This document shows positions 1 to 64,000 of a stretch of DNA of 64,000 bases, one piece after another. Each line of letters begins with the position of its first letter. The stretch's first letter is position 1. Location of the stretch: positions 32,048 to 96,047 of the forward strand of contig JBDRLC010000064.1 of NCBI GenBank assembly GCA_043813305.1. Reading direction: 5' to 3'. The notes under the pieces were generated by a model. The model was not told where the DNA came from and did no database searches. It was given only the letters and a program-made list of their open reading frames with translations. The DNA is from Candidatus Omnitrophota bacterium (GTDB taxonomy: Bacteria > Omnitrophota > Gorgyraeia > Gygaellales > Profunditerraquicolaceae). The position numbers were made by a program, and so were the translations under genes.

Positions 1-939
1 CGGCTTCCTCAGGATGGGAGAATTGAGATTAAAATGGAGGGAAGGGCTTTAGATTTGAGGGTTTCATCTTTTCCGACTATACATGGTGAGAATGTGGTTA
101 TGAGAATTTTAGATAAGTCAGCTGTGCTTTTGGGCCTAGCGGAATTAGGTTTCTCGGGTCAAGATTTAAAGGATTTTGACAAGGCAATTAGAACCCCGAA
201 TGGTATAATTCTGGTTACCGGGCCAACCGGTTCAGGAAAGACCACAACTTTATATGCTGCATTACAGGCGATAAATTCAATAGAGAAAAATATTATTACT
301 GTTGAGGATCCCGTAGAATACCAGATTCCTTTGATCCGGCAGACCCAGATTAATACAAAAATAGGGCTTACCTTTGCAAACGGCTTAAGGAGTATTTTAA
401 GGCAGGATCCGGATATAGTAATGGTAGGTGAGATTCGCGATAAGGAAACAGCGGAAATTGCAATTCAGGCTTCGCTTACAGGGCATCTAGTTTTATCAAC
501 TCTTCATACCAACAATGCAGCCGGTACCTTGATCAGGCTTCTAGATATGGGTATTGAGTCTTTTTTGATTTCAAGTTCGATTATCGGAATATTGGCTCAG
601 CGTTTAGTACGATTACTCTGCCCTAAATGCAAAGAAAAATACACTCCTTCAGATGAAGTACTTAAGGATTTAAACTTGAGCGAAAAAGTTGAATTCTATC
701 GCGGTAAAGGTTGTATGAAATGTAAAAACGCTGGTTTCTCGGGGAGAATCGGAATCTATGAGCTCTTATTGATCAATCAAGAAATTAAGGATATGGTTCT
801 TGCTAAGGCATCGGCGGATGAGATCGAGAAAAAAGCAAGAAGCAAAGGGATGCGAAGCTTATACGATGATGGGTTGGAGAAAGTGAAAAGAGGCTTAACT
901 TCAATCGAAGAAGTGCTTAGGGTAACAGAGGAATTTTAA
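1..939 (+). CDS. pilB: Type IV pilus / T2SS assembly ATPase (PilB/GspE family), C-terminal ~312 aa; 5' end outside the window
   Basis: Frame 1 is open from base 1 ([11 protein letters not shown] precedes the listed Met at 34). Walker [10 protein letters not shown], Asp box ITVEDPVEY, Walker [13 protein letters not shown], His box [12 protein letters not shown], tetracysteine CPKC...CMKC. Confidence 0.93.
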
Positions 940-969
940 CCTTTTAAGACAAAGGAAAGGAGGTGAGCG

Positions 970-1182
970 ATGTTATTGATATTGATTGTGTTAGGTTCTA
1001 TATCTTTGTTGTTAGGCATAGCTTTTCTGATTGGCCCGGATAACGTCAGGAAACTGGAAGCTATGTTGAATAGGCCGATAGTTAAGACCCAAGAGTTCGG
1101 ATATCACTATAGCAAGCTGATTGGTTTGGTTTTGCTGATTCTCTCCGGTGTGTTGTTATATATTAATTGGAGTCTGCGGTGA
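970..1182 (+). CDS. Small two-helix membrane protein, unknown function, between pilB and pilC
   Basis: 70-aa ORF behind a strong SD (AAGGAAAGGAGGTGAGCG-ATG). Two hydrophobic helices (LLILIVLGSISLLLGIAFLIG, LIGLVLLILSGVLLYI). No family recognised. Confidence 0.5.
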   Translation: MLLILIVLGSISLLLGIAFLIGPDNVRKLEAMLNRPIVKTQEFGYHYSKLIGLVLLILSGVLLYINWSLR

Positions 1183-1208
1183 AAGTAAGATAAAAAAAGT
1201 AGGTTAAA

Positions 1209-2420
1209 TTGCCTAAGTTTAGATATAAGGTTAGAGATAAGTTCGCCAAGTTAATAAGCGGGACTATCGAATCGGATGACAGCGATAGTGCAGCAGGGAG
1301 GCTTAGGGAGATGGGCTATATTCCTATCTCTATCTCTAAATTCACAGAGATTAAAGGTTTTAAGCTTCCCGAGCAGTTTCAGCGCGTAAAACTCCAAGAA
1401 TTGGACACGTTTACCCGGCAGCTATTCTCACTGCAGAAGGCAGGCGTTCCTATATTAGCGAGCCTTGAATCCATAGCCAAGCAGACTGAAAATAAACATT
1501 TTAAAATTGTGATTGAAGAAGTTGCCGCTGATGTCAAGAGCGGTTCGTTCTTGGGTGATGCCTTAGCCAAGCAGTTTAAAGTTTTTGGCGATTTTTATAT
1601 TAGCATGATTAAGGCAGCTGAGACGGGCGGTGCGTTGTTGGAGATCTTAGAACGCTTGTGCATGGTAATTGAACAGGATATCGATACACAGCAGAAAATA
1701 AAATCAGCCACAAAATATCCGATGATCGCATTTTTTGTTTTGTGTATAGGTTTCCTGATCGTAGTCACTTTTGTAATTCCGCGTTTCGCTACTCTTTACG
1801 GACAGTTTGGCGCTGATCTACCGTTTGCAACCCGGTTGCTAATGGCTCTGAGCCTTGGAATTAAGAGATTCTGGTACTTGGTGATTTTGGGAATGGCGGG
1901 TGCCTTTGTGGGATTTAGAATTTTTGTAAACTCTAAAACCGGCCGGCCCTTATGGGATACCCTGAAATTGAAAGTTCCCGTTTTCGGCAAGATTATGTCT
2001 ATGTTTATGATGGCTCGCTTTGCCAGAATTACAGCGATATTGATGAAGAGCGGCGTACCGATATTGCAAGTCTTGGATTTAGTAGCAAGGACATCGGGGA
2101 ATTACATAATCGAGAATGCGCTTAGGAATATTCGAGAAGATGTTAACCAAGGTAAAGGCATGGCAGAGCCGATGAGGTCGACTAATTTATTTACTCCCAT
2201 TGTAATTCAGATGGTTTCAATCGGTGAGCAGACCGGCAGAGTAGATGAACTGCTCATAGGTGTAGCTGATTACTACGATCGTGAGTTAGGGTACATAATC
2301 AGGAATCTGACTACCTACATCGAGCCTATGCTCATCTTTGTTTTGGCGATTATGGTGTTATTTATGGCTTTGGGTATTTTTATGCCAATGTGGAATTTGA
2401 TCAAAGTTTTTAAGCCATAA
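1209..2420 (+). CDS. pilC: Type IV pilus / T2SS inner-membrane platform protein (PilC/GspF family)
   Basis: 403 aa with a TTG start. Duplicated T2SSF-type cytoplasmic domains each followed by TM helices (FTRQLFSLQKAGVPIL... and MARFARITAILMKSGVPILQVL...). C-terminal helix LIFVLAIMVLFMALGIFMPMWNL is typical of the family. Confidence 0.9.
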   Translation: MPKFRYKVRDKFAKLISGTIESDDSDSAAGRLREMGYIPISISKFTEIKGFKLPEQFQRVKLQELDTFTRQLFSLQKAGVPILASLESIAKQTENKHFKIVIEEVAADVKSGSFLGDALAKQFKVFGDFYISMIKAAETGGALLEILERLCMVIEQDIDTQQKIKSATKYPMIAFFVLCIGFLIVVTFVIPRFATLYGQFGADLPFATRLLMALSLGIKRFWYLVILGMAGAFVGFRIFVNSKTGRPLWDTLKLKVPVFGKIMSMFMMARFARITAILMKSGVPILQVLDLVARTSGNYIIENALRNIREDVNQGKGMAEPMRSTNLFTPIVIQMVSIGEQTGRVDELLIGVADYYDRELGYIIRNLTTYIEPMLIFVLAIMVLFMALGIFMPMWNLIKVFKP

Positions 2421-2457
2421 ATATCGAGAAAACTTAGCGTTTGCTTTAAAAAAGTGC

Positions 2458-2486
2458 TTTACAAAGATATGCAAAGATGTTATAAT
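2458..2486 (+). promoter_or_regulatory. Candidate sigma70-type promoter of the major pilin gene
   Basis: TTTACA (2458-2463), 17-nt spacer, TATAAT (2481-2486) preceded by TGT (extended -10). Lies about 105 nt upstream of the pilin ATG. Confidence 0.45.
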
Positions 2487-2591
2487 TGCTCCAATATTAT
2501 AAGCAAAATGAAGATCAGCTGATCTTTGCATTATATAGATGTAATTATGATATTGATAGGAAGCTAACAATAAGCTAATAGGGAGGTAGAG

Positions 2592-2990
2592 ATGAGAAGA
2601 AGCGGTTTTACATTGATCGAGTTGGTTATGGTAATTGTTATCTTAGGTATTCTAGCAGCAGTTGCCGTACCAACATTTTTTAACTTACAGGCTAGTGCTA
2701 AAGAGGCTGCTTGTAAGGGAGCATTAGGAGGGTTGCGTAGCGCCGTTAGCATTTGGTATGCTAATCAGGCAGCCGCAGGTACAGCTGCCCAACCGACTCT
2801 AGTCCAATTAACAGCAACAACCGGCGGTGCTTTGGTCGGAGGGGTAGTTCCTGAGAATCCATATAACAACTCAAGAGTAGTAATAGCGGGGGCTGCAGAA
2901 GCGGCAAGTACCGCTGCTGGCTGGATTTATGATATAAGTACAGGCAGGATTTGGAGTTCAGCAAGCGAAACCCAAGGATCGGGCTGGTAG
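2592..2990 (+). CDS. Major type IV pilin / pseudopilin (prepilin-type N-terminal cleavage/methylation domain)
   Basis: MRRSG|FTLIELVMVIVILGILAAVAVP has Gly-1, Phe+1 and Glu+5. SD GGGAGG. 132 aa with an Ala/Thr/Gly/Ser-rich C-terminal half. Followed by a strong hairpin. Confidence 0.85.
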   Translation: MRRSGFTLIELVMVIVILGILAAVAVPTFFNLQASAKEAACKGALGGLRSAVSIWYANQAAAGTAAQPTLVQLTATTGGALVGGVVPENPYNNSRVVIAGAAEAASTAAGWIYDISTGRIWSSASETQGSGW

Positions 2991-3032
2991 TTATTAGGTA
3001 AAAAGTTACAAGCGTAATTATTTACTCAAAAT

Positions 3033-3083
3033 AAAATGGCTGACTTTTCGTATTAAGTAATACGATAAAAAGTCAGCCATTTT
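3033..3083 (+). terminator. Intrinsic terminator-like hairpin after the pilin gene
   Basis: Perfect 16-bp stem AAAATGGCTGACTTTT (3033-3048) / AAAAGTCAGCCATTTT (3068-3083). It extends by CGTATT/AATACG and is flanked by A- and T-runs. Confidence 0.6.
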
Positions 3084-3094
3084 AATGATTAAAT

Positions 3095-4585
3095 ATGAGC
3101 CTGCAAAGACTTAAGATTCCTTTTTTAATAGTTATACTTATCGCAGTTAGTTTTGGAATATATGCGAATTCTTTAAGCGGAGATTTTTTGGTTGATGATA
3201 CATCGGCTATTCTGGAAAATGAACGCATACATGACCTAAAGCTATATTTTTCTAAATATTTTGGGTTTCGGATTAACATACTCAGTGAACTGGCATGGCT
3301 GTTTATCTGGCATTTTGCAGGCCCCAACCCTTTCTATTACCATCTATTTAATGTATTTGTTCATGTTGGCTGTGTGATTTTAGTTTTTATTCTTTGTGAC
3401 CTGTTATTTGAAAATCTTGCCCTTTCTTTCTTAAGCAGCCTGATTTTCGCACTCCACCCTATTCATACCGAAGCAGTAAGTTGGATTTCCGGCGGCCATT
3501 ACGCCTTTTCTAGTTTATTTTTTATCACTGCTTTGATTTTCTACATAAAAGCGGAAAAATCTCTTCTTAACCTTACTCTTTCAGTAATTATTTTTGCATT
3601 ATGCCTATCTACGGGTAATGCAGCCGCTACCTTACCGATTATGTATATTTTGTATGATCTATTTTTTCGAAAGCAAAATGCGCAATCATCCTCCCTTAGA
3701 AGATTAAGAGTATTGATTCTCTCCATAATATTAGTTACTTCTTCTATTTTTGTAGTCACTTATCTTATCAGGCGAAATGAATTTACGCGGATAATATTTT
3801 ATTACCGTGGCCCCCATTACTTAATAGTTATTGCCAAGGCCTTTGTTTACTATTTAAAGCTTCTCTATCTGCCGTTGGCCAGAGGGCTGTATCATCCTTT
3901 TGCCTTTGATAGCGCTGAAATCCAGAAGATTAGCCCGGCTTTCTTTTTTTCTATAATCATTGTAATGATTTCTCTGGTCTCTTTCTTTAAATGCAAACGT
4001 AACTTAAAACCCGTCTCTTTTGGGATTATGTGGTTTTTTGTTACATTTGCCCCATTTTCGAATGTTATACCTATATGCAACATTGTCTCAGAAAGGTATC
4101 TTTATTTACCTTCTGTTGGTTTTTCAATAATCCTCGCAGCCTTGTTTTTGAAGGTTTGGGAAATTATTAACAGAAATACTCAATACAAAGCGGTGCTCAG
4201 GTTTGCCTGTATTGTGATTATGAGTTTGTTTTTAGGCTCATACACTTTCTTGACTTTAAAACAGAATTATGAGTATAATAATATGATTACCTACTGGGAG
4301 ACCAATATAAAGAATTTCAAAGACGGCTACCTGGTTTATAATAATTTAGCCGGGACATATTATAAGATGGGGCTGATTGATAATGCCATAGCTTATTGCT
4401 GGATAAGCCTAAGAACTAATCCCAATCAGCCGTATGTCTGGTGTAATCTAGGTAATATTTATAGAGAGATGGGTGATTTGGAGCAGGCCAGAAATTGTTA
4501 TAAGGCGATCCTTGAAATAGATAAAAATTATTTTCCGGCACACAAGGCATTGGAGGAAATTAAGGCAGAGTTAGATGAAAAATAG
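3095..4585 (+). CDS. Polytopic GT-C-fold glycosyltransferase-like membrane protein with C-terminal TPR repeats (PMT/ArnT/TMTC-like)
   Basis: 496 aa with about 10-11 hydrophobic helices. Acidic GDFLVDD motif right after the first helix (position of the GT-C catalytic loop). C-terminal TPR-like repeats (AGTYYKMGLIDNAIAYCWISLRTNPN, GNIYREMGDLEQARNCYKAILEIDKN). No obvious SD. Confidence 0.6.
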   Translation: MSLQRLKIPFLIVILIAVSFGIYANSLSGDFLVDDTSAILENERIHDLKLYFSKYFGFRINILSELAWLFIWHFAGPNPFYYHLFNVFVHVGCVILVFILCDLLFENLALSFLSSLIFALHPIHTEAVSWISGGHYAFSSLFFITALIFYIKAEKSLLNLTLSVIIFALCLSTGNAAATLPIMYILYDLFFRKQNAQSSSLRRLRVLILSIILVTSSIFVVTYLIRRNEFTRIIFYYRGPHYLIVIAKAFVYYLKLLYLPLARGLYHPFAFDSAEIQKISPAFFFSIIIVMISLVSFFKCKRNLKPVSFGIMWFFVTFAPFSNVIPICNIVSERYLYLPSVGFSIILAALFLKVWEIINRNTQYKAVLRFACIVIMSLFLGSYTFLTLKQNYEYNNMITYWETNIKNFKDGYLVYNNLAGTYYKMGLIDNAIAYCWISLRTNPNQPYVWCNLGNIYREMGDLEQARNCYKAILEIDKNYFPAHKALEEIKAELDEK

Positions 4586-5093
4586 GAACTCTTTCACTTT
4601 AATAGAATTAGTTTTAATCTTGCTTATAGGAGGGATCATGGCAGCTATGGCAATAACGCAGGGGCCGGATATCCAGGGGGTAAGGTCAAGGCAAGCTGCT
4701 TATAAAATCAAGTCAGACTTAAGGTACGCCCAGAGCTATGAATTAGTGTCTCGTAAGCGAACAAGAGTTGCTTTTGATACCGACAATGAAAGCTATAGTA
4801 TTTATTATGAACAAACAGCAGGTAACAATGACTGGACATTAGCGGTTAACCCTTTAACTAAGAATAACTTTACAGTAGACTTTACGCAGCTGGAGTTTTC
4901 TAATGTTGATATTGTATCGGTAAATTTTGAAGGAACAGGTTTAGACCTGGTGTTTGATTCAAGTACCCCATATAGTTATAATTCCGGTACTCAGGTAGCA
5001 ACCCAACTTACGAGCGAAGGTATTATATCTCTTTCTGATAGCATGTCCGTGACAGTCGAGCCAAACACAGGAAAGGTCTCAGTTGATGGATAA
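4575..5093 (+). CDS. Minor pilin / pseudopilin (GspH/FimT-like)
   Basis: MKNRNS|FTLIELVLILLIGGIMAAMAI prepilin-type N-terminus with Glu+5, but Ser rather than Gly at -1. 172 aa; overlaps the upstream gene by 11 nt. Confidence 0.7.
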   Translation: MKNRNSFTLIELVLILLIGGIMAAMAITQGPDIQGVRSRQAAYKIKSDLRYAQSYELVSRKRTRVAFDTDNESYSIYYEQTAGNNDWTLAVNPLTKNNFTVDFTQLEFSNVDIVSVNFEGTGLDLVFDSSTPYSYNSGTQVATQLTSEGIISLSDSMSVTVEPNTGKVSVDG

Positions 5094-5484
5094 AAGGGGT
5101 TTTACTCTTATTGAACTGACTTTAGTAATTGTTATAATGGGGTTAGTCTGCGCAGGGTTAGCCGCGCTTATATATCAGACCCTGCAGGGTACACATAAAC
5201 CAGAGGTAATTACCATAGCAACCGCACTTGCTAAAAAAGAAGCTGAGCGCGTAATCCGGTTTGATTTTGCTAATCTAGTTGATGAAAACCGCGATAGCCC
5301 CTTAGCTTACAGCGGAGACCTTTCTCAGTATAGCCGGGAAGTAAGAGTAGATAGTATTGATACTGTCCAGCCTGACCTAGGCTCAGATCCTACAATGGAA
5401 ACTTATAAAGTGGTTGAGGTGAGAGTTCATCATGCCTCTATCGGTTATCTATCAATAATATTTTTAAAGGTGGTTTACGAATGA
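5086..5484 (+). CDS. Minor pilin / pseudopilin (prepilin-type N-terminus)
   Basis: MDKRG|FTLIELTLVIVIMGLV. ATG at 5086 (the ORF track starts at TTG 5083); overlaps the upstream stop. Confidence 0.7.
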   Translation: MDKRGFTLIELTLVIVIMGLVCAGLAALIYQTLQGTHKPEVITIATALAKKEAERVIRFDFANLVDENRDSPLAYSGDLSQYSREVRVDSIDTVQPDLGSDPTMETYKVVEVRVHHASIGYLSIIFLKVVYE

Positions 5485-5984
5485 AGCAGAGAAAAGCCTT
5501 TAGTTTAATTGAGATGATAATGGTCATGGTGATATTAGGCATCATTGCCGGCATAGGCGCTCCTTTGATTGCCGAGACCGGTCGGGGATGGCTTCTGCAT
5601 GTACAGCGAAAGGAGATGTCTGAGAGCGCAAGAATAGCGATAGACAGGATGACCAGAGAGATAAGAAGGATAAAGGATACGACCAGCGTAATTACCGCCA
5701 GTAACACAGCTTTTCAGTTTGTTAATATTGACGATGAGAACATCACCTTTGATAGCTCCGGTACAACGTTACGCCGTACGATTGACGGCACGACAAATGA
5801 ATTAGCCGATAACCTGGATAGTATATCTTTTACTTATTATGATACCTCAGGTTCAACCATAACTACGCCTGATGTAAGCCCGCAGGAGACAGATATTAGA
5901 AGGATAGAAATAAGCCTGACTTTTTCTTTGGGCGGAACACAGCTAACTGTAGTCTCCCAGGTGTGGCCGCGGAGGTTTCTATGA
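5481..5984 (+). CDS. Minor pilin / pseudopilin (PilW/GspJ-like)
   Basis: MKQRKA|FSLIEMIMVMVILGIIAG (Ala at -1, Glu+5). ATGA overlap with the upstream gene. 167 aa. Confidence 0.7.
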   Translation: MKQRKAFSLIEMIMVMVILGIIAGIGAPLIAETGRGWLLHVQRKEMSESARIAIDRMTREIRRIKDTTSVITASNTAFQFVNIDDENITFDSSGTTLRRTIDGTTNELADNLDSISFTYYDTSGSTITTPDVSPQETDIRRIEISLTFSLGGTQLTVVSQVWPRRFL

Positions 5985-7027
5985 GGAGTATTATTGCCAG
6001 TAAAAAAGCCACCGGCATCATAGCAGTAATATTCATCGTGCTTATGGCTTCGGTTATGGGAGCTACGATTACCTCTTTATTAGGTACAGACACAGGCGGA
6101 AGTATTTACTATTTACAGTCACAGCAGGCATTTTTTATTGCTGAAGGAGGCATCCAGTATGTGTTAGACAAGCTAAGGTTAGATGAGGAATATAGAGCGA
6201 GCCTTTCTACAGTAACCGAGGATTTAGGCCCAGGCAGCTTTTCCGTGGATGTTGTAGATCAGGGTTCAGGGGAATATACTATTACCTCAACCGGGACAGT
6301 AGGCCACTCCAGCAGACAGGTAGCTCAAAGCGTTGATTACACTTCCTTGCTTTTAGATCAGACTATCCACGGAGACGGAAGCTCAGTTAACTTTAGCAGC
6401 ACTACTTCTTCTACGGTAGTTGGCGCTGTCAGTTGTCACGTAAGTGTTGTAGGTTACGGAGGAGTTACGATCACCGGTGAAATAACCGAGGGTTTAGCCA
6501 GGCTGCATCCTAGTTTGGATTTTAGTTATTATGCCGGGATAGCTGATACTTATTCTACCTCTAATCTTACATTCGCCAACGGTACCTATAATGGCGTCTA
6601 CTATACAACTAAAAAAGCTACGATAGGTAATAATGTTACGTTAAACGGCTCTATTATCGCTGCGGGTTCTATAGACTTTAACGATAAAGCAGATAATGTG
6701 CAGATTTCTCAAAGTAATAATTACCCTGCTTTAGCAAGCGGCAGCGCTATCAACAGTAGTTGTAGCGGTCCCCCTTCTCAGAGAGTCGGTTTACAGAATA
6801 GCACAATTAACGGCCTAATTTTCTCTGCAGGCAATGTAACCTTTAACTATATGCAGAATACCACCTTTAATGGTTCGGTATTAGCAGACGGTAATCTTAA
6901 TTTTCAGAGTGGGAGTAATTGGACGATTGCTTACGATGAAACTATATTTGACCCAATGACCCCAGGGTTAAACGTAGGAGAAGAGCTAGAAGCTATACTG
7001 CAAGATGATTGGAATGAAAGCTATTAA
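5981..7027 (+). CDS. PilX-like pilus-associated protein with beta-helix-like C-terminal region
   Basis: Preferred start is ATG 5981 (GGAGG 5 nt upstream, ATGA overlap); the track start is 5963. N-terminal helix KKATGIIAVIFIVLMASVMGATITSLLG lacks a prepilin cleavage motif. The C-terminus is rich in N/G/S/T repeats (NVTLNGSIIAAGSIDFN..., NGLIFSAGNVTFNYMQNTTFNGSVLADGNLNF). Confidence 0.55.
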   Translation: MRSIIASKKATGIIAVIFIVLMASVMGATITSLLGTDTGGSIYYLQSQQAFFIAEGGIQYVLDKLRLDEEYRASLSTVTEDLGPGSFSVDVVDQGSGEYTITSTGTVGHSSRQVAQSVDYTSLLLDQTIHGDGSSVNFSSTTSSTVVGAVSCHVSVVGYGGVTITGEITEGLARLHPSLDFSYYAGIADTYSTSNLTFANGTYNGVYYTTKKATIGNNVTLNGSIIAAGSIDFNDKADNVQISQSNNYPALASGSAINSSCSGPPSQRVGLQNSTINGLIFSAGNVTFNYMQNTTFNGSVLADGNLNFQSGSNWTIAYDETIFDPMTPGLNVGEELEAILQDDWNESY

Positions 7028-7046
7028 TATGATACAATAATCTGCT

Positions 7047-8762
7047 ATGGATTTTAAGAAAATATTTAATCAGAACAACCTACCCAAGAAACTCAAGGAC
7101 TCGGATAGCAAATCCCATCCGAGTAATTTATTCAAAATATCCAATAAGATAGATATCAAACAAATACTCGGTTTTTCTAAAAAAGTAGATTCGGTCATGC
7201 TTGTTGATATAGGTTCTAAATTGACCATGCTTAATATCCAATTAGGCCATCAACTTAAGGTAAATTCTATGAAGAGTGTTGAATTTACTGATGATAACAG
7301 AGACGAGATTATTATAAACTCACTCCAGGATTTCATCCAGGAGCATGATATCCAGCATAAAAATGTAATTCTTAGGCCTGATTTGGTTTCGCTCCAGCTT
7401 AAACGTATACAGCTTCCCGCAGTGCCTGATAAGGAGCTGCTGGGAGCAATTAAGTGGGAGCTTAAAGAAACAGTGCCTTATGATTTATCAAAAGCAGTTC
7501 TGGATTTTAGAATTATCGCAAAGATAACTAAGGAGGATAATTCCAAGGCACTTGATATTATATGCTTCGTAGCCGAGGAAGATGAGATTAGGCAGCAAGT
7601 TTCACTTTTGAAACAATTAGGACTTACCTGTCTTACGGTTGGCGTTCTGCAGCTTGGCTATGTTAATTTAATTGCTCAACTCGCTGAGCAAGAAAATGAA
7701 CCCATAGGGCTCCTGCATCTTGAGAATAATATAACCTACTTATGCGTTTATCTAAATAATAAATTGGCATTTTATAGAGAGATACCCGTTTCAGTCAATA
7801 GTTTAAAGGTTTCCTTAAAGAGCGTATTGGTTTCTGATAAAGGCAAGATTGAGTTATCTCCTGAAGAGTTAGAGGAAGTTTTATTTACAATTGGTATACC
7901 CAAAAAAGATGCGGTGTATAAAGAAAAGCTTAGTTCGATCCAGATCTTATCAATGTTGCGTCCGCATTTAGAACGCATGGTGAATGAAATAAAGCGTTCT
8001 CTGACTTATTATACTTCTCATTTTGGCGAAGCGCGCGTTAAGAAGTTGCTGATTGCAGGATTTACCTCCAGGATCCCTAATTTAGATGAATTTCTAGCCA
8101 ATGAACTATCTTTGAATATCTCGAGGTTACCTTTGTCCGAAAAATTTATAGTTTCTTCAGAAGTTGATCCTGAATTATTGTTTCAGGTTTCTGGAAGTTT
8201 AGGGTTAGTTTTAGATTATGAGAAAAACATAAATCTGCTCCCCTTTGAGTTTAGAACTGAAAAACTCGAGAAACTCGAGAAGGTCTCTCTGCGCTGGGTG
8301 ACTTTTCTTGTATTTCTTTTATTAATCATCTCATATTTTTTTGCGAGGGTAGGCGTTGCTGCTTATAAAAAAGGCCTAGACACTTCGGTTATATACTTTA
8401 ATACATTAAGCGAGATAAGGAAGGTTAACTCAAGGCTCGGAGAATTGAAAAGTTTTGTTACTGATGTAAGGAATAAAGATATTCCCGCATATATGATTTT
8501 AAAGAAATTAAGCGCTATCGCACCTAAAGAGCTATTTTTTAATCATTTTTCATTAGACAATGGAAGCAGATCAGGAACTATCAGGGGGTATGTCAAAAAT
8601 ACGGAAAAGAACCCGGATGTTATATTAACCAAATTTATCCGCTCAATGCAGGCTTCCTATTATTTTACAAATACAGATATTTTATCGGTTAAGAAAAGCA
8701 AGGGAGATGCTTTTGATCTTACTAATTTCGATATAACTTTCAAGTTGCAAGAGGGGCATTAA
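7047..8762 (+). CDS. PilM::PilN fusion (actin-like pilus assembly ATPase-fold protein fused to a PilN-type bitopic segment)
   Basis: 571 aa. The N-terminal ~400 aa resemble PilM. This is followed by INLLPFEF, a TM helix (WVTFLVFLLLIISYFFA), a coiled coil and a PilN-like C-terminal domain. Confidence 0.75.
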   Translation: MDFKKIFNQNNLPKKLKDSDSKSHPSNLFKISNKIDIKQILGFSKKVDSVMLVDIGSKLTMLNIQLGHQLKVNSMKSVEFTDDNRDEIIINSLQDFIQEHDIQHKNVILRPDLVSLQLKRIQLPAVPDKELLGAIKWELKETVPYDLSKAVLDFRIIAKITKEDNSKALDIICFVAEEDEIRQQVSLLKQLGLTCLTVGVLQLGYVNLIAQLAEQENEPIGLLHLENNITYLCVYLNNKLAFYREIPVSVNSLKVSLKSVLVSDKGKIELSPEELEEVLFTIGIPKKDAVYKEKLSSIQILSMLRPHLERMVNEIKRSLTYYTSHFGEARVKKLLIAGFTSRIPNLDEFLANELSLNISRLPLSEKFIVSSEVDPELLFQVSGSLGLVLDYEKNINLLPFEFRTEKLEKLEKVSLRWVTFLVFLLLIISYFFARVGVAAYKKGLDTSVIYFNTLSEIRKVNSRLGELKSFVTDVRNKDIPAYMILKKLSAIAPKELFFNHFSLDNGSRSGTIRGYVKNTEKNPDVILTKFIRSMQASYYFTNTDILSVKKSKGDAFDLTNFDITFKLQEGH

Positions 8763-8774
8763 GAATCTGAGGCT

Positions 8775-9335
8775 ATGAAAAGGATAACTAGAGAACAGAA
8801 AAAAATTATTTTTATTGCTAGCATCATCGTAGTTTTTCTTATCTGCTTCTGGGTATTTATCTATCGGCCGCAAAGCGAAAAATTCAATTCAATTAAGAAA
8901 GAATTAAAGAATACAAAAACAAAAATCGAAGAAATAAATAATATAATTCGAGGGAGAGATTTGGTGGAAGCAGTAAAAGATTTGAATATAGAGTTTAATC
9001 AAATGGTAAATCTTCTGATACTGGAGGATGAGGACGTAATATCGCATCTATCTGAGTTTGCCAGAAAGTTAAAAATAGAAGTCAAAGATATAATCCCATC
9101 AAAAAGGGAATTATTTGAGGGTCAGGTCGTCGGTTATGATATAGAGGTGCTGCCGATTTCCCTGAGCCTGGTGTGCGAGTATAAAAATTTGGGGGATTAT
9201 TTAAACTTTTTGTGGGAGGATTTCCCGGCCCTGGTAAGGATAAAGCAGCTTCAGATCTTTGAAGAAGGAGGAGGTGACAATCCTTTTTTAGATGTTAGAT
9301 TGCAAATCTTAGCTTATTTAGTTAAAGAAAAATAA
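8775..9335 (+). CDS. PilO-like pilus assembly protein
   Basis: 186 aa with an N-terminal TM helix (IIFIASIIVVFLICFWVFIY), a coiled coil and an alpha/beta C-terminal domain. Sits directly after PilM::PilN. Confidence 0.55.
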   Translation: MKRITREQKKIIFIASIIVVFLICFWVFIYRPQSEKFNSIKKELKNTKTKIEEINNIIRGRDLVEAVKDLNIEFNQMVNLLILEDEDVISHLSEFARKLKIEVKDIIPSKRELFEGQVVGYDIEVLPISLSLVCEYKNLGDYLNFLWEDFPALVRIKQLQIFEEGGGDNPFLDVRLQILAYLVKEK

Positions 9336-9337
9336 AT

Positions 9338-9796
9338 ATGGATAAGAAACGCATTGAGATAATTATCACTTCTGGTTTGGTCTTAGTCCTTATTCTTGCT
9401 TGGCTAAGGATGTTCGGTTTTATGAAAAAAAGAAAGGCTCCTGTGCCAAAGCCCAATCTTGCAGCTTCAACTCAACCCATAAGAGCGGCTAGAGAAGCTG
9501 TTATCTTAGGGTCTGAACAAGGGGGCCTTAAAGAGAATGGGAAATGGAAGGAGGAAGAGAGGTTAGGATGGGTGAGGTGTCCTTTTTCTGGCAGGGCGTA
9601 TATTAGCACTGAAGGAGCTATAGGGTTGATCCTCACCGGTATAAACTGGGATCAAGAGAAAGCCATTGCCATAATAAATAATAAAATATTAATGACAGGC
9701 GAGAAAGTAGGTCCGTATACCGTAGTTAGTATAGAGAAGGAAAAAGTAATTTTAAACGATGGTGCTGATAAGCTGGAACTCCGCCTCTCTCAATAA
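9338..9796 (+). CDS. PilP-like / GspC-HR-like small bitopic protein
   Basis: 152 aa with an N-terminal TM helix, a Pro/Ala linker and a C-terminal beta segment (AIAIINNKILMTGEKVGPYTVVSIEKEKVILND) resembling PilP/GspC homology regions. Assignment is partly by position. Confidence 0.45.
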   Translation: MDKKRIEIIITSGLVLVLILAWLRMFGFMKKRKAPVPKPNLAASTQPIRAAREAVILGSEQGGLKENGKWKEEERLGWVRCPFSGRAYISTEGAIGLILTGINWDQEKAIAIINNKILMTGEKVGPYTVVSIEKEKVILNDGADKLELRLSQ

Positions 9797-9803
9797 CCCC
9801 ATA

Positions 9804-9843
9804 AAAAATTCCCACACTTCAATTAATAGGTGTGGGAATTTTT
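9804..9843. terminator. Bidirectional intrinsic terminator between pilus locus 1 (+) and cspA (-)
   Basis: 14-bp stem AAAAATTCCCACAC (9804-9817) / GTGTGGGAATTTTT (9830-9843). The A-run and T-run give a U-tract on either strand. Confidence 0.65.
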
Positions 9844-9864
9844 GTCCTGGCACTTGTATTTTAC

Positions 9865-10068
9865 TTATGCTGCTTTAGTTACGTTAGTTGCCTGATCTCC
9901 CTTTGGACCCTGGGTGACCTCAAATTCTACCTCATCGCCTTCGTTAAGGCTCTTATAGCCATCTGCGCCGATTGCACTGTAATGGACAAATACTTCCTTG
10001 CCGTCATCAGAAGTGATGAAGCCATAACCCTTTTGGTTACTGAACCATTTCACTTTTCCTCTTGCCAT
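9865..10068 (-). CDS. cspA: Cold-shock protein (CspA family)
   Basis: 67 aa, [36 protein letters not shown]1-like KGYGFI and RNP2-like VFVHYS motifs. Confidence 0.95.
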
Positions 10069-10087
10069 ATCTTACCGTCTCACCTCC

Positions 10088-10235
10088 TTCAATGAGCACA
10101 TAACTTATGGAACAACGTGAACATAAGTTACTGTACGAATTGAACCCTTGACATCTTCAATGTCAAGGGTTATTTCGGCCATACAACTTACGTTCTCTTT
10201 CGCTCCGTAAGTTGTGGCCTCAATAAAAAACCGCA
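10088..10235 (-). repeat. Family-A three-hairpin repeat, copy A3, in the cspA leader (element sense = - strand)
   Basis: Read on the - strand: ATTGAGG, hp1 (CCACAACTTACG/CGTAAGTTGT), CCGAA, hp2 (CCCTTGACA/TGTCAAGGG), TTCAATTCG, hp3 (TAACTTATG/CATAAGTTA), CTCATTGAAGGAGG, N15, ATG(cspA). Same architecture as 37738-37883 and 46733-46905. Confidence 0.7.
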
Positions 10236-10335
10236 AAGCTAAAATCGAATCCTGGCTTTACGGTAATTTTATAATTCTCAAAACCTTACTTCTCCTTAAG
10301 CTAATTACAAGAGTAATATATCATTTTTTTTAATT

Positions 10336-10362
10336 TTGTCAATTTCTTTTTTATGATATAAT
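10336..10362 (+). promoter_or_regulatory. Candidate promoter for tRNA-Thr
   Basis: TTGTCA (10336-10341), 15-nt spacer, TGATATAAT extended -10 (TATAAT at 10357-10362). The spacer is short, so this is weak. Confidence 0.3.
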
Positions 10363-10396
10363 TACATGTCTTTCGCTGGCGTAGCTTGAGTCGGTA

Positions 10397-10448
10397 CCTG
10401 CCTGCCCTGCCTGCCGTCAGGCAGGCGTCAGGCAGGCGTCAGGCAGGG
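10397..10448. repeat. GC-rich palindromic/tandem repeat (family D, copy D1)
   Basis: CCTGCCTGCCCTGCCTGCC followed by three 11-nt units: GTCAGGCAGGC (10416-26), GTCAGGCAGGC (10427-37) and GTCAGGCAGGG (10438-48). The left and right halves are complementary. Confidence 0.8.
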
Positions 10449-10509
10449 AGCAGTCTTTCGCCCCTCGACTGAGAGCAGAAGAAACTATTAAGTCCGGGGT
10501 CCCTCGGTT

Positions 10510-10584
10510 GCCGATGTGGCTCAATGGTAGAGCAAGGCTTTCGTAAAGCCTGGGTTGGTGGTTCGATTCCACTCATCGGCTCCA
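10510..10584 (+). tRNA. tRNA-Thr (anticodon CGU)
   Basis: Cloverleaf folded by hand. Acceptor GCCGATG/CATCGGC, D stem GCTC/GAGC, anticodon stem AGGCT/AGCCT with loop TTCGTAA, T arm GGTGG-TTCGATT-CCACT, discriminator T, encoded CCA. 75 nt. Confidence 0.9.
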
Positions 10585-10753
10585 TAAAAATCTCTCGAGG
10601 GATCCCGAGCCTACATCTGTAAGTTAGCATAAAGCGAGGGATAAAGCACAGCGCGGTGGTTTCCCGATTGGCTAATTAATACGCGGTCGGGATTCCGACA
10701 GAGATTTTGTTAATACGCGGCCGGGACGATTCCACTCGCCAGCTTATAATTTT

Positions 10754-12007
10754 ATGGCTAAATTCTCCGAGGTATTAAAAAACCGTAATTTCTTTCTTTT
10801 GTGGCTGGGTCAGATAATCTCTCAGGTGGGGGATAGGCTTGGTCAGATGGCCCTGATTGCCCTGGTTTACTTTAGGGCGCCGGGTTCCACTTTCGAAATC
10901 GCCAAGATTCTTTCCTTTACGATAATCCCCGTATTCTTAATCGGACCGGTCGCGGGAGTTTATGTAGATAGGTGGGACAGGCGCCGCACAATGTATATTT
11001 GCGATATCCTAAGAGCAATACTGGTGGTACTCATCCCGTTATTTTTGTTCTATAGCAAGAGTATGATCCCGGTATATCTGATTGTATTTTTTGCTTTTTC
11101 TATAGGAAGATTTTTTGTGCCGGCAAAATTAGCCATCGTTCCGGATTTAGTAGAGGAGAAAGATTTACTGATCGCAAATTCCCTGGTTAATACTACCGGT
11201 ATGATTGCAGCGGTAGTGGGTTTTGGTGTAAGCGGTGTTCTGGTTGAGTGGGTAGGTGCAAAGTTCGGGTTTTATTTAGATGCCTTGAGTTTTTTCGCCT
11301 CCGGAGTACTGATCTTTTTTATCATGACCAAAACACGCCGATCTGTTAACTTTATGGAAACAGGTAAGGAAATAGTTGATTTAATCAGTAAGTCTGTGTT
11401 TATAGAGATCAAAGAGGGTGTCTTATATTTTATCCGGAATAAAGACATCCGTTTTACTGCCGGAATAATGTTTATTTTATGGTCTGCACTGGGAGCAGTA
11501 TATGTGGTATTTATTGTCTTCGTACAGAATACCCTGAATTCAGCAACCAAAGACCTGGGCTTGTTAGTGATGTTCCTGGGAGGAGGATTATTTTTAGGCA
11601 CCATTGTATATGGCAAGTTCGGACAGCGGCTCTCGCATTATAAGAGCATATTCAGCTCATTAATTTTAAGCGGTCTGATGCTGAATATTTTTGCCCGTAC
11701 CTTAGATCAGTATCCCCGGTTTGACATCGCCGCTTTGCTGTCTTTATTATTAGGATTTACGATCGCACCGATCATGGTGGCCTCATATACGATTGTGCAT
11801 AAGGCAAGCGCGAATGAGATGATGGGGAAGATTTTTAGCTCTTTAGAGATAGTGATGCATTTAGGATTTATATTGTTTATGTTTATAAGCAGCCTGTTGG
11901 CAGAAAAGTTCTCCAATTTTTTAATCCTGACGGTTGTAGGTTGCTTATTCAGCGTCTTAGGAATAATAAATCTAATATTTCACCGTAAGATCCCATGGTT
12001 AGACTAG
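10754..12007 (+). CDS. MFS transporter
   Basis: 417 aa with about 12 hydrophobic helices. The GVYVDRWDRRR loop between TM2 and TM3 is the MFS signature position. Confidence 0.8.
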   Translation: MAKFSEVLKNRNFFLLWLGQIISQVGDRLGQMALIALVYFRAPGSTFEIAKILSFTIIPVFLIGPVAGVYVDRWDRRRTMYICDILRAILVVLIPLFLFYSKSMIPVYLIVFFAFSIGRFFVPAKLAIVPDLVEEKDLLIANSLVNTTGMIAAVVGFGVSGVLVEWVGAKFGFYLDALSFFASGVLIFFIMTKTRRSVNFMETGKEIVDLISKSVFIEIKEGVLYFIRNKDIRFTAGIMFILWSALGAVYVVFIVFVQNTLNSATKDLGLLVMFLGGGLFLGTIVYGKFGQRLSHYKSIFSSLILSGLMLNIFARTLDQYPRFDIAALLSLLLGFTIAPIMVASYTIVHKASANEMMGKIFSSLEIVMHLGFILFMFISSLLAEKFSNFLILTVVGCLFSVLGIINLIFHRKIPWLD

Positions 12008-13341
12008 AAAAGCATAAACACCAGACAGAAAATAAAGCGATTCAAGAACTACCTATCCCTAGCCGGGTTTATATTCCCCTGAGCCAGCATATAGGCAGGA
12101 TCTGTGCTCCTCTAGTCAAAGTGGGAGATTCCGTAGCTCTAGGCCAGAAGATAGCCGCAGCTGATTCGCATGTATATGCACCTATACATGCCTCTGTTTC
12201 CGGAAAGGTTGTTGCGATTGATGATTGTCCGCATCCTGTGTTAGGAAGTTGTAAAGCTATAATTATTGATAGTGATAAAAGCCTGGCTAGAACCCAGAAC
12301 CTACCTGTCCCGAGCGCAGTCGAGGGAGAACCTGAAACCCAAGAGGAGATAGAAGATTTATCTGCTGAGCAAATTCGTAGTATAGTGCTTGAGGCGGGGA
12401 TTGTCGGGATGGGAGGCGCAAGTTTTCCCGCACACATAAAATTAAATCCGCCTAAGCCGGTTGACGCCTTGGTTATAAACGGCGCAGAGTGTGAGCCTTA
12501 TTTGACTAGTGATTACCGGTTGATGATCGAGAGAGCTAAGGAGATTCTATCAGGCGTCGAACTAGTTGTAAAATGCTTAGGGGTTAAAAAGGTAATCATC
12601 GCTATTGAAGATAATAAGCCGGAGGCGATCAAAGTATTTCAGTCGGTCATAGATTTTAGATCTTCAATACTAGAACAAGAATCTAGCATCAAGAATCCAG
12701 TATCAGTTATATTAAGAGTCCTGAAATCCTTTTATCCTCAAGGTGGAGAAAAGCAATTAATTAAAAATACCCTAAGACGCGAAGTGCCATCAGGGAAATT
12801 ACCCTTTGATGTAGGGGTAGTAGTGCACAATGTCGCTACGCTGTATGCCATCTATGAAGCTGCGTATCTAGAAAAGCCTTTGTATGAGAGGGTAGTTACG
12901 GTTACGGGAGATTGCTTAGAGAATCCGGGAAATTTTTTAGTGCGCATAGGTACACCTTTTAAAGATTTGATTGCTCAATGTGGCCCTATGAAGCAGGAGC
13001 CTGAAAAGGTCATATCAGGGGGGCCGATGATGGGGATTGCCCAGTACAGCCTGGATGTGCCGGTGATCAAAAGCACTAATGGTATTGTTTGTCTAAAGAG
13101 AGCTGAACTCAAGCCATCAGTTGAGGCGTTATGTGTACGCTGCGGCCGCTGCGTAGAGTATTGTCCCGTAGGACTATTGCCTTGTATGATCGGGATGGCG
13201 AGTGAGAAAGAAAAGTGGGATTTGGCAAAGGCATATGGATGCCTGGATTGTATGGAGTGCGGATTATGCAACTATATCTGTCCGCAGAAGAAAGACTTGT
13301 TACAGTCGATTAAGAAGGCAAAATTAAGGAATGATCCATGA
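11995..13341 (+). CDS. rnfC: Rnf electron transport complex subunit C
   Basis: 448 aa with an RnfC-type N-terminus (PLSQHIGRICAPLVKVGDSV), GMGGASFP, and two 4Fe-4S motifs (CVRCGRCVEYCP, CMECGLCNYICP). The start overlaps the MFS stop and may lie slightly downstream. Confidence 0.9.
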   Translation: MVRLEKHKHQTENKAIQELPIPSRVYIPLSQHIGRICAPLVKVGDSVALGQKIAAADSHVYAPIHASVSGKVVAIDDCPHPVLGSCKAIIIDSDKSLARTQNLPVPSAVEGEPETQEEIEDLSAEQIRSIVLEAGIVGMGGASFPAHIKLNPPKPVDALVINGAECEPYLTSDYRLMIERAKEILSGVELVVKCLGVKKVIIAIEDNKPEAIKVFQSVIDFRSSILEQESSIKNPVSVILRVLKSFYPQGGEKQLIKNTLRREVPSGKLPFDVGVVVHNVATLYAIYEAAYLEKPLYERVVTVTGDCLENPGNFLVRIGTPFKDLIAQCGPMKQEPEKVISGGPMMGIAQYSLDVPVIKSTNGIVCLKRAELKPSVEALCVRCGRCVEYCPVGLLPCMIGMASEKEKWDLAKAYGCLDCMECGLCNYICPQKKDLLQSIKKAKLRNDP

Positions 13342-13868
13342 AAGAGACGATTAGATATAGTTTGATATTGGGCATAATATGTTTTTTGGCCAGCGCGGTT
13401 TTATCTGTAGTCAATGCCGTAACCGCGCCAAAGATAGAAGAGCAGAGGATGCTTGAAGAGAAGGCTGCCTTAGAAGAAGTGATGCCGGAAGCAACCGAGT
13501 TTCTAGCAAAATCCTTGGGTGATTCGGTTTATTATCTGGCTTTTAATGATCAAAGGCTTATCGGGTTTGTGATTAAATCCAGCGGCGAAGGGTATTCTTC
13601 GGATATCGTGACCTTGACCGGTCTAGATCTTAAATTAGAGATTGTTGATATCAAGATCCTCTCTCAAAACGAGACTCCCGGTTTAGGGAGCAGGGTAGAA
13701 GAAGCCTCTTTTAGAGAACAGTTCCAGGGAAGGGGTTTAAATTCTATGGATCAAGTCGAGGCAATAACCGGAGCAACTATCTCTTCTTCCGCAGTGATCG
13801 ATTCAATTAAAAAACAGATATTAGAACTTAAAGATATATTACTTCAGGAGATTAATAATGCCGGATAG
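13338..13868 (+). CDS. rnfG: Rnf complex subunit G (FMN-binding)
   Basis: 176 aa with an N-terminal anchor helix. FMN_bind domain with ETPGLG and the flavinylation motif TGATISS. Confidence 0.88.
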   Translation: MKETIRYSLILGIICFLASAVLSVVNAVTAPKIEEQRMLEEKAALEEVMPEATEFLAKSLGDSVYYLAFNDQRLIGFVIKSSGEGYSSDIVTLTGLDLKLEIVDIKILSQNETPGLGSRVEEASFREQFQGRGLNSMDQVEAITGATISSSAVIDSIKKQILELKDILLQEINNAG

Positions 13869-14790
13869 ACTAACAGCCAGTACATCTCCGCATATCCATA
13901 GCCATGAATTAACTGCTCAAGCAATGTGGTCAGTATTTCTGGCTTTAGTGCCTGCCGGGGTTGCCGGAGTCTATATCTTTGGTTTATCTGCTCTAAAGAT
14001 TATCGTTATCTCAATATTAAGTTGTATAATTTTTGAGGCTTTAATCCAGAGATTGACCGGAAGAGAAGTTACTATCTTAGACGGTTCCGCAGCTATTACT
14101 GGTATTTTATTGGCTTATAATCTATCTTCAAATGTTCCTCTTTGGATCCCTGTTGTTGGAAGTTTCTTTGCTATTGCTATAGTAAAGCTGGCGTTCGGAG
14201 GACTGGGAAGGAATATTTTTAATCCTGCCTTAGCAGCCCGCGCATTTTTACTCGCCTCCTGGCCGAAATATATGACTGATTTTGATGCCCTTACCGGCGC
14301 AACACCCTTAGTAATGATCAAAGAAGGAAAGGCGCATGATTTAGCGGAGTTAGGGTTGACCTACTGGGATTTATTCTTAGGCAAGAGAGGGGGTTGCATC
14401 GGAGAGGTATGCATTCTGGCTTTATTACTCGGCGCAGTCTATTTACTCTGGAAGAAACATATCTGGTGGCAGACACCGTTTGCTTTTGTTATTACGCTGG
14501 GAGGTTTGAGCTGGATTTTCGCAGTGCAGGGTTTTTTCAAAGGTGATTTTCTATTTAGTATCTTATCCGGTGGAATAATTCTTGGCGCTTTTTTTATGGC
14601 TACTGATTATGTTACCAGCCCTCTGTGCAGAAGGGGGCAGCTGGTATTTGGTATTGGTTGCGGATTGGTTGCTTTTCTCATACGCAGGTTCGGAGGATAT
14701 CCGGAAGGGGTATCTTATGCAATTTTAATTATGAATGCATTTGTACCTTTGATTGACAGGCATATCCGGCCAAGGGTATATGGAACGTGA
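13858..14790 (+). CDS. rnfD: Rnf complex subunit D
   Basis: 310-aa polytopic membrane protein with SPHIH near the N-terminus, the flavinylation motif LTGATPL, and FMATDYVTSP. Confidence 0.9.
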   Translation: MPDRLTASTSPHIHSHELTAQAMWSVFLALVPAGVAGVYIFGLSALKIIVISILSCIIFEALIQRLTGREVTILDGSAAITGILLAYNLSSNVPLWIPVVGSFFAIAIVKLAFGGLGRNIFNPALAARAFLLASWPKYMTDFDALTGATPLVMIKEGKAHDLAELGLTYWDLFLGKRGGCIGEVCILALLLGAVYLLWKKHIWWQTPFAFVITLGGLSWIFAVQGFFKGDFLFSILSGGIILGAFFMATDYVTSPLCRRGQLVFGIGCGLVAFLIRRFGGYPEGVSYAILIMNAFVPLIDRHIRPRVYGT

Positions 14791-15392
14791 TGAGTTTAAT
14801 TAAAGAATTAACTAAAGGCATATCAAAAGAGAATCCTACATTAGGGCTTGTTTTGGGGTTGTGTCCTGCCTTAGCAGTCTCTACTTCCGTAAGCAATGCT
14901 GTTGGCATGGGGATCGCCGCTACTTTTGTTCTGCTTGGTTCAAATACTATAATTTCAGGAATCCGAAGATTGATTCCTGAGCGCATCAGGCTTCCGGCGT
15001 TTATCGTAATTATTGCTACATTCGTGACTATTTGTGAGTTGGTAATGAAAGCATATTTTCCGGTTTTAGATGCTAATCTGGGGATATTCGTTCCATTGAT
15101 TGTAGTGAATTGTATTATTTTAGGAAGGGCCGAAGCCTTTGCCTCAAAGAATCCGATTTTACCTTCGATCTTTGATGCCATCGGTATGGGTATTGGTTTT
15201 ACTCTAGCATTAATTTCAGTAGCTTTGGTACGCGAGATCTTGGGCGCGGGGAGTATCGCCGGATTTAAATTAACCGATAATTTTGAACCGGTAGCTATGA
15301 TGATACTTGCGCCGGGAGCCTTGCTTACACTGGGTTTGTTAATTGCCTTAACTAATCTGCTTAAAACTAAAGGCAAGAGAGGGCAGCAATAA
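14787..15392 (+). CDS. rnfE: Rnf complex subunit E
   Basis: 201 aa, NqrD/RnfE-type (NPTLGLVLGLCPALAVS). ATGA-type overlap with rnfD. Confidence 0.9.
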   Translation: MMSLIKELTKGISKENPTLGLVLGLCPALAVSTSVSNAVGMGIAATFVLLGSNTIISGIRRLIPERIRLPAFIVIIATFVTICELVMKAYFPVLDANLGIFVPLIVVNCIILGRAEAFASKNPILPSIFDAIGMGIGFTLALISVALVREILGAGSIAGFKLTDNFEPVAMMILAPGALLTLGLLIALTNLLKTKGKRGQQ

Positions 15393-15997
15393 TGGATTTT
15401 GCTAAAATTTTGACTATAGCCATCAGTATGATCTTCATCAATAATTTTATTCTCTCTAAATTCCTCGGCCTTTGTCCTTTCTTAGGGGTCTCTAAGGAAA
15501 CTAAATCAGCGCTTTCCATGGGGTTTGCAGTGATATTTGTAATGACTATATCCAGTATTATCACCTGGTTGGTATATAACTTTGTATTACTGCGTTTTAA
15601 TATCGGATATTTAAGGACGATTACCTTTATCTTGGTTATTGCCGCATCTGTTCAGTTCATAGAGATAGTGATTAGAAGATATTCTCCTGCTTTGTATAGG
15701 GCTTTAGGGATTTATCTGCCTTTGATTACTACCAATTGCGCTGTTTTGGGTGTGACGATATTAAATATCAATAATTTTTCTAAGGGAGTTTCTTTAGCAG
15801 AGAGTTTTCTTTACTCTACCGCTCAGGCTTTTTTTGCCGGTGTAGGTTTCTTACTGGCGCTGATTATTATGTCAGGGATCCGCGAGCGCCTGGAATTGAT
15901 CGATATACCAAAGAGCCTGCAGGGTATTCCTATAGCTTTTGTGGTTGCCTCGCTGATGAGCCTGGCATTTATGGGATTTAACGGGTTCTCCCGCTAA
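15392..15997 (+). CDS. rnfA: Rnf complex subunit A
   Basis: 201 aa, NqrE/RnfA-type (FLGLCPFLGVS). TAATG overlap with rnfE. Confidence 0.9.
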   Translation: MDFAKILTIAISMIFINNFILSKFLGLCPFLGVSKETKSALSMGFAVIFVMTISSIITWLVYNFVLLRFNIGYLRTITFILVIAASVQFIEIVIRRYSPALYRALGIYLPLITTNCAVLGVTILNINNFSKGVSLAESFLYSTAQAFFAGVGFLLALIIMSGIRERLELIDIPKSLQGIPIAFVVASLMSLAFMGFNGFSR

Positions 15998-16063
15998 ACT
16001 GATTAATTAGCAGGCGGGATCCCGCCATCGAATAAGTGTAGAGTGGCGGGGAGGTTTTAAATC

Positions 16064-16879
16064 ATGGATATATTACCGCCGATTTTAACTTTAACCGGAT
16101 TGGGAGTTGTTTTTGGGGCAGGTCTTGCTCTGGCAGCTAAGAAGTTCTGCGTAACTGCTGATCCCCGTCTGGAAAAAATATATGCTCAACTTCCCGGAGC
16201 AAACTGCGGCGCCTGCGGTAAGCCGGGATGTATCGGATTTGCCGAAGGTTTGATTCAGGGGACTTGTTCTATTGAAGGATGTGTACTAGCTGAGGAAAAA
16301 GTGCGCGAGATGATCGCAGGTGTGTTAGGGGTGGAACATAAAGCAAAATTAAAGAAGGTGGCTGTTCTGCATTGTAATGGAGGGAATAAACGGGCAAAGG
16401 ATAAATTTGAATATAGCGGCATAAGAAGCTGTCTTTCTGCTGATCTTGTTGCAGGAGGGCCGAAGGCCTGTATTTATGGCTGTATAGGATACGCGGATTG
16501 TCAGCGGGTTTGTCCCTTTGGCGCAATTACAATGAGTGCAGAAGGCCTACCGGTGGTTAATGAGGATAAGTGTACTGCCTGCGCTAAGTGTATAGTAGCA
16601 TGCCCTAAGAAACTTTTCAGTTTGGTCTCAGCTGACAAAAATTATCTTGTGCGCTGTAAATCTCTTGATCTGGGGAAAAAAGTAATGCGGGCCTGTTCTG
16701 TTGGATGTATTGCCTGCCGTAAATGTGAGAAGGCCTGTCCGCTTGAGGCAATTAAGATGATTGATAATCTTTCGGTTATTGACTATAATATCTGTGATAA
16801 CCGCGGTGAGTGTTTCAGGGTCTGTCCTACCAAGAGTATTACCAGGAAGGAAAATAAGTTATGGAAGATGCGGGCTTAA
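16064..16879 (+). CDS. rnfB: Rnf complex subunit B (polyferredoxin)
   Basis: 271 aa with an N-terminal membrane helix, LPGANCGACGKPGC, and several 4Fe-4S motifs (CTACAKCIVACP, CIACRKCEKACP, CDNRGECFRVCP). Confidence 0.9.
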   Translation: MDILPPILTLTGLGVVFGAGLALAAKKFCVTADPRLEKIYAQLPGANCGACGKPGCIGFAEGLIQGTCSIEGCVLAEEKVREMIAGVLGVEHKAKLKKVAVLHCNGGNKRAKDKFEYSGIRSCLSADLVAGGPKACIYGCIGYADCQRVCPFGAITMSAEGLPVVNEDKCTACAKCIVACPKKLFSLVSADKNYLVRCKSLDLGKKVMRACSVGCIACRKCEKACPLEAIKMIDNLSVIDYNICDNRGECFRVCPTKSITRKENKLWKMRA

Positions 16880-17484
16880 AAAATATTGCGGTCTTTGCTT
16901 CAGGAAGAGGGAGTAATTTTAGCGCGATTATTCGGGCAGTTAAAAAAGGCAAGATCAAAGCGAATCTATCTTTACTGATCTCTGATAATCCTAAGGCAGG
17001 AGCTATTGCCAGAGCAAAGCGTGCAGGAGTAAAAGTAGTCTTGGCAAAAAGGGAGGATTTTGCTACTAAGAGTGATTTTGAAAAAAGAATTATCCAGCAC
17101 CTTCAGGAGAATAATATAGAGTTAATCGTTTTGGCGGGTTTTATGCGCGTTCTAGGGCCTGATCTTATACAGGCTTATGATCAGCGGATTTTAAACATAC
17201 ATCCTGCAATACTTCCCTCTTTTAAGGGTGCGCATGGGATAAAGGATGCTTTTGACTATGGCGTGAAAGTCACAGGTGTAACGGTTCATTTCGTAGATGA
17301 AGAGATGGACCACGGTCCGATAGTCTTACAGGCTCAGGTCCTGATAGAAGAAAATGATACCCTTGAATCTCTGGAGAAAAAGATACATAAAATAGAGCAT
17401 AAGCTCTATCCGCAAGCAATCAGACTGTTTCTAGAAGGAAAGATAAGAGTGGAAGGGAGGAGGGCAAAGATTACTAGTGTTTAG
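16861..17484 (+). CDS. purN: Phosphoribosylglycinamide formyltransferase
   Basis: 207 aa with IAVFASGRGSNFSAII, LIVLAGFMRVL, NIHPAILPSFKG and VHFVDEEMDHGPIV. Overlaps rnfB by 19 nt. Confidence 0.92.
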   Translation: MEDAGLKNIAVFASGRGSNFSAIIRAVKKGKIKANLSLLISDNPKAGAIARAKRAGVKVVLAKREDFATKSDFEKRIIQHLQENNIELIVLAGFMRVLGPDLIQAYDQRILNIHPAILPSFKGAHGIKDAFDYGVKVTGVTVHFVDEEMDHGPIVLQAQVLIEENDTLESLEKKIHKIEHKLYPQAIRLFLEGKIRVEGRRAKITSV

Positions 17485-18337
17485 GTTGCGCTAAGATTGC
17501 CGCCTGATTTAAAACCACCGTATCCTGCTTAAGTAAATCAATTAATCTTACCTCGCTAAAACCTCTAAATTCATAAGTATCTACACAATAAAATATTATT
17601 TTTAATATTTCCTGTTTGATATCGATTTCTTCATCCAGAGGTTTGATTTGTTTTATGGAATATTCAAAAAAAAGTGTGTTATCGGCAAAATATCCGTTTG
17701 ATTTCTCTACTTCAAAATATTCCTTCCAATTCTCATCCTGAAATTTAGCAGTTATTCTTTGAGAGATCAGCGCCACAAGGAAATCTTCAAACCTTATATC
17801 AAAAGCCTGAATATGTTCTCCGGTTGCATCATCTATCGCCTCAGGATTTTCTGCAAAGCCGATTACATATCTGCGGTTAACCTCTGTCCAGGGGATTACC
17901 CCGGCATAAGATTTTTGAGTATCTAAGACATTCCCGGCGATAGTATAATCCAGCCCGGCTTTAATATCGGAAGCAACCATTACGTAAAACTCTAAGTTGT
18001 TTTCAGAACTCAATAATACTCTCCCGATAGAGCTTAAGATATTATTTAATTCATGCGATATCTCTTCGTCAAATACCTTTCCTTCTACTATCCCATAGTC
18101 CTTATCGAGTAGTTTATCCATAGGTGCATATATCCAGAGGGTGTTTGTGGACCTTTTGGTTACAACATCCAGGCCGAATTCTTCTTTACAGATTTTTTTT
18201 ACAGTAGAGAGGATATTTTCTTCTTTATAGGTTGGCTCAATCGGGTCTTGTTGACAGCCAGCTAAAATGAAAGAAAAGAGGAGGTTAAAAAGGAGGACGG
18301 TTTTTGCCGAATTCTTTAAAGATAGCTTCAATCTCAT
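17474..18337 (-). CDS. Lipoprotein of unknown function
   Basis: An internal Met gives [28 protein letters not shown], a signal peptide plus lipobox (LAGC). The longer track ORF (to 18385) would overlap the upstream gene by 101 nt. No family recognised. Confidence 0.6.
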   Translation of the reverse strand: MRLKLSLKNSAKTVLLFNLLFSFILAGCQQDPIEPTYKEENILSTVKKICKEEFGLDVVTKRSTNTLWIYAPMDKLLDKDYGIVEGKVFDEEISHELNNILSSIGRVLLSSENNLEFYVMVASDIKAGLDYTIAGNVLDTQKSYAGVIPWTEVNRRYVIGFAENPEAIDDATGEHIQAFDIRFEDFLVALISQRITAKFQDENWKEYFEVEKSNGYFADNTLFFEYSIKQIKPLDEEIDIKQEILKIIFYCVDTYEFRGFSEVRLIDLLKQDTVVLNQAAILAQPKH

Positions 18338-19985
18338 CGTAATTGAGCTCTTCTTTGGCGAGCAATTCCTGGGCAAAGCGATCAAGAAGGTCAGATTCTT
18401 TTTTTAGCAGGTTTTCTACTTCTTTGAAGCAGCCCTGTAGTATTTCCTGTACTTCGTTATTTAGTTGTTCTTTGATCTTCTCTGATACAAAGGAAACGCT
18501 TTGACCTCGAAATATTCCGTAATCTTGAGGCATAGTTTCTAATAAGCTGTAGTTTCCTACCAGCCCGGATTTTCCCATTCCCCATTCCCAGACCATCCGG
18601 TGGGCGAGCCACATCGCATGAGTAAAATCCTGGCTTACACCGGAGGTGGTGGAATTTAATTTTATCCCTTCGGCAGCGTATGAACCCAGGCTCACCTTAA
18701 TATCTCCCAGATATTGGTCTTTAGTACGGACATGTATTTCTTCGCGGGGATGTGGCATGACGAAACCCAGTGCGCCGCCTCGGGCTAAAATCGTAGCCTT
18801 AAACACATCCTTATGGGGTGCTAGAAACCACATCGAAATTGCGTGGCCTGCTTCATGATAAGCAATCTTCCTGCGTTCGCTTTCAGTGAATACGATCTTA
18901 TGCTTGATGCCCATTTCGACTCTATCATAGGCTTCAGAGATCTCTTTCATTGAGATTGATTCTTTTTTATTGCGTACGGTGATAAGCGCTGCTTCTCTGA
19001 TCAGGTTAGAGATATCCGCAGGGCTATTACCTACCGTTAATCTTGCTAATCTTTGTTTATCGAGTGAGGAATCGTGCTTTACGCTTTTGAGATAATAGTC
19101 AAACAGCTTTTCTCTTTCTTCTAAATTAGGCTTGCTGACAAAAATCTTACGGTCAAATCTCCCCGGTCTGAGTAATGCCGGGTCTAAGAAGCTTTCCGGA
19201 GCATTGGTGGCACCGATTACGATTATATTATAGTCTTTCTCTTTAAGGCCATCCATCTCGATGAGCAGTTGATTCAAAGTGGTGTTAGATTCACGTTGTC
19301 CGCCGAATCCCCGGTCGGTTGCACGCTGTGCTCCTACAGCATCTAGTTCATCGATAAATATAATACATCCGCCCTCTGCGTAAGCCATCTGTCCGGCGTG
19401 TTTGAAGAGTTTGCGGATGCGGCTGGCACCCACCCCTACAAACATTTCGATAAATTCTGAGCCGGACATCGCTAAGAAAGGAAGCTTTGATTCTGTGGCG
19501 ATCGCCTTGGCAAGATAGGTTTTGCCGCAGCCCGGAGGACCGATCGTTAATATGCCTCTTAAGATTTTGCCGCCGATACGTTGCAGGTGCGCCCGGTCTC
19601 TGACTAGGCGTACGACCTCCAATGCCTCTTCCTTTGCCTCATCCATGCCGATGACATCATTCCAGTGGATGCGTAGGTCATCCGGGCCTACCTTTTTTGT
19701 ATTAAGCCGGGTAAATTTAGCAGCTCCGCCGCGCATGATCCAGATCCACATCAATCCCCACATCGGGATGAACATGATGTAGCTGACCAGCCAGACATAC
19801 ATATGTATTCCGGATTGGGCGAGGGTTGCTTTTTTAAAGTATGATTCTGAGGTTTTCCAGGCGGCAACCGAATTGCGGATGAATACCGAAAGGGAGATCA
19901 GTATAACGATGATGACCACAGCGACGATTATTCCAATCCAGTGGTATTTGAAGAATAGGTGAATCTTTCTTTTATTTATTTGCAT
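18285..19985 (-). CDS. FtsH-like membrane AAA+ zinc metalloprotease with a minimal extracytoplasmic loop
   Basis: 566 aa. Two N-terminal TM helices are separated by only about 25 residues. Walker A GPPGCGKT, Walker [35 protein letters not shown]41 zinc motif HEAGHA. Confidence 0.85.
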
Positions 19986-20038
19986 ATTTTACCTGTTAGT
20001 AGAAAATACCACATCTTTCTCGGTATGTCAAGGAATTA

Positions 20039-20391
20039 CCCCTGCAAAGGGTCTTTTCGGTCTAATCAGATTTTATCCCACAGAATGGGTCCTGCCTCGT
20101 AGAAAGTAAAATTTTACTAGGCGTTAGCGGGTCCTGTCTTGGACTGTTCCTCGCCGCACCACGCGGACTCGGAATCAGTCCAAGCCACCCGCTAACACAA
20201 AGGAAAATTTACTTCTCGAAAGGGGCTTTTGCGGGCTTGCTGGAGCGTGCATTAGGAATTTTTTGGCACAATTGATTAGAATTTAAGTCTGCGAGGGATT
20301 ACCCCGTAGCTGCTTGCAGCTACGGGGTAAACCGACGCAGACGGCAAAAAATTACAGCACGCGTAAGCAAGACCGAAAAGACCCTTTGGGG
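20039..20391. repeat. ~350-nt nested inverted-repeat element (MITE-like or structured RNA) between divergent promoters
   Basis: Outer inverted repeat: CCCC(TGC)AAAGGGTCTTTTCGGTC (20039-20062) / GACCGAAAAGACCCTTTGGGG (20371-20391). Inner helices: GTTAGCGGGT/ACCCGCTAAC, CTTGGACTG/CAGTCCAAG, GTCTGCG/CGCAGAC, CCCCGTAGCTG/CAGCTACGGGG. Confidence 0.7.
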
Positions 20392-20410
20392 ATATTTAAA
20401 CTTGTTCCTA

Positions 20411-20438
20411 TTGACTTGGGGTATATTTGTGATAGAAT
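20411..20438 (+). promoter_or_regulatory. Candidate promoter of eno
   Basis: TTGACT (20411-16), 16-nt spacer, TGATAGAAT extended -10 (TAGAAT at 20433-38). SD AGGAGGAG lies before the ATG. Confidence 0.45.
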
Positions 20439-20455
20439 TTTAACTTACCAATTAG

Positions 20456-21727
<1,272 letters not shown>

Positions 21728-21730
21728 ATA

Positions 21731-22003
21731 ATGGTATCAGTATTCAGAAAGGGTTTCTGGCTCTTTGCTATCGCTGTGGTTTTGTTGATTATTTTTCTTC
21801 CCGGTTATTCAAAATTACAGGAAGTAAGAGACAGAAACAGTAAGTTAGAAGTAAAGATTGAGAAACTGGTAGAAGAAAATTCGCTCTTACAAAAAGAACT
21901 GGAGAAAATAGAAAACGATCCAGTTTATCAGGAGAAGATTGCCAGGGAGAAAATGGGGGTGGTGCGCAAAGGCGAAGTCCCCGTTAAGATCATCCCTGAG
22001 TAA
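21731..22003 (+). CDS. ftsB: Septum formation initiator (FtsB/DivIC family)
   Basis: 90 aa with an N-terminal TM helix, a leucine-zipper coiled coil and ENDPVYQEKIAREKMGVVRKGE. It follows eno, as in many bacteria. Confidence 0.8.
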   Translation: MVSVFRKGFWLFAIAVVLLIIFLPGYSKLQEVRDRNSKLEVKIEKLVEENSLLQKELEKIENDPVYQEKIAREKMGVVRKGEVPVKIIPE

Positions 22004-22007
22004 AAAC

Positions 22008-22130
22008 TTGTGTGTGGGTAAGGGTAAGGATGCCGGTTTGGTTTATGGGTAAGGTAGTTGGTGTTTTAACACCTAACCCTAACCCAACCACCAAACCAAC
22101 TTCCTAACCTTAACCCTAACCTTCACACAA
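22008..22130. repeat. Family-C long imperfect palindrome (copy C1), G-rich arm GGGTAAGGGTAAGG / C-rich arm CCTTAACCCTAACC
   Basis: The ends TTGTGTG (22008-14) / CACACAA (22124-30) enclose a hairpin of about 110 nt. About 85-90% identical to 55549-55664 by eye. Confidence 0.75.
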
Positions 22131-22152
22131 ATTGAATATAACGTAGAGAATA

Positions 22153-22229
22153 CGCGGGGTGGAGCAGTCCGGTAGCTCGTTAGGCTCATAACCTAAAGGC
22201 CAGAGGTTCAAATCCTCTCCCCGCAACCA
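22153..22229 (+). tRNA. tRNA-Met (CAU), initiator type
   Basis: CGCGGGG...CCCCGCA-A-CCA with the C1xA72 mismatch and an A11:U24 pair. Anticodon loop CTCATAA. Near-identical in layout to E. coli tRNA-fMet, but the anticodon stem has only two G:C pairs. 77 nt. Confidence 0.85.
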
Positions 22230-22341
22230 TAGTTCGACGCGAAAAAGTCCCTTTCGTAAAATTACAAGAGGGACTTTTTCTTGCTCACTATAATCCTGAG
22301 CAAACGACCCTAGTATTAGTTTTAAAGAGTGCGTCGAAGGG

Positions 22342-22375
22342 AAAAACCGCCAGGTTCTGGCGGTTTTTTTATTTT
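22342..22375 (+). terminator. Intrinsic terminator after tRNA-Met
   Basis: AAAAACCGCCAG-GTTC-CTGGCGGTTTTT, followed by TTATTTT. Confidence 0.75.
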
Positions 22376-22416
22376 CTTTTCAGAAATTAGTGCTATAATT
22401 ACTTCGGAGGTGGAGG

Positions 22417-22575
22417 ATGGCAGACTCGGGTAAGGAAAAAAGAAAATTCAAAAGAACCAAGGCCAACTTCACCATTGTCTATGATCTATATAAGCCGCTG
22501 TCTGCAAGTATGAGCACAGGGGGGCAGATATGGCGAATCAAGATGCCAAGAGAAGAGATTACCAAAAATAATTGA
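22417..22575 (+). pseudogene. Truncated PilZ-domain gene (5' fragment, paralog of 28813-29196)
   Basis: MADSGKEKRKFKRTKANFTIVYDLYKPLSASMSTGG matches EKRKFRRTKANFTIIYDVYKPLSASMSIGG of the intact gene. Homology ends at residue ~37 and a stop follows at codon 53. The upstream TTAGTG(C/G)TATAATTA is also shared. Confidence 0.7.
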
Positions 22576-22746
22576 GGAATATTGTATAGGATGCGCACAT
22601 TGTATCATGGCCTGTCCCTTGGGGGTATTGAAACTTGTAGATAAGAAATCCAAGGTAGTGAATTATGAGGCATACGATAGCCAGAGTGTTGTATTGCAGC
22701 TTGCCCGCAGAAAGCAATGCCTTATCTAGAAGAGCAAGAATATTAA
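22562..22746 (+). pseudogene. Frameshifted/decayed 2x[4Fe-4S] ferredoxin remnant
   Basis: The first cluster motif is intact (EEYCIGCAHCIMACP) but there is no start codon in frame. The second motif is readable only after a frame change (..CCIAACPQKAMPYLEEQEY*) and its upstream Cys codons are lost (TAC GAT AGC CAG AGT GTT). No ORF of 60 aa or more exists here. Confidence 0.6.
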
Positions 22747-22840
22747 GCTCCGAAGTAGAGCCTATTAGGGCGCAAGGAGTCTAATAAGGAATAAATAAAG
22801 CAAATTATATTTTTTCAAGTCCAGTGATAAATTAAAAAAA

Positions 22841-22868
22841 TTGAATTTTTAAATATAAGTTATATAAT
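22841..22868 (+). promoter_or_regulatory. Candidate promoter of the receiver-porin-ApbE operon
   Basis: TTGAAT (22841-46), 16-nt spacer, TATAAT (22863-68). The context is AT-rich, so chance matches are likely. Confidence 0.3.
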
Positions 22869-22976
22869 GCTAGGAGTATTAACGATTAAAGTAATTATTC
22901 CTTTGCTGACGACCGGCACCAATAATATAAAACGATTAGATCAATCTGTTAATTTTGAAATTAAGGAGGTCTCATT

Positions 22977-23348
22977 GTGAAGAAAAAGATATTGATAATT
23001 GATGATGAGGTAGGTTTTGTATCACTAGTGAAATTAAATCTGGAAGAGACTGGACAATATGAGGTTGAGACAGAGAATAAAGGGGCAAAAGGCCTTGTTG
23101 CTGCTAAGAGATTTAAACCAGACCTAATTTTATTAGATGTGATAATGCCTGATATGCAAGGCAATGAAGTAATCCAACAGTTAGAAAATAATGCAGATAC
23201 TAAAAATATTCCAGTGGTTTTTTTGACTGCAATTGTAACTCCGAAAGAAACGGCGGAAGAAGGCGGTATTGTAGCTGGCAGGGCTTTTATAGCTAAGCCG
23301 GTAAGCATACAAAAACTCATAGAAGTTATTAAGGAGAATGTGGGTTAG
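22977..23348 (+). CDS. Stand-alone response-regulator receiver domain (CheY-like)
   Basis: 123 aa with a GTG start behind AAGGAGG. IIDDE, phospho-acceptor Asp in LILLDVIMPDMQG, FLTA, AKP. No output domain. Confidence 0.85.
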   Translation: MKKKILIIDDEVGFVSLVKLNLEETGQYEVETENKGAKGLVAAKRFKPDLILLDVIMPDMQGNEVIQQLENNADTKNIPVVFLTAIVTPKETAEEGGIVAGRAFIAKPVSIQKLIEVIKENVG

Positions 23349-23399
23349 AGATTTAAGTTTTGGTTAGATTATAAGCTTAATTTAGAGAGGCAGGATAGT

Positions 23400-24659
23400 A
23401 TGGTGAAATCCATTATTATATTACTGACCATTTATATGTTGGGATTTTTTGATATAGGATATGCGCAAGTAGGACAGATACAAGAGCTAAAGGAGCAAAT
23501 CAAGGGAATGGAGGTAATGATAGAAACACTGAAAACCAGAGTACAGGAGCTAGAAGATAAGCAGAAAGCTCAAGATGAGCAGGTTGGAAAGATTTCTCAA
23601 CTAGAGGAATCTGTAGGAGAACTACAAGAACCCGGGCCTGGTTTTTTTGAAGGCGTAAAGGTGGGCGGGCATTTTAAGGCATATCTTTTTGATCGCTCCC
23701 AGGGAAAACGTAATGCAATCAGACAACACAATAATCTCTCCGCGGGTATACACCACCTCTATCTTTATTTTAGAAAAGAACTGGAGGATTGGTTTAGTAT
23801 AGATTTACAGACAGATACCTCTGTTACTGCCAGTGCAACCCCGAGCTTAGGATCCAATATAACCAGGGCAACGAGCGCTAGCGTTAGTACTTCTATACAC
23901 CAGGCTTTTATGAATATAGTCTTGCCTAATAATAGCGAACTAAAAGTAGGGCTTTTTCATCCCATGTTTAGCGAAGATTACGCAAATGAAATCTGGTGGG
24001 ATCAACTCTATCATCAGAATAAGGGCCTGGACTATTTGCAGTCCTGGTATGATATGGGGGTTGAGTTTTATAAAAACTTTGATTTTGAGAATTGGTCTTT
24101 ACCGGTTTATCTTTCTTATCTTAATGGTAATACAGCCTACCGCGGTCAGTTTGTTGACAATAATGAAGGAAAAACGGTGTTAATTCATCTTGCTCCTGAA
24201 TTCTTCCAGTCTAAGCTGAAACTTCTCGGATCATTTGCTTTGGGAAAACACGATGTCGATAACAATGACGACCTGCGCCGATACGCAGCAGGTTTCGACT
24301 GGAAGTATAAAAAGTTTAGTATCCTGGGGGAATATCTTTACAGTAAATGGGAGAATTTATCTCTTACAGGCGGAGGAAATGAGGATGGCACTCGAGATGG
24401 CTATTATATAAAAGCCTTATACCGTTTTAGTCCAAAGTGGAGAGGACTGATTCAATACAGTCATTCCGAGCTCTATAATACCGCAGGGAGCGTTATGAGG
24501 TCTGATATATACGATGCATTAACATTGGGAGCGAATTATTTCCTTACAGAAGGCTCTACGATCATAGCCCAGGTTTCAACTTGCGATGCCAATAGGTCTG
24601 ATGATTCAGAGACTTTAGAGTTTTTACGCTATACCCTTGGCTGGCGGATTACATTTTGA
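23400..24659 (+). CDS. Outer-membrane beta-barrel porin-like protein with an N-terminal coiled coil
   Basis: Signal peptide (IGYA|QV), about 55 aa of heptad-rich coiled coil, then alternating beta-strand-like segments. The C-terminal ...LGWRITF ends in an aromatic residue, as in OMPs. The layout resembles OprO/P-type porins. Confidence 0.55.
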   Translation: MVKSIIILLTIYMLGFFDIGYAQVGQIQELKEQIKGMEVMIETLKTRVQELEDKQKAQDEQVGKISQLEESVGELQEPGPGFFEGVKVGGHFKAYLFDRSQGKRNAIRQHNNLSAGIHHLYLYFRKELEDWFSIDLQTDTSVTASATPSLGSNITRATSASVSTSIHQAFMNIVLPNNSELKVGLFHPMFSEDYANEIWWDQLYHQNKGLDYLQSWYDMGVEFYKNFDFENWSLPVYLSYLNGNTAYRGQFVDNNEGKTVLIHLAPEFFQSKLKLLGSFALGKHDVDNNDDLRRYAAGFDWKYKKFSILGEYLYSKWENLSLTGGGNEDGTRDGYYIKALYRFSPKWRGLIQYSHSELYNTAGSVMRSDIYDALTLGANYFLTEGSTIIAQVSTCDANRSDDSETLEFLRYTLGWRITF

Positions 24660-24668
24660 GGTTAAATA

Positions 24669-25679
24669 ATGTTAGGTAAGATACACAAATCCCCATTGAT
24701 AATATTTATACTATTATTTATTATTTTAGGAGGAATAAAGTTTTACAATGTCCGTAGATTCCATCTGGAGAAACAAAAGCGTTTTATGATGGACACATAT
24801 GTGACGATCTATGCGCTTGGCCCCGAAAGAATCACTTCAGAAGCAGTTAATCAAGCCTTAAATCGAATGCAGGAAATAGAAATCAAATTTAACCCGCGCG
24901 ATTCCAGAAGTCCGGTTTTTAGGTTTAATCAGCAAGGGACGCCGATTTCTGATCCGGAAGTCTTAGAAGTTGTTAAGATTGCCTTAAAGGTTAGTCGTGA
25001 TTCTGAGGGGGCATTTGACATCACCACTTTTCCTTTGACTGTTTTATGGAAAGTTACTGACAAGTCGCCTGATATTCCTGGGCAGGATCAGATTGAAGAG
25101 GTCTTAAGTAGAGTGGGCTATCAGCACCTGTTGCTTGAGAATGGAGTGTTAAATAAGAAGCAGGACGATGTTTCTATTGATTTAGGAGGTATTGCAAAAG
25201 GATATGCAGTTAGCGAGGCAGTCAAAGTTTTAAGGAATTACGGAGTGGCCTCTGCTGTTATAGATGCCGGGGGAGACGTATTTGTTCTGGGAAGAAGGGG
25301 TAGGAAAGGCTGGAAGGTAGGTATAAGAGATCCTCACAAAGATGATATTCTGGGATATCTAGAGGTAGAAGATTTAGCAGTTATGGGCTCAGGGGTTTAT
25401 GAGAGATTTTTTGTAAAAGGCGAAAAAAAATACCACCATATTATTAATCCTAAAACAGGATATCCGGCAGAAGGCCCAAGCGGCGTTACTGTTGTTTATT
25501 CAGATCCCGTGATTGCGGATGCCTGGGCTACGGCGATTTTTGTGATGGGCTCCAGTAAAGGGCTGGAGAGAGTAGAAGAGTTTCCCGGTATGGAGGCAAT
25601 AATAGTCAGTGAAGCAGGGGAAGTCTTGTATTCTCAAGGGATCAAAGATGCCCTGAGAATTATTCCTAAGGGTCAATAA
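24669..25679 (+). CDS. apbE: FAD:protein FMN transferase (ApbE/Ftp family)
   Basis: 336 aa with an N-terminal anchor helix, MDTYVTI, FDITTFPL, DLGGIAKGYAV, GGD and HHIINPKTGYP. Confidence 0.85.
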   Translation: MLGKIHKSPLIIFILLFIILGGIKFYNVRRFHLEKQKRFMMDTYVTIYALGPERITSEAVNQALNRMQEIEIKFNPRDSRSPVFRFNQQGTPISDPEVLEVVKIALKVSRDSEGAFDITTFPLTVLWKVTDKSPDIPGQDQIEEVLSRVGYQHLLLENGVLNKKQDDVSIDLGGIAKGYAVSEAVKVLRNYGVASAVIDAGGDVFVLGRRGRKGWKVGIRDPHKDDILGYLEVEDLAVMGSGVYERFFVKGEKKYHHIINPKTGYPAEGPSGVTVVYSDPVIADAWATAIFVMGSSKGLERVEEFPGMEAIIVSEAGEVLYSQGIKDALRIIPKGQ

Positions 25680-25696
25680 AATGAGGAAAGAACGAT

Positions 25697-26311
25697 ATGG
25701 CAAAGATTAAGAAAAGAATATTCAGCATCATTTCATTTTTATTTATCATTGGTATTTCTGCCACTCCTTGCTTGGCAATCACGCTTTTAACTGAAAAAGA
25801 GGCTTTGAGGCGCCTCTTCCCTTCGGCAGATGAAGTAGTCGTGGAGAAAAAAAATATTTCAGATGCACAACTAAATACAGTAAAAACAAGGCTTGAAGAA
25901 AAGCTGGTGAATTATGAGAAAAGCCGCACAGCCAAACAGATTATTCAACAAAAAGAGTTTGATTTTTATTTTGCGATAGAAAACGGCAAAAAGAGCGGGG
26001 TCGCCATTATTCTAGAGGAACCCGGTAAGTGGGGGCCAATAGAGTTTATCGTAAAATTAAATTTAGAGGGGGTCATAGGAGAGGTTATTGTAATGAGATA
26101 TACTGAGACCAGGGGCCGGCCTATAGCTAGGAGGAGTTTTTTAAAACAATTTGCTGGTAAGACGGCCAAAGACACTTTTAAATTACGCAAGGATATTGTA
26201 GCGGTAAGTGGAGCAACTATTTCTTCCGGGGCCGCAGCATTTACCGTAAAGAAGGCCATTGTTTTGTATGAAGAGCTATATCTAAGAAATATACAAAGTA
26301 GCGTAAAATAA
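25697..26311 (+). CDS. Secreted/periplasmic FMN-binding-domain protein (NqrC/RnfG-type FMN_bind)
   Basis: 204 aa with a signal peptide (ISATPCLA). C-terminal FMN_bind domain with the flavinylation-type motif VSGATISSG. Confidence 0.7.
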   Translation: MAKIKKRIFSIISFLFIIGISATPCLAITLLTEKEALRRLFPSADEVVVEKKNISDAQLNTVKTRLEEKLVNYEKSRTAKQIIQQKEFDFYFAIENGKKSGVAIILEEPGKWGPIEFIVKLNLEGVIGEVIVMRYTETRGRPIARRSFLKQFAGKTAKDTFKLRKDIVAVSGATISSGAAAFTVKKAIVLYEELYLRNIQSSVK

Positions 26312-28275
26312 TGAAGAAATTTAGAGATTGGAAGATAAAATATAAGCTTTTTTCAGGATTCGTTTTAATAACAGCATCTTTGGTAGCAGTAGGTTTATAT
26401 ACTATTTTTTCTGCGAGTATTATTAAGTCTAAAGCACGGGAAATAGAGAGATTAGACTTTTCTGCCGTATATTTAACTACCGAGATGAAAGAAACATTCC
26501 TTACATTAGAAAATAGCCAAGCTGATATTTTTCTAACATCCAGAAAGGAAGCTTTAGAAACCAGCAGTATTCATCAAGAGAAGTTTTATATTCTTGTTTC
26601 AGAATTCAGGCAATTAGCAAAGGATGATCTAGTTATAATTAATGAATTAGATATCTTGAAAGCTAAATTTGACAATTATGTTTCGGAATGGGAAAAATTT
26701 ATAGAATTTTTTATAGATAATTCCCCTCAGGCTGGCAGAGAAGAATATAAAAAAATACATATTTTAGGTTTAGGGGTGGTTAATGAAATAGATATTTTTC
26801 AAGAGGAATATATCTCCCGCCTATCGGAATCATTGGGGAGCATAGACAGTGGCGCTAGATATACCCAGAGGATTAATATTATTTTGTTGATAGCCAGCAC
26901 TATTTTAGCAGTTATACTTTCAGTATTCCTTACAAGAAGAATTGTCGGACCTCTGACGCGGTTAATGCAAGCAACAAAGAAAGTTTCCCAGGGCGACTTT
27001 GCATATTCTAGTTATTTAATAAAAGATACAAAAGATGAGTTGGGCGACTTAACGCAATCCTTCGCTGAAATGGGGAAGCAATTAATTATTCAAATGAACC
27101 AACTGAGGGAGGCGGCAGATGAGTGGGAAAACACCTTTAATTCTATAACCGATTCAATATCAATTCAAAATAAAGCTTGCAAGCTCACGAAGGTCAATAG
27201 AGCGTTTAGCGACCTTTTTCATTTAAAACCAAAAGATATTATTGGTAGGAATTGCTATGAATTGGTTCATGGGATAAGTAAACCCCATGATCTTTGTCTT
27301 CATAAACGGGCAATAGAAACTAAACAGCCAGCCAGCAGGGAGTTTTTCGAGCCACATTTGGGAATTTATATAGAAGTAAGCGTGTCGCCAATATTCGATA
27401 AAGATAATGAAGTTAATGGTTCCATACATTTTATTAAAGATATAACTGTACGTAAAAAGGCAGAAGAGAATTTAGAGTACGCATATAAAAAACTTAAGGA
27501 TGCCCAGGAAAAGCTTATCGAGGCAACAAAGCTTGAGACGGTAGGGAAGCTTGCTAGCGGTGTAGCTCACGAGGTTAAGAATCCCCTAGCAATAATTCTT
27601 ATGGGGGTAGAATTCCTCTCTAAAAAAATTAGTCCTGATGAAAATGAGCTTAGCATTGTCGTGGAAGAAATGAGGGATGCGGTGCAACATGCCGATGATA
27701 TAGTGAAGGGGCTTCTTGATTTTTCTCGAGTCACAAAGTTAGGGCTATCGCCGATTGATTTTAATTCTGTATTAGATAAATCAATAACATTAGTGAAACA
27801 CATATGTGATAGCAATCGAGTTAAAATAGTCAAAAATTATACAGAAGGTCTTCCGCAAGTTGAGATAGATAGAGGTAAGATTGAGCAAGTGTTTATAAAT
27901 ATTTTAGTGAATGCTACTCATGCTATGCCTAATGGAGGAAGCATTACAATAAAGACCTATCAAAAAAAACTAACTGAAGCTGGTGGCGCGGTCGGTCGGA
28001 GAAGCGAGGATAAATTTCAGTTAGGGGAAGAGGTGGTTATTGTTGAGATCGAAGATACAGGTGCAGGTATTCCGCTAGAACTTTTAAATAAGATATTTGA
28101 TCCCTTCTTTACTACGAAACGCGAAAAAGGCGGAACAGGATTGGGGTTATGCGTGGCAAAGAATATAATCGATATGCATAAGGGGCATATTAAAATAGAA
28201 AACAAAGAGCAAGGACATGGAGTAAAAGTCACTATAATCTTTAAGATAAAAAAGGAGGGTCAGCTTGGAGGCTAA
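26311..28275 (+). CDS. Sensor histidine kinase (periplasmic helical sensor, HAMP, PAS, HisKA, HATPase)
   Basis: 654 aa. Domain order: TM, about 170 aa helical region, TM (INIILLIASTILAVILSVFL), HAMP, PAS. H-box SGVAHEVKNPL, N box NILVNATHAM, G boxes EDTGAGI and GGTGLGL. The start overlaps the upstream stop (TAATG). Confidence 0.9.
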   Translation: MKKFRDWKIKYKLFSGFVLITASLVAVGLYTIFSASIIKSKAREIERLDFSAVYLTTEMKETFLTLENSQADIFLTSRKEALETSSIHQEKFYILVSEFRQLAKDDLVIINELDILKAKFDNYVSEWEKFIEFFIDNSPQAGREEYKKIHILGLGVVNEIDIFQEEYISRLSESLGSIDSGARYTQRINIILLIASTILAVILSVFLTRRIVGPLTRLMQATKKVSQGDFAYSSYLIKDTKDELGDLTQSFAEMGKQLIIQMNQLREAADEWENTFNSITDSISIQNKACKLTKVNRAFSDLFHLKPKDIIGRNCYELVHGISKPHDLCLHKRAIETKQPASREFFEPHLGIYIEVSVSPIFDKDNEVNGSIHFIKDITVRKKAEENLEYAYKKLKDAQEKLIEATKLETVGKLASGVAHEVKNPLAIILMGVEFLSKKISPDENELSIVVEEMRDAVQHADDIVKGLLDFSRVTKLGLSPIDFNSVLDKSITLVKHICDSNRVKIVKNYTEGLPQVEIDRGKIEQVFINILVNATHAMPNGGSITIKTYQKKLTEAGGAVGRRSEDKFQLGEEVVIVEIEDTGAGIPLELLNKIFDPFFTTKREKGGTGLGLCVAKNIIDMHKGHIKIENKEQGHGVKVTIIFKIKKEGQLGG

Positions 28276-28657
28276 TGCAGAGAAGAAGAAAATATTAATT
28301 ATTGATGATGAAATAAGCTTTACCAATATGGTTAAAAGAAACCTTGAGGCCACGGGTAAGTACGAGGTCGCAATTGAGAATGAGGGTAAAAATGCCCTTT
28401 TAGCAATTAGAAAACATAATCCGGACATTATACTGCTTGATAATGTAATTCCAGATTTAGGTGGGGCTAATATATTTGGAATGCTAAGAAGTGATATTAT
28501 GATTTGGAATACCCCGGTTTTATTTTTAACCGCATCCTCAAAGGAAGAAGTGGAGGCTAGAATAGGAGGTTTTATTCTTCATCCTGTTATTTTAAATAAA
28601 CCAATCAACATGAAAGATCTTATTAAGCATATTGAGGAAAATTTAAAGAGGTCTTAA
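28265..28657 (+). CDS. Stand-alone response-regulator receiver domain
   Basis: 130 aa with ILIIDDE, IILLDNVIPDLGG, LFLTAS and LNKP. Overlaps the kinase gene by 11 nt. Confidence 0.85.
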   Translation: MEANAEKKKILIIDDEISFTNMVKRNLEATGKYEVAIENEGKNALLAIRKHNPDIILLDNVIPDLGGANIFGMLRSDIMIWNTPVLFLTASSKEEVEARIGGFILHPVILNKPINMKDLIKHIEENLKRS

Positions 28658-28812
28658 TAATCTGTCCTGAAAGGGATATTTAGGGGAGCTCTGATTTAGC
28701 TGAGTTTAAATTTAGTTCGCAAAAGTAGGTAATATCCGTAGCAATTTGGGCGGGTTTTATTTTTTGACAGCGGATTTAGTGGTATAATTATTTATCTTTT
28801 GGGAAGATAAAA

Positions 28813-29196
28813 ATGAAAGATAAGGATATGGAAAAAAGAAAATTCAGAAGGACAAAAGCCAACTTTACAATAATCTATGATGTATATAAGCCGCTCTCTG
28901 CTAGTATGAGTATCGGAGGCAGGCAGGTCGATGCGCTGATGTTGGATTTAGGCAAAGCCGGCATGGCGATCTCCTCGAATTATGCTATGCCTGTTTCTAC
29001 GGTTTTGAATATGAAATTTACCCTGATCAATCGCCGCTCAGAACAGGAGAACCGTGTAATCTCTATGCAGCTATTGGGTGAAGTGTGCTCATGTACTTTA
29101 CAGGAAAACGGTGAGTACCGTCTGGGTATACGTTTTGTGCGCATAACTGAAGAAAACAAGAAAGCAATAGAGGAGTTTGTAGAAAAAATTTCATGA
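28813..29196 (+). CDS. PilZ-domain protein (variant c-di-GMP motif)
   Basis: 127 aa (alternative start at 28828). RxxxR present as RKFRR, but the second motif reads DLGKAG instead of D/NxSxxG. An extended -10 TGGTATAAT lies at 28780-28788. Confidence 0.7.
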   Translation: MKDKDMEKRKFRRTKANFTIIYDVYKPLSASMSIGGRQVDALMLDLGKAGMAISSNYAMPVSTVLNMKFTLINRRSEQENRVISMQLLGEVCSCTLQENGEYRLGIRFVRITEENKKAIEEFVEKIS

Positions 29197-29219
29197 TCAT
29201 GTAAGTAGCGGAGGTAAAT

Positions 29220-29630
29220 ATGGGAAATCCAGGTAGCGAGAGAAGAAAATCTAAGAGGACAAAAGCCAACTTTACTATTATTTATGATGTGCATAAATCA
29301 GTCTCTATGGACGTGAGCCTGGCAGGCCAGGAGGTTGATGCATTGATGATGGATTTAGGTAAGGAAGGCTTAGCAATCACTACTAATTACGAGATACCTA
29401 TCGCAAGTATCTTGAATATGAAGTTCACCCTGATTAATCGCAGAGCTCAAGATAAGAATAATAAGAGCAGGTCTATCTATATAATGGGTGAGGTGCGCTC
29501 CAGTATCAGATTGGAGAACGGCGAATATCGTTTAGGGATTCATTTTATCCAGCTAAAAGATGAAGACGCAAAAGCCATAGATAATTTCGTGGAAGCTATG
29601 TCTAGCCCGCCTAAGAATGATGAAGGATAA
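29220..29630 (+). CDS. PilZ-domain protein, tandem paralog
   Basis: 136 aa with RKSKR and DLGKEG. About half of its residues are identical to the upstream paralog by eye (KANFTIIYDV, ALM.DLGK.G.AI, ILNMKFTLINRR, ENGEYRLGI.F). Confidence 0.7.
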   Translation: MGNPGSERRKSKRTKANFTIIYDVHKSVSMDVSLAGQEVDALMMDLGKEGLAITTNYEIPIASILNMKFTLINRRAQDKNNKSRSIYIMGEVRSSIRLENGEYRLGIHFIQLKDEDAKAIDNFVEAMSSPPKNDEG

Positions 29631-32337
29631 GCTCTGGGAATTCAGTGATAAATCAGGAAGTTTTAAGTCTGGTTCGGCAAACAAAATAAAAAATCTTTAT
29701 TTCCCGCTCGCCAATAGAAGCCTGATGTCTTCGGTCTCTCCTGATTTACACGGAGATATTAAGGCTAATCAGAATTCCTTTCTGCTTACTCCGGTTTCCC
29801 GCCAGGATTTAACAGACCTAAAGGCATCAAGAAATTTCTGGATCTATATAAACAAGGATAAGGTCTGGTCGGCTACCGGGGTATCCAAAGATGCAAGTAA
29901 TACTAAGAAAGATAAATATAATCTTGAAGCAGGGCTGCTTTGGCATAAGATAAGCAGGGAAAATAAGGATATAGGTTTGCGTGCAGAGATTCTTTCTTTC
30001 GTGCCAAAGCAGGAACCGATTGAGATAATGCTACTTAAAATTACCAATATTTCATCAAGGAAGATAAAGTTTGTTCCTACGGCAGCCATACCCATATATG
30101 GCCGGGGGGCAAATAATCTACGCGATCACCGTCAGGTTACCTCATTACTACAACGTATAACGCTTGATAAGTTCGGGATTATAGTGCAGCCGACATTACT
30201 CTTTGATGAAAACGGACACAGGCCTAATAAAACTATGTATTTTACTTTGGGCTGGGATGAAAGATTCACTGCGCCGCAATATCTTTATCCGACACAGGAG
30301 ATGTTTTGTGGTGAGGGAGGGGATTTAGAGGCACCGATTAGCGTACTTAATAATCTGCTCCCGCAAAATAAACATATTCAGGGTAAGGAAACAATGGGTG
30401 CTTTACGTTTTCGCAGTAAAGTTCTGGCTCCGAGAAAATCCTGGAGTTATATAATTGTGATGGGTATTAGCGAAGATAAAGCCGAGATAAAAGAGATTAT
30501 CAATAAGCTTAAAACTTTAGATAAAGTTCAAAAGTCATTCCAGGATACATCTAATCATTGGCTTAAGGGTATTCAGAGAATAAAGCTTTCGACCGGTGAT
30601 TATGAATTTGACAATTGGTTCCGTTGGGTTTCGATTCAGCCGAGATTAAGAGAGATCTTTGGATGTTCTTTCCTGCCTGATTTTGATTATGGAAGAGGGG
30701 GCCGGGGTTGGCGGGATCTCTGGCAGGATTGTTTAGGGTTAATTTTAAATAATCCTCAAGAAGTACGCAGTACCTTGATCAATAACTTTTCCGGAGTGAG
30801 AATCGATGGATCTAATGCTACGCTTATCGGTAAGAGCAAGAGTGAGTTTACCCCGTTAGAGACTAAAGGGAAACGACAGAAAGCTAAGATGTCTCTAACG
30901 GGGTTTAAATCCGACCGAAACAACATCAGCCGCGTCTGGATGGACCATGGCACCTGGCCTTTATTGACTTTAGATCTTTACCTTAATGAGACTGGGGATT
31001 TCAACATTTTATTTAAGCAGACCTCATATTTCCGTAACCATGAAGTCTGCCGGACGCGTGCAATTGATTTTAATTGGGAGCATGCTTACGGTAAGAAACT
31101 CAAGACGAAATCAGGTAAGATTTATCAAGGGACAATCTTAGAACATCTTCTGGTTGAAAACCTGGTGCAGTTTTTTAATGTAGGGGATCATAATTATATC
31201 CGGCTTGAAGGCGGGGATTGGAATGACGGCCTGGATATGGCGGAGGAGTTTGGCGAGAGCGTTGCTTTTACTGCTATGTATGCCAATAATTTGGGAGTTC
31301 TCTCTGGTTTATTATTAAAGACAGGTAAGAAAAAAATCATGATCGGCGGCGAAATAAAGCTATTACTTGCGAAGATAGATTACGGCGATATTAAGGGAAA
31401 AGAGAGAATTTTGCATAATTATTTTGAGAGGACTAAATCCGAGGTATCCGGCAAGAAGGTAAGTATAGACGTATTGGCGCTTGCATCTGATTTAAAGAGT
31501 AAATCCGACTTGATCATTGAGCATATTCGCAAGAAAGAATGGCTGAGATCAGGATTCTTTAACGGTTATTACGATAATAAAAAACAGCGTGTTGAAGGAT
31601 TCAGGCTTGGTAGATTGAGGATGATGCTCTCTTCACAGGTATTTTTGATTACTGGCGGCGTAGCCAACGATCTGCAGGTAAAACAGATTATAAAAAGTGT
31701 AGATAAATATCTCTATAACAGAAATCTAAAAGGTTATCAGCTTAATACTGATTTTAAGCAGGAGCAACATGATCTTGGCCGGGCCTTCTCCTATATATAC
31801 GGAGACAAGGAGAACGGCGCGTTCTTTAACCATATGATTGTGATGTATGCCTATGCTTTATATAAGCGCAATTTTATTAAGCAGGGTTGGAGAGTTCTAA
31901 GTTCAATATATAAGATGGCACTTAATACGCCGCAGAGCAAGATATATCCCTGCCTTCCGGAATATTTTAACCTTCAGGGCCAGGGTATGTATTCGTACCT
32001 TACCGGCTCTGCGAGTTGGTTTGTTTTGACTATGTTAAACGGAGTCTTTGGCGTGAGGGGGGAAGACGGCAATCTATTAGTTGAGCCGAAGATATCTTTC
32101 GAACAGTTTAAAGGTACTTCAATCATCAGCATAGAAAGGGTATTTACCGCAAGAAAGTTCCGGATAAATTTTTCAAAATCAAGAAGATCCAAAAATAAAG
32201 AATATAAAATTATCAAAGCCAGCCTTAATTCTCAAAATTTACCTTTAGTGCAGGATAAGCGGATTGTGATTAGCCGTAATAGAATAATGAAATTGCCAAG
32301 AGATAAAATACATACCCTGGAGGTTGTTTTAGGGTGA
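29617..32337 (+). CDS. GH94-like glycoside phosphorylase/hydrolase, (alpha/alpha)6-barrel enzyme of the cellobiose/chitobiose/beta-glucan phosphorylase type
   Basis: 906 aa. GRGGRGWRDLWQDC (the RDxxQD motif) and GGDWNDGLD (catalytic Asp motif GDWND) as in GH94 enzymes. Overlaps the PilZ gene by 14 nt. Confidence 0.55.
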   Translation: MMKDKLWEFSDKSGSFKSGSANKIKNLYFPLANRSLMSSVSPDLHGDIKANQNSFLLTPVSRQDLTDLKASRNFWIYINKDKVWSATGVSKDASNTKKDKYNLEAGLLWHKISRENKDIGLRAEILSFVPKQEPIEIMLLKITNISSRKIKFVPTAAIPIYGRGANNLRDHRQVTSLLQRITLDKFGIIVQPTLLFDENGHRPNKTMYFTLGWDERFTAPQYLYPTQEMFCGEGGDLEAPISVLNNLLPQNKHIQGKETMGALRFRSKVLAPRKSWSYIIVMGISEDKAEIKEIINKLKTLDKVQKSFQDTSNHWLKGIQRIKLSTGDYEFDNWFRWVSIQPRLREIFGCSFLPDFDYGRGGRGWRDLWQDCLGLILNNPQEVRSTLINNFSGVRIDGSNATLIGKSKSEFTPLETKGKRQKAKMSLTGFKSDRNNISRVWMDHGTWPLLTLDLYLNETGDFNILFKQTSYFRNHEVCRTRAIDFNWEHAYGKKLKTKSGKIYQGTILEHLLVENLVQFFNVGDHNYIRLEGGDWNDGLDMAEEFGESVAFTAMYANNLGVLSGLLLKTGKKKIMIGGEIKLLLAKIDYGDIKGKERILHNYFERTKSEVSGKKVSIDVLALASDLKSKSDLIIEHIRKKEWLRSGFFNGYYDNKKQRVEGFRLGRLRMMLSSQVFLITGGVANDLQVKQIIKSVDKYLYNRNLKGYQLNTDFKQEQHDLGRAFSYIYGDKENGAFFNHMIVMYAYALYKRNFIKQGWRVLSSIYKMALNTPQSKIYPCLPEYFNLQGQGMYSYLTGSASWFVLTMLNGVFGVRGEDGNLLVEPKISFEQFKGTSIISIERVFTARKFRINFSKSRRSKNKEYKIIKASLNSQNLPLVQDKRIVISRNRIMKLPRDKIHTLEVVLG

Positions 32338-32350
32338 GGAGGAAGTAGCT

Positions 32351-33340
32351 ATGGTAAGAGACAAAGCCCCTGCTAATAAAGAATTAAATTTAGTCTTACA
32401 GGAATTAAAGGAGAATCCCTTTGAGAAGTTCCATCTGGCGTTTTGCCTGATGAGCCTGATACCTTTTCTTGTATTTTTCTATCTTTTGGCCGCCAGGTTA
32501 TTTTCGTTTGATATACTCCTTGGTGATATTGGCCTGGTGTTATTCTTAACTATTTTTATCTCTGTATGCGGATTTTTCATCGGTTACGGTATTATCCGTA
32601 ACGTGATGCTGAGGATCGTATTTTATGCTGCGAAAGCAAAGCAGAGCGATCAGTTAAAATCTATCTTTGTCGCCAATGTATCCCATGAGCTTAAGAGCCC
32701 GCTGACAATAATGAAAATAAATCTTTCGAATTTCCTCGATGGCCTAATCGGTAAGATTACCCAGGAACAGGAGAAAGCAATTAAACTTTGCGACGGTATA
32801 ATCGAACGCATGAAGCGAATGATCAATGATCTGCTGGATCTGCATAAGCTCGAAGCAGGGATGGTGGGCTTTAATAGAAAGCAATTTAAACTCGATGATC
32901 TTCTGCAGAGAGAAACGAACGAGTTCCAGCCGATGGTGAATAAAAAACGGATTAAATTAACCAAAGATATCGCAGTCAATAATCTATCTATATGGGCGGA
33001 TGAGGATAAGATTATGCAGGTAGTAAACAATCTTTTAAGCAATGCGGTAAAATATACCCCTGAAAAAGGACAAGTTCAACTGAAGGCTTATGCTGTTGAC
33101 GGTTATGTCAGGGTAGAAGTACTTGATACCGCCGAAGGCATCCCGGATAACAAGCTCAAGAAGATATTCGACAAATTCGAGAGAATTAATCTCACCCAGG
33201 AGGGAACAGGCCTGGGTTTAGCTATTACTAAAGACATAGTGGAGTTGCACAAGGGTAGCATCTGGGCAGAAAGGCAGCCTGATCAGGGCAATAAATTTGT
33301 GGTGATTTTACCCCGCGACTTCCGCACTACCCCCCGTTAG
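32351..33340 (+). CDS. Membrane histidine kinase without an obvious sensor domain
   Basis: 329 aa with two TM helices joined by a short loop. H-box VSHELKSPLT, N box NLLSNAVKYT, GTGLGL. Confidence 0.85.
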   Translation: MVRDKAPANKELNLVLQELKENPFEKFHLAFCLMSLIPFLVFFYLLAARLFSFDILLGDIGLVLFLTIFISVCGFFIGYGIIRNVMLRIVFYAAKAKQSDQLKSIFVANVSHELKSPLTIMKINLSNFLDGLIGKITQEQEKAIKLCDGIIERMKRMINDLLDLHKLEAGMVGFNRKQFKLDDLLQRETNEFQPMVNKKRIKLTKDIAVNNLSIWADEDKIMQVVNNLLSNAVKYTPEKGQVQLKAYAVDGYVRVEVLDTAEGIPDNKLKKIFDKFERINLTQEGTGLGLAITKDIVELHKGSIWAERQPDQGNKFVVILPRDFRTTPR

Positions 33341-33358
33341 CCCTTTCCTATTTTTAGG

Positions 33359-33386
33359 TTGCAAAGAGTCGGATTTATGATATACT
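33359..33386 (+). promoter_or_regulatory. Candidate promoter of purB
   Basis: TTGCAA (33359-64), 16-nt spacer, TGATATACT extended -10 (TATACT at 33381-86). Confidence 0.4.
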
Positions 33387-33416
33387 GTTATTCCTCGTAA
33401 GATCAAAGGAGCTTGT

Positions 33417-34709
33417 ATGATAGCGCGTTATACCCTACCTAAAATGGCCGGTGTCTGGCAGGAGGAATTTAAGTTTAAGACCATGCTGGCCATAGAGATA
33501 CTCGTCTTAGAAGCACTCGCCAAACAAAAGAAACTTCCCCAAGATGCAGTTCGGAGAATCAAGAAGAAAGCAAGATTCAATATCAAAGAGATCAATAAAA
33601 TAGAAATAAAGACACAACATGATGTGGTAGCATTTGTCAATAACGTGGCACAAAATATTGGGAGAGATGCTAAATATCTGCATAAGGGTATCACTTCTTC
33701 CGATATTTTAGATACTACCCTTGGCGTGCAGTTGCAAGCAGCTTCGGGTATTTTGATCGAGGATGCTGAGAAACTGATTAGAGCGCTCTCTAAAAAAGCC
33801 AAAAGATACAAGGAGATGGTTTGTATCGGGCGCACCCACGGGGTACATGCCGAACCAACAACATTCGGCCTTAAGCTTGCATTGTGGTTTGATGAGATGA
33901 GGCGCAACTTAGTAAGATTAGAGCAGGCAAAAGAGGCAGTATCGCAGGGTAAGATATCCGGAGCAGTAGGGACTTTTGCCAATATTAATCCCGAGGTAGA
34001 AACTTATGTCTGTAAAAAACTTAATTTAAAGCCTGCCAAGATTTCTACGCAGATTATACAACGGGATGTATACGCCCAATATCTATGTGCCCTTGCGATT
34101 GTCGGCGCAAGCTTGGAAAAATTCGCTACAGAGATCAGGCACCTCCAGAGGACTGAAGTCTTAGAGGCAGAAGAGCCGTTTGGCAAAGGGCAGAAAGGTT
34201 CTTCGGCAATGCCGCATAAGAGGAATCCGGTGATCTGCGAGAGAATTTGCGGCCTAAGCCGGATATTACGCGCTAACGCCCTGGTGGCTATGGAGAATGT
34301 GACTTTATGGCATGAACGCGATATAAGCCATTCTTCAGCCGAGAGAGTGATTATGCCTGATTCGACGATCCTCCTGGATTATATGTTGAATAAATTTATC
34401 GAAGTGATCGACGGGCTTAACGTATATCCTGCTAATATGTTAACTAACCTAGTACGTACCCGCGGCCTGATTTTCTCCCAGAGGGTCCTGATTGAGTTGA
34501 TGAATAAGGGGCTCACCCGCACAAAGGCTTACGATGTAGTACAGCGTTGTGCGATGAAAACTTGGAGGCAAGGCTCTGATTTCAAGGCGAATATCTCTCA
34601 GGATAAAGTAGCATCGCAGCATCTGAAAGGTAAGGATTTAGACAAGATATTTGATTTGGATTATTATCTGCGAAACGTAAATAAGATTTTTTCCCGTCTT
34701 TTCCGATAA
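33417..34709 (+). CDS. purB: Adenylosuccinate lyase
   Basis: 430 aa with the fumarate-lyase signature GSSAMPHKRNP and TSSDILDT. Confidence 0.95.
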   Translation: MIARYTLPKMAGVWQEEFKFKTMLAIEILVLEALAKQKKLPQDAVRRIKKKARFNIKEINKIEIKTQHDVVAFVNNVAQNIGRDAKYLHKGITSSDILDTTLGVQLQAASGILIEDAEKLIRALSKKAKRYKEMVCIGRTHGVHAEPTTFGLKLALWFDEMRRNLVRLEQAKEAVSQGKISGAVGTFANINPEVETYVCKKLNLKPAKISTQIIQRDVYAQYLCALAIVGASLEKFATEIRHLQRTEVLEAEEPFGKGQKGSSAMPHKRNPVICERICGLSRILRANALVAMENVTLWHERDISHSSAERVIMPDSTILLDYMLNKFIEVIDGLNVYPANMLTNLVRTRGLIFSQRVLIELMNKGLTRTKAYDVVQRCAMKTWRQGSDFKANISQDKVASQHLKGKDLDKIFDLDYYLRNVNKIFSRLFR

Positions 34710-34808
34710 TAGTGAGAAACGGAATCCCGCCGGAAATTGAATTATCGCGCGGGGAGAAGGCTCGGTTTATAAAAGTAACCTACCTCAAACCCCAAAGAGT
34801 TATTTTTA

Positions 34809-37736
34809 ATGTTTTATAAGATCCAGATAAAGGATAAGCCAGGGATTTTTGATGCTGTCGGTGAAGGGATCAAGAAAAACATCCTCGACTTGGGGATAAA
34901 GTCTGTCTCAAGCGTTCGTTTCATACAGGTCTATACTATCATCGGCGAACTTTCTGATCAAGAGATCAGAAGGGTCTGCGAGGAATTACTGGTCGATAAA
35001 ATTTCCCAAGATTATTCCTGGAACGGTGCTCTTACCCAGCACTCAGAAAAGGATAAGGAGCATGTCATCGAGGTAGCTTATAACTCCGGGGTTATGGATC
35101 CCGTCCAAGAGTCTACCATAAAAGGTATAAAGGACTTAGGAATACAGGGTGTAAATTCAGTAAAAACCGCCAAAGATTACCTGATCAAAGGCAAACTCTC
35201 CAACACGCAATTAAAAACAATCTCTGAAAAACTACTCTATAATAAATTAATCCAGCATATTGTCAGCGGCAGCCAGCCGGTTACCGGCGCTTGGCAAGGC
35301 GAAGTCGGATATAGTTTTGATCTGGTTACCGTAGATCTACTTAAAGCATCAGATCAGAGATTAAAGCAGATCAGTAAAAAGGGCCAGTTATTTTTGAACC
35401 TTACCGAGATGTGCAAGATCAAAAGTTATTTTAAGAAATTAAAACGTAATCCCACTGATTGCGAATTAGAGACTATTGCCCAGACCTGGTCTGAGCACTG
35501 TTGGCATAAGACCTTTCGCGGAAGAATAAAATACTACGAGAACCTAAAACCTAAAACCCAGAACCTAAAACCTAAGCTAATCGATAATCTCCTGAAGTCT
35601 ACGATTATGAAGGTGACTAAGGAACTCAATAAGCCCTGGTGTGTTTCTGTTTTTAAGGATAACTCCGGAGTAATCAGATTTGACGAGAAGAATAATATCT
35701 GCTTTAAAGTAGAGACGCACAACCATCCCTGCGCACTTGAACCATTCGGCGGCGCTAATACAGGGATCGGGGGAGTTATTAGGGATCCTTTAGGTACTGG
35801 GTTGGGGGCAAAGCCGATTTTAAATACAGATGTCTTCTGTTTTGGCCCGCCGGATTATCCGTTTAATAAGTTACCATCCGGAACCTTGCACCCTAAACGT
35901 GTAATGAGGGGCGTAGTTTCAGGGGTTAGGGATTACGGGAATAAAATGGGGATACCTACTGTTAATGGCGCTGTTTTATTTCACGAACGCTTCATCAGTA
36001 ATCCTCTTGTTTACTGTGGCACTGTAGGAATCATGCCGAAGGACAAATCATTCAAAAATGTAAAGAAGGGAGATCTGATCGTGGTGGTAGGCGGAAGGAC
36101 CGGGAGAGATGGTATCCACGGAGCTACTTTCTCTTCGGGTGAGCTGACCCATGAATCTGAAACGGTCTCCAGCGGCGCAGTACAGATCGGTAATCCTATC
36201 CAAGAGAAGAAGATGGTCGATACCATACTGCAGGCACGCGATAAAAATTTATATAATGCAATCACCGATTGCGGGGCCGGAGGATTATCCAGCGCCGTCG
36301 GTGAAATGGGGGAGGAGTTAGGAGCGATAGTTCATTTAGAAAAGGTTCCTTTAAAGTATACCGGCCTCTCTTATATGGAGATATGGATATCCGAATCTCA
36401 GGAGAGAATGGTGCTTTCTGTCTCGCCTGATAAGCGCAGCCGGTTAATCGAACTTTTTAGAGAAGAAAATGTCGAAGCAACAGTAATCGGGGAATTTACG
36501 GATAACCAAAGACTTCAGCTTTACTATGATAATAATTTAGTCTCTGATTTAAGAATGGGTTTTTTGCACGGAGGCCTGCCTAAGACAGAGAAGAAAGCTG
36601 TCTTTGTCCTGACTAAACATAAAGAACCGAAGTCCAAGTGTCCTAAGAATCTTACTCCATATCTTCAGAGGCTGCTTTCTAGATATGATCTCTGCTCTAA
36701 AGAGTGGATCATCAGGCAATATGACCATGAAGTGCAGGGGGGATCAGTTCTCAAGCCGCTGGTAGGTATCAATAATGATGGCCCCTCTGATGCCAGTGTG
36801 GTGAAGCCGGTTTTGGATTCTAAAAAAGGGATTATTCTTTCCTGCGGAATAAATTTTAGATTCGGCTTTATCGATCCTTATTGGATGGCTGCTTCCTGTA
36901 TAGATGAGGCACTGCGGCAGATTATCGCTGTCGGCGGCAGCTTAAAAAAAGTAGCGCTATTGGATAATTTCTGCTGGGGTAATCCTGATAAGCCGGATAG
37001 ATTAGGAGCGTTAGTCAGGACAGCGTATAGTTGCTATGATATTGCCAAGCAGTTCGCTACGCCCTTTATTTCCGGTAAGGATAGCCTAAACAATGAATTC
37101 ACGGTAAACAATAAATCTATCTCCATACCCGGCACACTTTTGATCTCTGCAATTTCGGTGATGGAGGATATCAATAAAACAGTTTCTATGTTTCTAAAGC
37201 AACCAGGAAATTTAATCTATGTGGTGGGGGAAACCTCTGATGAATTAGGCGCATCAGCCTATTATGATTTATTCGGATTTCTTGGTAATAACGTTGCGAA
37301 AGTATTTCCTAAGCAGGCAAAGATTACCTTTGATTGTTTAAGTCGAGCTTCTGCGCACAGATTAATCAAAGCGATGCACGATTGTTCAGAGGGGGGCATT
37401 GGGGTTGCTGCGGCTGAAATGGCATTTGCTGGCGGGCTGGGAATGGATATCTTTTTATCAGAAGTGCCATATAAAATTCAAAATTCAAAATTCAAAATTC
37501 AAAATAAAAGGAATGATTATATTTTATTCTCAGAGTCGAATTCTAGATTCATTGTTGAAGTAGCTAAGAATAATCAGAGAAAATTCGAGAGTATATTAAA
37601 GGGGATTCCCTATGGGCTAATTGGTTGCGTTAATCCTAGGAAAGAATTTAAGGTTTTTGGTTTGGATGGAAGGATCTGTGTAAATGCCAAGGTTGATACT
37701 TTGAAGGAGGCCTGGCTTAAACCATTGAGGTGGTAA
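34809..37736 (+). CDS. purL: FGAM synthase subunit PurL with two N-terminal PurS-like domains (PurS-PurS-PurL fusion)
   Basis: 975 aa. Residues ~1-75 and ~85-155 each resemble PurS (KPGIFDAVGEGI...; NSGVMDPVQESTI...). The remainder is small-type PurL (WSEHCWHKTF, ETHNHP, GGVIRD, GKDSLNNE). Contains two low-complexity in-frame inserts. Confidence 0.9.
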   Translation: MFYKIQIKDKPGIFDAVGEGIKKNILDLGIKSVSSVRFIQVYTIIGELSDQEIRRVCEELLVDKISQDYSWNGALTQHSEKDKEHVIEVAYNSGVMDPVQESTIKGIKDLGIQGVNSVKTAKDYLIKGKLSNTQLKTISEKLLYNKLIQHIVSGSQPVTGAWQGEVGYSFDLVTVDLLKASDQRLKQISKKGQLFLNLTEMCKIKSYFKKLKRNPTDCELETIAQTWSEHCWHKTFRGRIKYYENLKPKTQNLKPKLIDNLLKSTIMKVTKELNKPWCVSVFKDNSGVIRFDEKNNICFKVETHNHPCALEPFGGANTGIGGVIRDPLGTGLGAKPILNTDVFCFGPPDYPFNKLPSGTLHPKRVMRGVVSGVRDYGNKMGIPTVNGAVLFHERFISNPLVYCGTVGIMPKDKSFKNVKKGDLIVVVGGRTGRDGIHGATFSSGELTHESETVSSGAVQIGNPIQEKKMVDTILQARDKNLYNAITDCGAGGLSSAVGEMGEELGAIVHLEKVPLKYTGLSYMEIWISESQERMVLSVSPDKRSRLIELFREENVEATVIGEFTDNQRLQLYYDNNLVSDLRMGFLHGGLPKTEKKAVFVLTKHKEPKSKCPKNLTPYLQRLLSRYDLCSKEWIIRQYDHEVQGGSVLKPLVGINNDGPSDASVVKPVLDSKKGIILSCGINFRFGFIDPYWMAASCIDEALRQIIAVGGSLKKVALLDNFCWGNPDKPDRLGALVRTAYSCYDIAKQFATPFISGKDSLNNEFTVNNKSISIPGTLLISAISVMEDINKTVSMFLKQPGNLIYVVGETSDELGASAYYDLFGFLGNNVAKVFPKQAKITFDCLSRASAHRLIKAMHDCSEGGIGVAAAEMAFAGGLGMDIFLSEVPYKIQNSKFKIQNKRNDYILFSESNSRFIVEVAKNNQRKFESILKGIPYGLIGCVNPRKEFKVFGLDGRICVNAKVDTLKEAWLKPLRW

Positions 37737-37737
37737 G

Positions 37738-37883
37738 TGAGGACATAATTTATCCGTCCGAACTTACCCCCACACCGATTGTTATTAAACGATAGTCGTT
37801 TTTATCAATTGGTGTGGGGGTCAAATTCGCAGACGGCTACGGCCTACAACTTACGTCGTTGAACTCCGTAAGTTGTCTGCTCA
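37738..37883 (+). repeat. Family-A three-hairpin repeat, copy A1 (5' hairpin truncated), between purL and the LOG gene
   Basis: GTGAGGACATAA..CCGAA-CTTA-CCCCCACACCGATTG..CAATTGGTGTGGGGG-TCAAATTCG-GCAGAC..ACAACTTACG..CGTAAGTTGT-CTGC-TCA. Flanked by the identical 14-mer ATTGAGGTGGTAAG at 37724-37737 and 37884-37897. Confidence 0.8.
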
Positions 37884-37897
37884 ATTGAGGTGGTAAG

Positions 37898-38581
37898 ATG
37901 AAAAGAAAAAAGATGAAGGCAGATTTTTCGCAGCAAGACACTTGGCGGGTATTTCGGATTATGTCGGAGTTCGTTGAAGGGTTTGAAGTGCTATCAAAAG
38001 TAGGAAGAGCAGTTTCTATATTCGGTTCAAGCCGCACCAAGCCGGGTACTGAATATTATAAGTTAGCTGAAGAGGTTGCCTACCTTTTAGCAAAAGAGGG
38101 CTACGCGATTATCACCGGCAGCGGCCCCGGTTCAATGGAGGCGGCAAATAAAGGCGCGAGGAGGGCCAAGGGTAAATCTATCGGCCTGAATATCCATATG
38201 CCTCAAGAGCAGAAGCCTAATAAATATGTCGATGAGCTTCTGGATTTTCATTATTTCTTTGTGAGAAAAGTGATGTTTGTCAAGTATGCCAAAGCCTTTG
38301 TGATCCTGCCGGGAGGCTATGGGACTATGGATGAATTTATGGAGGCGGTTAATCTGATTCAAACAGAGAGAATCCCTAAATTCCCGGTAGTCTTATTTAA
38401 CAGTGAATACTGGAAGGGTATGCTTGATTGGCTGCGTAGTACCGTATTAAAGAAAGGCAATATCAATAAAGAGGATTTTTATAATATTTTTACCGTGGTC
38501 GATAAGCCAAAGGATGTAGTCCGCGCGATAAATAAATTTTATGACCCTTCGACTCGCTGCGTTCGCTCAGGGTCATCCTGA
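37898..38581 (+). CDS. LOG / TIGR00730-family nucleotide phosphoribohydrolase-like protein
   Basis: 227 aa with GGGPGxME-like GSGPGSMEAAN and PGGYGTMDEFMEA. The last ~13 codons (DPSTRCVRSGSS*) are encoded by repeat B1. Confidence 0.8.
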   Translation: MKRKKMKADFSQQDTWRVFRIMSEFVEGFEVLSKVGRAVSIFGSSRTKPGTEYYKLAEEVAYLLAKEGYAIITGSGPGSMEAANKGARRAKGKSIGLNIHMPQEQKPNKYVDELLDFHYFFVRKVMFVKYAKAFVILPGGYGTMDEFMEAVNLIQTERIPKFPVVLFNSEYWKGMLDWLRSTVLKKGNINKEDFYNIFTVVDKPKDVVRAINKFYDPSTRCVRSGSS

Positions 38582-38617
38582 GCAAGCGACGAGCGGAGAG
38601 AGGAGCGCGTCGAACGG
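38541..38617 (+). repeat. Family-B repeat, copy B1, abutting the purQ start
   Basis: ATGACCC-TTCGACTCGCTGCGTTCGCTCA-GGGTCAT-CCTGAGC...GAGAGGAGCGC-GTCGAA-CGG-ATG. Shares its core with 44572-44626 and 46170-46283. Confidence 0.75.
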
Positions 38618-39415
38618 ATGAAAAAACCTAAAGTCTGTGTTTTAAGAACCGCCGGCACTAACTGTGATGCAGAGACCGCATTTGCTTTTCGCAAAGTCAA
38701 AGCAAGCCCCGAGCTTCAACACATAAATCGGGTTATCGAAGGCAAAGTCAGCCTTTCGGATTATCAAATCTTAGCCCTTCCCGGTGGATTCACTTACGGA
38801 GATGATATTGCTGCCGGTAAGATCCTGGCTAATGAGTTGAGGTATAAATTAGGGGATGAATTAAAAAGTTTCCTTGAAGAGGGAAAATTGATTATCGGGA
38901 TCTGTAATGGTTTTCAGATCCTGGTTAAAAGCGGGCTCCTTCCGGGTAACAGAGATTTGAAGCAGGAGGCGAGCTTAATTATTAATGATTCCGGGAAGTT
39001 TGAAGACCGATGGACTTATTTACGAGTATCAAGTATGGGGAATCGAGCATCCGGTTGTATTTGGACTAAGGGGTTACCTGATATAATCTACCTTCCGGTT
39101 GCACACGGAGAAGGAAAATTTCTCACCAAGGATAAGGAAGTTTTGGGGAGAATGAAGCGCAATAAGCAGGTTATTTTTCAGTATTGCGATCACCGCGGGC
39201 GCCTGAGCAAATACCCATATAACCCTAATGGGTCGCTGGAAAGCATCGCCGGTATTTGTGATCAGAGCGGAAGGATTTTTGGCCTGATGCCTCATCCTGA
39301 AAGACATATTTATTTTGAGCACCATCCCCGCTGGAACTCTTTAAAGCATAAGCAAGCAGGCGACGGCCTGCAAATATTTAAGAACGGAGTCGAGTATGCC
39401 AGGAAACATCTATAA
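38618..39415 (+). CDS. purQ: FGAM synthase glutaminase subunit
   Basis: 265 aa with the GICNGFQ nucleophile elbow and MPHPER. Confidence 0.93.
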   Translation: MKKPKVCVLRTAGTNCDAETAFAFRKVKASPELQHINRVIEGKVSLSDYQILALPGGFTYGDDIAAGKILANELRYKLGDELKSFLEEGKLIIGICNGFQILVKSGLLPGNRDLKQEASLIINDSGKFEDRWTYLRVSSMGNRASGCIWTKGLPDIIYLPVAHGEGKFLTKDKEVLGRMKRNKQVIFQYCDHRGRLSKYPYNPNGSLESIAGICDQSGRIFGLMPHPERHIYFEHHPRWNSLKHKQAGDGLQIFKNGVEYARKHL

Positions 39416-39427
39416 AGGGAGGAATAA

Positions 39428-40822
39428 ATGAGCGGCATTTTCGGAGTTGTTTCACAGAATGATTGCAGGGAGGATCTTTTCTACGGGACAGATTACCACT
39501 CTCATCTAGGAACAGAATTCGCCGGGCTTGCGGTGGTTGATAAAGAACTGACGCGTAAGATTCATGATATCAAAGGAAGCCAATTCAAAGCCAAGTTTTT
39601 TTACGATTATAAAACTATGCCGGGTAAAATGGGTATCGGCGTGATCAGTGCAAACGAAGAGCAGCCGATATACGTAAATTCTAAATTCGGCCCATTCGCG
39701 ATTATCTTTAACGGCTTTATCGAAAATGCCGATAAGTTAGCCAAGGAGCTTTATAAGCAGGGGCAGTCTTTTAGTGAGGTAAGTGATGCAGGGGTGAATC
39801 TAACGGAATTAGTTGCTAAGCTGATTATCCGCGGCAAGAATATCGTCGACGGCATTGAATATATGTTCTCTAAGATCCAGGGGTCGTGCACTCTACTGCT
39901 TTTAAATAAAGAGGGAATCTATGCTGCCAGGGATAGATACGGCTATTCGCCGTTGGTAGTAGGTAAACGCGGTGAAGATTGGGCGATTACCACAGAGACC
40001 TCGGCCTTTTATAATCTAGGCTTTAAGATAAAAAAATATATTCAACCGGAAGAAATTGTGCTTTTGAATAGATCAGGATTACAATCGAAACGTAGAGGTA
40101 AGAAGGGGAATCAGATCTGTTCGTTCTTGTGGGTTTATACCGGTTTCCCCGCTTCATCATACGAAGGACTAAACGTAGAGATTTCTAGGGAGAGAAGCGG
40201 TGGGTTTTTAGCTCAGGGCGATAAGATAAAGGCAGATATGGTATCAGGGATTCCGGATTCAGGTACAGCGCATGCTATTGGCTATAGTATGAAATCAAAG
40301 ATCCCTTTTAGAAGGCCGCTGGTAAAGTATACTCCGGGATTTGACCGTAGTTATACCCCTCCTTCGCAGGAAACACGTGACCGGATCGCCAAGATGAAAT
40401 TGATACCGATTCCTGATATCATCAAGAATAAGAGGATGGTTTTTTGCGATGATTCCATTGTCAGAGGCACACAGCTGAAGAATTACACTATTCAAAAACT
40501 AAAGGAGTGCAAAGCAAAACAGATTCACCTGAGGATCGCCTGTCCGCCGTTAATGTTTCCCTGCAAGTTCAATTATTCCACGCGCAGCGTAAATGAGCTG
40601 GCAGCGCGCAGGGCGATAAGGGCGCTAGAAGGCAAGGATATAGAGGACGTTACTCCGTATTTAGATGAGAATTCCCCAAAATACAAAAAGATGGTAAAAT
40701 GGATTGTTAAGGATTTGGGGGCAGATACCCTAAAATACCAGAAATTGTCTGATATGATCAAAGCTATAGGTTTATCAAAGGATAAACTTTGTTTGTACTG
40801 TTGGACAGGCAGGGAGCCGTGA
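39428..40822 (+). CDS. Amidophosphoribosyltransferase paralog with a degenerate Ntn glutaminase domain
   Basis: 464 aa. The N-terminus is MSGIFGV (Ser where PurF has the nucleophile Cys). It lacks the RYST and HNG motifs but keeps the PRPP loop VFCDDSIVRGTQ and Fe-S-type Cys (CPPLMFPC, CLYC). Confidence 0.75.
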   Translation: MSGIFGVVSQNDCREDLFYGTDYHSHLGTEFAGLAVVDKELTRKIHDIKGSQFKAKFFYDYKTMPGKMGIGVISANEEQPIYVNSKFGPFAIIFNGFIENADKLAKELYKQGQSFSEVSDAGVNLTELVAKLIIRGKNIVDGIEYMFSKIQGSCTLLLLNKEGIYAARDRYGYSPLVVGKRGEDWAITTETSAFYNLGFKIKKYIQPEEIVLLNRSGLQSKRRGKKGNQICSFLWVYTGFPASSYEGLNVEISRERSGGFLAQGDKIKADMVSGIPDSGTAHAIGYSMKSKIPFRRPLVKYTPGFDRSYTPPSQETRDRIAKMKLIPIPDIIKNKRMVFCDDSIVRGTQLKNYTIQKLKECKAKQIHLRIACPPLMFPCKFNYSTRSVNELAARRAIRALEGKDIEDVTPYLDENSPKYKKMVKWIVKDLGADTLKYQKLSDMIKAIGLSKDKLCLYCWTGREP

Positions 40823-42249
40823 ATTTAAAAAAACCAAGAGAATTTTGCGGTTTATTCGGAGTAGTAAATAATAATCATGCCAGCTGGCTGACTTATTTAG
40901 GGTTATATTCTCTGCAGCATCGGGGTCAGGAAGCCTGCGGAATCGTAGCCAATAATAAAGGCACTCTTTCGTTGCATAAAGACGTGGGTTTAGTAAGTGA
41001 TGTTTTTGTGCCGCGGGTCTTAAGTAAACTTAAAGGTAATATGGCTATGGGGCATGTGCGTTATTCTACTACCGGCTCAAGCGTATTAAAGAATGCCCAG
41101 CCGCTTTTAATCGAATATGCCAAGGGAAGTATTTGTATCGCCCACAACGGAAATTTGGTCAATTCATTGCAGCTTCGACAATATCTTGAGAAGACCGGTT
41201 CGATATTTCAGACTACCACAGACTCGGAGATCGTGATTCATCTCATGGCCAGGGCTAAGTCCCAAGATTTAAAACAGAGCTTGATCTATGCCCTAAGAAG
41301 ACTTAAGGGAGCCTATTCTTTATTGATGATGGATAAGCGTAACCTCGTCGGGATAAGAGATCCTTTGGGTTTCAGGCCTTTAGTTTTAGGGCGACTCGGC
41401 AAAGCATGGTGCCTGGCTTCCGAGAGTTGCGCTTTCGACTTGATCGGGGCAAAACTCGTACGCGATATTGAACCGGGTGAAATCGTCTTTATCAGCGATA
41501 AGGGGTTAAAGTCGATCAAACCGAAAGAATTAAGATTTGCCAAAAAGAATGCTTTTTGTACATTCGAGCATATTTATTTTTCTAGGCCAGATTCCGTAGT
41601 CTTCGGCGAAACAGTACATCCGGTAAGGCGCAGATTAGGAGAGCAGCTGGCAAAGGAGTATCCTGTCAAAGCAGACTTTGTAGTGCCTGTACCTGATTCG
41701 GGCTTTTCGGCTGCTTTAGGGTTTGCTCAGAAGTCAAAAATACCCTTAGAGATGGGTATCATCCGTAATCACTATGTGGGCAGGACGTTTATTCAGCCTG
41801 CCCAGAATATCCGTGAATTAGGAGTGCGGGTTAAATTTAATCTGTTGAAGAATGTTTTAAAAGGTAAGCGCATCATAATTGTCGACGATTCGATTGTCAG
41901 AGGCACGACTTCCAGGATCCGTGTGCGTAATTTACGTCGCGCGGGGGTAAAGGAAGTGCATTTGAGGATTTCCTGTCCTCCTCATCGTTTTCCCTGTTTT
42001 TATGGTATTGATTTTCATCAGGCATCTGAGCTGATCGCCAATAGATACAAGTCAATAAAAAGAATAAAGGAATACCTGGGAGTAGATAGCCTGGGATATT
42101 TAAGCCTTCAGGGTATGTTAGGCTGTTTAAAATACCCAAAGAATCATTATTGCACTGCCTGTTGGGCCGGGAATTATCCGATCAAACAGGAGAAGAGACA
42201 GGGAAAGTTTTCATTGGAAACTTATTGTTGTGGACAAGGGGAGCGATAA
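40819..42249 (+). CDS. purF: Amidophosphoribosyltransferase with a short propeptide
   Basis: Preferred start is GTG 40819 (GTGA overlap with the upstream stop), which gives the propeptide VNLKKPREF before CGLFGV. GHVRYSTTG, AHNGNL, TTDSE, VDDSIVRGTT, and the Cys ligands CPPHRFPC and CTAC. Confidence 0.9.
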   Translation: MNLKKPREFCGLFGVVNNNHASWLTYLGLYSLQHRGQEACGIVANNKGTLSLHKDVGLVSDVFVPRVLSKLKGNMAMGHVRYSTTGSSVLKNAQPLLIEYAKGSICIAHNGNLVNSLQLRQYLEKTGSIFQTTTDSEIVIHLMARAKSQDLKQSLIYALRRLKGAYSLLMMDKRNLVGIRDPLGFRPLVLGRLGKAWCLASESCAFDLIGAKLVRDIEPGEIVFISDKGLKSIKPKELRFAKKNAFCTFEHIYFSRPDSVVFGETVHPVRRRLGEQLAKEYPVKADFVVPVPDSGFSAALGFAQKSKIPLEMGIIRNHYVGRTFIQPAQNIRELGVRVKFNLLKNVLKGKRIIIVDDSIVRGTTSRIRVRNLRRAGVKEVHLRISCPPHRFPCFYGIDFHQASELIANRYKSIKRIKEYLGVDSLGYLSLQGMLGCLKYPKNHYCTACWAGNYPIKQEKRQGKFSLETYCCGQGER

Positions 42250-42251
42250 AT

Positions 42252-43268
42252 ATGAAACTGACCTATAAAAAGAGCGGTGTTGATATTCGAGGAGCAGATA
42301 ATTTTAAAAATAAAATTAAGCCTTTAGTTAGAAAATCTCACCACAAGGGAGTTTTAACGGATATCGGCAGTTTTGGCGGTTTCTACCGCTTCCCTAAAGC
42401 AGAATATAAAGATCCTATTTTAGTTTCATCTTCCGACGGAGTGGGCACTAAACTAAAGATTGCTGATCTTGCCAATAAACATGATACAGTGGGCATCGAT
42501 GCCGTAGCGATGAATGTGAATGATATCTTATGTAGCGGTGCGAAGCCTTTATTTTTCCTGGATTACATCGCTTATAGTAAGCTGGATCAAAAGAAACTCT
42601 ACGATCTGATTAAAGGTATAAATAACGGGTGCCGGGAAGCCGGCTGTTCTTTGATCGGTGGTGAGACCGCCCAGATGCCGGACTTCTACAAAAGAGGCGA
42701 ATATGACATTGCCGGTTTTTGTGTAGGCGTAGTCGAAAGGAGTAAGATTGTTGATGGCCGCGGTATAAAGCGCGGCGATATAGTGATTGGCTTGGAATCC
42801 AGCGGCCTGCATTCAAACGGATTTTCATTAGTAAGGCGGGTGTTTTCCTCGAGAGAATTAAAGCGCTGGAGTAAAGAATTACTTAGGCCAACACGCATTT
42901 ATGTCAAGCCAATTTTGTCTTTATTGCAAGAACCTAAAACCCAGAACCTAGAACCTGTAATCAAAGGCATAGCCCACATTACCGGCGGAGCATTTTATGA
43001 TAAGATTGCACGCATCTTACCTAAGGGGGTGGGTGTTAGTATTGATAAAGAATCATGGATTGTTCCCGGGATATTTAAACTGATACAGAAGAAAGGTAAT
43101 ATAGAAGACAGGGAGATGTACCATACTTTTAATATGGGCATAGGTATGGTTTTGATTGTTGAGCCTAAGTCTGTGAAAGCGGTATTATCGCACCTAGCTG
43201 CCTTTAAATTAAAGTCTTACGTTATAGGGGATGTGGTCAAGTATAATAAGCAGGTAGAGATGATATGA
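42252..43268 (+). CDS. purM: AIR synthetase
   Basis: Start at ATG 42252 (MKLTYKKSGVDI); the track ORF from 42150 runs inside purF. DGVGTK, GGETA, AHITGGAF. Confidence 0.93.
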   Translation: MKLTYKKSGVDIRGADNFKNKIKPLVRKSHHKGVLTDIGSFGGFYRFPKAEYKDPILVSSSDGVGTKLKIADLANKHDTVGIDAVAMNVNDILCSGAKPLFFLDYIAYSKLDQKKLYDLIKGINNGCREAGCSLIGGETAQMPDFYKRGEYDIAGFCVGVVERSKIVDGRGIKRGDIVIGLESSGLHSNGFSLVRRVFSSRELKRWSKELLRPTRIYVKPILSLLQEPKTQNLEPVIKGIAHITGGAFYDKIARILPKGVGVSIDKESWIVPGIFKLIQKKGNIEDREMYHTFNMGIGMVLIVEPKSVKAVLSHLAAFKLKSYVIGDVVKYNKQVEMI

Positions 43269-44563
43269 GAGTTTTAGTTATCGGTTCGGGTGGGAGAGAA
43301 GATGCTTTGGCTTGGAAGATTGCGCAGTCTAAATTAGTTGATAAGATCTTTTGCGCACCGGGCAACGCAGGAATCGCCAGATACGCCGAATGCCTGGATA
43401 TTAAAGCGGATGATATCCCCGGATTGCTTGAATTCGCAAGGAAGGAAAAGATAGATTTGACCGTTGTCGGGCCTGAAACCCCTCTTTCTCTGGGGATTGT
43501 GGATGAATTTATTAAGCAGAGATTAAAGATTTTCGGCCCGAATAAAGCTGCAGCTCAACTTGAGGCAAGTAAGGTTTTCAGTAAACAGCTATTGGCTAAA
43601 TATAATATCCCTACAGCTGATTTTAAAATTTTCGATGATTATCAGGAAGCAAAAAAATATATCGAAGAGAGAGAAGCTCCCTGTGTATTAAAAGCAGACG
43701 GCTTAGCCGCGGGTAAAGGAGTATTTGTGACTAAGACGGTCGAGGAGGCAAATCAGGTACTTGATTCTATAATGCAGGAGAGAATTTTTGGCGATGCCGG
43801 AAACAAAGTGATTATTGAAGATTGTCTTGTCGGAGAAGAGGTTTCGATACTGGTGATTACTGATTCAAGGGAAGTTATAGTTTTAGCTTCCAGCCAGGAC
43901 CACAAGCGGATTTTTGACCATGATCAGGGTCCGAATACCGGAGGAATGGGAGCTTATTCACCAGCTCCCGTAGTCACAAGCGCATTACTTAAAGAAATCT
44001 TAGGAGGAACAGTATATAAGGCGATAGATGGCTTGGTAAAAGAGGGGATAGAATACCAAGGGGTTTTATATGCAGGGATTATGATCACCAAAGAGGGGCC
44101 GAAGGTATTGGAATTTAATGTGCGCTTTGGCGATCCGGAAACACAGGCGATATTGCCCCGTTTGAAATCAGATCTTTTAGAAGTGATGTTAGCTGTAAGT
44201 GAAAAGAAATTGAAAAAAGCAGGCCGGCTTTCCTGGGATAGCCGGGCTTGTGTTTGTGTGGTTCTGGCATCGGGCGGATACCCGGGGAACTATGAAAAGG
44301 GTAAAGAAATCTTTGGATTAGAGGAAGCCGGTAAATTGCAGGATATCATAGTATTTCATGCAGGGACAAAGGCGGTAAAAGGAGATAAAAAAACGGGAAT
44401 TGTTACCAATGGGGGAAGAGTATTAGGTGTAACGGGTTTAGGCGATGATATCCGGACAGCTATAGATAAGACCTATCAGGCAGTAGAAAAGATTGATTTT
44501 GAAGGGATGCATTATCGTCGTGATATAGGGCAAAAGGCAATCAATTCAGCCGTTTGTAAATAG
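43265..44563 (+). CDS. purD: Phosphoribosylamine-glycine ligase
   Basis: 432 aa with MRVLVIGSGGREDALAWK, an ATP-grasp core and GGMGAYSPAP. Confidence 0.95.
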   Translation: MRVLVIGSGGREDALAWKIAQSKLVDKIFCAPGNAGIARYAECLDIKADDIPGLLEFARKEKIDLTVVGPETPLSLGIVDEFIKQRLKIFGPNKAAAQLEASKVFSKQLLAKYNIPTADFKIFDDYQEAKKYIEEREAPCVLKADGLAAGKGVFVTKTVEEANQVLDSIMQERIFGDAGNKVIIEDCLVGEEVSILVITDSREVIVLASSQDHKRIFDHDQGPNTGGMGAYSPAPVVTSALLKEILGGTVYKAIDGLVKEGIEYQGVLYAGIMITKEGPKVLEFNVRFGDPETQAILPRLKSDLLEVMLAVSEKKLKKAGRLSWDSRACVCVVLASGGYPGNYEKGKEIFGLEEAGKLQDIIVFHAGTKAVKGDKKTGIVTNGGRVLGVTGLGDDIRTAIDKTYQAVEKIDFEGMHYRRDIGQKAINSAVCK

Positions 44564-44571
44564 GAGGAGGT

Positions 44572-44626
44572 ATGACCCGTTCGACTACGCTCAGGGTCAT
44601 ACTGAGCGACTGAAAGGAGTCGAAGT
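44572..44626 (+). repeat. Family-B repeat, copy B2, abutting the purE start
   Basis: ATGACCC-G-TTCGACT-ACGCTCA-GGGTCAT-A-CTGAGC-GACTGAAAGG-AGTCGAA-GT-ATG. Confidence 0.75.
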
Positions 44627-45115
44627 ATGAAAAATCCAGCGATAAGTATTGTTATGGGCAGCCAATCGGATCTGGCCACAGTTGAACCGGCAATAGATCT
44701 ACTAAGGAAATTTAAGGTCAGTTTTGAAGTTAAGGTTTTATCTGCACATCGTACACCAAAACTGCTAGAGCAATATGTGAAAGCAGCGCACAGAAGAGGT
44801 ACGAAAATATTTATTGCAGCAGCAGGAGGTGCAGCTGCCCTGGCCGGTGTGATTGCTTCACACACTATATTACCGGTAATCGGGATTCCGGTTGAGACAA
44901 AAAGTTTAAAAGGGCTGGATTCTTTATTATCTACGGTTCAGATGCCGGCAGGAGTGCCTGTAGCGAGTATGGCAATCGGAAGGGCAGGTGCTAAGAATGC
45001 GGCGATATTCTCTCTAGAGATTTTAGGCATTAAGGATAAAGGGATAAATGCAAAATTGAGCACCTACAAGAAGAAGACGTGCTGCAAAATCAAAAAAATA
45101 AACATTAAACTGTGA
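44627..45115 (+). CDS. purE: N5-CAIR mutase / AIR carboxylase catalytic subunit
   Basis: 162 aa with IVMGSQSD, SAHRTP and AGGAAALAGV. Confidence 0.93.
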   Translation: MKNPAISIVMGSQSDLATVEPAIDLLRKFKVSFEVKVLSAHRTPKLLEQYVKAAHRRGTKIFIAAAGGAAALAGVIASHTILPVIGIPVETKSLKGLDSLLSTVQMPAGVPVASMAIGRAGAKNAAIFSLEILGIKDKGINAKLSTYKKKTCCKIKKINIKL

Positions 45116-46173
45116 AAGCCGTGAAAATAGTCAAGGTAAATCCGGAAAATCCCGAACCCGCTTATATCAGAGAAACAGCCGAGGTATTGATCGGCGGAGG
45201 GCTGGTGATTATTCCTACCGAAACAGTTTATGGGATCGCCGCAGATATGTCTAATAAAAAGACGCTGGATAGATTATATGAAATAAAGAAGAGACCGAAA
45301 GAAAAACCCTTCTCTTTGCTTATTGCCTCTAAAGATACAATAAATAAATATGCTCAGGATATACCGATTTCTGCTTATAAGTTGATCGAAAAGTTCTGGC
45401 CGGGTCCCTTAACCATAATACTTAAATCACAGAAAGGCGGAAAAATCGGCATGCGTATGCCGGATAATGAAATTGCCTTGAGGGTAATTGAAGAGGCGGT
45501 TGTTCCGCTAGCTTGTCCGTCGGCAAACATTTCAGGAAAATCCGCTCCCATAGATTTCCCAGAAGCGATAGAAGACTTAAAGGAGTTGGTGGATTTAGCT
45601 ATTGATAGTGGTAAGACTAAATTAGGAGTTGAGTCTACGATAGTAGATTTGACTGCCAGCCCTCTTGAAATTTTAAGGGATAAGGCAATAAAAAAATCGG
45701 ATATCGAGACAACCGCCGGAAAGAAGTCCGTGCTTTTTATCTGTACAGGCAATTCTTGCCGTTCGGTTATGGCCAAGGCAATGCTGGAGAAGATATTGCA
45801 GGAAAAGAAGAAGGCGAATATTGAAGTTTTATCCGGTGGGATAATGATGTTTAGCGGCTTAACTGCTTCAGAGGAGACAAAAGAAGTCTTACGCAGAGAG
45901 AATATAGATGTCTCCGGGCACCGTTCGCAAAGAGTCACCCGGGAAATCGTAAATAAGTCGGATGTGATACTGGTTATGGAGAAGATGCACGAAGAAAGAA
46001 TCCTGGAGATTTCCCCGGAAGCGAAAAATAGGCTTTTTTTATTAAAAGAATTTGCTAAGATAGAATCTGATGACTTAAATATAGAAGACCCAATTGGGAA
46101 GTCATTAGAGCTTTATGAAAAGACTTTTGCTACCATAAAAGAAGCAGTGGAAAGAGTGAGTAATATAATATGA
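45112..46173 (+). CDS. Fusion: L-threonylcarbamoyladenylate synthase (TsaC/YwlC/Sua5-type) + low-molecular-weight protein phosphatase (YwlE-like)
   Basis: GTG start (GTGA overlap). The N-terminal ~200 aa have IIPTETVYGIAAD, KKRPKEKP and PSAN. The C-terminal ~150 aa have the P-loop FICTGNSCRS and DPIG. Confidence 0.85.
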   Translation: MKAVKIVKVNPENPEPAYIRETAEVLIGGGLVIIPTETVYGIAADMSNKKTLDRLYEIKKRPKEKPFSLLIASKDTINKYAQDIPISAYKLIEKFWPGPLTIILKSQKGGKIGMRMPDNEIALRVIEEAVVPLACPSANISGKSAPIDFPEAIEDLKELVDLAIDSGKTKLGVESTIVDLTASPLEILRDKAIKKSDIETTAGKKSVLFICTGNSCRSVMAKAMLEKILQEKKKANIEVLSGGIMMFSGLTASEETKEVLRRENIDVSGHRSQRVTREIVNKSDVILVMEKMHEERILEISPEAKNRLFLLKEFAKIESDDLNIEDPIGKSLELYEKTFATIKEAVERVSNII

Positions 46174-46283
46174 CCCATTCGACTCGCTTCGCTCGCTCAG
46201 GGTCATCTTGTGCTTCGACTCGCCCAGCATGGTTCGAAGCATGGTGAGTGAAATCGAACCAAGTGACTGAAAGGAATCGAAGG
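46170..46283 (+). repeat. Family-B repeat, copy B3 (internally duplicated), abutting the rpiB start
   Basis: ATGACCC-A-TTCGACTCG..CGCTCA-GGGTCAT..CTTCGACTCG..GTGACTGAAAGGAATCGAAGG-ATG. The stop codon of the upstream gene is the TGA inside ATGACCC. Confidence 0.7.
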
Positions 46284-46769
46284 ATGACGAAAAAAACTAT
46301 AATTATTGCATCGGACCACGGTGGATTTAATTTAAAAGAGAAATTAAAATCTTTTTTAGTGGAACTCGGGTTTAAGGTTAAGGACCTGGGCGCTTATTCT
46401 ACTAAAAGTACTGACTATCCCGAATCCGCCTATAAATTGGCAAAGGGTGTTTCAAGCGGAAAGTTTAAGAGAGGCATCTTGATCTGTAAGAGCGGTATCG
46501 GCAATTCTATCGTCGCGAATAGATTGCCGCGTGTCCGGGCAGCGCTCTGCTACAATCTGAAGGCAGCCCGGCTCTCACGGGAGCATAACGATAGTAATGT
46601 ATTGGTACTGGGAGCATCTTTCGTCAAAACGGAATTAGCCAAGAGAATGGTCAGGGTTTGGTTAAATACAAAGTTTCAGGGCGGCAGGCATAAAAGAAGA
46701 TTGAATCAGATAAAAGAGATTGAGAAGAAGATAAGTGAGGACATAAGTTATGGAGAGAAACGAACATAA
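46284..46769 (+). CDS. rpiB: Ribose-5-phosphate isomerase B
   Basis: Start at ATG 46284 (MTKKTIIIASDHGG); the track start at 46248 lies in repeat B3. ICKSGIGNSIVANR, EHNDSNVLVLG. The last ~11 codons run into repeat A2. Confidence 0.88.
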   Translation: MTKKTIIIASDHGGFNLKEKLKSFLVELGFKVKDLGAYSTKSTDYPESAYKLAKGVSSGKFKRGILICKSGIGNSIVANRLPRVRAALCYNLKAARLSREHNDSNVLVLGASFVKTELAKRMVRVWLNTKFQGGRHKRRLNQIKEIEKKISEDISYGEKRT

Positions 46770-46905
46770 CTTATCTGTCCGAACTTACCCCCACACCAAT
46801 TGTAAAAAACGACTATCGTTGAATAAACAATTGGTGTGGGGGTTCAATTCGCGCAGATAACTTACTCGCACTGACGTGTTCGTAAGTTATGCGCTCATAG
46901 AAGGA
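46733..46905 (+). repeat. Family-A three-hairpin repeat, copy A2 (full length), between rpiB and glyA
   Basis: GTGAGG, hp1 (ACATAAGTTATG/CATAACTTAT), CCGAA-CTTA, hp2 (CCCCCACACCAATTG/CAATTGGTGTGGGGG), TTCAATTCG, hp3 (GATAACTTAC/GTAAGTTATGC), GCTCATAGAAGGAG, N9, GTG(glyA). Confidence 0.8.
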
Positions 46906-46914
46906 GCTGATTAG

Positions 46915-48168
46915 GTGAGATACTTAAAAAATATTGATCCGGAGATTTATCAAGTTATAAAAGATGAGGTAAAAAGACAAGAGGAAAATCTGGAGTTGAT
47001 CGCTTCAGAAAACTTTACTTCTTTAGGCGTTCTCGATGCCACCGGGTCGGTCCTGACGAATAAATATGCCGAAGGATATCCCGGGCATCGCTGGTATGGC
47101 GGATGCATAAATGTCGATCAGGCCGAGCAATTAGCCATCGAGCGGGCGAAAAAATTATTTGGCGCAGAGCACGTAAACGTTCAGCCTCATTCCGGAACGC
47201 AAGCCAATATGGCGGTGTATTTTGCTGCTTTAAAATTTCAAGATAGGATTTTAGCGATGGATCTATCCGCAGGCGGACATCTTACCCACGGCCATACGCA
47301 TAATTTTTCCGGTATGTACTATAATGTTTTGAGTTACGGGGTCAACCGTAAGAGTGAAACCTTAGATTATGATAAGATCAAAGAGTTAGCGAAAAGGCAT
47401 AAACCCAAGCTGATTGTGGCGGGAGCCTCCGCCTATCCAAGAAAAATAGACTTTAAAAAGTTCCGCCAAATTGCCGACTCAGTGGGTGCTTATCTATTTG
47501 TGGATATGGCGCATATCGCAGGTTTAGTGGCAGCGGGCGTTCATCCAACGCCTGTACCTTATGCTGATTTTGTTACTTCTACTACCCATAAAACTTTACG
47601 CGGGCCCAGAGGAGGTATGATCATCTGCAAGAAGGAATTTGCCAAGAAAATTGATACTGAGATTTTCCCGGGTATACAAGGCGGCCCCTTGATGCATGTT
47701 ATTGCCGCTAAGGCAGTGGCTTTCCACGAGGCAGCATCGGTGAAATTCAGGACTTACCAAAGACAGATAGTAAAAAATGCGCGGGAGCTGGCAAAGGCAT
47801 TAGCAGGCGAGGGTTTTCGTATCATCTCGGGAGGCACGGATACGCATTTAGTATTAGTGGATTTGTCTAATAAACGCATCACCGGCCGGGATGCTTCTTT
47901 AGTTTTAGAAAAAGCAGGTATTACAGTCAATAAAAACCTTATTCCTTTTGATAAAAAAAGTGCTTCCGTTACCAGCGGTATCCGCCTTGGGACATCCGCA
48001 GTGACTACGCGCAGGATGAAGGAATTTCATATGAGAAAAATAGCCAAGTTTATCAGCGCGGCGATAGAGAAAAGTGATGATCAGAAAAAATTAGAAGAAA
48101 TCAGAAAGGAAGTTTTAGAGCTGACTGAGAAATTTCCTTTATACCCAAAGCTATTGAGGGACAAATGA
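46915..48168 (+). CDS. glyA: Serine hydroxymethyltransferase
   Basis: 417 aa with a GTG start. [17 protein letters not shown], and the PLP-Lys motif [14 protein letters not shown]. Confidence 0.96.
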
Positions 48169-48620
48169 AAAGAAAAGCATATAAAAGGCCATGTTGGGAT
48201 GAGTATTTTTTAGAGATGGCAAATTTAGTTGCAAAAAGAGCTACCTGTTTGAGGCGCCGCGTGGGAGCGGTGATCGTAAAAGATAAAAGAATATTGGCTA
48301 CTGGATATAATGGAGTCCCCTCGGGACTGAGGCATTGTTTAGATGTCGGTTGCATACGGAAGAAATTAAAGATTCCTTCCGGCGAGCGCCATGAACTCTG
48401 CCGGGCTTTGCATGCGGAACAAAACGCACTTATTCAGGCTTCTTTATACGGCGTCAGCTTAAAAGGGAGTACGCTTTACGCCACTAATCAACCGTGTGTT
48501 ATTTGCGCTAAGATGTTGATTAATGCCGGAATTAAAGAGATTGTCGCCGGCTGCGGATATCCTGATAAAATGGCAATGGATTTTTTAAAGGAAGCAAAGA
48601 TCAAATTTAGAAGAGCGTAA
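48165..48620 (+). CDS. dCMP deaminase (ComEB-type cytidine/deoxycytidylate deaminase)
   Basis: 151 aa with HAEQNAL and [14 protein letters not shown]. Confidence 0.88.
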
Positions 48621-48621
48621 G

Positions 48622-49098
48622 ATGAGATGTCCTTATTGCGGATACAGGGAAGATAAGGTTGTAGATTCCCGCGCTACTGCCGAGGAATCAGCGGTCCGGC
48701 GAAGACGCGAATGCCTGAAATGCGGTAAGCGTTTTACCACCTATGAATATATAGAAGAGGTTTCTTTAATGGTGATAAAGAAAGACGACCGGCGCGAATC
48801 TTTTGACCGTAAGAAAATTTTGGCGGGTATTATCAAAGCCTGCGAAAAGAGGCCGGTAAGCGTTGAGAAGTTGGAGGGGATTGTTACTCAAGTAGAGCGT
48901 TCGATTCAGAAGAAATCCGACCGCGAGGTTCATTCTACCCGCATCGGAGAATTAGTCATGGAGAGATTAAAATTACTAGACGATGTGGCGTATGTCAGGT
49001 TTGCTTCTGTATACAGGCAATTCAAAGATGTTGGGCAGTTTATGGTGGAATTAAAGGATATTCTGGGAAAGGAAAAAAGAAAGCCGGCAAAACGTTAG
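48622..49098 (+). CDS. nrdR: Transcriptional repressor NrdR
   Basis: MRCPYCG...VVDSR...[17 protein letters not shown] zinc ribbon plus an ATP-cone. Confidence 0.95.
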
Positions 49099-49107
49099 GA
49101 GATTCAT

Positions 49108-49518
49108 ATGATTGAGATGGAATTAAATAAAATTGTGATTGATGAGAAGAGGCATGATCAGCTGATTGTTCTAAAAGAGAAGGCGGGCAACCGGGTTCTG
49201 CCGATTGTCATCGGGCTTGCCGAAGCTTCGGCGATAAAATTAAAGATCAGCGGTTTTAATCCGCCCCGGCCCTTGACCCATGATCTCCTGCATTCTACGA
49301 TTGAAAATTTAGAAGCCAGTATTGATAAAGTTATCATTGATAAATTAGAAGAGAGTACCTTTCACGCCAAATTGGTCATAAAAACCGCAAAGGGCATTGA
49401 TAAAGTCATCGATGCCCGTCCATCTGATAGTATCGCCCTTGCAGTGAGGGCGCATGCACCTATATTTGTTGAAGACGATATAATTAAACAGTCAGAGATA
49501 TTTAATCAAGAAAAATAA
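49108..49518 (+). CDS. Bifunctional nuclease family protein (DUF151/BFN)
   Basis: 136 aa with LPIVIG..EA.AI, PRPLTHDL and DARPSDSIALA. Confidence 0.75.
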   Translation: MIEMELNKIVIDEKRHDQLIVLKEKAGNRVLPIVIGLAEASAIKLKISGFNPPRPLTHDLLHSTIENLEASIDKVIIDKLEESTFHAKLVIKTAKGIDKVIDARPSDSIALAVRAHAPIFVEDDIIKQSEIFNQEK

Positions 49519-49537
49519 TATCTCCATACCGCTAATC

Positions 49538-51073
49538 ATGTACCTCAGACTTAAGTTCCTCGCTCAGGATAAGACAATCCTGGAATCCGTTTATTTATTT
49601 GCTAAAACAAAAAGAGTAAGATTATATTTGGTCGGGGGAATTTTACGGGATACTCTTCTGGCAAGAGTCAAACAGAACCCGGATTTCGACTTTTGTTTAG
49701 AGAAGGGCGCAATAAATTTTGCTAGATTACTCGCTAAGCAGATCAAGGCGGGATTCGTAGTCTTAGATAAAGAGCACGGGGCCTGCCGGTTAGTTTACCC
49801 CGTTAGAGGCAAGCTGCCGGAGGCAACCGTCGGACACCTGCGGTGTCCTGCCTCTAACGGGGTTAAAAAGGTAAAAGGTAAAATTTACACCTTAGATTTT
49901 ACTGATTTCCGGGGTAAAACCTTAGAGAAAGATCTTTTGCATCGCGACTTCACTATAAACGCTTTAGCCCTGGAATTAAAAGATGTTTTTGCTAAAGGGA
50001 ATTTGAATAATTTACTGATCGATCCTTATGGCGGTAGGGATGACCTGAAGTCTAAAACTATAAAAATGGTGAATCTTCGAGCCTTTGACGAGGATCCGCT
50101 TCGGATACTGCGGGCATTTAGTTTATCCGCAATATTTAGCTTAAAAATAGAGAAACAGACGCTTAAGTTAGCCGGATTAAAAAGGGAAAAACTGGCTGAA
50201 GTTTCCTTCGAGCGTATCCGCGATGAATTGTTTAAGATCCTGCAATGCCACAACTCTTTTAATTATTTCTTCCTACTGGATAAACTAAAAATTTTACAGG
50301 TGATTTTACCGGAGATTATCAAGATGCGCGGGATAGGACAGGGCCCATATCATCATCTTGATGTTTGGCAGCATACTTTAGAGACGATCAAACAGCTTGA
50401 AATCTTGTATAAAGAAGTAAGGCATAATCAGGATATCCAGCAATATCTTGATCAGATTATCTCTTCAAATAGGAGCCGTAAAACTGTGATAAAGCTAGGT
50501 GCGTTATTGCATGATATCGGCAAGCCCGCTGCTTTACGCAGAGAAGAGGGAAAGATAAAATTCCACGGGCATGAGAGGATCGGCCTGGGTATGACCGAAG
50601 ATATAGGCCGGAGGTTCAAACTCTCCATTGATGAAATTAATACTTTAAGAAAGATAGTCTTATGGCATTTGAGGCCGGGGTATCTTGCAGATTGTGAAGT
50701 GCTAACCCCGCGTGCAAAATTCAGATATTTCCGCGATGCTGATAAAGAAGCAATAAGTATACTTCTGATATCCTTGGCTGACCAACGCGCAACCAAAGGC
50801 CCCTTGACTACAAAAAATTCAAGAGTAAGGCATGAGAAGGTATGTAAGTCGCTGATTAGGGAGTATTTTAGAAAGAAAAAAGAGAAAAAGCCTAAGCGTT
50901 TGATTAACGGCGATGTGTTGATAAAGAAGCTTAAATTAGAACCGTCCCCCTTAATCGGTAAAATTTTATCTGAAATTGAGGAATTGCAGGCAATAGGAAA
51001 AATAAGCACAAAACCACAGGCTCTAGCAGCAGCGAGAAAGATATTGGGGACGGTTCTAATTTCTAAAAAATAG
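49538..51073 (+). CDS. tRNA nucleotidyltransferase / poly(A) polymerase family protein with HD domain
   Basis: 511 aa with [24 protein letters not shown] and HD-type HHLDVWQHT...LLHDIGK. Carries an in-frame palindromic insert at 49797-49863. Confidence 0.85.
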
Positions 51074-51096
51074 AACCGTCCCCAGAAATAGGTGAC

Positions 51097-52110
51097 ATGG
51101 TAAAAACTAGGATTATCTGCACAATTGGGCCGGCTAGTAGCAATGTAACCGCGCTTAGAAATATGATGCTGGCCGGCATGGATGTGGCCAGGCTTAATTT
51201 TTCTCATGGAAGTCATGCAGAGCATGGCAGGCGCATAGCAATAATCAGGCAATTAAACAAAAAATATAGACGTCATATAAGGATATTGCAGGATCTTGAA
51301 GGTTACCGCATCAGAGTGGGAAGATTGAAAAATAAAAAAGGGCTACAACTTAAAAAGAAACAAACAGTTTATTTGATTAATAAAAATATCTTAGGCGATA
51401 AGAACATTATACCCTTTGATTACGAAGGAAGTCTAAAGGATATAAAGCTTGGAAGCCAGATCTATATAGATGACGGTAATATCTGTCTTTACGTCGTAAG
51501 GAGAACAAAAAAATACCTTAAGTCCGAGGTAGTTATTCCGGGGATACTCAAGGAAAATAAGGGTATTAATATCCCCGGTGTTAACCTAAAATTTAAAGGG
51601 CTCACGGATAAAGATAGGCTGGATTTGGAGTTTGGTATAAAGAACAGGGTAGATTATATTGCCCAGTCTTTTGTCAAGAGTAAACAGGATATAATTCCGA
51701 TTATAAAGTTAGTTAAACATAAGCTTCCAAGTTGTAAGATAATCGCTAAGATTGAAAATCGGCAGGGTATCGAGCATATAGATGAGATAATATCTGCCTG
51801 TGATGGTATAATGATTGCGCGTGGAGACATGGGCGTATCAATTCCAATCTATGAGATTCCCATAGTGCAGAAGCGGATAATTAAAAAGTGCAATAAAGCA
51901 AAAAAATTTGTGATTACTGCAACACAGATGCTGGAGAGTATGGTTGATAATCTTAGGCCCACCAGGGCGGAAGTGACGGATGTGGCGAATGCAATTATCG
52001 ATGGGTCTGACTTTCTGATGCTTTCAGCCGAGACGGCAGCCGGCAAGCATCCTCTAGAGGCAGTAAAGATGATGAATCAGATAATCAAATTCACCGAATC
52101 ACAAAAATAA
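51097..52110 (+). CDS. pyk: Pyruvate kinase-like protein lacking the C-terminal (allosteric) domain
   Basis: 337 aa with [47 protein letters not shown] and [12 protein letters not shown]. It ends right after the A domain, and the DTKGPEIR motif is replaced by DLEGYRIR. Confidence 0.8.
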
Positions 52111-52146
52111 ATATATGGACATATTGGATAGTATTAAGGAGGGGAT

Positions 52147-52416
52147 ATGGAGATAAGGATTGAAAAATTAAATCAGGAGGAAATTAATAAAAGGGGGATA
52201 AATTCCTGGCCGATATGGAAAAAGGAAGTCTCCCGTTTTGACTGGCACTATGATACCGTGGAAGAATGTTTATTGTTAGAAGGTAAAGTAAACGTAGAGA
52301 CTAAAGATGGTAAGATGGTATCTTTTGGCAAAGGGGACTTTGTTACTTTTCCAAAGGGCCTATCCTGTGTCTGGGATATCAAGCAGGCGGTGAGAAAGCA
52401 TTATAATTTTAAATAA
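52147..52416 (+). CDS. Small cupin-fold protein (cupin_3/DUF861-like)
   Basis: 89 aa with EECLLLEGKVNVETKDGKMVSFGKGDFVTFPKGLSCVWDI. Confidence 0.6.
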   Translation: MEIRIEKLNQEEINKRGINSWPIWKKEVSRFDWHYDTVEECLLLEGKVNVETKDGKMVSFGKGDFVTFPKGLSCVWDIKQAVRKHYNFK

Positions 52417-52419
52417 TAG

Positions 52420-53115
52420 ATGAAGAAGTTTATACCGATTTTATCGCTGGTTCTTTTATGCTTCTATATTGTAACGGCTAAGGCTGACATCCTGTATTTA
52501 GAAAACGGCAGAAAAATCGAAGGGTTGATAAAGAGCGAAAACGAACAATCTGTCGAGCTTGATATCGGGGAGGGGACGATTAGATTGCAAAAAAGTGAAA
52601 TCGCGGATATACAAAGATCAGACGTTAATCAGTCTGCTAGAATCCGTCAGCAGTGGAGAGAAGAAAAAAAAGCAGTTAAAAAAATAAAACCGCAGGAGAA
52701 GAAAGAAGAGCAAGTAAAGCCAAAAGATGTAGGGTTCTCTCATAGTGACAAAGGCATGGTAGTGGATGTGGTGCTAAATAATAGCGTGCAGGCTTTCTTG
52801 ATTCTGGACACAGGCTCTTCACTGGTTGTTTTATCAAAAAATGTTTCTGATAGATTAGGTTTGGACTTACGCAGGATCAGGCCGGAGGGGGAATTAATTC
52901 TCGCCGATGGCAAAAAGGCCCGGGCAAAATACCTGGTATTAAAGACTGTGACTACCCATGGAGTGGAAGCAAAAAACGTAGAAGCGGCAATCTTGATCGA
53001 TGACTCCCCGGATATTAATTTTGGAGACGGACTATTAGGTATGTCGTTCTTAAAAAGATTTAATTTTAAGGTTGACCAGAAAAATAAGAGATTGATTTTA
53101 GAGAAGATACCATAA
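52420..53115 (+). CDS. Secreted retropepsin-like (clan AA) aspartic protease
   Basis: Signal peptide (VTAKA|D), K/E-rich linker, LILDTGSS active-site motif and GLLGMSFL flap-like motif. Confidence 0.7.
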
Positions 53116-53531
53116 TGAAATCCTATACAAAATATCTCTGGTTAAATACTAAGCAGCGTCAGGAGTTTGTCAATATAACCGGCCAGGTCGAGGAGGTGCT
53201 TAGAGAGAGCAAGATAGAAGAAGGGCTATGCCTGGTAAATACAATGCATATCACTGCCAGTATATTTATTAATGATGATGAAGATGGATTGCATCGGGAT
53301 TTTACACATTGGTTAGAAGAATTAGCACCCTATGCAAAAGTTAAATACCAGCATAATTTAACCGGTGAAGATAATGCAGACGCCCATTTAAAAAGGACGA
53401 TTATGGGCAGGGAAGTAGTGGTGGCGGTCACCAATGGCAAATTGGATTTTGGGCCATGGGAGCAGATATTTTACGGAGAGTTCGACGGCCAGCGTAGAAA
53501 AAGAATACTGATTAAGATTATCGGAGAATAA
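53115..53531 (+). CDS. yjbQ: YjbQ/UPF0047 family protein
   Basis: 138 aa with FVNITGQV..., [12 protein letters not shown] and NADAHLK. Confidence 0.8.
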
Positions 53532-53532
53532 G

Positions 53533-54519
53533 TTGAGGATAAGAGATACCGAGATCAAAGTGGTAAAGGGGGATATTACGGAATTAGAAGTAGGCGCTAT
53601 TGTGAATGCCGCTAATAATCAATTATTAATGGGTGGAGGAGTGGCCAAAGCAATAAAGAAAAAAGGCGGTAAGGCGATAGAAGAGGAGGCGGTAAGTAAG
53701 GGGCCGATTGAGATTGGAGAGTCTATATTTACCTCAGCAGGGAACCTCAAAGCAAAATACGTGATTCATGCCGCGACTATGGGTGTTCCTGCCTGCCGCC
53801 TGCCTGACGGCAGTCAGGGCAAGGCAGGGATTTTGCAGACCGACGAACTAAAAATCAGGAATTCCTGTAGGAGTTCCTTAAGAATAGCAGAGGACTTAAA
53901 AATTAACTCTATTGCCTTTCCTGCTTTAGGTTGCGGTGTGGGAGGATTCCCGCTTTTGGCCGCAGCGAAAATCATATCCCAGGAGATATTAAAGCACCTG
54001 CGCCAGAAGAAGACAGAATTAAAGGAGATTATTATCTGCCTCTATAATCAAGAGGCCTTTGAAGTATTTAACCGGGGAGTTATCAGCTATATTAATTATA
54101 TGACTGAAAAGCTCCAGAGCGGACCATTTACCACTGTAGACGCTATTATCGAGATTGACAATGGGATTGTATTAGTCCAAAGAAGTAATCCACCTTTTGG
54201 TTGGGCGCTCCCTGGAGGATTTGTTGATTACGGAGAGAGTTTAGAGGACGCTGTTACCAGAGAGACAAAGGAAGAAACAAACTTGGAGATAACTGAGTTA
54301 AAGCAATTCCATACCTATTCTGATCCCCGGCGGGATCCCCGCTTTCATACTATAGGTACTGTATTTATTACTAAAGTCAAAGGTCAGCCAAAAGCAGGTG
54401 ATGATGCCGCTTCTCTTAAGATTGCGAAGATCAGCGAATTAGGGAAGCTGGAATTTGCCTTTGACCATAAACAGATAATAAATGATTATTTAGAATATAA
54501 AAAAAAGGCGATGTTTTAA
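53533..54519 (+). CDS. Macro domain :: Nudix hydrolase fusion (ADP-ribose processing)
   Basis: TTG start. Macro domain: KGDITELEVGAIVNAANN, GGGVAKAI, VIHAA, ALGCGVGGFP. Nudix box: GGFVDYGESLEDAVTRETKEETNL. Has an in-frame GC-rich palindrome at 53788-53829. Confidence 0.85.
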   Translation: MRIRDTEIKVVKGDITELEVGAIVNAANNQLLMGGGVAKAIKKKGGKAIEEEAVSKGPIEIGESIFTSAGNLKAKYVIHAATMGVPACRLPDGSQGKAGILQTDELKIRNSCRSSLRIAEDLKINSIAFPALGCGVGGFPLLAAAKIISQEILKHLRQKKTELKEIIICLYNQEAFEVFNRGVISYINYMTEKLQSGPFTTVDAIIEIDNGIVLVQRSNPPFGWALPGGFVDYGESLEDAVTRETKEETNLEITELKQFHTYSDPRRDPRFHTIGTVFITKVKGQPKAGDDAASLKIAKISELGKLEFAFDHKQIINDYLEYKKKAMF

Positions 54520-54520
54520 G

Positions 54521-55540
54521 ATGATCATTAAATTCACCCGGCAATTTTTTATTCTGATGAAGGCAGGGATCCCGCTCCTAAGGACCCTGAAGGTTATTCA
54601 CTCTCAGTTACCAAAGGGCAGATTTAAGAATGATATAGAGAAGGTAATCTTAGGCGTGCAGGAGGGCAGGAGTCTATCGGAGTCTCTGGCTGAGGCTTCG
54701 CGGTTTTTTTCTTTATTTTATATAAATATGATCAAGGCCGCTGAAATTAGCGGCAACTTAGTTGCTATCTCAAAGGAGCTTTCAGATTTTCTCAGTCGGC
54801 AACGCAGGATTACTAAATCCGTTCAGACGGCTTTGATGTATCCGGTCCTGGTTCTGATAGTGGCAATAGTTATATTGATAGTATTGTTTACTTTTATTAT
54901 CCCGGTATTCGTAAGGATCTTTGAGGACCTGGGGGGCAGCCTGCCGCCGGCAACACTATTTCTCATCGGATTAAGCAAATTTACGGTTAATTGGGGCTGG
55001 ACAATATTGCTTACAGGATTTATTATTACATTCTCATTTTTCCTGCTCTCCCGTCAGGCCTCCGGTAAATATATCATTAATCAGATAGCCTGGCGGATAC
55101 CATTATTCGGCAGGGTAACAAAAACAGTCCATATCGCCAGATTCTGCCGGGTGCTGGGAACTCTCCTTTCTTCGGGAGTAAATCTGACCAGTAGCCTGTC
55201 AGTCCTTGAGGACGCAAGTACTTCTGTAATGTTAAGCCGCGCGATCTCTGATATCAGGTTTAAGCTTGAGCAGGGGGATAGTCTTTCAAAGAGCATGAAA
55301 GAGTGCAGTCTTTTCCCTTTGACTTTGGTTGAAATGATCCAGGTCGGTGAAGAGAGCGGAAAGATCTCTGATATGTTTGCGGATGCCGCAGAAGATTACG
55401 AAGAGGAAGTTACTTTTGCCGTAACCGGGTTCCTCTCTGTTCTTGAACCGCTTCTTATCTTAATCATGGGCGGGATTATCGGGTTTATTGTGATTGCGCT
55501 GTTCTTCCCGATCTTTACCATGAGCACTTTGATTAAATAA
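54521..55540 (+). CDS. PilC/GspF-family platform protein, short form (locus 2)
   Basis: 339 aa. It begins directly in the first T2SSF domain (FTRQFFILMKAGIPLLRTL). A second T2SSF domain (ARFCRVLGTLLSSGVNLTSSL) and three TM helices follow. Confidence 0.85.
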   Translation: MIIKFTRQFFILMKAGIPLLRTLKVIHSQLPKGRFKNDIEKVILGVQEGRSLSESLAEASRFFSLFYINMIKAAEISGNLVAISKELSDFLSRQRRITKSVQTALMYPVLVLIVAIVILIVLFTFIIPVFVRIFEDLGGSLPPATLFLIGLSKFTVNWGWTILLTGFIITFSFFLLSRQASGKYIINQIAWRIPLFGRVTKTVHIARFCRVLGTLLSSGVNLTSSLSVLEDASTSVMLSRAISDIRFKLEQGDSLSKSMKECSLFPLTLVEMIQVGEESGKISDMFADAAEDYEEEVTFAVTGFLSVLEPLLILIMGGIIGFIVIALFFPIFTMSTLIK

Positions 55541-55548
55541 TTATGAAA

Positions 55549-55664
55549 AGCTAGTAATTAGGTAAGGGTAAAGATGCCGGTATGGTTGTTAGGTAAGGTA
55601 GTTGGTGAATTTAGACCTAACCCTAACCAAACTACCAAACCGGCTTCCTAACCTTAACCCAGCT
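55549..55664. repeat. Family-C long imperfect palindrome (copy C2)
   Basis: AGGTAAGGGTAAAGATGCCGGTATGGTTGTTAGGTAAGGTAGTTGGTG-loop-GACCTAACCCTAACCAAACTACCAAACCGGCTTCCTAACCTTAACCC, collinear with C1. Confidence 0.75.
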
Positions 55665-55679
55665 ACAAGCAGTTAATAT

Positions 55680-56039
55680 ATGAATAAAAAACACGGATTT
55701 ACTTTAATAGAGATACTGATTGCTTTATTAATCTTCGGCTTGGGGGTAGTGATTTTGTTTAATCTTTTCCCCTTAAGTTTTCAGGCATTTTCTTACAGCC
55801 GGAAATTACAGGATGTTTCTCTTTTGGCGCAGAAGAAATTCGAAGAACTCAAATCAAGCCGGGATCTAACCGAAGTTCAAAGCAGCCAAAAAGACGGGGA
55901 TTTAGAGTGGAGTATTAAGATCGGCCCGGTTGATCCGGGCGGGGACGCTAGTTTGATGTTAGTCGAGTTAAATATAGAATTCGATTTCCAAGGCAAGACG
56001 CATAGTGAAAGATTTGTCACATATTTATCCAATGAATAA
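55680..56039 (+). CDS. Pseudopilin (GspI-like), prepilin-type N-terminus
   Basis: MNKKHG|FTLIEILIALLIFGLGV. 119 aa. Confidence 0.75.
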   Translation: MNKKHGFTLIEILIALLIFGLGVVILFNLFPLSFQAFSYSRKLQDVSLLAQKKFEELKSSRDLTEVQSSQKDGDLEWSIKIGPVDPGGDASLMLVELNIEFDFQGKTHSERFVTYLSNE

Positions 56040-58719
56040 CAGGTCTCAGGCGTTAGTAATCGTAATCAGTTTTCTGGGGATGCTTTCTCTTATCGGAGTT
56101 GCTTTTTTCTCTCTTTCTCAGGCTCAAAGGTCATCCAGCGTCCATGAGCTCAACCGTGTAAAGTCGCTCTACTTAGCCGAAGCAGGCATAAACTATACAA
56201 AGCGCGTTCTAGAGCTGGATAGGCAGGATAACCGTATAGACTCTAAAGCAGATATAATCTTTAAGCACTTTCAGGGTGAAGAAGCGGACCTGAATCATGA
56301 CGGCAAAAAAGAGAGCAAATGGTTCTATGTCCTTGATTCCGAAGGAAAGACCTTTGGCCGCTTCGGAATACGCATACTTGATGAAGCTTCCAAGGTCAAT
56401 GTTAATAGCGTAGAATTATCGACTTTTGATAGACTGCTTTCTCAAGTAGGCATAGAGGGCAAGGAAGCTAGTTCAATATATTCTAAGCGTCCGTTCAGCG
56501 TCATAGAAGAGATAGGTTCAGTCCTGGATAGGGATGAATTCAATAAGCTCGAAGATTTCATCACTATCTATTCCCAGGATAGCGAGGTAGATCTCAATAG
56601 AAACAGAAGACACTATTTAAACTCTTTAAACGTACAGTTGATTCTGGAAGGATTCTTGAGGCAGGGTGTCAAAGATGCCTACCAGAAAGCAGCGATCTTA
56701 AAAGATGCTTCTGATGCGGACCTTAGACAAACGATACTGGATAAATTCCATTCGGGCAGCCTTACTCCTTCCGGCATCTCTGAATCCGGAGGCTGGATAA
56801 ATAGAGGCACTTATTTTGAGGCGCCTGTAGGTGGCAGTTTTGGCAGGTTCATCTGGTCTAATCTAGGGGTAGAGGACGGGGAATATTTCTGTTTTCTATA
56901 CGGCACTGAGAGTTCGGATGTGGTGGGTGAGATAATCGGCGTGCCTATTTTTTCCGGAGAGGGCCTGATTGATAAAGTTATCGTCAGCGGCGGTTCATTT
57001 ACGCTTGATATTACCCCTGCGCAGGATGCAAACAGTAAATTTTCATATATTGATCTGGTGAGTACCTCCCAAAAGAATGGTCTTAAGAAGCAAGTTATCA
57101 CCGGAAGCGAAGGGCTGGTAATAAATGAATTGATGGTTAAACTTATTCAGGAATTAACCGTAGACCTGCCAATAATTGATCCGGGCGAGAGTTTGGCGCA
57201 TACCTTTAGCGATATTCAACCTGGGTTTTATTATTTAAAGGTTTTAGCCAAACAGACCGGAGGCCTTGTCGGAGATGTTACGGTTAAAAATAAAACTGCG
57301 GGGGATTTACGCGATAATGAGTATTTCCCGTATTCTGTAGAAGTCGGACAGGATCAGGAATTAAAATTAATGATTAAAAATAATTCTTATGAGAGTTCCG
57401 GATTAAAAGGGATAAGTCTTTCCCAGCAGCCGGATGCTGAATTTATTGAGATTTTAAATATCACTCCCTCTGAAATCGATTTATCTAATTTTTCCCTGGA
57501 AGTTTACACTGATGATGATCAGCTTGTTGCCGGCTGGCCGGGAATCATTCCTGAAGGAACAAGAATCCAGGCCTACCAGCACCTAGTTTTAAATGTTGAC
57601 GATGCAGATACATCTCTCTCACCGGAAAACTTAAGGAATAATAAGATTTCTTTTAAGCAGAGCTGGCGCTTTAACGGCATAGGTTTAAACTTTCAGGATT
57701 ATTCTGACACTATAGATAAAAGTTTTGACCTTATCCCTGATGGCGGAGGTAAGGTGATTCTAAAAGATGTTTATGGAAAGAGGGTTGATGCCGTGGAATA
57801 TTCAGGCTCTCAGGTGCCTGCTTTTAAAAGTATTGAAAGGCCTGATCCTACGCTTAAAAGTGACCAGGATCAGGATGGCTTATTTGACGGCTGGAATTTC
57901 TCTGAAGATAAAGATAGGGCGACGCCTAAATTGACTAATGAGAATAGTGGAATGTACACTAGGGAGGGGAATAGGTTAGTTAAACACAGTCCCAGCGAAA
58001 TAACGATCTTTAATCGTCCGCTCTTGGGATTAAAGGAAGTAATGGAGCTGCCTACAGGTGAAAGCTGGGAAGAATTCGTGATCTCTGATCTGGCAAGGAT
58101 CTGCGATGCGTACGCTTACGAACTGGATAGTTTTATATTAGACGCTAAACTCCTTGATTCTAAAGGAGATAGAGAAATTATACAAATTAATAATATCTCA
58201 CCGGGTTCTTACTGGCTATCTATAACAGCGGTTGATTCAGAAGCAGCTCAATTCACCGTCTCCTATAAAAAAGATACGCAGGAAGAGTTTCAGCAGCCGT
58301 CTTCTTTAGTTATTTCAGACGGTATAGCTGATTATGGGAAGATAGAGTTGGATGCCGAAGAAGAGTATAATCTACAATTAGAGGTGATTAATACTTTGGG
58401 TAAGAAGCTCAATCTAAATAAGATAATACTTGAGCCTGTAGCCTTTGAACCGGGAAGGATAAATTTAAACACAGCTGAAGCCGAAGTCCTACGAAGCGTG
58501 CTTAATTCGGAACACTTAGTGCTAAAGATTTTAGAGAATAGGCCTCTGGGAGAAGCATTAGGAGTAGGAGAGCTGTTGCTTTTAGATACCGGATTTCTTC
58601 CGCTTTATAATATATTCACCGTAAAATCAGATATATTCGGGATTGAATGCATAGGTGCATATATATCCTTAGAAAAACCCCTGTCCCCGCAAACTATCCG
58701 CTCCGTAATCAGAAGATAG
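56032..58719 (+). CDS. Giant GspK-like minor pseudopilin carrying an embedded lamin-tail-domain (LTD)-like module
   Basis: Preferred start is ATG 56032 (ATGAATAA overlap). GspK-type N-terminus (RSQALVIVISFLGMLSLIGVAFFSL, LYLAEAGI, ILDEASKVNVNS) and C-terminus (GRINLNTAEAEVLRSV...FTVKSDIFGIE). LTD-like motifs in the middle (LVINELM ... EFIEILNITPSEIDLSNFSL ... GGKVILKDVYGKRVDAVEY). Confidence 0.65.
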   Translation: MNNRSQALVIVISFLGMLSLIGVAFFSLSQAQRSSSVHELNRVKSLYLAEAGINYTKRVLELDRQDNRIDSKADIIFKHFQGEEADLNHDGKKESKWFYVLDSEGKTFGRFGIRILDEASKVNVNSVELSTFDRLLSQVGIEGKEASSIYSKRPFSVIEEIGSVLDRDEFNKLEDFITIYSQDSEVDLNRNRRHYLNSLNVQLILEGFLRQGVKDAYQKAAILKDASDADLRQTILDKFHSGSLTPSGISESGGWINRGTYFEAPVGGSFGRFIWSNLGVEDGEYFCFLYGTESSDVVGEIIGVPIFSGEGLIDKVIVSGGSFTLDITPAQDANSKFSYIDLVSTSQKNGLKKQVITGSEGLVINELMVKLIQELTVDLPIIDPGESLAHTFSDIQPGFYYLKVLAKQTGGLVGDVTVKNKTAGDLRDNEYFPYSVEVGQDQELKLMIKNNSYESSGLKGISLSQQPDAEFIEILNITPSEIDLSNFSLEVYTDDDQLVAGWPGIIPEGTRIQAYQHLVLNVDDADTSLSPENLRNNKISFKQSWRFNGIGLNFQDYSDTIDKSFDLIPDGGGKVILKDVYGKRVDAVEYSGSQVPAFKSIERPDPTLKSDQDQDGLFDGWNFSEDKDRATPKLTNENSGMYTREGNRLVKHSPSEITIFNRPLLGLKEVMELPTGESWEEFVISDLARICDAYAYELDSFILDAKLLDSKGDREIIQINNISPGSYWLSITAVDSEAAQFTVSYKKDTQEEFQQPSSLVISDGIADYGKIELDAEEEYNLQLEVINTLGKKLNLNKIILEPVAFEPGRINLNTAEAEVLRSVLNSEHLVLKILENRPLGEALGVGELLLLDTGFLPLYNIFTVKSDIFGIECIGAYISLEKPLSPQTIRSVIRR

Positions 58720-58726
58720 AAAATAC

Positions 58727-58790
58727 TTGACAAACCCTTGCTTTTAGTATCAAATATATACTAATATATACAAAGTATATCAGTATATAT
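58727..58790 (+). promoter_or_regulatory. TTGACA box plus an AT-rich array of short direct/inverted repeats upstream of the MerR-like gene
   Basis: TTGACA at 58727-32. Inverted repeat TAGTAT(58745-50)/ATACTA(58758-63). Direct repeat AATATATAC x2 (58753-61, 58763-71). Inverted repeat ATATAC/GTATAT (58766-80). AGTATAT x2 (58774-80, 58782-88). Confidence 0.4.
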
Positions 58791-58828
58791 AATAACCTAC
58801 CACGCCACGGCAAAAAGGAGGATGAGAT

Positions 58829-59011
58829 ATGGGTAAGTCCATTTATGCTGCGCAGGAAATAGCAGACATCTTGGGCATATCAAAGCAGACCCTCTTGCGC
58901 TACGAGAAGAGAAAGATCTTCCCGCGACCCCGCAGGAATCCGATTAATAAACACCGGGAATATAGTCCCGATGATCTTTCTCGATTGAAAAAAATATTAG
59001 GCAGGGCTTAA
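58829..59011 (+). CDS. MerR-family HTH-only DNA-binding protein
   Basis: 60 aa. AQEIADILGISKQTLLRYEKRKIFPRPRRNPINKHREYSPDDLSRLKKIL matches the MerR N-terminal wHTH pattern (..TLRYYE..GL..P.R...GYR.Y...DL..L..I). No dimerisation or effector region. Confidence 0.7.
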   Translation: MGKSIYAAQEIADILGISKQTLLRYEKRKIFPRPRRNPINKHREYSPDDLSRLKKILGRA

Positions 59012-59021
59012 GAGGAGCGTT

Positions 59022-60440
59022 TTGATGATCTTAGGAGAAAAAAGTATTATCAGTATAGATATTGACGAAGGCGCTTTAACTGCGGCTAAGCTGAGCAAGA
59101 AGAAGAACCTGATCTCTTTAGATGGTTTTAAAAGCGTTAATTCACTAGCACAGCTTGCCGGCGATCCCGCTTTTAAAGGTAAGTCAGTGGTATTGGCATT
59201 CCCTGCTCAAGCCCTGCTCTTTAGAAGTTTCTCAATTGATAGCACATTTCTAAGAGGGCCGGAGCAGAAGAAGAGGATCGATAGTTTTCTCTCGCGTCAA
59301 AATCTTCCCCTGAATCTCGATGATTGTTACTGGCAGACATTTGTCTTAGGCGGCCGTCTTAATCTAATCGCTGCGAAGAAGAAGATAGTCGATAACATTA
59401 TCTTGAGGATACCCGAAGAAGGATTTAATATCGCCGGAGTCATTCCTTCATTTCTGGCTTTATACAATTTAGTCGTTTATAATTATCCGGAAAAGGAAAG
59501 ATTCACTCTCCTGAATTTACGTAATTCTTCAAGCGAACTGCTTATTGTTGAGAAAAAGCAGGTCTGGCTATATCCTTTAGCCGCAGGTAAAGAGCATATC
59601 AAGGAAGATCTAAACAATGAGAATATATTATTTCAGGAGTTAAGGAGGATTCTAAATACCCATTATCTACAGAATCCCTCAGCGGACCCGAAGCCGAATT
59701 CTCTTTACCTGGTAGGAACAGAATATTCCGAGATTTTCAATTCGGTTCTTAAGCAGACCTTTACCAACCACGATTTAATTCCTCTGGAGCCGTTAAAGAA
59801 GATAACTAGCCTGGCGGATAAATCCTTTAGAATTCCGGCTACATTAACCTTAAGTATCGGCTTGGGGCTTAGTTTTCTTTCTGCCGGGGGCCTTGTCTCA
59901 GTTAACCTTTTAAAGGCGAAATTAAAAAAAGATATGATCTTTGTGGGTGAGATTTTACTGGAGAAAACCCTGGTAGGCCTAGGAGGCGTGGTTTTTATTT
60001 TTCTGTTATTCTCAGTGATAAAATCCGCTGTAGTGCTGAAATCTCAAAGTGCGCTCCTTAAGTCTAGTAGGTCTCAGATGGAATCTGCTTTACCACAGGT
60101 AAAGGAACTTAAGAAAAAGAAGGAGGCCCTGGAAGGGTTAACAGATTTCCTGGGGCAGGAGTTAAATCAGCAAACTTTATATCTGAAAGCCTTATCTGCA
60201 ATCTCAGAGAATAAATCACCTAATCTTGTGATCGAGCAGTTTGAAGCAAAGGTAAGGCAGGGAGTGATTGAGGTGTTTCTTTCCGGGAGAGCAGGTAATT
60301 ATGAGGAGATTAATCAGTTTTTAAGTAAGCTTAAAAATAATCAGAGTTTCAGGGAAGTGAAGATGCTTTCTTCGGAATTACCAAGCCGCGAAGCAGCAGT
60401 AGAAGCGGTTGATTTTCAATTATCTTTTAAGGCCGAATGA
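59022..60440 (+). CDS. PilM-like :: PilN-like fusion (locus 2)
   Basis: 472 aa (TTG 59022 or ATG 59025). N-terminal PilM-like region, TM helix (LVGLGGVVFIFLLFSVI), coiled coil and PilN-like C-terminus (VIEVFLSGRAGNYEEINQFLSKLKNN). Confidence 0.6.
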   Translation: MMILGEKSIISIDIDEGALTAAKLSKKKNLISLDGFKSVNSLAQLAGDPAFKGKSVVLAFPAQALLFRSFSIDSTFLRGPEQKKRIDSFLSRQNLPLNLDDCYWQTFVLGGRLNLIAAKKKIVDNIILRIPEEGFNIAGVIPSFLALYNLVVYNYPEKERFTLLNLRNSSSELLIVEKKQVWLYPLAAGKEHIKEDLNNENILFQELRRILNTHYLQNPSADPKPNSLYLVGTEYSEIFNSVLKQTFTNHDLIPLEPLKKITSLADKSFRIPATLTLSIGLGLSFLSAGGLVSVNLLKAKLKKDMIFVGEILLEKTLVGLGGVVFIFLLFSVIKSAVVLKSQSALLKSSRSQMESALPQVKELKKKKEALEGLTDFLGQELNQQTLYLKALSAISENKSPNLVIEQFEAKVRQGVIEVFLSGRAGNYEEINQFLSKLKNNQSFREVKMLSSELPSREAAVEAVDFQLSFKAE

Positions 60441-61507
60441 TGATCTTAAAGGTTTCTGAAAAAACTAAACTGATTACAGGGGGTTGGCTTTTAGCATGCA
60501 TCCTCCTTCTGGTAATAGCTTCAGTTTTGAAGGGGAGGATAAATTTCGTAAAAAGAGAAAACCAGGAGAACCGTTCTTTATTAGACGAGGCCTTACCTGA
60601 TTTTAACGATCAGAGCCCGCAAAAATTAGCTCAAGATATAAAGAATTTAAAATTAAACATTTTAAGCCAGGAGTGCTTATACAGCAGGCAGGATTCATGG
60701 CTTAAAGAGGGTTATGATCCGGGCATATTATTTGCCGAAGACTTAAGCATCATCAACCAATATTTAAAACAGAAAGCCCAGAATAAAAATACGGAATTTG
60801 CCGACATAGAGTTTCTACAAAAAATGCCTTCAGAGCAGGAGGCAGTTTATCTTCTAAGTCAACTCCACGGTTTAAAAGAGATCCTTAATTTGGGTATAGA
60901 ACTGGGCGTAAATTTTGAAGTGATCAAGCCTCAGCCAATCCAGGAGCTAGAGGATGATAAAGGCATTAGGGTAGCAAAGACTTATCTTGAGTTGAGCTGC
61001 CCGAAAGAAACGCTGATTGAATTTTTGATACAGATGAATTATCTTGTCCCAAGGGCGTATTTGGAATTCTTGAGTATAAAGTCGCAAGGTGAGGTTTTTG
61101 ATTTAGTTTTCTCATTTAAAAATATTATTTTAACACTGGATTGGGCTAAGGATGATCTAGGAGAGGAAGCGGCAATTAAATCCCCTGATTCATTGCTTGG
61201 GGCAGGGCAGGGTTATATTTCTGTTTTAAGGGGCAGGAACCCGTTTCATTTAGAAACTCCCAAGATAATCAGCGCTACCGAGGTTAAAGAAGAAGTAAGG
61301 CTTGCTCCTCGATTTCTTTATAAAGGGACGGCTGTTTCAAAAGAGAAAGAGATTGTAGTAATCCAGGATACTATGAGTGAAGAGACGGTTTTTATCGGAC
61401 TTAACGGTAGTTATGGCGATTTTAAGTTAAAGGAGTTTTCCGATCAGACGGCTGTGTTTGAGAACGTCAAGGATAACAGTACAATCATCATAAAAAAGGA
61501 AGAGTGA
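60437..61507 (+). CDS. Bitopic assembly protein, PilO/GspM-like core with PilP-like C-terminal beta segment
   Basis: 356 aa with a TM helix (GGWLLACILLLVIASVL). PilO-like alpha/beta core (AKTYLELSCPKETLIEFLIQMNYL...FLSIKSQGEVFDLVFSF). C-terminal KGTAVSKEKEIVVIQD...VFIGLNGSYGDFKLKEF. The assignment is weak. Confidence 0.4.
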   Translation: MMILKVSEKTKLITGGWLLACILLLVIASVLKGRINFVKRENQENRSLLDEALPDFNDQSPQKLAQDIKNLKLNILSQECLYSRQDSWLKEGYDPGILFAEDLSIINQYLKQKAQNKNTEFADIEFLQKMPSEQEAVYLLSQLHGLKEILNLGIELGVNFEVIKPQPIQELEDDKGIRVAKTYLELSCPKETLIEFLIQMNYLVPRAYLEFLSIKSQGEVFDLVFSFKNIILTLDWAKDDLGEEAAIKSPDSLLGAGQGYISVLRGRNPFHLETPKIISATEVKEEVRLAPRFLYKGTAVSKEKEIVVIQDTMSEETVFIGLNGSYGDFKLKEFSDQTAVFENVKDNSTIIIKKEE

Positions 61508-63582
61508 AAATGAAAAAAGAAAAATTATTTCCGAGAGTGCTGATTGTAGCAATCGCTTCAATGGTTTTGTTATTCGGTAGCTTGGCAGCAGAGTCAGACA
61601 CCTCTGAGAAGATCAACGCTGATATTGACTCATTATATAAAGACTCCCTGAGTTATTATTCCAGTATTCAGTATGAAAATGCCATGGAGGGTTTAGAATT
61701 AATCCTGGCGATACTCGATACTTATCCCGATATTGAAAAGTGGCGGGTAAGTAAGAAGATCGGCCCTTCCAGAGAGGATGTTGTAAGCCTGGTTGAGAAG
61801 ATCAATAAAGAGATGAAAGTAGATTTGACTAAGCGAAAGTTAGAAGTAGTTGATATCGCTAAGGAGCGGGTGAGTACGGATCGTGAGATCGTCAATAGGA
61901 TAAAGCGCCTCTGGAGTAATTCGCGTAAACTCTATGGCCAGGGATTATATGAAGATGCGATAGAAAATTTTGAAGAGATCGTAGAATTAGAAAAGGGCTC
62001 CAGGCTACGATATACATTCCAGGCAAAGGATTATATTGCTCAGGCAAAGGAGAAGTTACTCCAAGCAAAGGAGGAGGATTTATCAAAAGAAGTTGAGATT
62101 AAAGAGAAGGATATGATTGAAGAAGTGCTTAAACAACAGATACCTCCTTATGTAGAACCTCCTTTGCATGTAGAGGAGCAGGAGGTGACTTCTTTGGTAA
62201 GGCCTCCTGAGATCAGAAAGAAACTCAAGGCGACCAAGGTAACTATGGACTTTGATAAAGTAGGGTTAAAATCAGTAATGTCATTCCTTGCTAATGAATC
62301 AGGCGTTAATTTTGTCGCCTCTAGCAGGGTTCTGGAACTGAAACCCGTGGTAAGTACCAGCCTTAAAGACACCAGTATTGAGGAGGCGATAAAATTTATC
62401 ATCAAAAGCTTGAATTTAGTCTATAGGATTGATAAAGAAGTTGTCTGGATTGCGCATCCGGATGAGATAGCAAATGAGCCGATGGAGACCAAAGTTTATT
62501 ATCTGAATAAAGGCGGAGGGCTATTTACGGAGTTCAGTCCGATTACCGGCGGTTCCGCTGACACGGGACTTGGAGGAAGCTCTGCTTCGATTACCAAGAT
62601 AACTACAATAGAAGATACCTTAAAGGAGATAGTTCCCTGGCCTGATGATGCCAAACTGACCTATGATAAGCGCCTTAACGCCCTGATCGTACGCAATACT
62701 CCCCAAAACCTTCAGATGCTTGAAGACATTCTTTATACTTTAGATATCGTGCCTTGTCAGGTGCTTATCGAAGCCCGCTTTATCGAAGTGGATATCACTG
62801 ATACCAAGGAATTGGGCCTGGAGTGGAATCTCAATAGTGATTCGCCTTTTTCGAAGAAAGACGGAACCATGGAGCAGGGAATTCCTGCGGATAGCGGAAT
62901 TGATTTTTCATCCTTTACCAGGGCAGCCGAGGGATTAAACCTTACTTATCAGGGAGTATTAACTAAGCCTCAGTTCCAGATAGTATTACATGCACTGAGT
63001 GAGAAGAAAAAAATAAAGACCTTATCCAGCCCGCGCATCACTACGATGAATAACCAGCTGGCAACGATTAAGGTGGTGGATGAATGGATTTATCCGACAC
63101 GCTATGAATATGAGATCGTGCAATCTGACTTAAACGGGGATGGGGATTTTAGCGATGCAGGCGAGACATCCTATAAGAACGTACCTAAAGATTTTCTCCG
63201 CCGTGACGTGGGCATACTTTTAAAGGTAATCCCGGCGGTAGGTGCTGACAAGAAGACGATAAATCTTTCTCTTATCCCCGAAGTAAGCGAGGCAAGCGCG
63301 GATGCATTTGAATATGCCGGAGACGTATCATTGCCTAAGTTTACCTCGCGTAATCTTTCTACCACCGTAGTAGTAGATAGCGGAGATACGGTGGTATTAG
63401 GAGGCCTGATTAAAGAAAGCCGCACCAATACGGTGACCAAGGTTCCCCTGTTAGGGGATCTTCCTTTTATCGGGAAATTATTTAGAAAAGATGCGGATAG
63501 TATCCAGAGAAAGAACCTTTTGATTTTCGTTACCGCCAAAGTCTTGACATCTTCCGGCGAAGAAGTGGTAATAAACCAATAA
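61504..63582 (+). CDS. Secretin (GspD/PilQ family) with a ~230-aa helical/TPR-like N-terminal extension
   Basis: 692 aa (GTG 61504 or ATG 61510). Signal peptide, N0-like VTMDFDKVGLKSVMSFLANESGVNFVAS, N1-like LNALIVRNTPQNLQMLEDIL, and a secretin core with VPLLGDLPFIGKLFR. Confidence 0.88.
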   Translation: MKMKKEKLFPRVLIVAIASMVLLFGSLAAESDTSEKINADIDSLYKDSLSYYSSIQYENAMEGLELILAILDTYPDIEKWRVSKKIGPSREDVVSLVEKINKEMKVDLTKRKLEVVDIAKERVSTDREIVNRIKRLWSNSRKLYGQGLYEDAIENFEEIVELEKGSRLRYTFQAKDYIAQAKEKLLQAKEEDLSKEVEIKEKDMIEEVLKQQIPPYVEPPLHVEEQEVTSLVRPPEIRKKLKATKVTMDFDKVGLKSVMSFLANESGVNFVASSRVLELKPVVSTSLKDTSIEEAIKFIIKSLNLVYRIDKEVVWIAHPDEIANEPMETKVYYLNKGGGLFTEFSPITGGSADTGLGGSSASITKITTIEDTLKEIVPWPDDAKLTYDKRLNALIVRNTPQNLQMLEDILYTLDIVPCQVLIEARFIEVDITDTKELGLEWNLNSDSPFSKKDGTMEQGIPADSGIDFSSFTRAAEGLNLTYQGVLTKPQFQIVLHALSEKKKIKTLSSPRITTMNNQLATIKVVDEWIYPTRYEYEIVQSDLNGDGDFSDAGETSYKNVPKDFLRRDVGILLKVIPAVGADKKTINLSLIPEVSEASADAFEYAGDVSLPKFTSRNLSTTVVVDSGDTVVLGGLIKESRTNTVTKVPLLGDLPFIGKLFRKDADSIQRKNLLIFVTAKVLTSSGEEVVINQ

Positions 63583-63597
63583 TAAGTAGAGGAAGAG

Positions 63598-64000
63598 ATG
63601 GAACAGATAGGTTTAGAAGAGAGCCTGTTAAAAGCAGGGATAATAAACTCAGAGCAGCTTGAGTCGATAAAACTTGAGAAGGAGCGCAGTTCTGCTTCTA
63701 TCGTCGGGGCAATCCGGCGTCTTAATATTGTCGCTGAAGATATTCTGATTGATTTCCTCGCCCAAAAACTGCATCTGCCAAAATACAGCTTAAAGGATTT
63801 TACTCCTACAGAAGAAATGATCACTATTTTACCTACTGATTTGGTTTGGAAGAAGAAAGTCATCCCTCTCTTTAAAACTAATACCGAGTTAGCTGTAGGG
63901 GTTCTGGATCCATTTGACTTCAGCCTTTTCGAGGAGTTACGTTTGCGCACCGACCTTTTTATCAAGCCGCATTTAGTTAAAGACGAAGAATTGACCCAGG
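63598..64000 (+). CDS. pilB: PilB/GspE-family ATPase, N-terminal (MshEN/T2SSE_N-type) part; 3' end outside the window
   Basis: ATG 63598 behind GAGGAAGAG; the frame is open to the window end. MEQIGLEESLLKAGIINSEQLESIKLE...DILIDFLAQKLHLP...VIPLFKTNTELAVGVLDPFD is typical of the GspE N-terminal domain. Not listed in the ORF track because no stop is reached. Confidence 0.8.
   Translation, partial: MEQIGLEESLLKAGIINSEQLESIKLEKERSSASIVGAIRRLNIVAEDILIDFLAQKLHLPKYSLKDFTPTEEMITILPTDLVWKKKVIPLFKTNTELAVGVLDPFDFSLFEELRLRTDLFIKPHLVKDEELTQ

Follow-up and report, generated by a model that had tools for sequence, protein, structure and literature searches.

The palindromic elements described here belong to a previously undescribed family of mobile repeats that occurs throughout Candidatus Omnitrophota. 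The family (family A) is probably a non-autonomous, modular palindromic DNA repeat, similar to a REPIN or BIME, or a MITE in the broad sense of the term. Judged by alignments of orthologous junctions, copies have been gained, lost and recombined between close relatives, and their position at cistron boundaries, with a polarity of about 80%, is shown by the units collected across the phylum.

The window, by which we mean the whole 64-kb stretch of DNA that was analysed (G+C 41%), holds three copies of 138, 155 and 170 nt, found where the sequence-only reading had reported them or a few bases away, and no fourth copy. All three lie in sense orientation to the gene that follows (cspA, a LOG-family gene and glyA, respectively), with 0–1 nt between the end of the element and the Shine–Dalgarno sequence (SD). 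Each folds far more stably than shuffled versions of itself, with z = −9.8 (−9.75) for the cspA copy, −8.1 for the LOG copy and −8.7 for the glyA copy, and with 0 of 200 shuffles equalling the native fold. The only reading frame through a copy is an incidental read-through of rpiB, and no sigma-70-like site was found within the element in any of the three copies. The features referred to below are the following:

10089–10226, minus strand: cspA copy, consisting of left unit, central palindrome and right unit (from the sequence, the fold z-score and unit HMM matches to both units).
10170–10226, minus strand: left unit of the cspA copy, TTAT-TGAG-GCC-ACAACTTACG-loop-CGTAAGTTGT-AT-GGC-CGAA-ATAA (from the unit alignment and pair counts).
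10145–10169, minus strand: central palindrome (hairpin 2) of the cspA copy, CCCTTGACA-TTGAAGA-TGTCAAGGG.
10089–10143, minus strand: right unit of the cspA copy, an inverted copy of the unit, whose sense strand reads TCAA-TTCG ... CTCA-TTGA (from the unit alignment).
10066–10088, minus strand: translation start of cspA, directly at the foot of the right unit, with SD AGGAGG at 10083–10088 and ATG at 10066–10068.
10315–10342, minus strand: promoter-like site of cspA, TTGACA-16-TATATT with TG (11 of 12 matches).
10225–10263, minus strand: terminator-like hairpin CCGTAAAGC...GCTTTGCGG with T-run in the cspA leader, directly upstream of the element.
37734–37888, plus strand: LOG copy, with truncated left unit (37734–37766), central palindrome (37767–37820) and right unit (37821–37888).
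37724–37737, plus strand: first copy of the duplicated target ATTGAGGTGGTAAG, which is the last four codons and stop of purL (single at the empty sites of L135 and L125).
37884–37897, plus strand: second copy of the duplicated target, which gives the LOG-family gene its SD, GAGGTGG (37887–37893, two of its bases within the element's outer stem), with ATG at 37898.
46732–46901, plus strand: glyA copy, with left unit (46732–46787), central palindrome (46788–46842) and right unit (46844–46901).
46902–46906, plus strand: SD of glyA, AGGAG, with the GTG start at 46915.
46736–46769, plus strand: read-through of rpiB into the left unit, giving the C-terminus ...EKKISEDISYGEKRT-stop, with the TAA in a hairpin arm (by comparison with the rpiB ends in L125, L059 and L049).

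One unit of 57–63 nt, present in inverted copies, makes up both hairpin 1 and hairpin 3, so that the whole element is a near-palindrome; in the minimum free energy (MFE) fold of the cspA copy, hairpin 1 pairs with hairpin 3. The LOG copy departs from the shared three-hairpin architecture proposed earlier, being without the 5' arm of hairpin 1. An alignment of 87 units over 63 columns, drawn from the window and, for other genomes, from the matches listed, gives the consensus NNNN-TGAG-NNN-AYAASTTAYG-loop-CRTAASTTRT-(1–2 nt bulge)-NNN-CGAA-NNNN. TGAG is invariant (columns 5–8) and stands opposite CGAA as U-A, G·A, A·G and G-C, which we take to be a tandem sheared G·A motif. The four outer nucleotides pair and covary with the four that follow CGAA (TAAG/CTTA, TTAA/TTAA, TCAA/TTGA, TAAA/TTTA and TTAT/ATAA). 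The conserved linkers, which the sequence-only reading had described as single-stranded, are instead paired, TGAG with CGAA and the outer four bases with those after CGAA.

Across the 87 units, 95.2% of cells are paired, against 83% in shuffled alignments and about 30% with slid partners; double-change cells number 209 against 64 shuffled, and the covariation score is 0.328 against 0.110. The NNN triplet also covaries, being perfectly complementary in 97 of the 117 units listed and drawing on at least 12 triplets (CGC/GCG 22, CAC/GTG 19, CAG/CTG 15, GCC/GGC 14, and others). The central S pair is C:G in 105 and G:C in 12 of the units listed. Arms that had been described as swapped between the cspA and glyA copies do differ, though in one pair only: the middle pair of the quasi-palindromic TAASTTA is flipped from G:C to C:G, and the arms are not exchanged. 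Of the 87 units, 53 carry an apical C-G(N)NA-G loop of GNA/GNRA type on the unit strand, and 3 carry it on the complementary one. The pairing statistics bear out the part of the earlier reading that held structure to be maintained; its suggestion that the structure is that of an RNA leader is not borne out, for reasons given below.

The full element is a unit, an interchangeable G+C-clamped palindrome and an inverted unit. Hairpin 2 has the arms CCCTTGACA.../...TGTCAAGGG in the cspA copy and CCCCCACACC.../...GGTGTGGGGG in the LOG and glyA copies. Base-by-base covariation had been proposed for this hairpin, but the cspA copy carries a different palindrome altogether, and the loops of the LOG and glyA copies are inverted relative to each other. 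The cspA-type palindrome recurs in L026, L029, L080, L095 and L102, and in other species the central-module types of the LOG and glyA copies recur too, together with several others. Further arrangements include solo units, a unit with a palindrome, nested palindromes, and tandem arrays (in L103, L025, L092 and L116). The copy at the glyA site of L121 has the left end and hairpin 1 of the window copy, while hairpins 2 and 3 have been replaced by other palindromes, lying between the motifs CCGAACTTA, TTAATTCG and CTCATTGA that the window also has; since GlyA is 94% identical between the two genomes, internal modules are exchanged faster than the flanks diverge. Two more differences between the window and its relative L135 are insertions of hairpin-2-type palindromes alone. 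An autonomous parent element was also considered and rejected, as no inverted unit pair 0.4–3 kb apart and enclosing an ORF was found in the loci examined.

A pattern scan of one genome per GTDB species returned at least 120 loci matching the unit, and a unit HMM supports 112 of the 120 matches listed at E < 1e-6. By their record titles, nearly all matches listed are Candidatus Omnitrophota or Omnitrophica MAGs of different species, with a minority carrying Planctomycet- or "bacterium" labels; the few that come from clearly unrelated organisms score weakly or not at all with the HMM and look like chance. The window's own genome is absent among the matches listed, the best nucleotide identity being about 72%. 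Exact look-ups of the window's GlyA (with the GTG start rendered as V), of its CspA and of the homologue P0123 returned no entry. GlyA of the window is 64–67% identical to the L049 and L059 copies, a distance that implies conservation of the unit across deep divergence. Copy density, to be set against the more than 100 copies per genome that characterise REP, BIME and REPIN sequences, is three in the 64-kb window and one in approximately 61 kb of unselected DNA from relatives. At gathering thresholds, Rfam 15 recognises two tRNAs only in the whole window, and for two of the elements a search at E ≤ 1 gives noise only (mir-944, and cspA at 13 bits). A full-text literature search returned nothing on Omnitrophota repeats. 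A phage origin was rejected; the nine matches on viral contigs are weak, and those examined lie in unrelated sequence.

Evidence for mobility comes from orthologous junctions, all three sites of the window being empty in relatives. L135 (GCA_043812095.1) is collinear with the window over 28.8–39.0 kb at 88–92% nucleotide identity, and its purL–LOG junction reads ...CCATTGAGGTGGTAAAATG... with no insert; in the window, 147 nt are inserted there and ATTGAGGTGGTAAG is found twice. Aligned across the junction, L135 has ...AAACCATTGAGGTGGTAAAATG... and the window ...CCATTGAGGTGGTAAG–147 nt–ATTGAGGTGGTAAGATG, the stretch missing from L135 being 37737–37883. The single 14-mer in L135 implies that the LOG copy of the window is an insertion with a 14-nt target duplication, one that leaves purL with its end and the following gene with its SD; L125 has the same single-copy site. 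The rpiB–glyA junction is empty in L049, L059, L123, L124 and L125, with rpiB and glyA overlapping (ATGA or GTGA) in all of these except L124, which has a 59-nt spacer without the element, and it is filled in the close relative L121. At cspA, the leaders of L140, L136 and L087 are without the element and keep the promoter (TTGACA-N16-TATNTT), the terminator-like hairpin with its T-run, and the SD; that of L140 also keeps a conserved AAGGAGAAGTAA box. The element-less leaders imply insertion between T-run and SD in the window's lineage, and the terminator-like hairpin, being kept in them, is not part of the element. A further copy, at purM/Band_7 in L125, has a hairpin 3 with a nested palindrome, and the same junction is empty in L124. 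The earlier description of the element as REP- or MITE-like is thus upheld by inverted terminal units, presence and absence at orthologous sites, the 14-nt duplication, tandem arrays and module swapping, whereas the suggestion that it delivers an SD is contradicted by the empty sites, which already have theirs.

The insertion junctions coincide with short matches between element end and target (TAAG; TTGA/TTAA), and the length of the duplication varies: 14 nt at LOG, at most 2–4 nt at glyA, and unclear at cspA, where ATTGA overlaps the element's own end. Two other schemes were tried and rejected. TAA-like triplets flank many copies, but a fixed 3-bp TAA duplication misfits all three window sites, and the covariation of the outer four bases with the inner linker means that the outer bases belong to the hairpin. 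Nor can the outer four bases be pure target, as with an IS608-like guide, because the outer TTGA of the glyA copy is absent from the inferred ancestral junction.

Insertions adjoin terminator T-runs, stop codons and tRNA 3' ends, and the flanks fall into four classes. In the first, CTCA-TT[A/G/T]A-(A)GGAGG-N5-9-ATG is followed by a long ORF (anchored on TGAG, CTCA being the sense strand). The second, CTCA-TTAA(N0-4)-ATG, has no SD and places the start codon 3–8 nt from CTCA; it accounts for 31 of the 92 cases listed, and its downstream genes include those for EF-G, IF-1, L17, L18, S9, SecY and RF-1. In the third class, ...TAAG-TGAG, the TAA is the upstream stop codon (for example purL in the window, L106, and purM in L125), and in the fourth a terminator hairpin and T-run lead into AT-TGAG (the cspA copy of the window, L114, L062 and L008). 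Where an empty site has its SD within the gene upstream, as in GGTGGTAAAATG, an insertion falls between that SD and the ATG, which explains SD-less starts of this kind; other SD-less downstream genes had no SD before the insertion either.

Left and right units can be told apart internally (CGAAC... for left, CGAAT... for right), and among the matches listed the outer gene reads away from the unit rather than toward it in 78 versus 17 right units and in 8 versus 14 left units (Fisher p = 5e-5). The element had been described as always lying in sense, which is so in 3 of 3 copies in the window and in about 80% across the phylum; the orientation bias is real without being absolute. The 91 downstream proteins listed match 758 NCBIfam families, none of them matched by more than two proteins; the lack of a shared family indicates that the downstream genes are unrelated and argues against a gene-specific, riboswitch-like leader. 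Judged by their N-termini, many of these proteins are products of highly expressed genes, among them ribosomal proteins S8, S9, S11, S16, L17 and L18; the translation factors EF-G, IF-1, RRF and RF-1; GroEL, DnaK, trigger factor (twice), ACP (twice) and SecY; and enolase, GAPDH, PfkA, GreA and CspA. Ribosomal, translation and chaperone genes make up 15 of the 91 listed, with binomial p = 3e-6 to 6e-3 on backgrounds for highly expressed genes of 4–8%, which are assumed from general knowledge.

The distribution probably reflects where an insertion is tolerated: copies would survive almost exclusively in the short gap from a stop codon or terminator T-run to the SD or start codon that follows, because the gene junctions of these genomes are tiny or overlapping. 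Elements placed like this would be co-transcribed with their neighbours, the cspA copy as part of a 5' UTR, and the position of the promoter-like site would put it inside a leader of about 240 nt. Polarity, like the over-representation of highly expressed genes, probably results from strand-specific insertion into single-stranded DNA exposed by transcription, from selection against the other orientation, or from both. G·A motifs on one strand would fit recognition of a DNA hairpin by a putative end-binding enzyme, for example an HUH/Y1 (RAYT or IS200-type) transposase, and candidate routes of insertion are a transposase with staggered end choice or microhomology-mediated copying. It is also possible that such very stable hairpins at cistron boundaries serve as mRNA stabilisers or processing sites, by analogy with the REP and Correia elements, which act as stabilising or processing hairpins elsewhere.

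Comparison with known systems shows likenesses to several of them. MITEs are shorter than approximately 200–400 bp, lack a transposase gene and have terminal inverted repeats, a target duplication and a parent IS (PMC3184786); the Omnitrophota element resembles them in its length of 138–170 nt, its lack of a transposase gene, its inverted terminal units of 57–63 nt and its presence and absence at orthologous sites. Its flanking duplication differs from site to site, as described above. A REP is an imperfect palindrome of 20–40 nt with a 5' GTAG or CGTC tag (PMC3733652). Like REP, BIME and REPIN sequences, the element consists of tagged hairpins in inverted pairs, has conserved extra-palindromic motifs and mosaic or tandem combinations, and is extragenic, co-transcribed and located at cistron boundaries, where the doublet can fold as one long hairpin. 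Unlike them, it has a unit about twice as long, tagged TGAG/CGAA and so outside the size and tag range of a REP, a third, interchangeable central palindrome, a strong polarity toward the downstream start and a distribution that is phylum-wide rather than species-wide.

Whether the family is a REP/REPIN system proper is a narrower question, and we regard this as possible though doubtful. A domesticated HUH/Y1 transposase (RAYT), of which each genome would have one gene, would then move the units by way of single-stranded DNA; TGAG would stand in for the GTAG/CGTC tag, and the 4-nt outer stem would be where the enzyme, guided by base pairing, cleaves or finds its target. As in BIMEs and REPINs (PMC2817692; PMC3116915), tagged hairpins form inverted doublets with conserved extra-palindromic motifs and occur in mosaics; sheared G·A motifs on one strand only are what would be expected of hairpins read in single-stranded DNA; and the covariation of the outer four nucleotides, like insertion next to T-runs, stop codons and tRNA 3' ends, points the same way. 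However, beyond the discrepancies of length and tag, REP families are usually specific to a species or genus whereas this unit spans a phylum, no RAYT was noticed beside units in about 1.1 Mb of loci, and the outer TTGA of the glyA copy apparently arrived with the element rather than coming from the target.

Other families offer partial parallels to the modular repeat that we favour. The BOX elements of Streptococcus pneumoniae (boxA-boxB(n)-boxC; PMC3184786) are likewise modular and non-coding, 100–300 nt long with complementary ends, intergenic, transcribed and able to form a long stem-loop. They have no sequence relationship to the Omnitrophota element, whose end modules are hairpins with G·A motifs, whose target duplication varies and which has no known partner IS. 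Correia elements (CREE or NEMIS, in Neisseria) are 100–155 bp long and have inverted repeats at their ends; they often lie immediately before genes and are transcribed with them, and RNase III cuts their inverted-repeat hairpin and thereby alters mRNA stability. They are a plausible functional analogue, but they insert in either direction, duplicate a TA and bring promoter and IHF sites with them, and no such trait was found in the Omnitrophota elements. IS200/IS605 elements share hairpins with strand-specific non-Watson–Crick features, an orientation bias and, next to the foot of the hairpin, four nucleotides that covary with four internal ones, a feature reminiscent of IS608, in which guide and cleavage site pair. 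Their end hairpins, however, lie on the same strand and they make no target duplication, whereas the Omnitrophota units are inverted and in one case flanked by a 14-nt duplication, and neither TnpA nor TnpB was found with the element. The family is new; it works like REP/BIME/REPIN, BOX and Correia elements, and is unusual in being phylum-wide, in its long tagged unit, in its swappable palindrome and in its start-abutting polarity.

A functional alternative, which we judge unlikely, is that the element is a cis-acting RNA module, a form of cistron punctuation or an expression element. A conserved factor present throughout Omnitrophota (an RNase, an RNA-binding protein or a ribosomal protein) would recognise the unit and process polycistronic mRNA, stabilise the flanking cistrons or aid initiation at SD and SD-less starts, and mobility would be merely the means by which the module spreads, through short homology to stop-codon/SD junctions and preferentially at highly expressed genes. 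Several observations that count against a mobile repeat are equally to be expected here. The sense polarity, the constant spacing, in at least 92 cases, between the right end and the SD or ATG that it abuts, and the over-represented ribosomal, translation and chaperone genes would all suit a functional expression element, as would the one-third or so of downstream genes listed that start within a few nucleotides of the element with no SD between. Conservation of TGAG/CGAA phylum-wide with strong covariation, at GlyA identities as low as 64–67%, is unusual for selfish repeats and would fit a conserved host factor or function. A separate point against the mobile repeat is that a clear target duplication is present at one site only, out of keeping with a classical duplication of fixed length.

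Several results speak against punctuation and for an identity at the level of DNA. If the mRNA fold were the object of selection, G·U pairs should be favoured, but the stems of 89 elements in sense orientation contain 67 G·U and 66 A·C mismatches, and the MFE is −58.26 kcal/mol in sense and −58.39 kcal/mol in antisense (Wilcoxon p = 0.45). The G·A and GNA/GNRA features belong to the strand of the unit itself, as read inward from its outer end, and for 71 of 87 units this is the antisense strand of the downstream gene; in the mRNA, such units present U·C and C·U loops and pyrimidine apices. Identical unit sequences serve both orientations, two identical loop sequences being found in left and right units alike. 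Orthologous junctions in relatives work without the element, the close relative L121 has hairpins 2 and 3 swapped, SD-less starts are accounted for by GGTGGTAAAATG-like empty sites, and the predicted effect on SD accessibility is inconsistent (with the element present, a decrease for cspA and glyA and an increase for the LOG gene). RNA-specific selection on the mRNA fold is thus not supported, and neither is the earlier proposal of a structured RNA leader.

A cspA-specific regulatory leader, whether an RNA thermometer or a cold-shock 5' UTR element, is the least credible reading, and a very improbable one: the element does sit in the cspA 5' UTR downstream of a strong promoter-like site, but the same element precedes a LOG-family gene and glyA and its unit about 90 unrelated genes listed elsewhere, three orthologous cspA leaders are without it, the Rfam cspA thermoregulator model (RF01766), whose gathering score is 78, gives 13.4 bits (E = 0.31), and the predicted fold persists from 4 °C (MFE −100.6 kcal/mol) to 65 °C (−26.5 kcal/mol) with 47–55 pairs kept. 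We infer that the element performs neither temperature sensing nor gene-specific regulation, and a tempting but wrong annotation of this leader as a cspA RNA thermosensor can be removed.

The Omnitrophota are an uncultured phylum of compact genomes and, often, ultra-small cells. In such a phylum, a repeat shared throughout is a lineage marker, as well as a source of assembly breaks and annotation errors, the altered C-terminus of RpiB being one example. It is also a natural experiment, in which a compact genome tolerates hairpin insertions of 140–170 nt between stop codon and ribosome-binding site, ribosomal-protein operons included. The tandem G·A motif, the GNA/GNRA-type apex, the covarying foot and the swappable modules make it a well-defined substrate with which to search for its mobilising enzyme. 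Should the element affect the fate of mRNA, it would constitute a phylum-wide feature of gene expression; and if the punctuation reading were true, Omnitrophota would have a phylum-specific layer of operon expression made from mobile DNA.

Palindromes of the hairpin-2 type, which form the centre of the full Family A element, also insert alone: two stretches of the window that carry them are missing from the collinear relative L135.

Window 30851-30902: palindrome ACCCCGTTAGAGAC...GTCTCTAACGGGGT, then TTAAATCCG
Window 34692-34754: stretch that includes the ATCCCGCCGG...CGCGGGG hairpin

A ACCCCGTTAGAGG palindrome at window 49794-49866 is related to these solo copies. Elsewhere, loci from other genomes hold tandem arrays of two to three repeats of unit plus palindrome:

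L103, 6137-6450
L025, 4534-4773
L092, 501-725
L116, 3071-3220

Every repeat of the L025 array, which lies 5' of secY, also bears a stop/SD-like junction copy (TAATAAGGTGGGATG).

Units of Family A adjoin tRNA genes in L113, L004, L012 and L051, with the following arrangements at three of these loci:

L113, about 3480-3670: tRNA, then directly TTAATTCG-unit-CTCATTAA-ATG (glmS)
L004, about 4830-5060: unit plus palindrome, 5' of a tRNA gene
L012, about 1350-1560: unit plus palindrome, 5' of a tRNA gene

At the L004 and L012 sites, the 5' end of the tRNA is duplicated over approximately 19 nt (GCGCCTGTAGCTCAATT), and the CTCAATT within this duplication is similar to a unit end; in L051 and L012, tRNA 3' ends are followed by units. 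In the window, element insertion (46736-46769) has altered the C-terminus of RpiB, whose new end is EKKISEDISYGEKRT followed by a stop, and automated annotation would give this protein a slightly longer, non-homologous tail.

Further families are repeated in the window:

CCxTTCGACTCGCTxCGxTCGCTCAGGGTCATCxTGxGC: window 38545-38583 and 46175-46213; L135 10660-10720
Direct-repeat family 1: window 22002-22116 and 55546-55660
Direct-repeat family 2: window 22417-22523, 28813-28919 and 29220-29326

The first of these is shared with L135. One of its window copies overlaps the final codons of the LOG-family gene, and the other lies directly 3' of the Sua5 stop codon; the family is similar to the ATCCTGAG...CGAAGGAT modules that constitute hairpin 2 in other species. 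The direct repeats are 107-115 nt long, with 63-83% identity. Since family 2 overlaps PilZ-domain genes in L135, it may represent paralogous coding sequence, and not a repeat element.

Runs of CCTGCC/GGCAGG-type short repeats occupy two sites: window 10403-10447, where they separate the cspA promoter region from the tRNA gene, and window 53788-53829. The intergenic region matching the former is much shorter in L140 and L136. In the relative L136, cspA and the MFS gene are separated by a tRNA gene, and HTH genes and a phage-type integrase (1-1700) stand just past cspA. This suggests an integrated element, which has no relation to Family A.

The cspA leader was compared across four loci:

Window 10225-10342 (-)
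L140 2765-2890 (-)
L136 2715-2850 (-)
L087 1500-1650 (+)

The leader itself, without the Family A element, is conserved. It contains a promoter of the form TTGACA-N16-TATNTT, as well as a terminator-like hairpin (CCGTAAAG...CTTTACGG), followed by a T-run just 5' of the SD. A AAGGAGAAGTAA(A/G)G box is common to the window and L140. The leader proper resembles an attenuator or a cold-shock leader, and regulation of cspA would best be sought in this conserved leader, without the element.

Follow-up and report, generated by a model that had tools for sequence, protein, structure and literature searches.

Related systems and organization of the cassette

The flavin-based extracellular electron transfer (EET) locus of Listeria monocytogenes consists of FmnB/ApbE, PplA, EetA, EetB, FmnA, Ndh2, DmkA, and DmkB. 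Porin-cytochrome conduits are exemplified by MtrCAB of Shewanella and OmaB-OmbB-OmcB of Geobacter. Sensing through a partner protein has precedents in LuxP-LuxQ, TorT-TorS, and MBP-Tar, and the haem-bearing partner of HbpS-SenS-SenR in Streptomyces reticuli provides a precedent for an extracytoplasmic redox partner that carries a cofactor. Periplasmic haem-based redox chemoreceptors include DcrA of Desulfovibrio and GSU0582 and GSU0935 of Geobacter, all of which bind haem c inside the receptor's own PAS-like domain.

The window (the whole 64-kb stretch of DNA analyzed, within which all positions are given) carries a six-gene cassette with likenesses to these systems. It shares with the Listeria locus an ApbE-type transferase and a secreted FMN_bind target, the flavinylation of which is predicted for the cassette. 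However, the hosts here are diderm, a dedicated outer-membrane barrel missing from the Listeria locus is present, and the exporter, quinone genes, and dehydrogenase are gone from the window cassette, which has gained a receptor kinase and two receivers; its own gene content shows no evident electron transfer role. As in partner-protein sensors, a secreted accessory gene lies beside a receptor without obvious ligand or redox chemistry of its own. Here, though, the partner has the RnfG/NqrC fold, a predicted covalent flavin, and a dedicated enzyme in the same operon, the cassette has its own outer-membrane barrel, and the four-helix-bundle (4HB) sensor is common to kinases and MCPs. As in the haem chemoreceptors, a periplasmic redox cofactor is proposed to feed a transmembrane chemoreceptor or kinase, but in the cassette this cofactor would be a predicted covalent flavin on a separate protein.

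The cassette is interpreted here, with a probability of roughly 0.6, as a "three-component" envelope sensor that depends on an accessory protein and derives from an EET module. On the best reading of the sequence evidence, the ApbE-flavinylated periplasmic protein would act as the receptor's redox co-sensor, signalling through two single-domain receivers. Such electron transfer parts wired to a membrane receptor kinase probably represent a previously undescribed sensor of extracellular redox conditions. A literature search found no published description of the cassette or of a sensor with a flavinylated partner, in line with the initial annotation, which was aware of no two-component system of this kind. 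The features of the locus are as follows.

22841..22868 (+), predicted promoter-like site TTGAAT-16-TATAAT upstream of RR1, 10/12 consensus positions
22977..23348 (+), RR1, single-domain response regulator, 123 aa (Pfam Response_reg, 4.5e-20)
23400..24659 (+), outer-membrane beta-barrel protein, 419 aa (Pfam Porin_O_P, 3e-8, residues 288-388)
24669..25679 (+), ApbE-type FAD:protein FMN transferase, 336 aa (Pfam ApbE, 5.9e-79)
25697..26311 (+), secreted FMN_bind flavoprotein, 204 aa (Pfam FMN_bind, 4.8e-9)
26207..26227 (+), predicted flavinylation site SGATISS, residues 171-177, with Thr174 the candidate FMN carrier
26311..28275 (+), histidine kinase (HK) gene, whole ORF
26311..26955 (+), kinase sensor module: TM1, ~150-aa periplasmic four-helix-bundle-like domain, TM2 (Pfam, homology)
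26926..28275 (+), kinase cytoplasmic part: HAMP, PAS, HisKA, HATPase_c (Pfam)
28265..28657 (+), RR2, single-domain response regulator, 130 aa (Pfam Response_reg, 6.9e-15)
28813..29630 (+), two PilZ-domain genes, downstream neighbours (Pfam PilZ, 6.2e-11 and 1.1e-9)

The ORF check placed the six co-directional genes (RR1, barrel, ApbE, FMN_bind, HK, and RR2) at 22977-28657 on the + strand. Spacing read off the sequence is 51 nt between RR1 and the barrel gene, 9 nt between barrel and ApbE, and 17 nt between ApbE and FMN_bind, followed by a TAATG overlap at the FMN_bind/HK junction and an 11-nt overlap at HK/RR2. Coordinates, junctions, and Pfam matches agree with the initial annotation on gene content, spacing, and domains; the periplasmic helical sensor that it assigned to the kinase is present, but at a length of ~150 rather than ~170 aa. 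A scan from 22841 to 28657 identified no terminator-like site inside the cassette. Copies of the cassette turn up in genomic contexts unrelated to one another, and its arrangement is therefore not due to chance.

The barrel-ApbE-FMN_bind triad

A set of 65 non-redundant triad-family loci was compiled from Desulfobacterota, Omnitrophota, Elusimicrobiota, WOR-3, Latescibacterota, Planctomycetota, and others; 47 of these loci, from about ten phyla, were informative for gene order. The barrel and ApbE genes lay directly upstream of FMN_bind, with order kept, in 43 of these 47. Genes for EetA and EetB-FmnA, whose function as an FAD exporter is taken from earlier work (PMC9973259), were found upstream in 29/39 loci. 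Relatives of the cassette have Listeria-like EetA (NusG_II) and an EetB-FmnA fusion (PF07456 plus CbiQ), as well as a UbiA prenyltransferase, a polyprenyl synthase, and an NAD(P)H-flavin reductase-like gene; in L020, genes of the last three kinds all lie upstream.

The gene that follows FMN_bind varies. In Desulfobacterota it encodes an OmcA/MtrC decahaem cytochrome (TIGR03507, 508 bits), and in many other phyla a small 4-TM protein (Aq_1264_TM-like). The sensor-receptor variant, which includes the window cassette, is rarer. The Desulfobacterota clusters resemble the porin-cytochrome conduits in combining a barrel, periplasmic multihaem cytochromes, an inner-membrane cytochrome b, and a surface OmcA/MtrC-family decahaem cytochrome. 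They differ from the conduits in that the flavoprotein and its ApbE are obligatory and in the kinship of the barrel, which is with OprO/OprP and not MtrB, its ~340-aa barrel part being porin-sized; the window version also lacks cytochromes. Judged from sequence, the triad is a widespread EET-type module and the window cassette a derived variant of it.

The barrel protein consists of a signal peptide, a ~55-aa coiled coil, a ~340-aa barrel, and a C-terminal GWRITF. This agrees with its earlier description as an OMP-like barrel with an N-terminal coiled coil. The Pfam match is confined to the C-terminal third, and no NCBIfam family was matched. An alignment of the family (A4) showed that the C-terminal Phe is conserved, as are the motifs ATPxLG, YLLNG, DNN, and HxxPE, and that the coiled coil is limited to members from Omnitrophota and Desulfobacterota. 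The single-sequence AF2 model was confident in the N-terminal helix only and was unusable beyond it. When the family profile was compared with solved structures, OprO/OprP was the sole match (1.3e-4).

These only detectable kin are porins specific for phosphate and pyrophosphate, groups that are present in FMN and FAD. In addition, flavinylated systems are often linked to iron reduction and assimilation (PMC8238504). Both observations would suit an uptake or scavenging role, in which a phosphorylated or chelated nutrient (for example, FMN/FAD or ferric chelates) enters through the OprO/OprP-like barrel and is reduced or bound by the FMN_bind protein in the periplasm, and the receptor reports ligand availability, not redox state. 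Such a role seems quite improbable, as the similarity to OprO/OprP spans just ~55-100 residues, the cassette has no inner-membrane transporter gene, its relatives have an FAD exporter and not an importer, and the Desulfobacterota partner is a surface decahaem cytochrome.

The flavoprotein and its transferase

The AF2 model of the FMN_bind protein (pLDDT, 88.8) had RnfG and NqrC as its top Foldseek hits (9eri_G, 4xhf, and 7zc6_G). With these subunits of the Rnf and Na+-NQR complexes it shares the fold, the FMN_bind domain, and the SGAT flavinylation motif. In contrast to them, it is a soluble protein with a cleaved signal and no complex subunit, its gene lies away from rnf, and it has motifs of its own, EPGKWGP and RGRPIA, which are conserved in its family together with the signal-peptide cleavage residue Ala27. 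It scored 49.6 bits against the RnfG family, for which the cut-off is 205 bits. The SGATISS site matches the [S/T]GA[S/T] target motif of ApbE (PMC8238504). Across 22 family members, S171, G172, A173, T174, S176, and S177 were invariant, and the motif was retained in 10/10 sensor-linked copies; this invariance and the Pfam match uphold the initial call of a signal-peptide-bearing FMN_bind protein with SGATISS.

The ApbE protein has an N-terminal membrane anchor and covers the entire Pfam profile (1-266 of 266), and its NCBIfam ApbE score of 4.6e-31 was under the equivalog cut-off. An Rnf operon encoding RnfG (FMN_bind, TGAT motif) and RnfD lies 7 kb upstream of the cassette, and it had been suggested that ApbE could serve Rnf instead. 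As a sole role this does not hold, since barrel and ApbE genes directly precede FMN_bind in nearly all informative triads, which makes the enzyme a part of the module and more than a stray Rnf maturation factor. Dual service may hold, and the cassette ApbE may also, or mainly, serve the window's Rnf operon.

The window's RnfG and RnfD need an ApbE, and no second one was found within the 64 kb, as would be expected if ApbE and FMN_bind were Rnf maturation or spare parts that happen to adjoin an unrelated two-component system of kinase and receivers. This coincidental neighbourhood is close to refuted: the cassette recurs intact in genomes where its neighbours are GroEL and ribosomal genes and Rnf is not close by, the FMN_bind protein scores well under the RnfG family cut-off and a separate true RnfG is present, and the FMN_bind-sensor adjacency was recovered blind, starting from the sensor.

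The sensor domain and its linkage to FMN_bind

Pfam scores for the kinase were 1.6e-11 (HAMP), 7e-12 (PAS_9), 1.1e-10 (HisKA), and 2e-20 (HATPase_c). The sensor scored 24.1 bits against 4HB_MCP_1, for which the cut-off is 27 bits, a threshold that its homologues P0123 and P0125 do reach. Homologous N-termini are found in two MCPs and in further kinases likewise encoded after FMN_bind; with the MCP of L079 the window sensor shares 30% identity over 213 aa (96 bits). A TM-4HB-TM-HAMP receptor fills the slot after FMN_bind in 10 loci from ~8 lineages, with a gap of ≤13 nt or an overlap in 9/10, extending the linkage beyond the single genome in which it was first noted. In eight loci this sensor domain forms part of a histidine kinase (with PAS, GAF, or neither), and in two it is joined to an MCP signalling domain, giving the outputs HAMP-HK, HAMP-PAS-HK, HAMP-GAF-HK, and HAMP-MCPsignal. 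As an MCP has no means of controlling the module's transcription, the module is more likely the input than a regulated target.

All FMN_bind-linked sensors carry the signature F50, S172, and D179, which is missing from the unlinked MCP of L085. Neither Cys nor His was conserved at any position of the sensor alignment, which would suit sensing by way of a partner protein. Using phmmer with the sensor alone against 1.84e9 representative proteins, only nine hits at E ≤ 1e-10 were obtained. For the three close kinase relatives with context checked (P0122, P0124, and P0127), the gene immediately upstream is FMN_bind in every case; this is not so for P0129, which is more distant (24% identity) and is without the F50/S172/D179 signature.

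Sensor loci L001, L038, and L081 are close relatives, and the taxonomically labelled ones are all Omnitrophota; part of the FMN_bind-sensor linkage could reflect vertical inheritance. Sensor-linked FMN_bind proteins are mostly mutual nearest neighbours, with a bootstrap of only ~10% for strict monophyly, which falls short of demonstrating that the pair co-evolved.

Seven sensor-type loci extend 5 kb or more upstream; the FAD exporter was missing from six of them and Aq_1264 from all seven, and the sensor-type module has thus lost its electron-input parts. The exporter is retained in L083, where a sensor and a working electron transfer module may coexist. This combination would also fit a conduit with its regulator, in which the triad still moves electrons or flavin shuttles across the envelope, like its cytochrome-linked and Aq_1264-linked relatives, with electron donors encoded elsewhere, while the kinase responds to some unrelated envelope signal and does no more than coordinate use or expression of the triad. 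The triad occurs overwhelmingly in electron transfer contexts, and plain regulatory linkage also occurs, as other two-component genes flank non-sensor triads in L009, L015, L019, and L045 (some DNA-binding or sigma-54 type) and in Aq_1264-RR-6TM kinase clusters. Even so, a conduit with its regulator is considered unlikely: RR1 and RR2 both lack DNA-binding domains, the same sensor sits on MCP outputs incapable of transcription control, the sensor family is rare and 3/3 of its context-checked close kinase relatives adjoin FMN_bind, and, except for L083, sensor loci with enough upstream sequence are without a membrane electron-input component.

Proposed signalling route and receivers

That an ApbE-matured periplasmic flavoprotein may be the kinase input, as the initial annotation proposed, is supported by the recurrent linkage, the triad conserved in 43/47 loci, and the swap between MCP and kinase outputs. 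In this proposed three-component sensor, ApbE, anchored in the inner membrane and facing the periplasm, would couple FMN covalently to Thr174 of the FMN_bind protein. Electron acceptors or donors passing through, or acting at, the barrel would set the redox state of the flavoprotein, with flavin or other soluble redox shuttles as candidate agents. The periplasmic four-helix bundle of the receptor, which is co-translated with the flavoprotein, would read this state by protein-protein contact, and the signal could pass via HAMP (here plus PAS) to the kinase, leading to phosphorylation of one or both receivers. These would act on partner proteins, not DNA; motility, pilus, and c-di-GMP/PilZ targets are guesses.

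Pfam identified Response_reg alone in RR1 and RR2, with no DNA-binding or output domain, as expected from their earlier description as stand-alone receivers. The PilZ genes are neighbours and only possible output partners; a scan predicted a separate promoter-like site for them at 28764-28791, and their position next to the cassette is not conserved in other loci. Receiver output to pili or PilZ is thus only weakly hinted at by the neighbourhood.

RR2 starts with TTG, with AGGAGG 6 nt upstream, and RR1 with GTG preceded by an AGGAGG Shine-Dalgarno sequence. Inspection of RR1 showed the DD pair, a phospho-acceptor Asp within LLDVIMPD, the Thr in FLTA, and the Lys in AKP; among solved structures, RR1 is closest to RR468, CheY, and DivK-type receivers. 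A receiver follows the sensor kinase in L001, L010, L038, L081, L082, and L083. In the commoner Omnitrophota clusters, Aq_1264 is followed by a receiver that RR1 resembles more than RR2 does.

Organization and domain content of the cassette

The cassette comprises six genes, and their order, strand and spacing were as given in the initial annotation, with every domain call borne out by Pfam.

22977-23348, + strand: RR1, single-domain receiver
23400-24659, + strand: barrel protein, Porin_O_P over the C-terminal third only
24669-25679, + strand: ApbE, matched over its full length
25697-26311, + strand: FMN_bind protein, FMN_bind domain
26311-28275, + strand: histidine kinase with HAMP, PAS, HisKA and HATPase_c domains
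28265-28657, + strand: RR2, single-domain receiver

The five junctions, read from the sequence, are in order gaps of 51, 9 and 17 nt, a TAATG overlap of stop and start codons, and an overlap of 11 nt. AGGAGG precedes both RR1 (GTG start) and RR2 (TTG start), and a promoter-like site lies ahead of the cassette at 22841-22868. A sequence scan found no terminator-like sites inside the cassette, and a search upstream of RR1 for FMN or c-di-GMP riboswitches gave nothing above noise. The cassette is real, recurrent and unexplained by current annotation.

The cassette ApbE matched PF02424, the ApbE/Ftp family of FAD:protein FMN transferases, at profile positions 1 to 266 of 266 (265.8 bits; cut-off, 25.6; E value, 5.9e-79), and inspection of the translation identified an N-terminal hydrophobic segment, PLIIFILLFIILGGIKF, as expected of an extracytoplasmic anchor. 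The FMN_bind protein scored 37.2 bits against PF04205 (cut-off, 22; E value, 4.8e-9) and carries a signal peptide whose cleavage Ala27 is conserved in its family. This family has at least 303 relatives sharing 45 to 61% identity, those named being Omnitrophota and Desulfobacterota. The predicted flavinylation motif SGAT(I/L/F)SS is invariant across it, and the motifs EPGKWGP and RGRPIA are peculiar to it. With an extracytoplasmic FMN_bind domain and an [S/T]GA[S/T] motif, the protein is a predicted target of ApbE. AF2 modeled it with the RnfG/NqrC fold (pLDDT 88.8). It was nonetheless not classed as a subunit of an RnfG/NqrC complex, as it scored 49.6 bits against the best NCBIfam RnfG model (cut-off, 205) and the true RnfG is encoded separately at 13338-13868, inside the rnf operon. 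That operon (11995-16879) has the order rnfC, FMN_bind (RnfG), rnfD, rnfE/A, rnfA/E and rnfB, with G preceding D. No ApbE gene lies beside it, and the cassette ApbE, the only one within the 64-kb window, may also mature Rnf.

The barrel protein scored 33.8 bits against PF07396 (Porin_O_P; cut-off, 20.9; E value, 3e-8), only over residues 288 to 388, and matched no NCBIfam family. When a profile of the barrel family was compared with solved structures, the phosphate-selective porins OprO/OprP were the sole detectable relatives (OprO, 1.3e-4 over ∼55 residues). A signal peptide and an invariant C-terminal Phe were seen in 18 homologs. Internal motifs are unusually strong in this family, and the N-terminal coiled coil is confined to its Omnitrophota and Desulfobacterota members. 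An AF2 single-sequence model of the predicted outer-membrane beta-barrel (pLDDT 39) was unusable. An argument from size, that a protein would not fit inside the barrel, was dropped, since the Geobacter porin-cytochrome barrels are of similar length.

The kinase scored 41.9 bits for HisKA and 73.7 bits for HATPase_c in Pfam, and its H-box, AHEVKNPL, was recognized by inspection, as expected of a histidine kinase. RR1 and RR2 scored 72.3 and 55.6 bits, respectively, against PF00072, and both have the acidic pocket, phospho-acceptor Asp, Thr and Lys of receivers by inspection, with no output or DNA-binding domain. Comparison with solved structures returned only generic CheY, DivK and RR468-like matches, which leave the receiver subtype at that level.

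The barrel-ApbE-FMN_bind triad in other genomes

The loci surveyed came from species-representative genomes (n = 45), from metagenomes (n = 26) and, for others, from exact-protein look-up, giving 65 nonredundant loci in total, in which ORFs were labeled by phmmer using the window proteins and representative neighbors as queries. Of the 47 loci whose upstream sequence was long enough to judge, 43 had the barrel and ApbE genes immediately before FMN_bind. Further upstream, 29 of 39 loci carried a NusG_II gene and a Hpre_diP_synt_I-CbiQ fusion, which correspond to EetA and EetB-FmnA, the FAD exporter of the Listeria flavin-based system (PMC9973259). In the Omnitrophota locus L020, the exporter genes are preceded by a Fer2-FAD-NAD reductase, a UbiA prenyltransferase and a polyprenyl synthase, analogs of Listeria Ndh2, DmkA and DmkB, respectively. 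The conservation of the triad, together with its exporter and Ndh2/DmkA/DmkB-like neighbors, points to the triad as the core of an electron transfer-type module of diderms. Homologs of EetA, EetB-FmnA, Aq_1264 and OmcA were found in relatives and nowhere in the 64-kb window, which thus differs from a Listeria-type extracellular electron transfer (EET) locus as recognized by EetA, EetB, FmnA, a dedicated NADH dehydrogenase and genes for DMK synthesis, all next to FmnB and PplA. Targeted searches of the open literature found no description of the triad. Spread over about ten phyla, it seems to be a diderm equivalent of the flavin-based pathway of Gram-positive bacteria and is of independent interest.

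In loci with downstream sequence, the slot after FMN_bind fell into three main classes. The first holds an OmcA/MtrC-family decaheme cytochrome (TIGR03507, 508 bits) and comprised 22 loci, all Desulfobacterota-like, often with an octaheme cytochrome, a triheme cytochrome and a cytochrome b also upstream. The Desulfobacterota order runs octaheme cytochrome, triheme cytochrome, cytochrome b, EetA, EetB-FmnA, barrel, ApbE, FMN_bind and OmcA/MtrC-family decaheme cytochrome, as in L005, L007, L021, L024, L030, L031, L035, L039, L040 and L058, among others. No description of such a combined flavin-plus-cytochrome EET cluster was found by targeted literature searches.

The second class (15 loci across many phyla) holds a 150-amino-acid, four-transmembrane (4-TM) protein of the Aq_1264_TM type. 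In Omnitrophota loci of this class, a receiver and a 6TM PilS-like kinase often come next after the Aq_1264_TM-like gene. The commoner Omnitrophota order is Fer2-FAD-NAD reductase, UbiA, polyprenyl synthase, EetA, EetB-FmnA, barrel, ApbE, FMN_bind, Aq_1264_TM-like protein (with one near-invariant His), single-domain receiver and 6TM PilS-like kinase; it was seen at 2876-12735 of L020 and also in L022, L054, L062, L066, L069, L070 and L074. The third class (7 loci) holds a receptor with a TM-four-helix-bundle-TM-HAMP arrangement and includes the window. A fourth kind of downstream partner was seen in the metagenome locus L052 (2105-3621), where the genes after the triad encode a 4Fe-4S dicluster protein and a CCG-domain (heterodisulfide reductase-like) protein.

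Linkage of the sensor domain to FMN_bind

Five of the class-3 loci encode a kinase (the window, L001, L038, L081 and L010, all labeled Omnitrophota), and two, L078 and L079, encode a receptor with an MCP signaling domain. Residues 1 to 215 of the window kinase, which contain the sensor, aligned with the N termini of both MCPs and of the other kinases; identity to the L079 MCP was 30% over 213 amino acids (96 bits). Membrane-proximal positions are conserved in the alignment, and no Cys or His is. Against 4HB_MCP_1 (PF12729) the window sensor scored 24.1 bits, below the 27-bit Pfam cut-off; P0123 and P0125, which belong to the same sensor family, exceeded it, at 37.9 and 34.3 bits, respectively. 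A HMMER scan of the sensor domain alone against 1.84 billion representative proteins gave 64 matches with an E value of ≤1e-3, nine of them with ≤1e-10, and the best matches were HAMP-kinases with PAS, GAF or no extra domain. Word-indexed protein searches with the sensor alone or with a seven-sequence alignment gave no matches, a limitation of the tool given that the full HMMER scan detects the family. A metagenome scan with the window FMN_bind protein gave 26 loci and no additional sensor-type cassette.

The genomic contexts of four sensor-scan matches, P0122, P0124, P0127 and P0129, were inspected blind to their neighbors. P0122 (locus L082) lies directly downstream of FMN_bind, with barrel and ApbE genes present. 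P0124 (L083) is likewise directly downstream of FMN_bind, with barrel, ApbE, EetA/EetB-FmnA and a PilM/N gene upstream. P0127 (L084) follows FMN_bind, with no ApbE or barrel gene within the 608 bp available upstream. P0129 (L085), an MCP with 24% identity, follows an OprB porin rather than FMN_bind and lacks the F50/S172/D179 signature common to all linked sensors. This nearest sensor relative unlinked to FMN_bind (L085, 949-4138) is thus another pairing of a porin with a chemoreceptor.

Overall, FMN_bind and the sensor gene were adjacent in 10 loci from about eight lineages, three of them found blind from the sensor side, and the two genes overlapped or were separated by ≤13 nt in 9 of the 10. 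The neighborhood survey suggested in the initial annotation therefore places the linkage well outside the window genome. Sensor-type examples with a taxonomic label were all Omnitrophota, and three of the loci are closely related. Most sensor-linked FMN_bind proteins have one another as nearest neighbors, and a single NJ tree grouped all of them; bootstrap support for the clade of ten was 18 to 21 of 200 replicates (∼10%), and monophyly is therefore not claimed.

Accessory genes vary among the sensor-type loci. L010 (4622-7581) and L082 (591-2259) carry, upstream of the barrel gene, an extra kinase of ∼435 amino acids with HATPase_c and no clear sensor domain; L082 also has a receiver there, and L010 an ABC1/UbiB-like kinase. 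The window is without this kinase and has kept the upstream receiver RR1. On the long-read metagenome contig L078 (5562-7983), frameshifts break up both the barrel gene and the ApbE gene, possibly through sequencing error or decay of accessory genes; FMN_bind and the MCP gene are intact.

A putative flavoprotein-based redox sensor

A rare periplasmic sensor domain with interchangeable kinase and MCP outputs, encoded right after the gene of a secreted flavoprotein in the slot otherwise held by electron transfer partners, is the pattern expected if the flavoprotein were the sensory partner of the receptor. Two-component genes of other types flank nonsensor triads, so that plain regulatory linkage occurs too; the 6TM PilS-like kinase of the Aq_1264 clusters is a second, different kinase type tied to the triad. 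The MCP variants and the absence of DNA-binding domains from both receivers argue that, in the sensor-type loci, the module is not merely a regulated target. Seven sensor-type loci had ≥5 kb of sequence upstream; six of these lacked the FAD exporter, and all seven lacked Aq_1264. A caveat to the sensor reading is that the sensor locus L083 retains the exporter. We consider it probable (roughly 60%), from comparison of gene content and sequence, that the cassette is a three-component sensor with the flavoprotein as redox co-sensor. The central idea of the initial annotation, that an ApbE-matured flavoprotein provides the input of the kinase, is supported by this comparative evidence and remains unproven.

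In the proposed mechanism, ApbE would attach flavin to the periplasmic FMN_bind protein, and the redox state of the flavin would mirror acceptors or donors acting through or at the barrel. The four-helix bundle could read the redox state of the flavoprotein by contact, and the kinase would then phosphorylate the single-domain receivers, which may act on protein targets. What is sensed, what the barrel does and where the output goes are all inferred in this scheme. Light sensing by a periplasmic flavin was set aside as unlikely, the lineages being those of dark, anoxic habitats.

As outputs, the initial annotation had suggested pili or PilZ proteins, for which the surroundings offer weak hints only: two PilZ genes downstream of the cassette, the type IV pilus genes at 34-9800, and PilM/N beside the L083 cassette. 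The region at 34-9800, which resembles a type IV pilus or T2SS cluster, encodes PilB, PilC, a PilM-PilN fusion and four prepilin-like proteins, and in L083 (1-1312) a PilM/PilN gene lies directly upstream of the sensor cassette. These two cases hint that the pilus neighborhood of the cassette recurs. Past the PilZ pair, at 29617-33340, are a GH94-family glycan phosphorylase-like gene (906 amino acids) and an orphan soluble histidine kinase (329 amino acids; HisKA and HATPase_c, no sensor domain); this orphan kinase could share the single-domain receivers.

Relation to known systems

The closest functional analogs are the secreted-partner sensors LuxPQ, TorTS and the heme protein HbpS with SenS, and periplasmic heme-based redox chemoreceptors are also comparable. 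As in LuxPQ, TorTS and HbpS-SenS, a putative secreted partner is encoded beside the receptor and inherited together with it, as seen in the 10 loci from about eight lineages. Accessory protein-dependent sensing is already known; the novelty lies in the chemistry of the cofactor and in having a maturation enzyme and a barrel dedicated to it. To our knowledge, the roles of ApbE flavinylation have so far been in electron transport only. By descent, the cassette parts derive from the ApbE/FMN_bind electron transfer systems that two surveys cover (PMC8238504 and PMC11334425); term searches of both surveys gave no match for kinases, porins or signal transduction. No account of the sensor variant emerged from literature searches that paired flavinylation or ApbE with kinases, chemoreceptors, porins, OmcA or Omnitrophota.

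How bacteria sense electron acceptors that are insoluble or far away, and the redox state of flavin shuttles that they share, is an open question in EET and energy taxis. A receptor family with a covalent periplasmic flavoprotein as input would, if true, be a concrete and testable molecular answer, and signaling would join the known roles of ApbE flavinylation. That flavinylated periplasmic proteins serve more generally as the redox-sensing subunit of this chemoreceptor/kinase family, giving ApbE flavinylation a signaling role, is put forward more tentatively, at slightly under even odds. Such a detector, dedicated to flavin shuttles or to electron acceptors outside the cell, would steer motility or surface behavior in Omnitrophota and their relatives and would have arisen by rewiring of a diderm flavin-based EET module that is itself apparently undescribed. 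The modular sensor domain, with its kinase or MCP outputs, suits chimeric reporter assays and redox-biosensor engineering.

Other features flanking the cassette

About 450 bp before the cassette is the 5′ part of a truncated PilZ gene, 79% identical over 107 nt to the beginning of the intact PilZ gene that closely follows the cassette; a ferredoxin (Fer4-like CxxCxxC) gene fragment comes after the truncated copy.

22417-22523 (and about 22570-22720): region of the gene fragments
28813-28919: PilZ 5′ stretch compared with the fragment
29220-29326: PilZ 5′ stretch compared with the fragment

PilZ 5′ repeats thus lie on both sides of the cassette, 6396 bp apart, a sign that it may have entered an array of PilZ genes by insertion or rearrangement. 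A long imperfect hairpin matching no Rfam family was also identified at 22008-22130, with a small FtsB-like gene on one side and tRNA-Met on the other. It folds with a predicted free energy of −55.7 kcal/mol (z = −5.1 versus shuffles), and one arm is G/U-rich and the other C/A-rich with CCCTAA-like repeats.

What the first reader, a model, noticed from the sequence alone, without database searches (positions are those of the whole stretch)
54521..64000. Pilus/secretion locus 2: an atypical T2SS/T4P hybrid with a tip-only pseudopilin set, an internal MerR-type regulator and a TPR-extended secretin
**Seen:** the gene order is short PilC/GspF, family-C palindrome, one GspI-like pseudopilin, giant GspK-like protein, AT-rich repeat region, MerR HTH-only gene, PilM::PilN-like fusion, PilO/P-like protein, secretin with a ~230-aa helical N-terminal extension, and PilB (N-terminus, continuing beyond the window).

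**Known:** GspI, GspJ and GspK form the pseudopilus tip in T2SS. A major pseudopilin (GspG) or pilin and a prepilin peptidase are normally required.

Here there is no G, H or J homologue and no major subunit. Locus 1 has those but lacks a secretin.

**Inference:** either this is a new minimal architecture in which the 896-aa GspK-like protein is the functional payload displayed through the secretin, or it is a split system sharing filament subunits with locus 1.
Basis: partly seen in the sequence, partly recalled or inferred. Interest (0 to 1): 0.62.

Follow-up and report, generated by a model that had tools for sequence, protein, structure and literature searches.

The report
Omnitrophota pilus/secretion machine with giant tip protein
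This is a real, conserved gene cluster of uncultured Omnitrophota bacteria for a pilus-like secretion machine that carries only "tip" subunits, one of them a 900-residue cap with built-in binding-type domains, so it is an unusual variant of a known machine rather than a new kind.

Summary

The organism is a Candidatus Omnitrophota bacterium. The same order recurs in more than 15 related contigs.

The source contig beyond base 64000 could not be retrieved. In relatives the ATPase is followed by a GspJ-family pseudopilin, an Ig-like secreted protein of about 500 aa, and often a secreted protein of more than 1,400 aa. No GspG, GspH or prepilin peptidase follows. "No J" is therefore probably a window-edge effect, while "no major subunit in the locus" is a conserved trait.

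The high-confidence AlphaFold model of the K protein shows pilin/GspK-like segments at both ends enclosing four β-sandwich domains, one of them a lamin-tail domain.

Best reading: a type IV filament machine whose I-J-K tip displays a built-in adhesin, with the major pilin and peptidase supplied in trans. It is a new variant of a known kind, of moderate interest.

In relatives the J gene carries a conserved T9 frameshift that looks programmed.

The parts
54521..55540 (+). Short platform protein (GspF/PilC family), 339 aa, two T2SSF domains, lacking the usual N-terminal ~65 residues
   Evidence: Pfam T2SSF 183 bits in 2 stretches. NCBIfam GspF 307 bits against PilC 258 bits, both below the equivalog cut-offs, aligned to GspF 67-401/401. 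57-68% identical orthologues of 339-342 aa in relatives.
55542..55678 (+). Intergenic imperfect palindrome (long hairpin) between F and the I-like gene; member of a small repeat family in the window
   Evidence: 57-nt arms, 72% complementary. MFE -47.6 kcal/mol, z -4.28. Related copies at 22045-22112.
55680..56039 (+). GspI/PilV-like minor pseudopilin, 119 aa, class III signal (KKHG|FTLIE)
   Evidence: Pfam N_methyl 36 bits. Weak NCBIfam PilV 31 bits and GspI 23 bits, with no GspG hit. Always adjacent to K in relatives. The profile found only N-terminal helix matches in the PDB.
56032..58719 (+). Giant GspK-like tip pseudopilin (895 aa from ATG 56032; 904 aa from GTG 56005). Pilin/GspK-like N- and C-terminal segments enclose four beta-sandwich domains.
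   Evidence: NCBIfam GspK E=1.7e-6 at aa 16-153; Pfam T2SSK weak at 819-849. PF03934 is precomputed in about half of the homologues. AF2 pLDDT 89, pTM 0.83. Site (K/R)(G/A)|QAL with no Glu at +5.
57409..57984 (+). Lamin-tail (Ig-like) domain inside K (aa ~469-660)
   Evidence: Pfam LTD E=4.8e-8 at aa 469-600. Foldseek lamin A/C Ig domain: prob 1.00, TM (target) 0.60-0.63.
58727..58790 (+). Conserved sigma-70-like promoter (TTGACA at 58727-58732), followed by nested palindromes ATATATAC..GTATAT (58754-58790); putative operator of the MerR-like protein
   Evidence: Sequence. The same TTGACA, -10 and (A)AATATATAC-AAA-GTATATCA motif occurs upstream of the MerR gene in L001, L004, L008, L012 and others.
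58829..59011 (+). 60-aa MerR-family HTH-only protein, conserved first gene of the second transcription unit
   Evidence: Pfam MerR_1 35.5 bits, above the cut-off. 59-73% identical orthologues at the same position in clades A and B.
59022..60440 (+). PilM-PilN fusion (GspL-like architecture), 472 aa
   Evidence: Pfam PilN 25 bits at aa 406-470. NCBIfam Amuc_1101 PilM-like E=6.8e-12. The clade-B orthologue L017:5904-7427 hits PilM_2 (110 bits) and PilN.
60437..61507 (+). PilO/GspM(Amuc_1100-like)-PilP-like fusion, 356 aa: TM helix, coiled coil, ferredoxin-like core, linker, C-terminal beta domain
   Evidence: No Pfam, NCBIfam or PDB sequence hit. AF2 mean pLDDT 60, core 70-92. Foldseek: Amuc_1100 6kny TM 0.64, rmsd 3.4; PilO 5uvr TM 0.71; 3jc8_O; PilP 2lc4 and 3jc8_P. 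Split into two genes in clade B, with a weak T2SSM_b/PilO hit.
61504..63582 (+). Secretin, 692 aa: signal peptide, ~230-aa helical extension with two TPR-like motifs, then N0(STN)-N1-secretin as in PilQ
   Evidence: Pfam Secretin 137 bits, Secretin_N, STN. PDB: PilQ 4av2 and 6w6m aligned from aa 237-239; GspD only from aa ~382-390. NCBIfam GspD 208, Amuc_1098 202 and PilQ 189 bits, all below cut-offs. The extension is a separate gene in L004.
63586..64000 (+). N-terminus (MshEN domain) of the assembly ATPase; probable ATG at 63598; runs off the window
   Evidence: Pfam MshEN 44 bits. 53% identical to the L001 orthologue, which is 551 aa with GspE 571 bits and PilB 559 bits. PDB: PilB 3jc8 413 bits full length; EpsE core 393 bits.
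2592..2990 (+). Only GspG/PilA-like major-type pilin in the window (locus 1); candidate in-trans filament subunit
   Evidence: N_methyl. tblastn with E. coli GspG E=1.9e-6. Motif scan.

Best explanation
Locus 2 encodes an Omnitrophota-specific machine of the type IV filament superfamily, intermediate between T2SS and T4aP.

Components (shown by homology or fold):
- An ATPase (PilB/GspE) and a short platform protein (GspF).
- An inner-membrane/periplasmic alignment complex made of two fusion proteins: PilM-PilN, which has the architecture of GspL, and PilO-PilP, whose PilO part is of the Akkermansia Amuc_1100 type.
- A PilQ-type secretin with a helical N-terminal extension.
- The initiation/tip pseudopilins I and K. 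J lies just after the ATPase in relatives.

How it most likely works (inferred):
- I, J and K form the tip complex that licenses polymerisation.
- K is a GspK-type cap completed in cis by its own C-terminal beta-hairpin.
- K carries about 650 residues of inserted beta-sandwich domains, one a lamin-tail Ig domain. These are pushed through the secretin and act as a surface-exposed binding/adhesion module, consistent with the attached or predatory lifestyles proposed for this phylum.
- The stalk subunit (a GspG/PilA-type pilin such as 2592-2990 of locus 1, or one elsewhere) and the prepilin peptidase are supplied in trans.
- The 60-aa MerR-type HTH binds the conserved palindrome just downstream of the conserved promoter and controls the MerR-MN-OP-secretin-ATPase unit. 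F-I-K forms a separate upstream unit.
For: - Component identities.
- Gene order F-I-K-MerR-MN-OP-Sec-E is conserved in more than 15 related Omnitrophota contigs. In relatives that extend far enough it continues (TPR membrane protein)-J-Ig-like protein.
- J is GspJ family: EpsJ 2ret_B E=1.3e-7; Pfam T2SSJ.
- K model: pLDDT 89. N-terminal helix 12-75, strands 104-126, four beta-sandwich domains, HhH helices 826-870, terminal hairpin 877-903. Lamin Ig matches. Class III-like site without Glu5.
- A cis C-terminal beta-strand is the T2SS GspK mode. Large middle inserts are tolerated in the analogous tip subunit CpaL (PMC13533445).
- No G, H or O homologue in any related locus, whereas canonical G-H-I-J-K loci exist in other Omnitrophota.
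- Clade C keeps only E-Big-J-F-I-K with no secretin or alignment genes nearby. Trans-supply of parts is therefore normal for this family.
- The K-like N-terminus heads proteins of 2,000-2,950 aa elsewhere, which fits a display scaffold.
- Promoter and palindrome are conserved.
Against: - No experiment or expression data; no RNA runs were found.
- The window ends inside the ATPase, and the source contig could not be fetched, so J and the downstream genes are inferred from relatives at about 50% identity.
- The GspK assignment rests on sub-threshold HMM hits and on secondary-structure topology. Profile searches against PDB GspK and hhalign with E. coli GspK were negative or weak.
- Whether the terminal hairpin packs onto the N-terminal sheet could not be inspected.
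- The binding function of the inserted domains is inferred only from generic beta-sandwich/CBM/tail-fibre-like fold matches with low TM.
- No major pilin has been linked to this machine.
- The window K has Ser, not Gly/Ala, at the -1 cleavage position.
Confidence: 0.5

Rival explanations
1. It is a genuine type II secretion system. The pseudopilus stays periplasmic, and the machine exports folded, Sec-delivered cargo encoded next to it: the ~500-aa Ig-like protein and the secreted protein of more than 1,400 aa seen after the ATPase and J in relatives. K's inserted domains would serve as the cargo-contacting piston head or a secretin plug, not as a surface adhesin.
For: - F, J and the ATPase score best against the Gsp models. 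The MN fusion equals the GspL architecture, the OP C-domain is PilP/GspC-HR-like, and no PilT lies in the locus.
- Signal-peptide proteins are conserved next to J and K in all three clades.
- T2SS-like loci next to giant secreted proteins are reported for Omnitrophota (10.1101/2023.11.21.568195; 10.64898/2026.06.07.730766).
Against: - No GspG, GspH or GspC-PDZ in any locus.
- The secretin has the PilQ-type N0-N1 arrangement, and the ATPase has a PilB/MshE-type N-domain.
- All curated Gsp equivalog cut-offs are missed.
- A 650-residue insert in the cap is unknown in characterised T2SS.
Confidence: 0.25
2. It is half of a split system with locus 1. Locus 1 (ATPase, PilC, pilin, H/I/J/K-like minor pilins, PilMN, PilO) has no secretin and uses the locus 2 secretin. 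Locus 2 has no major pilin and uses the locus 1 pilin.
For: - Complementary content inside one 64-kb window. The only secretin is at 61504-63582 and the only GspG-like pilin is at 2592-2990.
- A paralogue of the locus 1 TPR membrane protein sits between the ATPase and J in locus-2-type relatives.
Against: - Each locus has its own ATPase, platform, PilMN and PilO-like proteins, which are only about 29% (F) identical between loci.
- No locus-1-type genes lie within 10 kb of locus-2-type loci in relatives.
- The rest of the genome, which may hold other secretins and pilins, is unseen.
Confidence: 0.15
3. It is a stand-alone "tip-only" machine. No major subunit exists, and the I-J-K complex is the whole filament. 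The ATPase and platform would drive a single-step extrusion or gating of the giant K through the secretin.
For: Absence of G/H-type genes is conserved across three clades, while I, J, K, E and F are always kept together.
Against: - All studied type IV filaments need a major subunit to generate a stroke.
- Major pilin genes are often unlinked, and this genome has at least one.
- Absence from a locus is not absence from the genome.
Confidence: 0.1
4. It is a DNA-uptake (competence-type) filament. K's helix-hairpin-helix segment and lamin-tail domain would bind DNA at the tip, as ComZ does in Thermus.
For: - HhH-type T2SSK segment in K; one homologue also carries PF12836.
- F has ComGB-like length, and there are weak ComGE/ComGF hits to I and J.
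Against: - The HhH segment is a normal part of GspK.
- No ComEA, ComEC or DprA lies in the locus or in related loci.
- The ComG-family hits cover mainly the N-terminal helix and all fall below their curated cut-offs.
Confidence: 0.05

Closest known systems
Type II secretion system (Gsp/Eps/Xcp), in particular the GspI-GspJ-GspK pseudopilus tip
   Same: GspF- and GspE-like proteins and a secretin. A GspJ-family pseudopilin in relatives, an I-like pseudopilin, and a K-like cap lacking Glu5 with its own C-terminal strands. A fused PilM-PilN protein, which matches the GspL architecture. No retraction ATPase in the locus.
   Different: No GspG, GspH, GspC-PDZ or GspO in the locus. Every curated Gsp cut-off is missed. 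The secretin has only N0-N1 plus a helical extension. K is three times normal size, with four inserted beta-sandwich domains. There is an internal MerR-type gene, and J is displaced to the far side of the ATPase.
Type IVa pilus machine (PilBCMNOPQ with minor pilins/PilY1)
   Same: ATPase with a PilB/MshE-type N-terminal domain. PilM, PilN, PilO and PilP folds. A PilQ-like N0-N1-secretin arrangement. A large tip-associated module analogous to PilY1/PilC.
   Different: PilM-N and PilO-P are fused. The secretin has no AMIN domains. No PilA, PilD or PilT in the locus. The adhesin-like module is built into the K subunit rather than supplied as a separate PilY1 that donates a strand in trans.
Akkermansia muciniphila Amuc_1098-Amuc_1102 pilus-like cluster (PVC-type)
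   Same: The core of the OP protein superposes on Amuc_1100 (TM 0.58-0.64). The secretin and MN proteins give their second-best or only NCBIfam hits to the Amuc_1098 and Amuc_1101 families. The order PilM-like, PilO-like, secretin is shared.
   Different: Scores are far below the family cut-offs (202 against 750 bits; 45 against 650 bits). That cluster, as I recall it (not checked here), has no K-like giant, no F/E pair and no MerR gene.
Large tip subunits built on a minor-pilin scaffold: CpaL/TadG (Tad pili), MshQ with MshP, ComZ (Thermus)
   Same: An N-terminal minor-pilin-like domain, a large dispensable or functional middle region, and a C-terminal strand that returns to complete the pilin sheet (PMC13533445).
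   Different: Different filament subfamily. K here has recognisable GspK segments, and its middle is made of beta-sandwich/LTD domains. None of this has been tested experimentally.
T2SS-like / T4aP loci already noted in Omnitrophota (West-Roberts et al. 2023 preprint; Seymour et al. 2023)
   Same: The same phylum. gspD/E/F-like genes next to very large secreted proteins. A SurA/Rotamase_2 gene next to the locus in L001. T4aP clusters are reported in nearly all genomes.
   Different: Those papers do not dissect this architecture. The locus they describe includes rcpC (Tad-type) genes, which are not seen here. The I-J-K-only pseudopilin set, the LTD-bearing K, the MerR gene and the J frameshift did not turn up in my keyword look-ups of these two papers, which I did not read in full.

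Membership tests
Type II secretion system (T2SS) | Secretin GspD with N0-N1-N2-N3 periplasmic domains | tested here: not met
   A secretin is present, but only N0 (STN) and one Secretin_N domain were found. GspD structures align only from aa ~382 on, PilQ from aa ~237. TIGR02517 208 bits, below the 351 cut-off.
Type II secretion system (T2SS) | GspE ATPase and GspF platform | tested here: inconclusive
   The best NCBIfam hits are GspE (571 bits, cut-off 630, on the L001 orthologue) and GspF (307 bits, cut-off 424). PilB (559) and PilC (258) are close behind.
Type II secretion system (T2SS) | Major pseudopilin GspG and minor pseudopilin GspH encoded with the system | tested here: not met
   No G/H-like ORF in locus 2 or in more than 20 related loci (motif scan and tblastn). 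Genome-wide presence could not be tested.
Type II secretion system (T2SS) | Tip pseudopilins GspI, GspJ, GspK | tested here: inconclusive
   - I: N_methyl plus weak PilV/GspI hits; no globular-domain match.
- J: absent from the window, present in relatives, EpsJ E=1.3e-7.
- K: GspK model 27.8 bits, below the 130 cut-off; T2SSK 15 bits, below 24. The topology is compatible.
Type II secretion system (T2SS) | GspL, GspM, GspC assembly platform and GspO peptidase | tested here: inconclusive
   A GspL-like fused PilM-PilN architecture and a PilO/GspM fold with a PilP/HR-like domain are present. No Gsp model is hit. No peptidase was found in the window or the loci.
Type IVa pilus machine | PilM, PilN, PilO, PilP, PilQ alignment complex | tested here: met
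   All five folds or domains are present, as two fusion proteins plus the secretin.
Type IVa pilus machine | Major pilin PilA, prepilin peptidase PilD and retraction ATPase PilT | tested here: not met
   None in locus 2 or in related loci. A PilA/GspG-like gene exists 52 kb away in locus 1. The rest of the genome is unseen.
Type IVa pilus machine | PilK-type minor pilin completed in trans by the C-terminus of PilY1/PilC | tested here: not met
   There is no PilY1-like gene. K ends in its own conserved beta-hairpin (aa 877-903), the cis mode described for T2SS GspK. Packing of the hairpin was not inspected.
Amuc_1098-1102 pilus-like system (NCBIfam NF042912, NF045709) | Scores above the curated equivalog cut-offs | tested here: not met
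   Secretin 202.5 bits against 750; MN 45 bits against 650. There is a fold match of OP to Amuc_1100. It is a relative, not a member.
MerR family transcription regulators | N-terminal winged HTH plus C-terminal coiled-coil dimerisation/effector domain; operator inside a long -35/-10 spacer | tested here: not met
   The HTH is met (MerR_1 35.5 bits, above 21.6). The protein is only 60 aa with no C-terminal domain. The conserved palindrome lies downstream of the -10, not in the spacer. It is an HTH-only relative.
Lamin tail domain (PF00932) | Ig-like LTD fold | tested here: met
   Pfam 33.8 bits, just under the 34.3 cut-off. PF00932 is precomputed for nearly all homologues. Foldseek matches lamin Ig domains at prob 1.00, TM 0.55-0.63.

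The most novel reading that the evidence does not exclude
The machine has no major subunit at all. E and F drive only the I-J-K complex, so the "filament" is a single tip that thrusts the 650-residue beta-sandwich/LTD module of K through a dedicated secretin, like a harpoon or gate. Supply of J, and hence licensing of assembly, would be set by programmed -1 frameshifting or transcriptional slippage at a conserved T9 run in the J gene.
Probability: 0.1. Interest if true: 0.75.

Novelty: new variant of a known kind. Interest (0 to 1): 0.5.

Why it matters
Omnitrophota are uncultured, mostly ultra-small bacteria suspected of attaching to or preying on other cells. How they make contact is unknown.

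This locus is a conserved, phylum-specific machine in which the cap subunit of a type IV filament has been turned into a large display scaffold. Related caps reach 2,000-2,950 residues. That gives a concrete candidate for the contact organelle and a natural example of cargo built into a GspK-type tip. It bears on the recent model that a terminal beta-strand licenses filament assembly.

The locus also shows how T2SS-like and T4aP-like parts mix in a deep-branching lineage.

Through the T9 site in the J gene of relatives, it offers a possible case of recoding that controls pilus initiation.

Tried and rejected
- **Source contig beyond base 64000.** Exact-protein look-ups for the secretin (two starts), OP and K and exact 71-nt scans of genome and metagenome collections all found nothing.
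- **The contig's own J.** A profile search with J-like proteins returned no protein from a 105,573-bp contig. This is inconclusive, since J may be split there too.
- **Sequence proof that K is GspK.** The K profile against PDB found only a cellulosomal scaffoldin at E=0.05. hhalign against E. coli GspK gave 4% probability.
- **Whole-model Foldseek of K.** Against PDB and viral models it gave only generic multi-beta-sandwich hits with TM ~0.1, apart from the lamin Ig domain. No specific ligand can be named.
- **OP profile against PDB sequences.** Nothing found; only the fold search worked.
- **I profile against PDB.** Only N-terminal helix matches.
- **Expression data.** No RNA runs were found for the J region. 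Runs holding the window hold at most 9% of its words.
- **Rfam.** No structured RNA in the locus.
- **Rejected readings.** Assembly error as the cause of the J frameshift (four further independent assemblies agree). A mis-called start as the cause of the short F (an in-frame stop lies directly upstream).

Full report

- **54521-55540.** Pfam finds two T2SSF domains. NCBIfam aligns the protein to GspF positions 67-401, so only the N-terminal ~65 residues are missing.
- **55680-56039.** A prepilin N_methyl motif (KKHG|FTLIE) in a 119-aa protein.
- **56005-58719.** A lamin-tail domain (aa 469-600) and a weak T2SSK segment (aa 819-849) in the 904-aa ORF. The NCBIfam GspK model matches aa 16-153 at E=1.7e-6, far below its cut-off.
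- **58829-59011.** A MerR_1 HTH in a 60-aa protein.
- **59022-60440.** A PilN domain at the C-terminus of a 472-aa protein, with a weak Amuc_1101 (PilM-like) match.
- **60437-61507.** No family hit.
- **61504-63582.** STN, Secretin_N and Secretin domains in a 692-aa protein.
- **63586 onward.** An MshEN domain in the ORF that runs off the window.
- **F-I spacer.** A long imperfect palindrome: 57-nt arms, -47.6 kcal/mol, z -4.3, with a related copy near 22.1 kb.
- **K-MerR spacer.** AT-rich, with a TTGACA promoter and nested ATATATAC/GTATAT palindromes.
- **Locus 1 (34-9796).** ATPase, PilC, a pilin, a TPR membrane protein, three further N_methyl proteins, a PilX-like protein, a PilM-PilN fusion and two small proteins. 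An MFS gene and an Rnf operon follow. There is no secretin.
- **Uniqueness within the window.** The only secretin and the only GspG-like pilin in the 64 kb are those at 61504 and 2592.

**Origin and relatives.**

- All homologues of the 904-aa protein come from Candidatus Omnitrophota MAGs or metagenomes. The closest is 89% identical, the next 50-55%.
- The source contig (105,573 bp) could not be fetched by exact protein or exact DNA look-ups.
- I therefore collected related loci from genomes and metagenomes and mapped every component by tblastn.

Three arrangements emerge:

| Clade | Example loci | Gene order |
|---|---|---|
| A (window type, more than 15 contigs) | L001, L004/5/53, L007-L014, L043-L053, L074-L076 | F-I-K-MerR-MN-OP-secretin-ATPase; where the contig goes on, (TPR membrane protein)-J-Ig-like ~500-aa secreted protein, then often a secreted protein of more than 1,400 aa |
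| B | L017, L057-L070 | K-Ig-like-MerR-PilMN-PilO-PilP, then two tandem secretins |
| C | L015, L016, L018, L021 | Compact E-Ig-like-J-F-I-K, with no alignment or secretin genes within 10 kb |

- No locus of any clade holds a GspG-, GspH- or prepilin-peptidase-like gene.
- Other Omnitrophota loci (L027, L022, L034) carry canonical G-H-I-J-K sets, some with K proteins of 947-991 aa. The window type is therefore a derived variant that has shed G and H from the locus.

The test asked for additional pseudopilins and a peptidase just downstream.

- It is half met. In relatives a pseudopilin follows the ATPase.
- That pseudopilin is GspJ family. Its profile hits EpsJ at E=1.3e-7, many homologues carry Pfam T2SSJ, and sources call them PulJ.
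- The tip set is therefore most probably I+J+K, and "no J" is a window-edge effect.
- No G, H or peptidase follows in any relative, so the absence of a major subunit from the locus is a conserved property.

**Every ORF.**

*K protein*
- The AlphaFold2 model from a 31-sequence alignment is confident (pLDDT 89, pTM 0.83).
- Layout: a 64-residue N-terminal helix; a small sheet (104-126); helices to 236; four beta-sandwich domains (244-353, 361-473, ~480-660, 708-811); helix-hairpin-helix-like helices (826-870) where Pfam T2SSK matches; and a terminal beta-hairpin (877-903).
- The third sandwich matches lamin Ig domains (prob 1.00, TM 0.55-0.63). Other matches are generic beta-sandwich arrays such as Cry toxins, CDTb receptor-binding domains, CBMs and phage tail fibres, all at low TM.
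- In the family the N-terminus reads (K/R)(G/A)|QAL..V with no Glu at +5, as in GspK. The window protein has Ser at -1.
- Topology: GspK-like ends with about 650 residues inserted.
- Ellison et al. 2026 (PMC13533445) show that PilK-family caps need a final beta-strand. It is supplied in cis in T2SS GspK and in trans by PilY1/PilC in T4aP. Tad CpaL has a pilin-like N-domain, a large dispensable middle and a returning C-terminal strand. K fits that logic in the cis mode.
- This is inferred from secondary structure. I could not inspect the packing.

*OP protein*
- Its model is only moderate (pLDDT 60; core 70-92).
- The core superposes on Akkermansia Amuc_1100 (TM 0.64, rmsd 3.4 Å) and PilO (5uvr, TM 0.71; 3jc8_O). 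The C-terminal beta domain matches PilP (2lc4, 3jc8_P).
- In clade B the two parts are separate genes, one with a weak T2SSM_b/PilO hit.

*MN protein*
- The clade-B orthologue hits PilM_2 and PilN outright. Fused PilM-PilN is the architecture of GspL.

*Secretin*
- It aligns to PilQ structures from its N0 domain onward, but to GspD only from about residue 382.
- Its ~230-residue N-terminal extension contains two copies of a TPR-like motif. The extension is a separate gene in L004 and is much longer in L001 and L013. TPR HMM support is weak.

*ATPase*
- The L001 orthologue matches PilB over its full length (413 bits) and the EpsE core almost equally (393 bits). NCBIfam gives GspE 571 against PilB 559, both under their cut-offs.

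The system is thus a true mosaic of T2SS-like and T4aP-like traits, with its alignment module closest to the PVC-type Amuc_1098-1101 set.

**Regulation.**

- Upstream of the MerR-like gene, relatives share a TTGACA / 17-nt / TAnGAT-type promoter. It is followed by the palindrome (A)AATATATAC-AAA-GTATATCA, which is duplicated and nested in the window at 58754-58790.
- The K-MerR gap is 110 nt in the window and 218-563 nt in relatives.
- I infer two transcription units: F-I-K, and MerR-MN-OP-secretin-ATPase-....
- I also infer that the HTH-only protein acts on this palindrome. The palindrome lies downstream of the -10, so a repressor-type position is more likely than the classic MerR spacer-distortion mechanism.

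**Mechanism and rivals.**

- *Best-supported reading (confidence about 0.5).* A type IV filament machine whose I-J-K initiation complex carries, built into K, a large binding module that is displayed through the secretin. The stalk pilin and the peptidase come from elsewhere. Clade C shows that members of this family routinely rely on unlinked parts. The K-like N-terminus also heads proteins of 2,000-2,950 residues in the 1.8-billion-protein library. About 20 representatives match K end to end, and 86 proteins score E<=1e-30. This fits K as a display scaffold.
- *Main rival (0.25).* A true T2SS that exports the co-encoded Ig-like and very large secreted proteins. This matches published remarks that T2SS-like loci flank giant genes in Omnitrophota.
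- *Split system with locus 1 (0.15).* The content is complementary, but each locus has its own motor and alignment proteins.
- *Tip-only machine with no major subunit (0.1).*
- *DNA uptake (0.05).*

**Known or new.**

- Seymour et al. 2023 (PMC10066038) record T4aP clusters in nearly all Omnitrophota.
- West-Roberts et al. 2023 note a conserved T2SS-like locus near giant genes.
- My literature searches found no paper that describes this architecture, the LTD-bearing K, the internal MerR gene or the I-J-K-only set.
- It fails the curated thresholds of every Gsp, Pil and Amuc family model tested.
- I rate it a new variant of a known kind, of moderate interest.

**Noticed on the way: a T9 frameshift in the J gene of relatives.**

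- In three clade-A lineages (L001; L004/L005/L053; L049) the J gene is interrupted at a T9 run in the codons for Ser-Phe-Phe-(Phe). Reading on in the -1 frame restores a full GspJ-like protein.
- T9 is the consensus in contigs of four further independent runs.
- The downstream -1-frame part has no stop in about 98 codons. It evolves with dN/dS about 0.2-0.36 while dS is at or above 1 between the lineages.
- It is therefore still translated. This points to programmed -1 frameshifting or transcriptional slippage rather than decay.
- Lineages without the T run, or with T8, are in frame.
- Whether the window's own J has this site is unknown.

Noticed in passing
L001:22215-22227; L004:20453-20465 (same in L005:14306-, L053:7420-); L049:9471-9479: The GspJ-like gene after the ATPase is split by a T9 run (Ser-Phe-Phe-Phe codons) in three lineages, and a -1 shift restores the full protein. 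T9 is the DNA consensus in four more independent assemblies. The downstream part is under purifying selection (dN/dS 0.2-0.36, dS>=1). This looks like programmed frameshifting or transcriptional slippage, not a pseudogene.
   Followed up: partly
L004:20801-22384; L047:9749-11260 and 11314-15825; L050:10070-11689 and 11824-16035; L018:6434-7918; L017:3402-5276: A secreted Ig-like (Big_13) protein of about 500-620 aa is always next to J or K in all three clades. In clade A it is followed by a secreted protein of more than 1,400 aa with no Pfam domain. Both are candidate cargo or tip partners of the machine, and both lie beyond the window end.
   Followed up: partly
L017:8752-11253 and 11255-12772 (also L055-L070): Clade B loci carry two tandem secretin genes. 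The first has a long helical N-terminal extension and the second is short.
   Followed up: no
L015:4743-12970; L018:4785-13000; L016; L021: A compact version, E-Ig-like-J-F-I-K, has no alignment-complex or secretin genes within 10 kb. The core module can evidently work with unlinked outer parts.
   Followed up: partly
proteins P0225-P0275 (no loci): The K-like N-terminal pilin segment (profile positions ~2-87) heads proteins of 2,000-2,950 residues. This suggests a wider family of giant tip pseudopilins.
   Followed up: no
window 3095-4585; L001:20260-21840; L012:21442-; L013:20315-21892; L047:7582-9168: A multi-pass membrane protein with C-terminal TPRs sits directly after the pilin gene in locus 1. 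A paralogue (27% identical) sits between the ATPase and J in locus-2-type relatives. The position resembles the pilin-glycosylation accessory genes (tfpO/tfpW type) found after pilA. Only TPRs are detected by Pfam.
   Followed up: no
window 55542-55678 and 22045-22112 (next to tRNA 22153-22226): A GGTAAGG/CCTAACC-rich long palindrome occurs at least twice in the window, once inside the pilus operon and once beside a tRNA gene. It is a small intergenic repeat family of unknown role.
   Followed up: partly
L027:3224-17781; L022:356-12814; L034:8331-12862: Other Omnitrophota loci have the full canonical order E-E-F-G-H-I-J-K-PilMN-O-P-secretin, with K proteins of 673-991 aa. They are useful outgroups, showing that the window type is derived.
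   Followed up: partly
window 53533-54519: A Macro-NUDIX fusion protein ends 2 nt before the start of the F gene and may be co-transcribed with it. In relatives the upstream neighbour differs (M48 peptidase; SurA/Rotamase_2 on the other strand).
   Followed up: no
window 11995-16879: A complete Rnf-type (RnfC-G-D-E-A-B) operon follows locus 1. It is ordinary energy metabolism and is noted only for annotation.
   Followed up: no
L053:18-398: Two tandem copies of the MerR-like HTH gene precede the PilMN gene in one relative.
   Followed up: no
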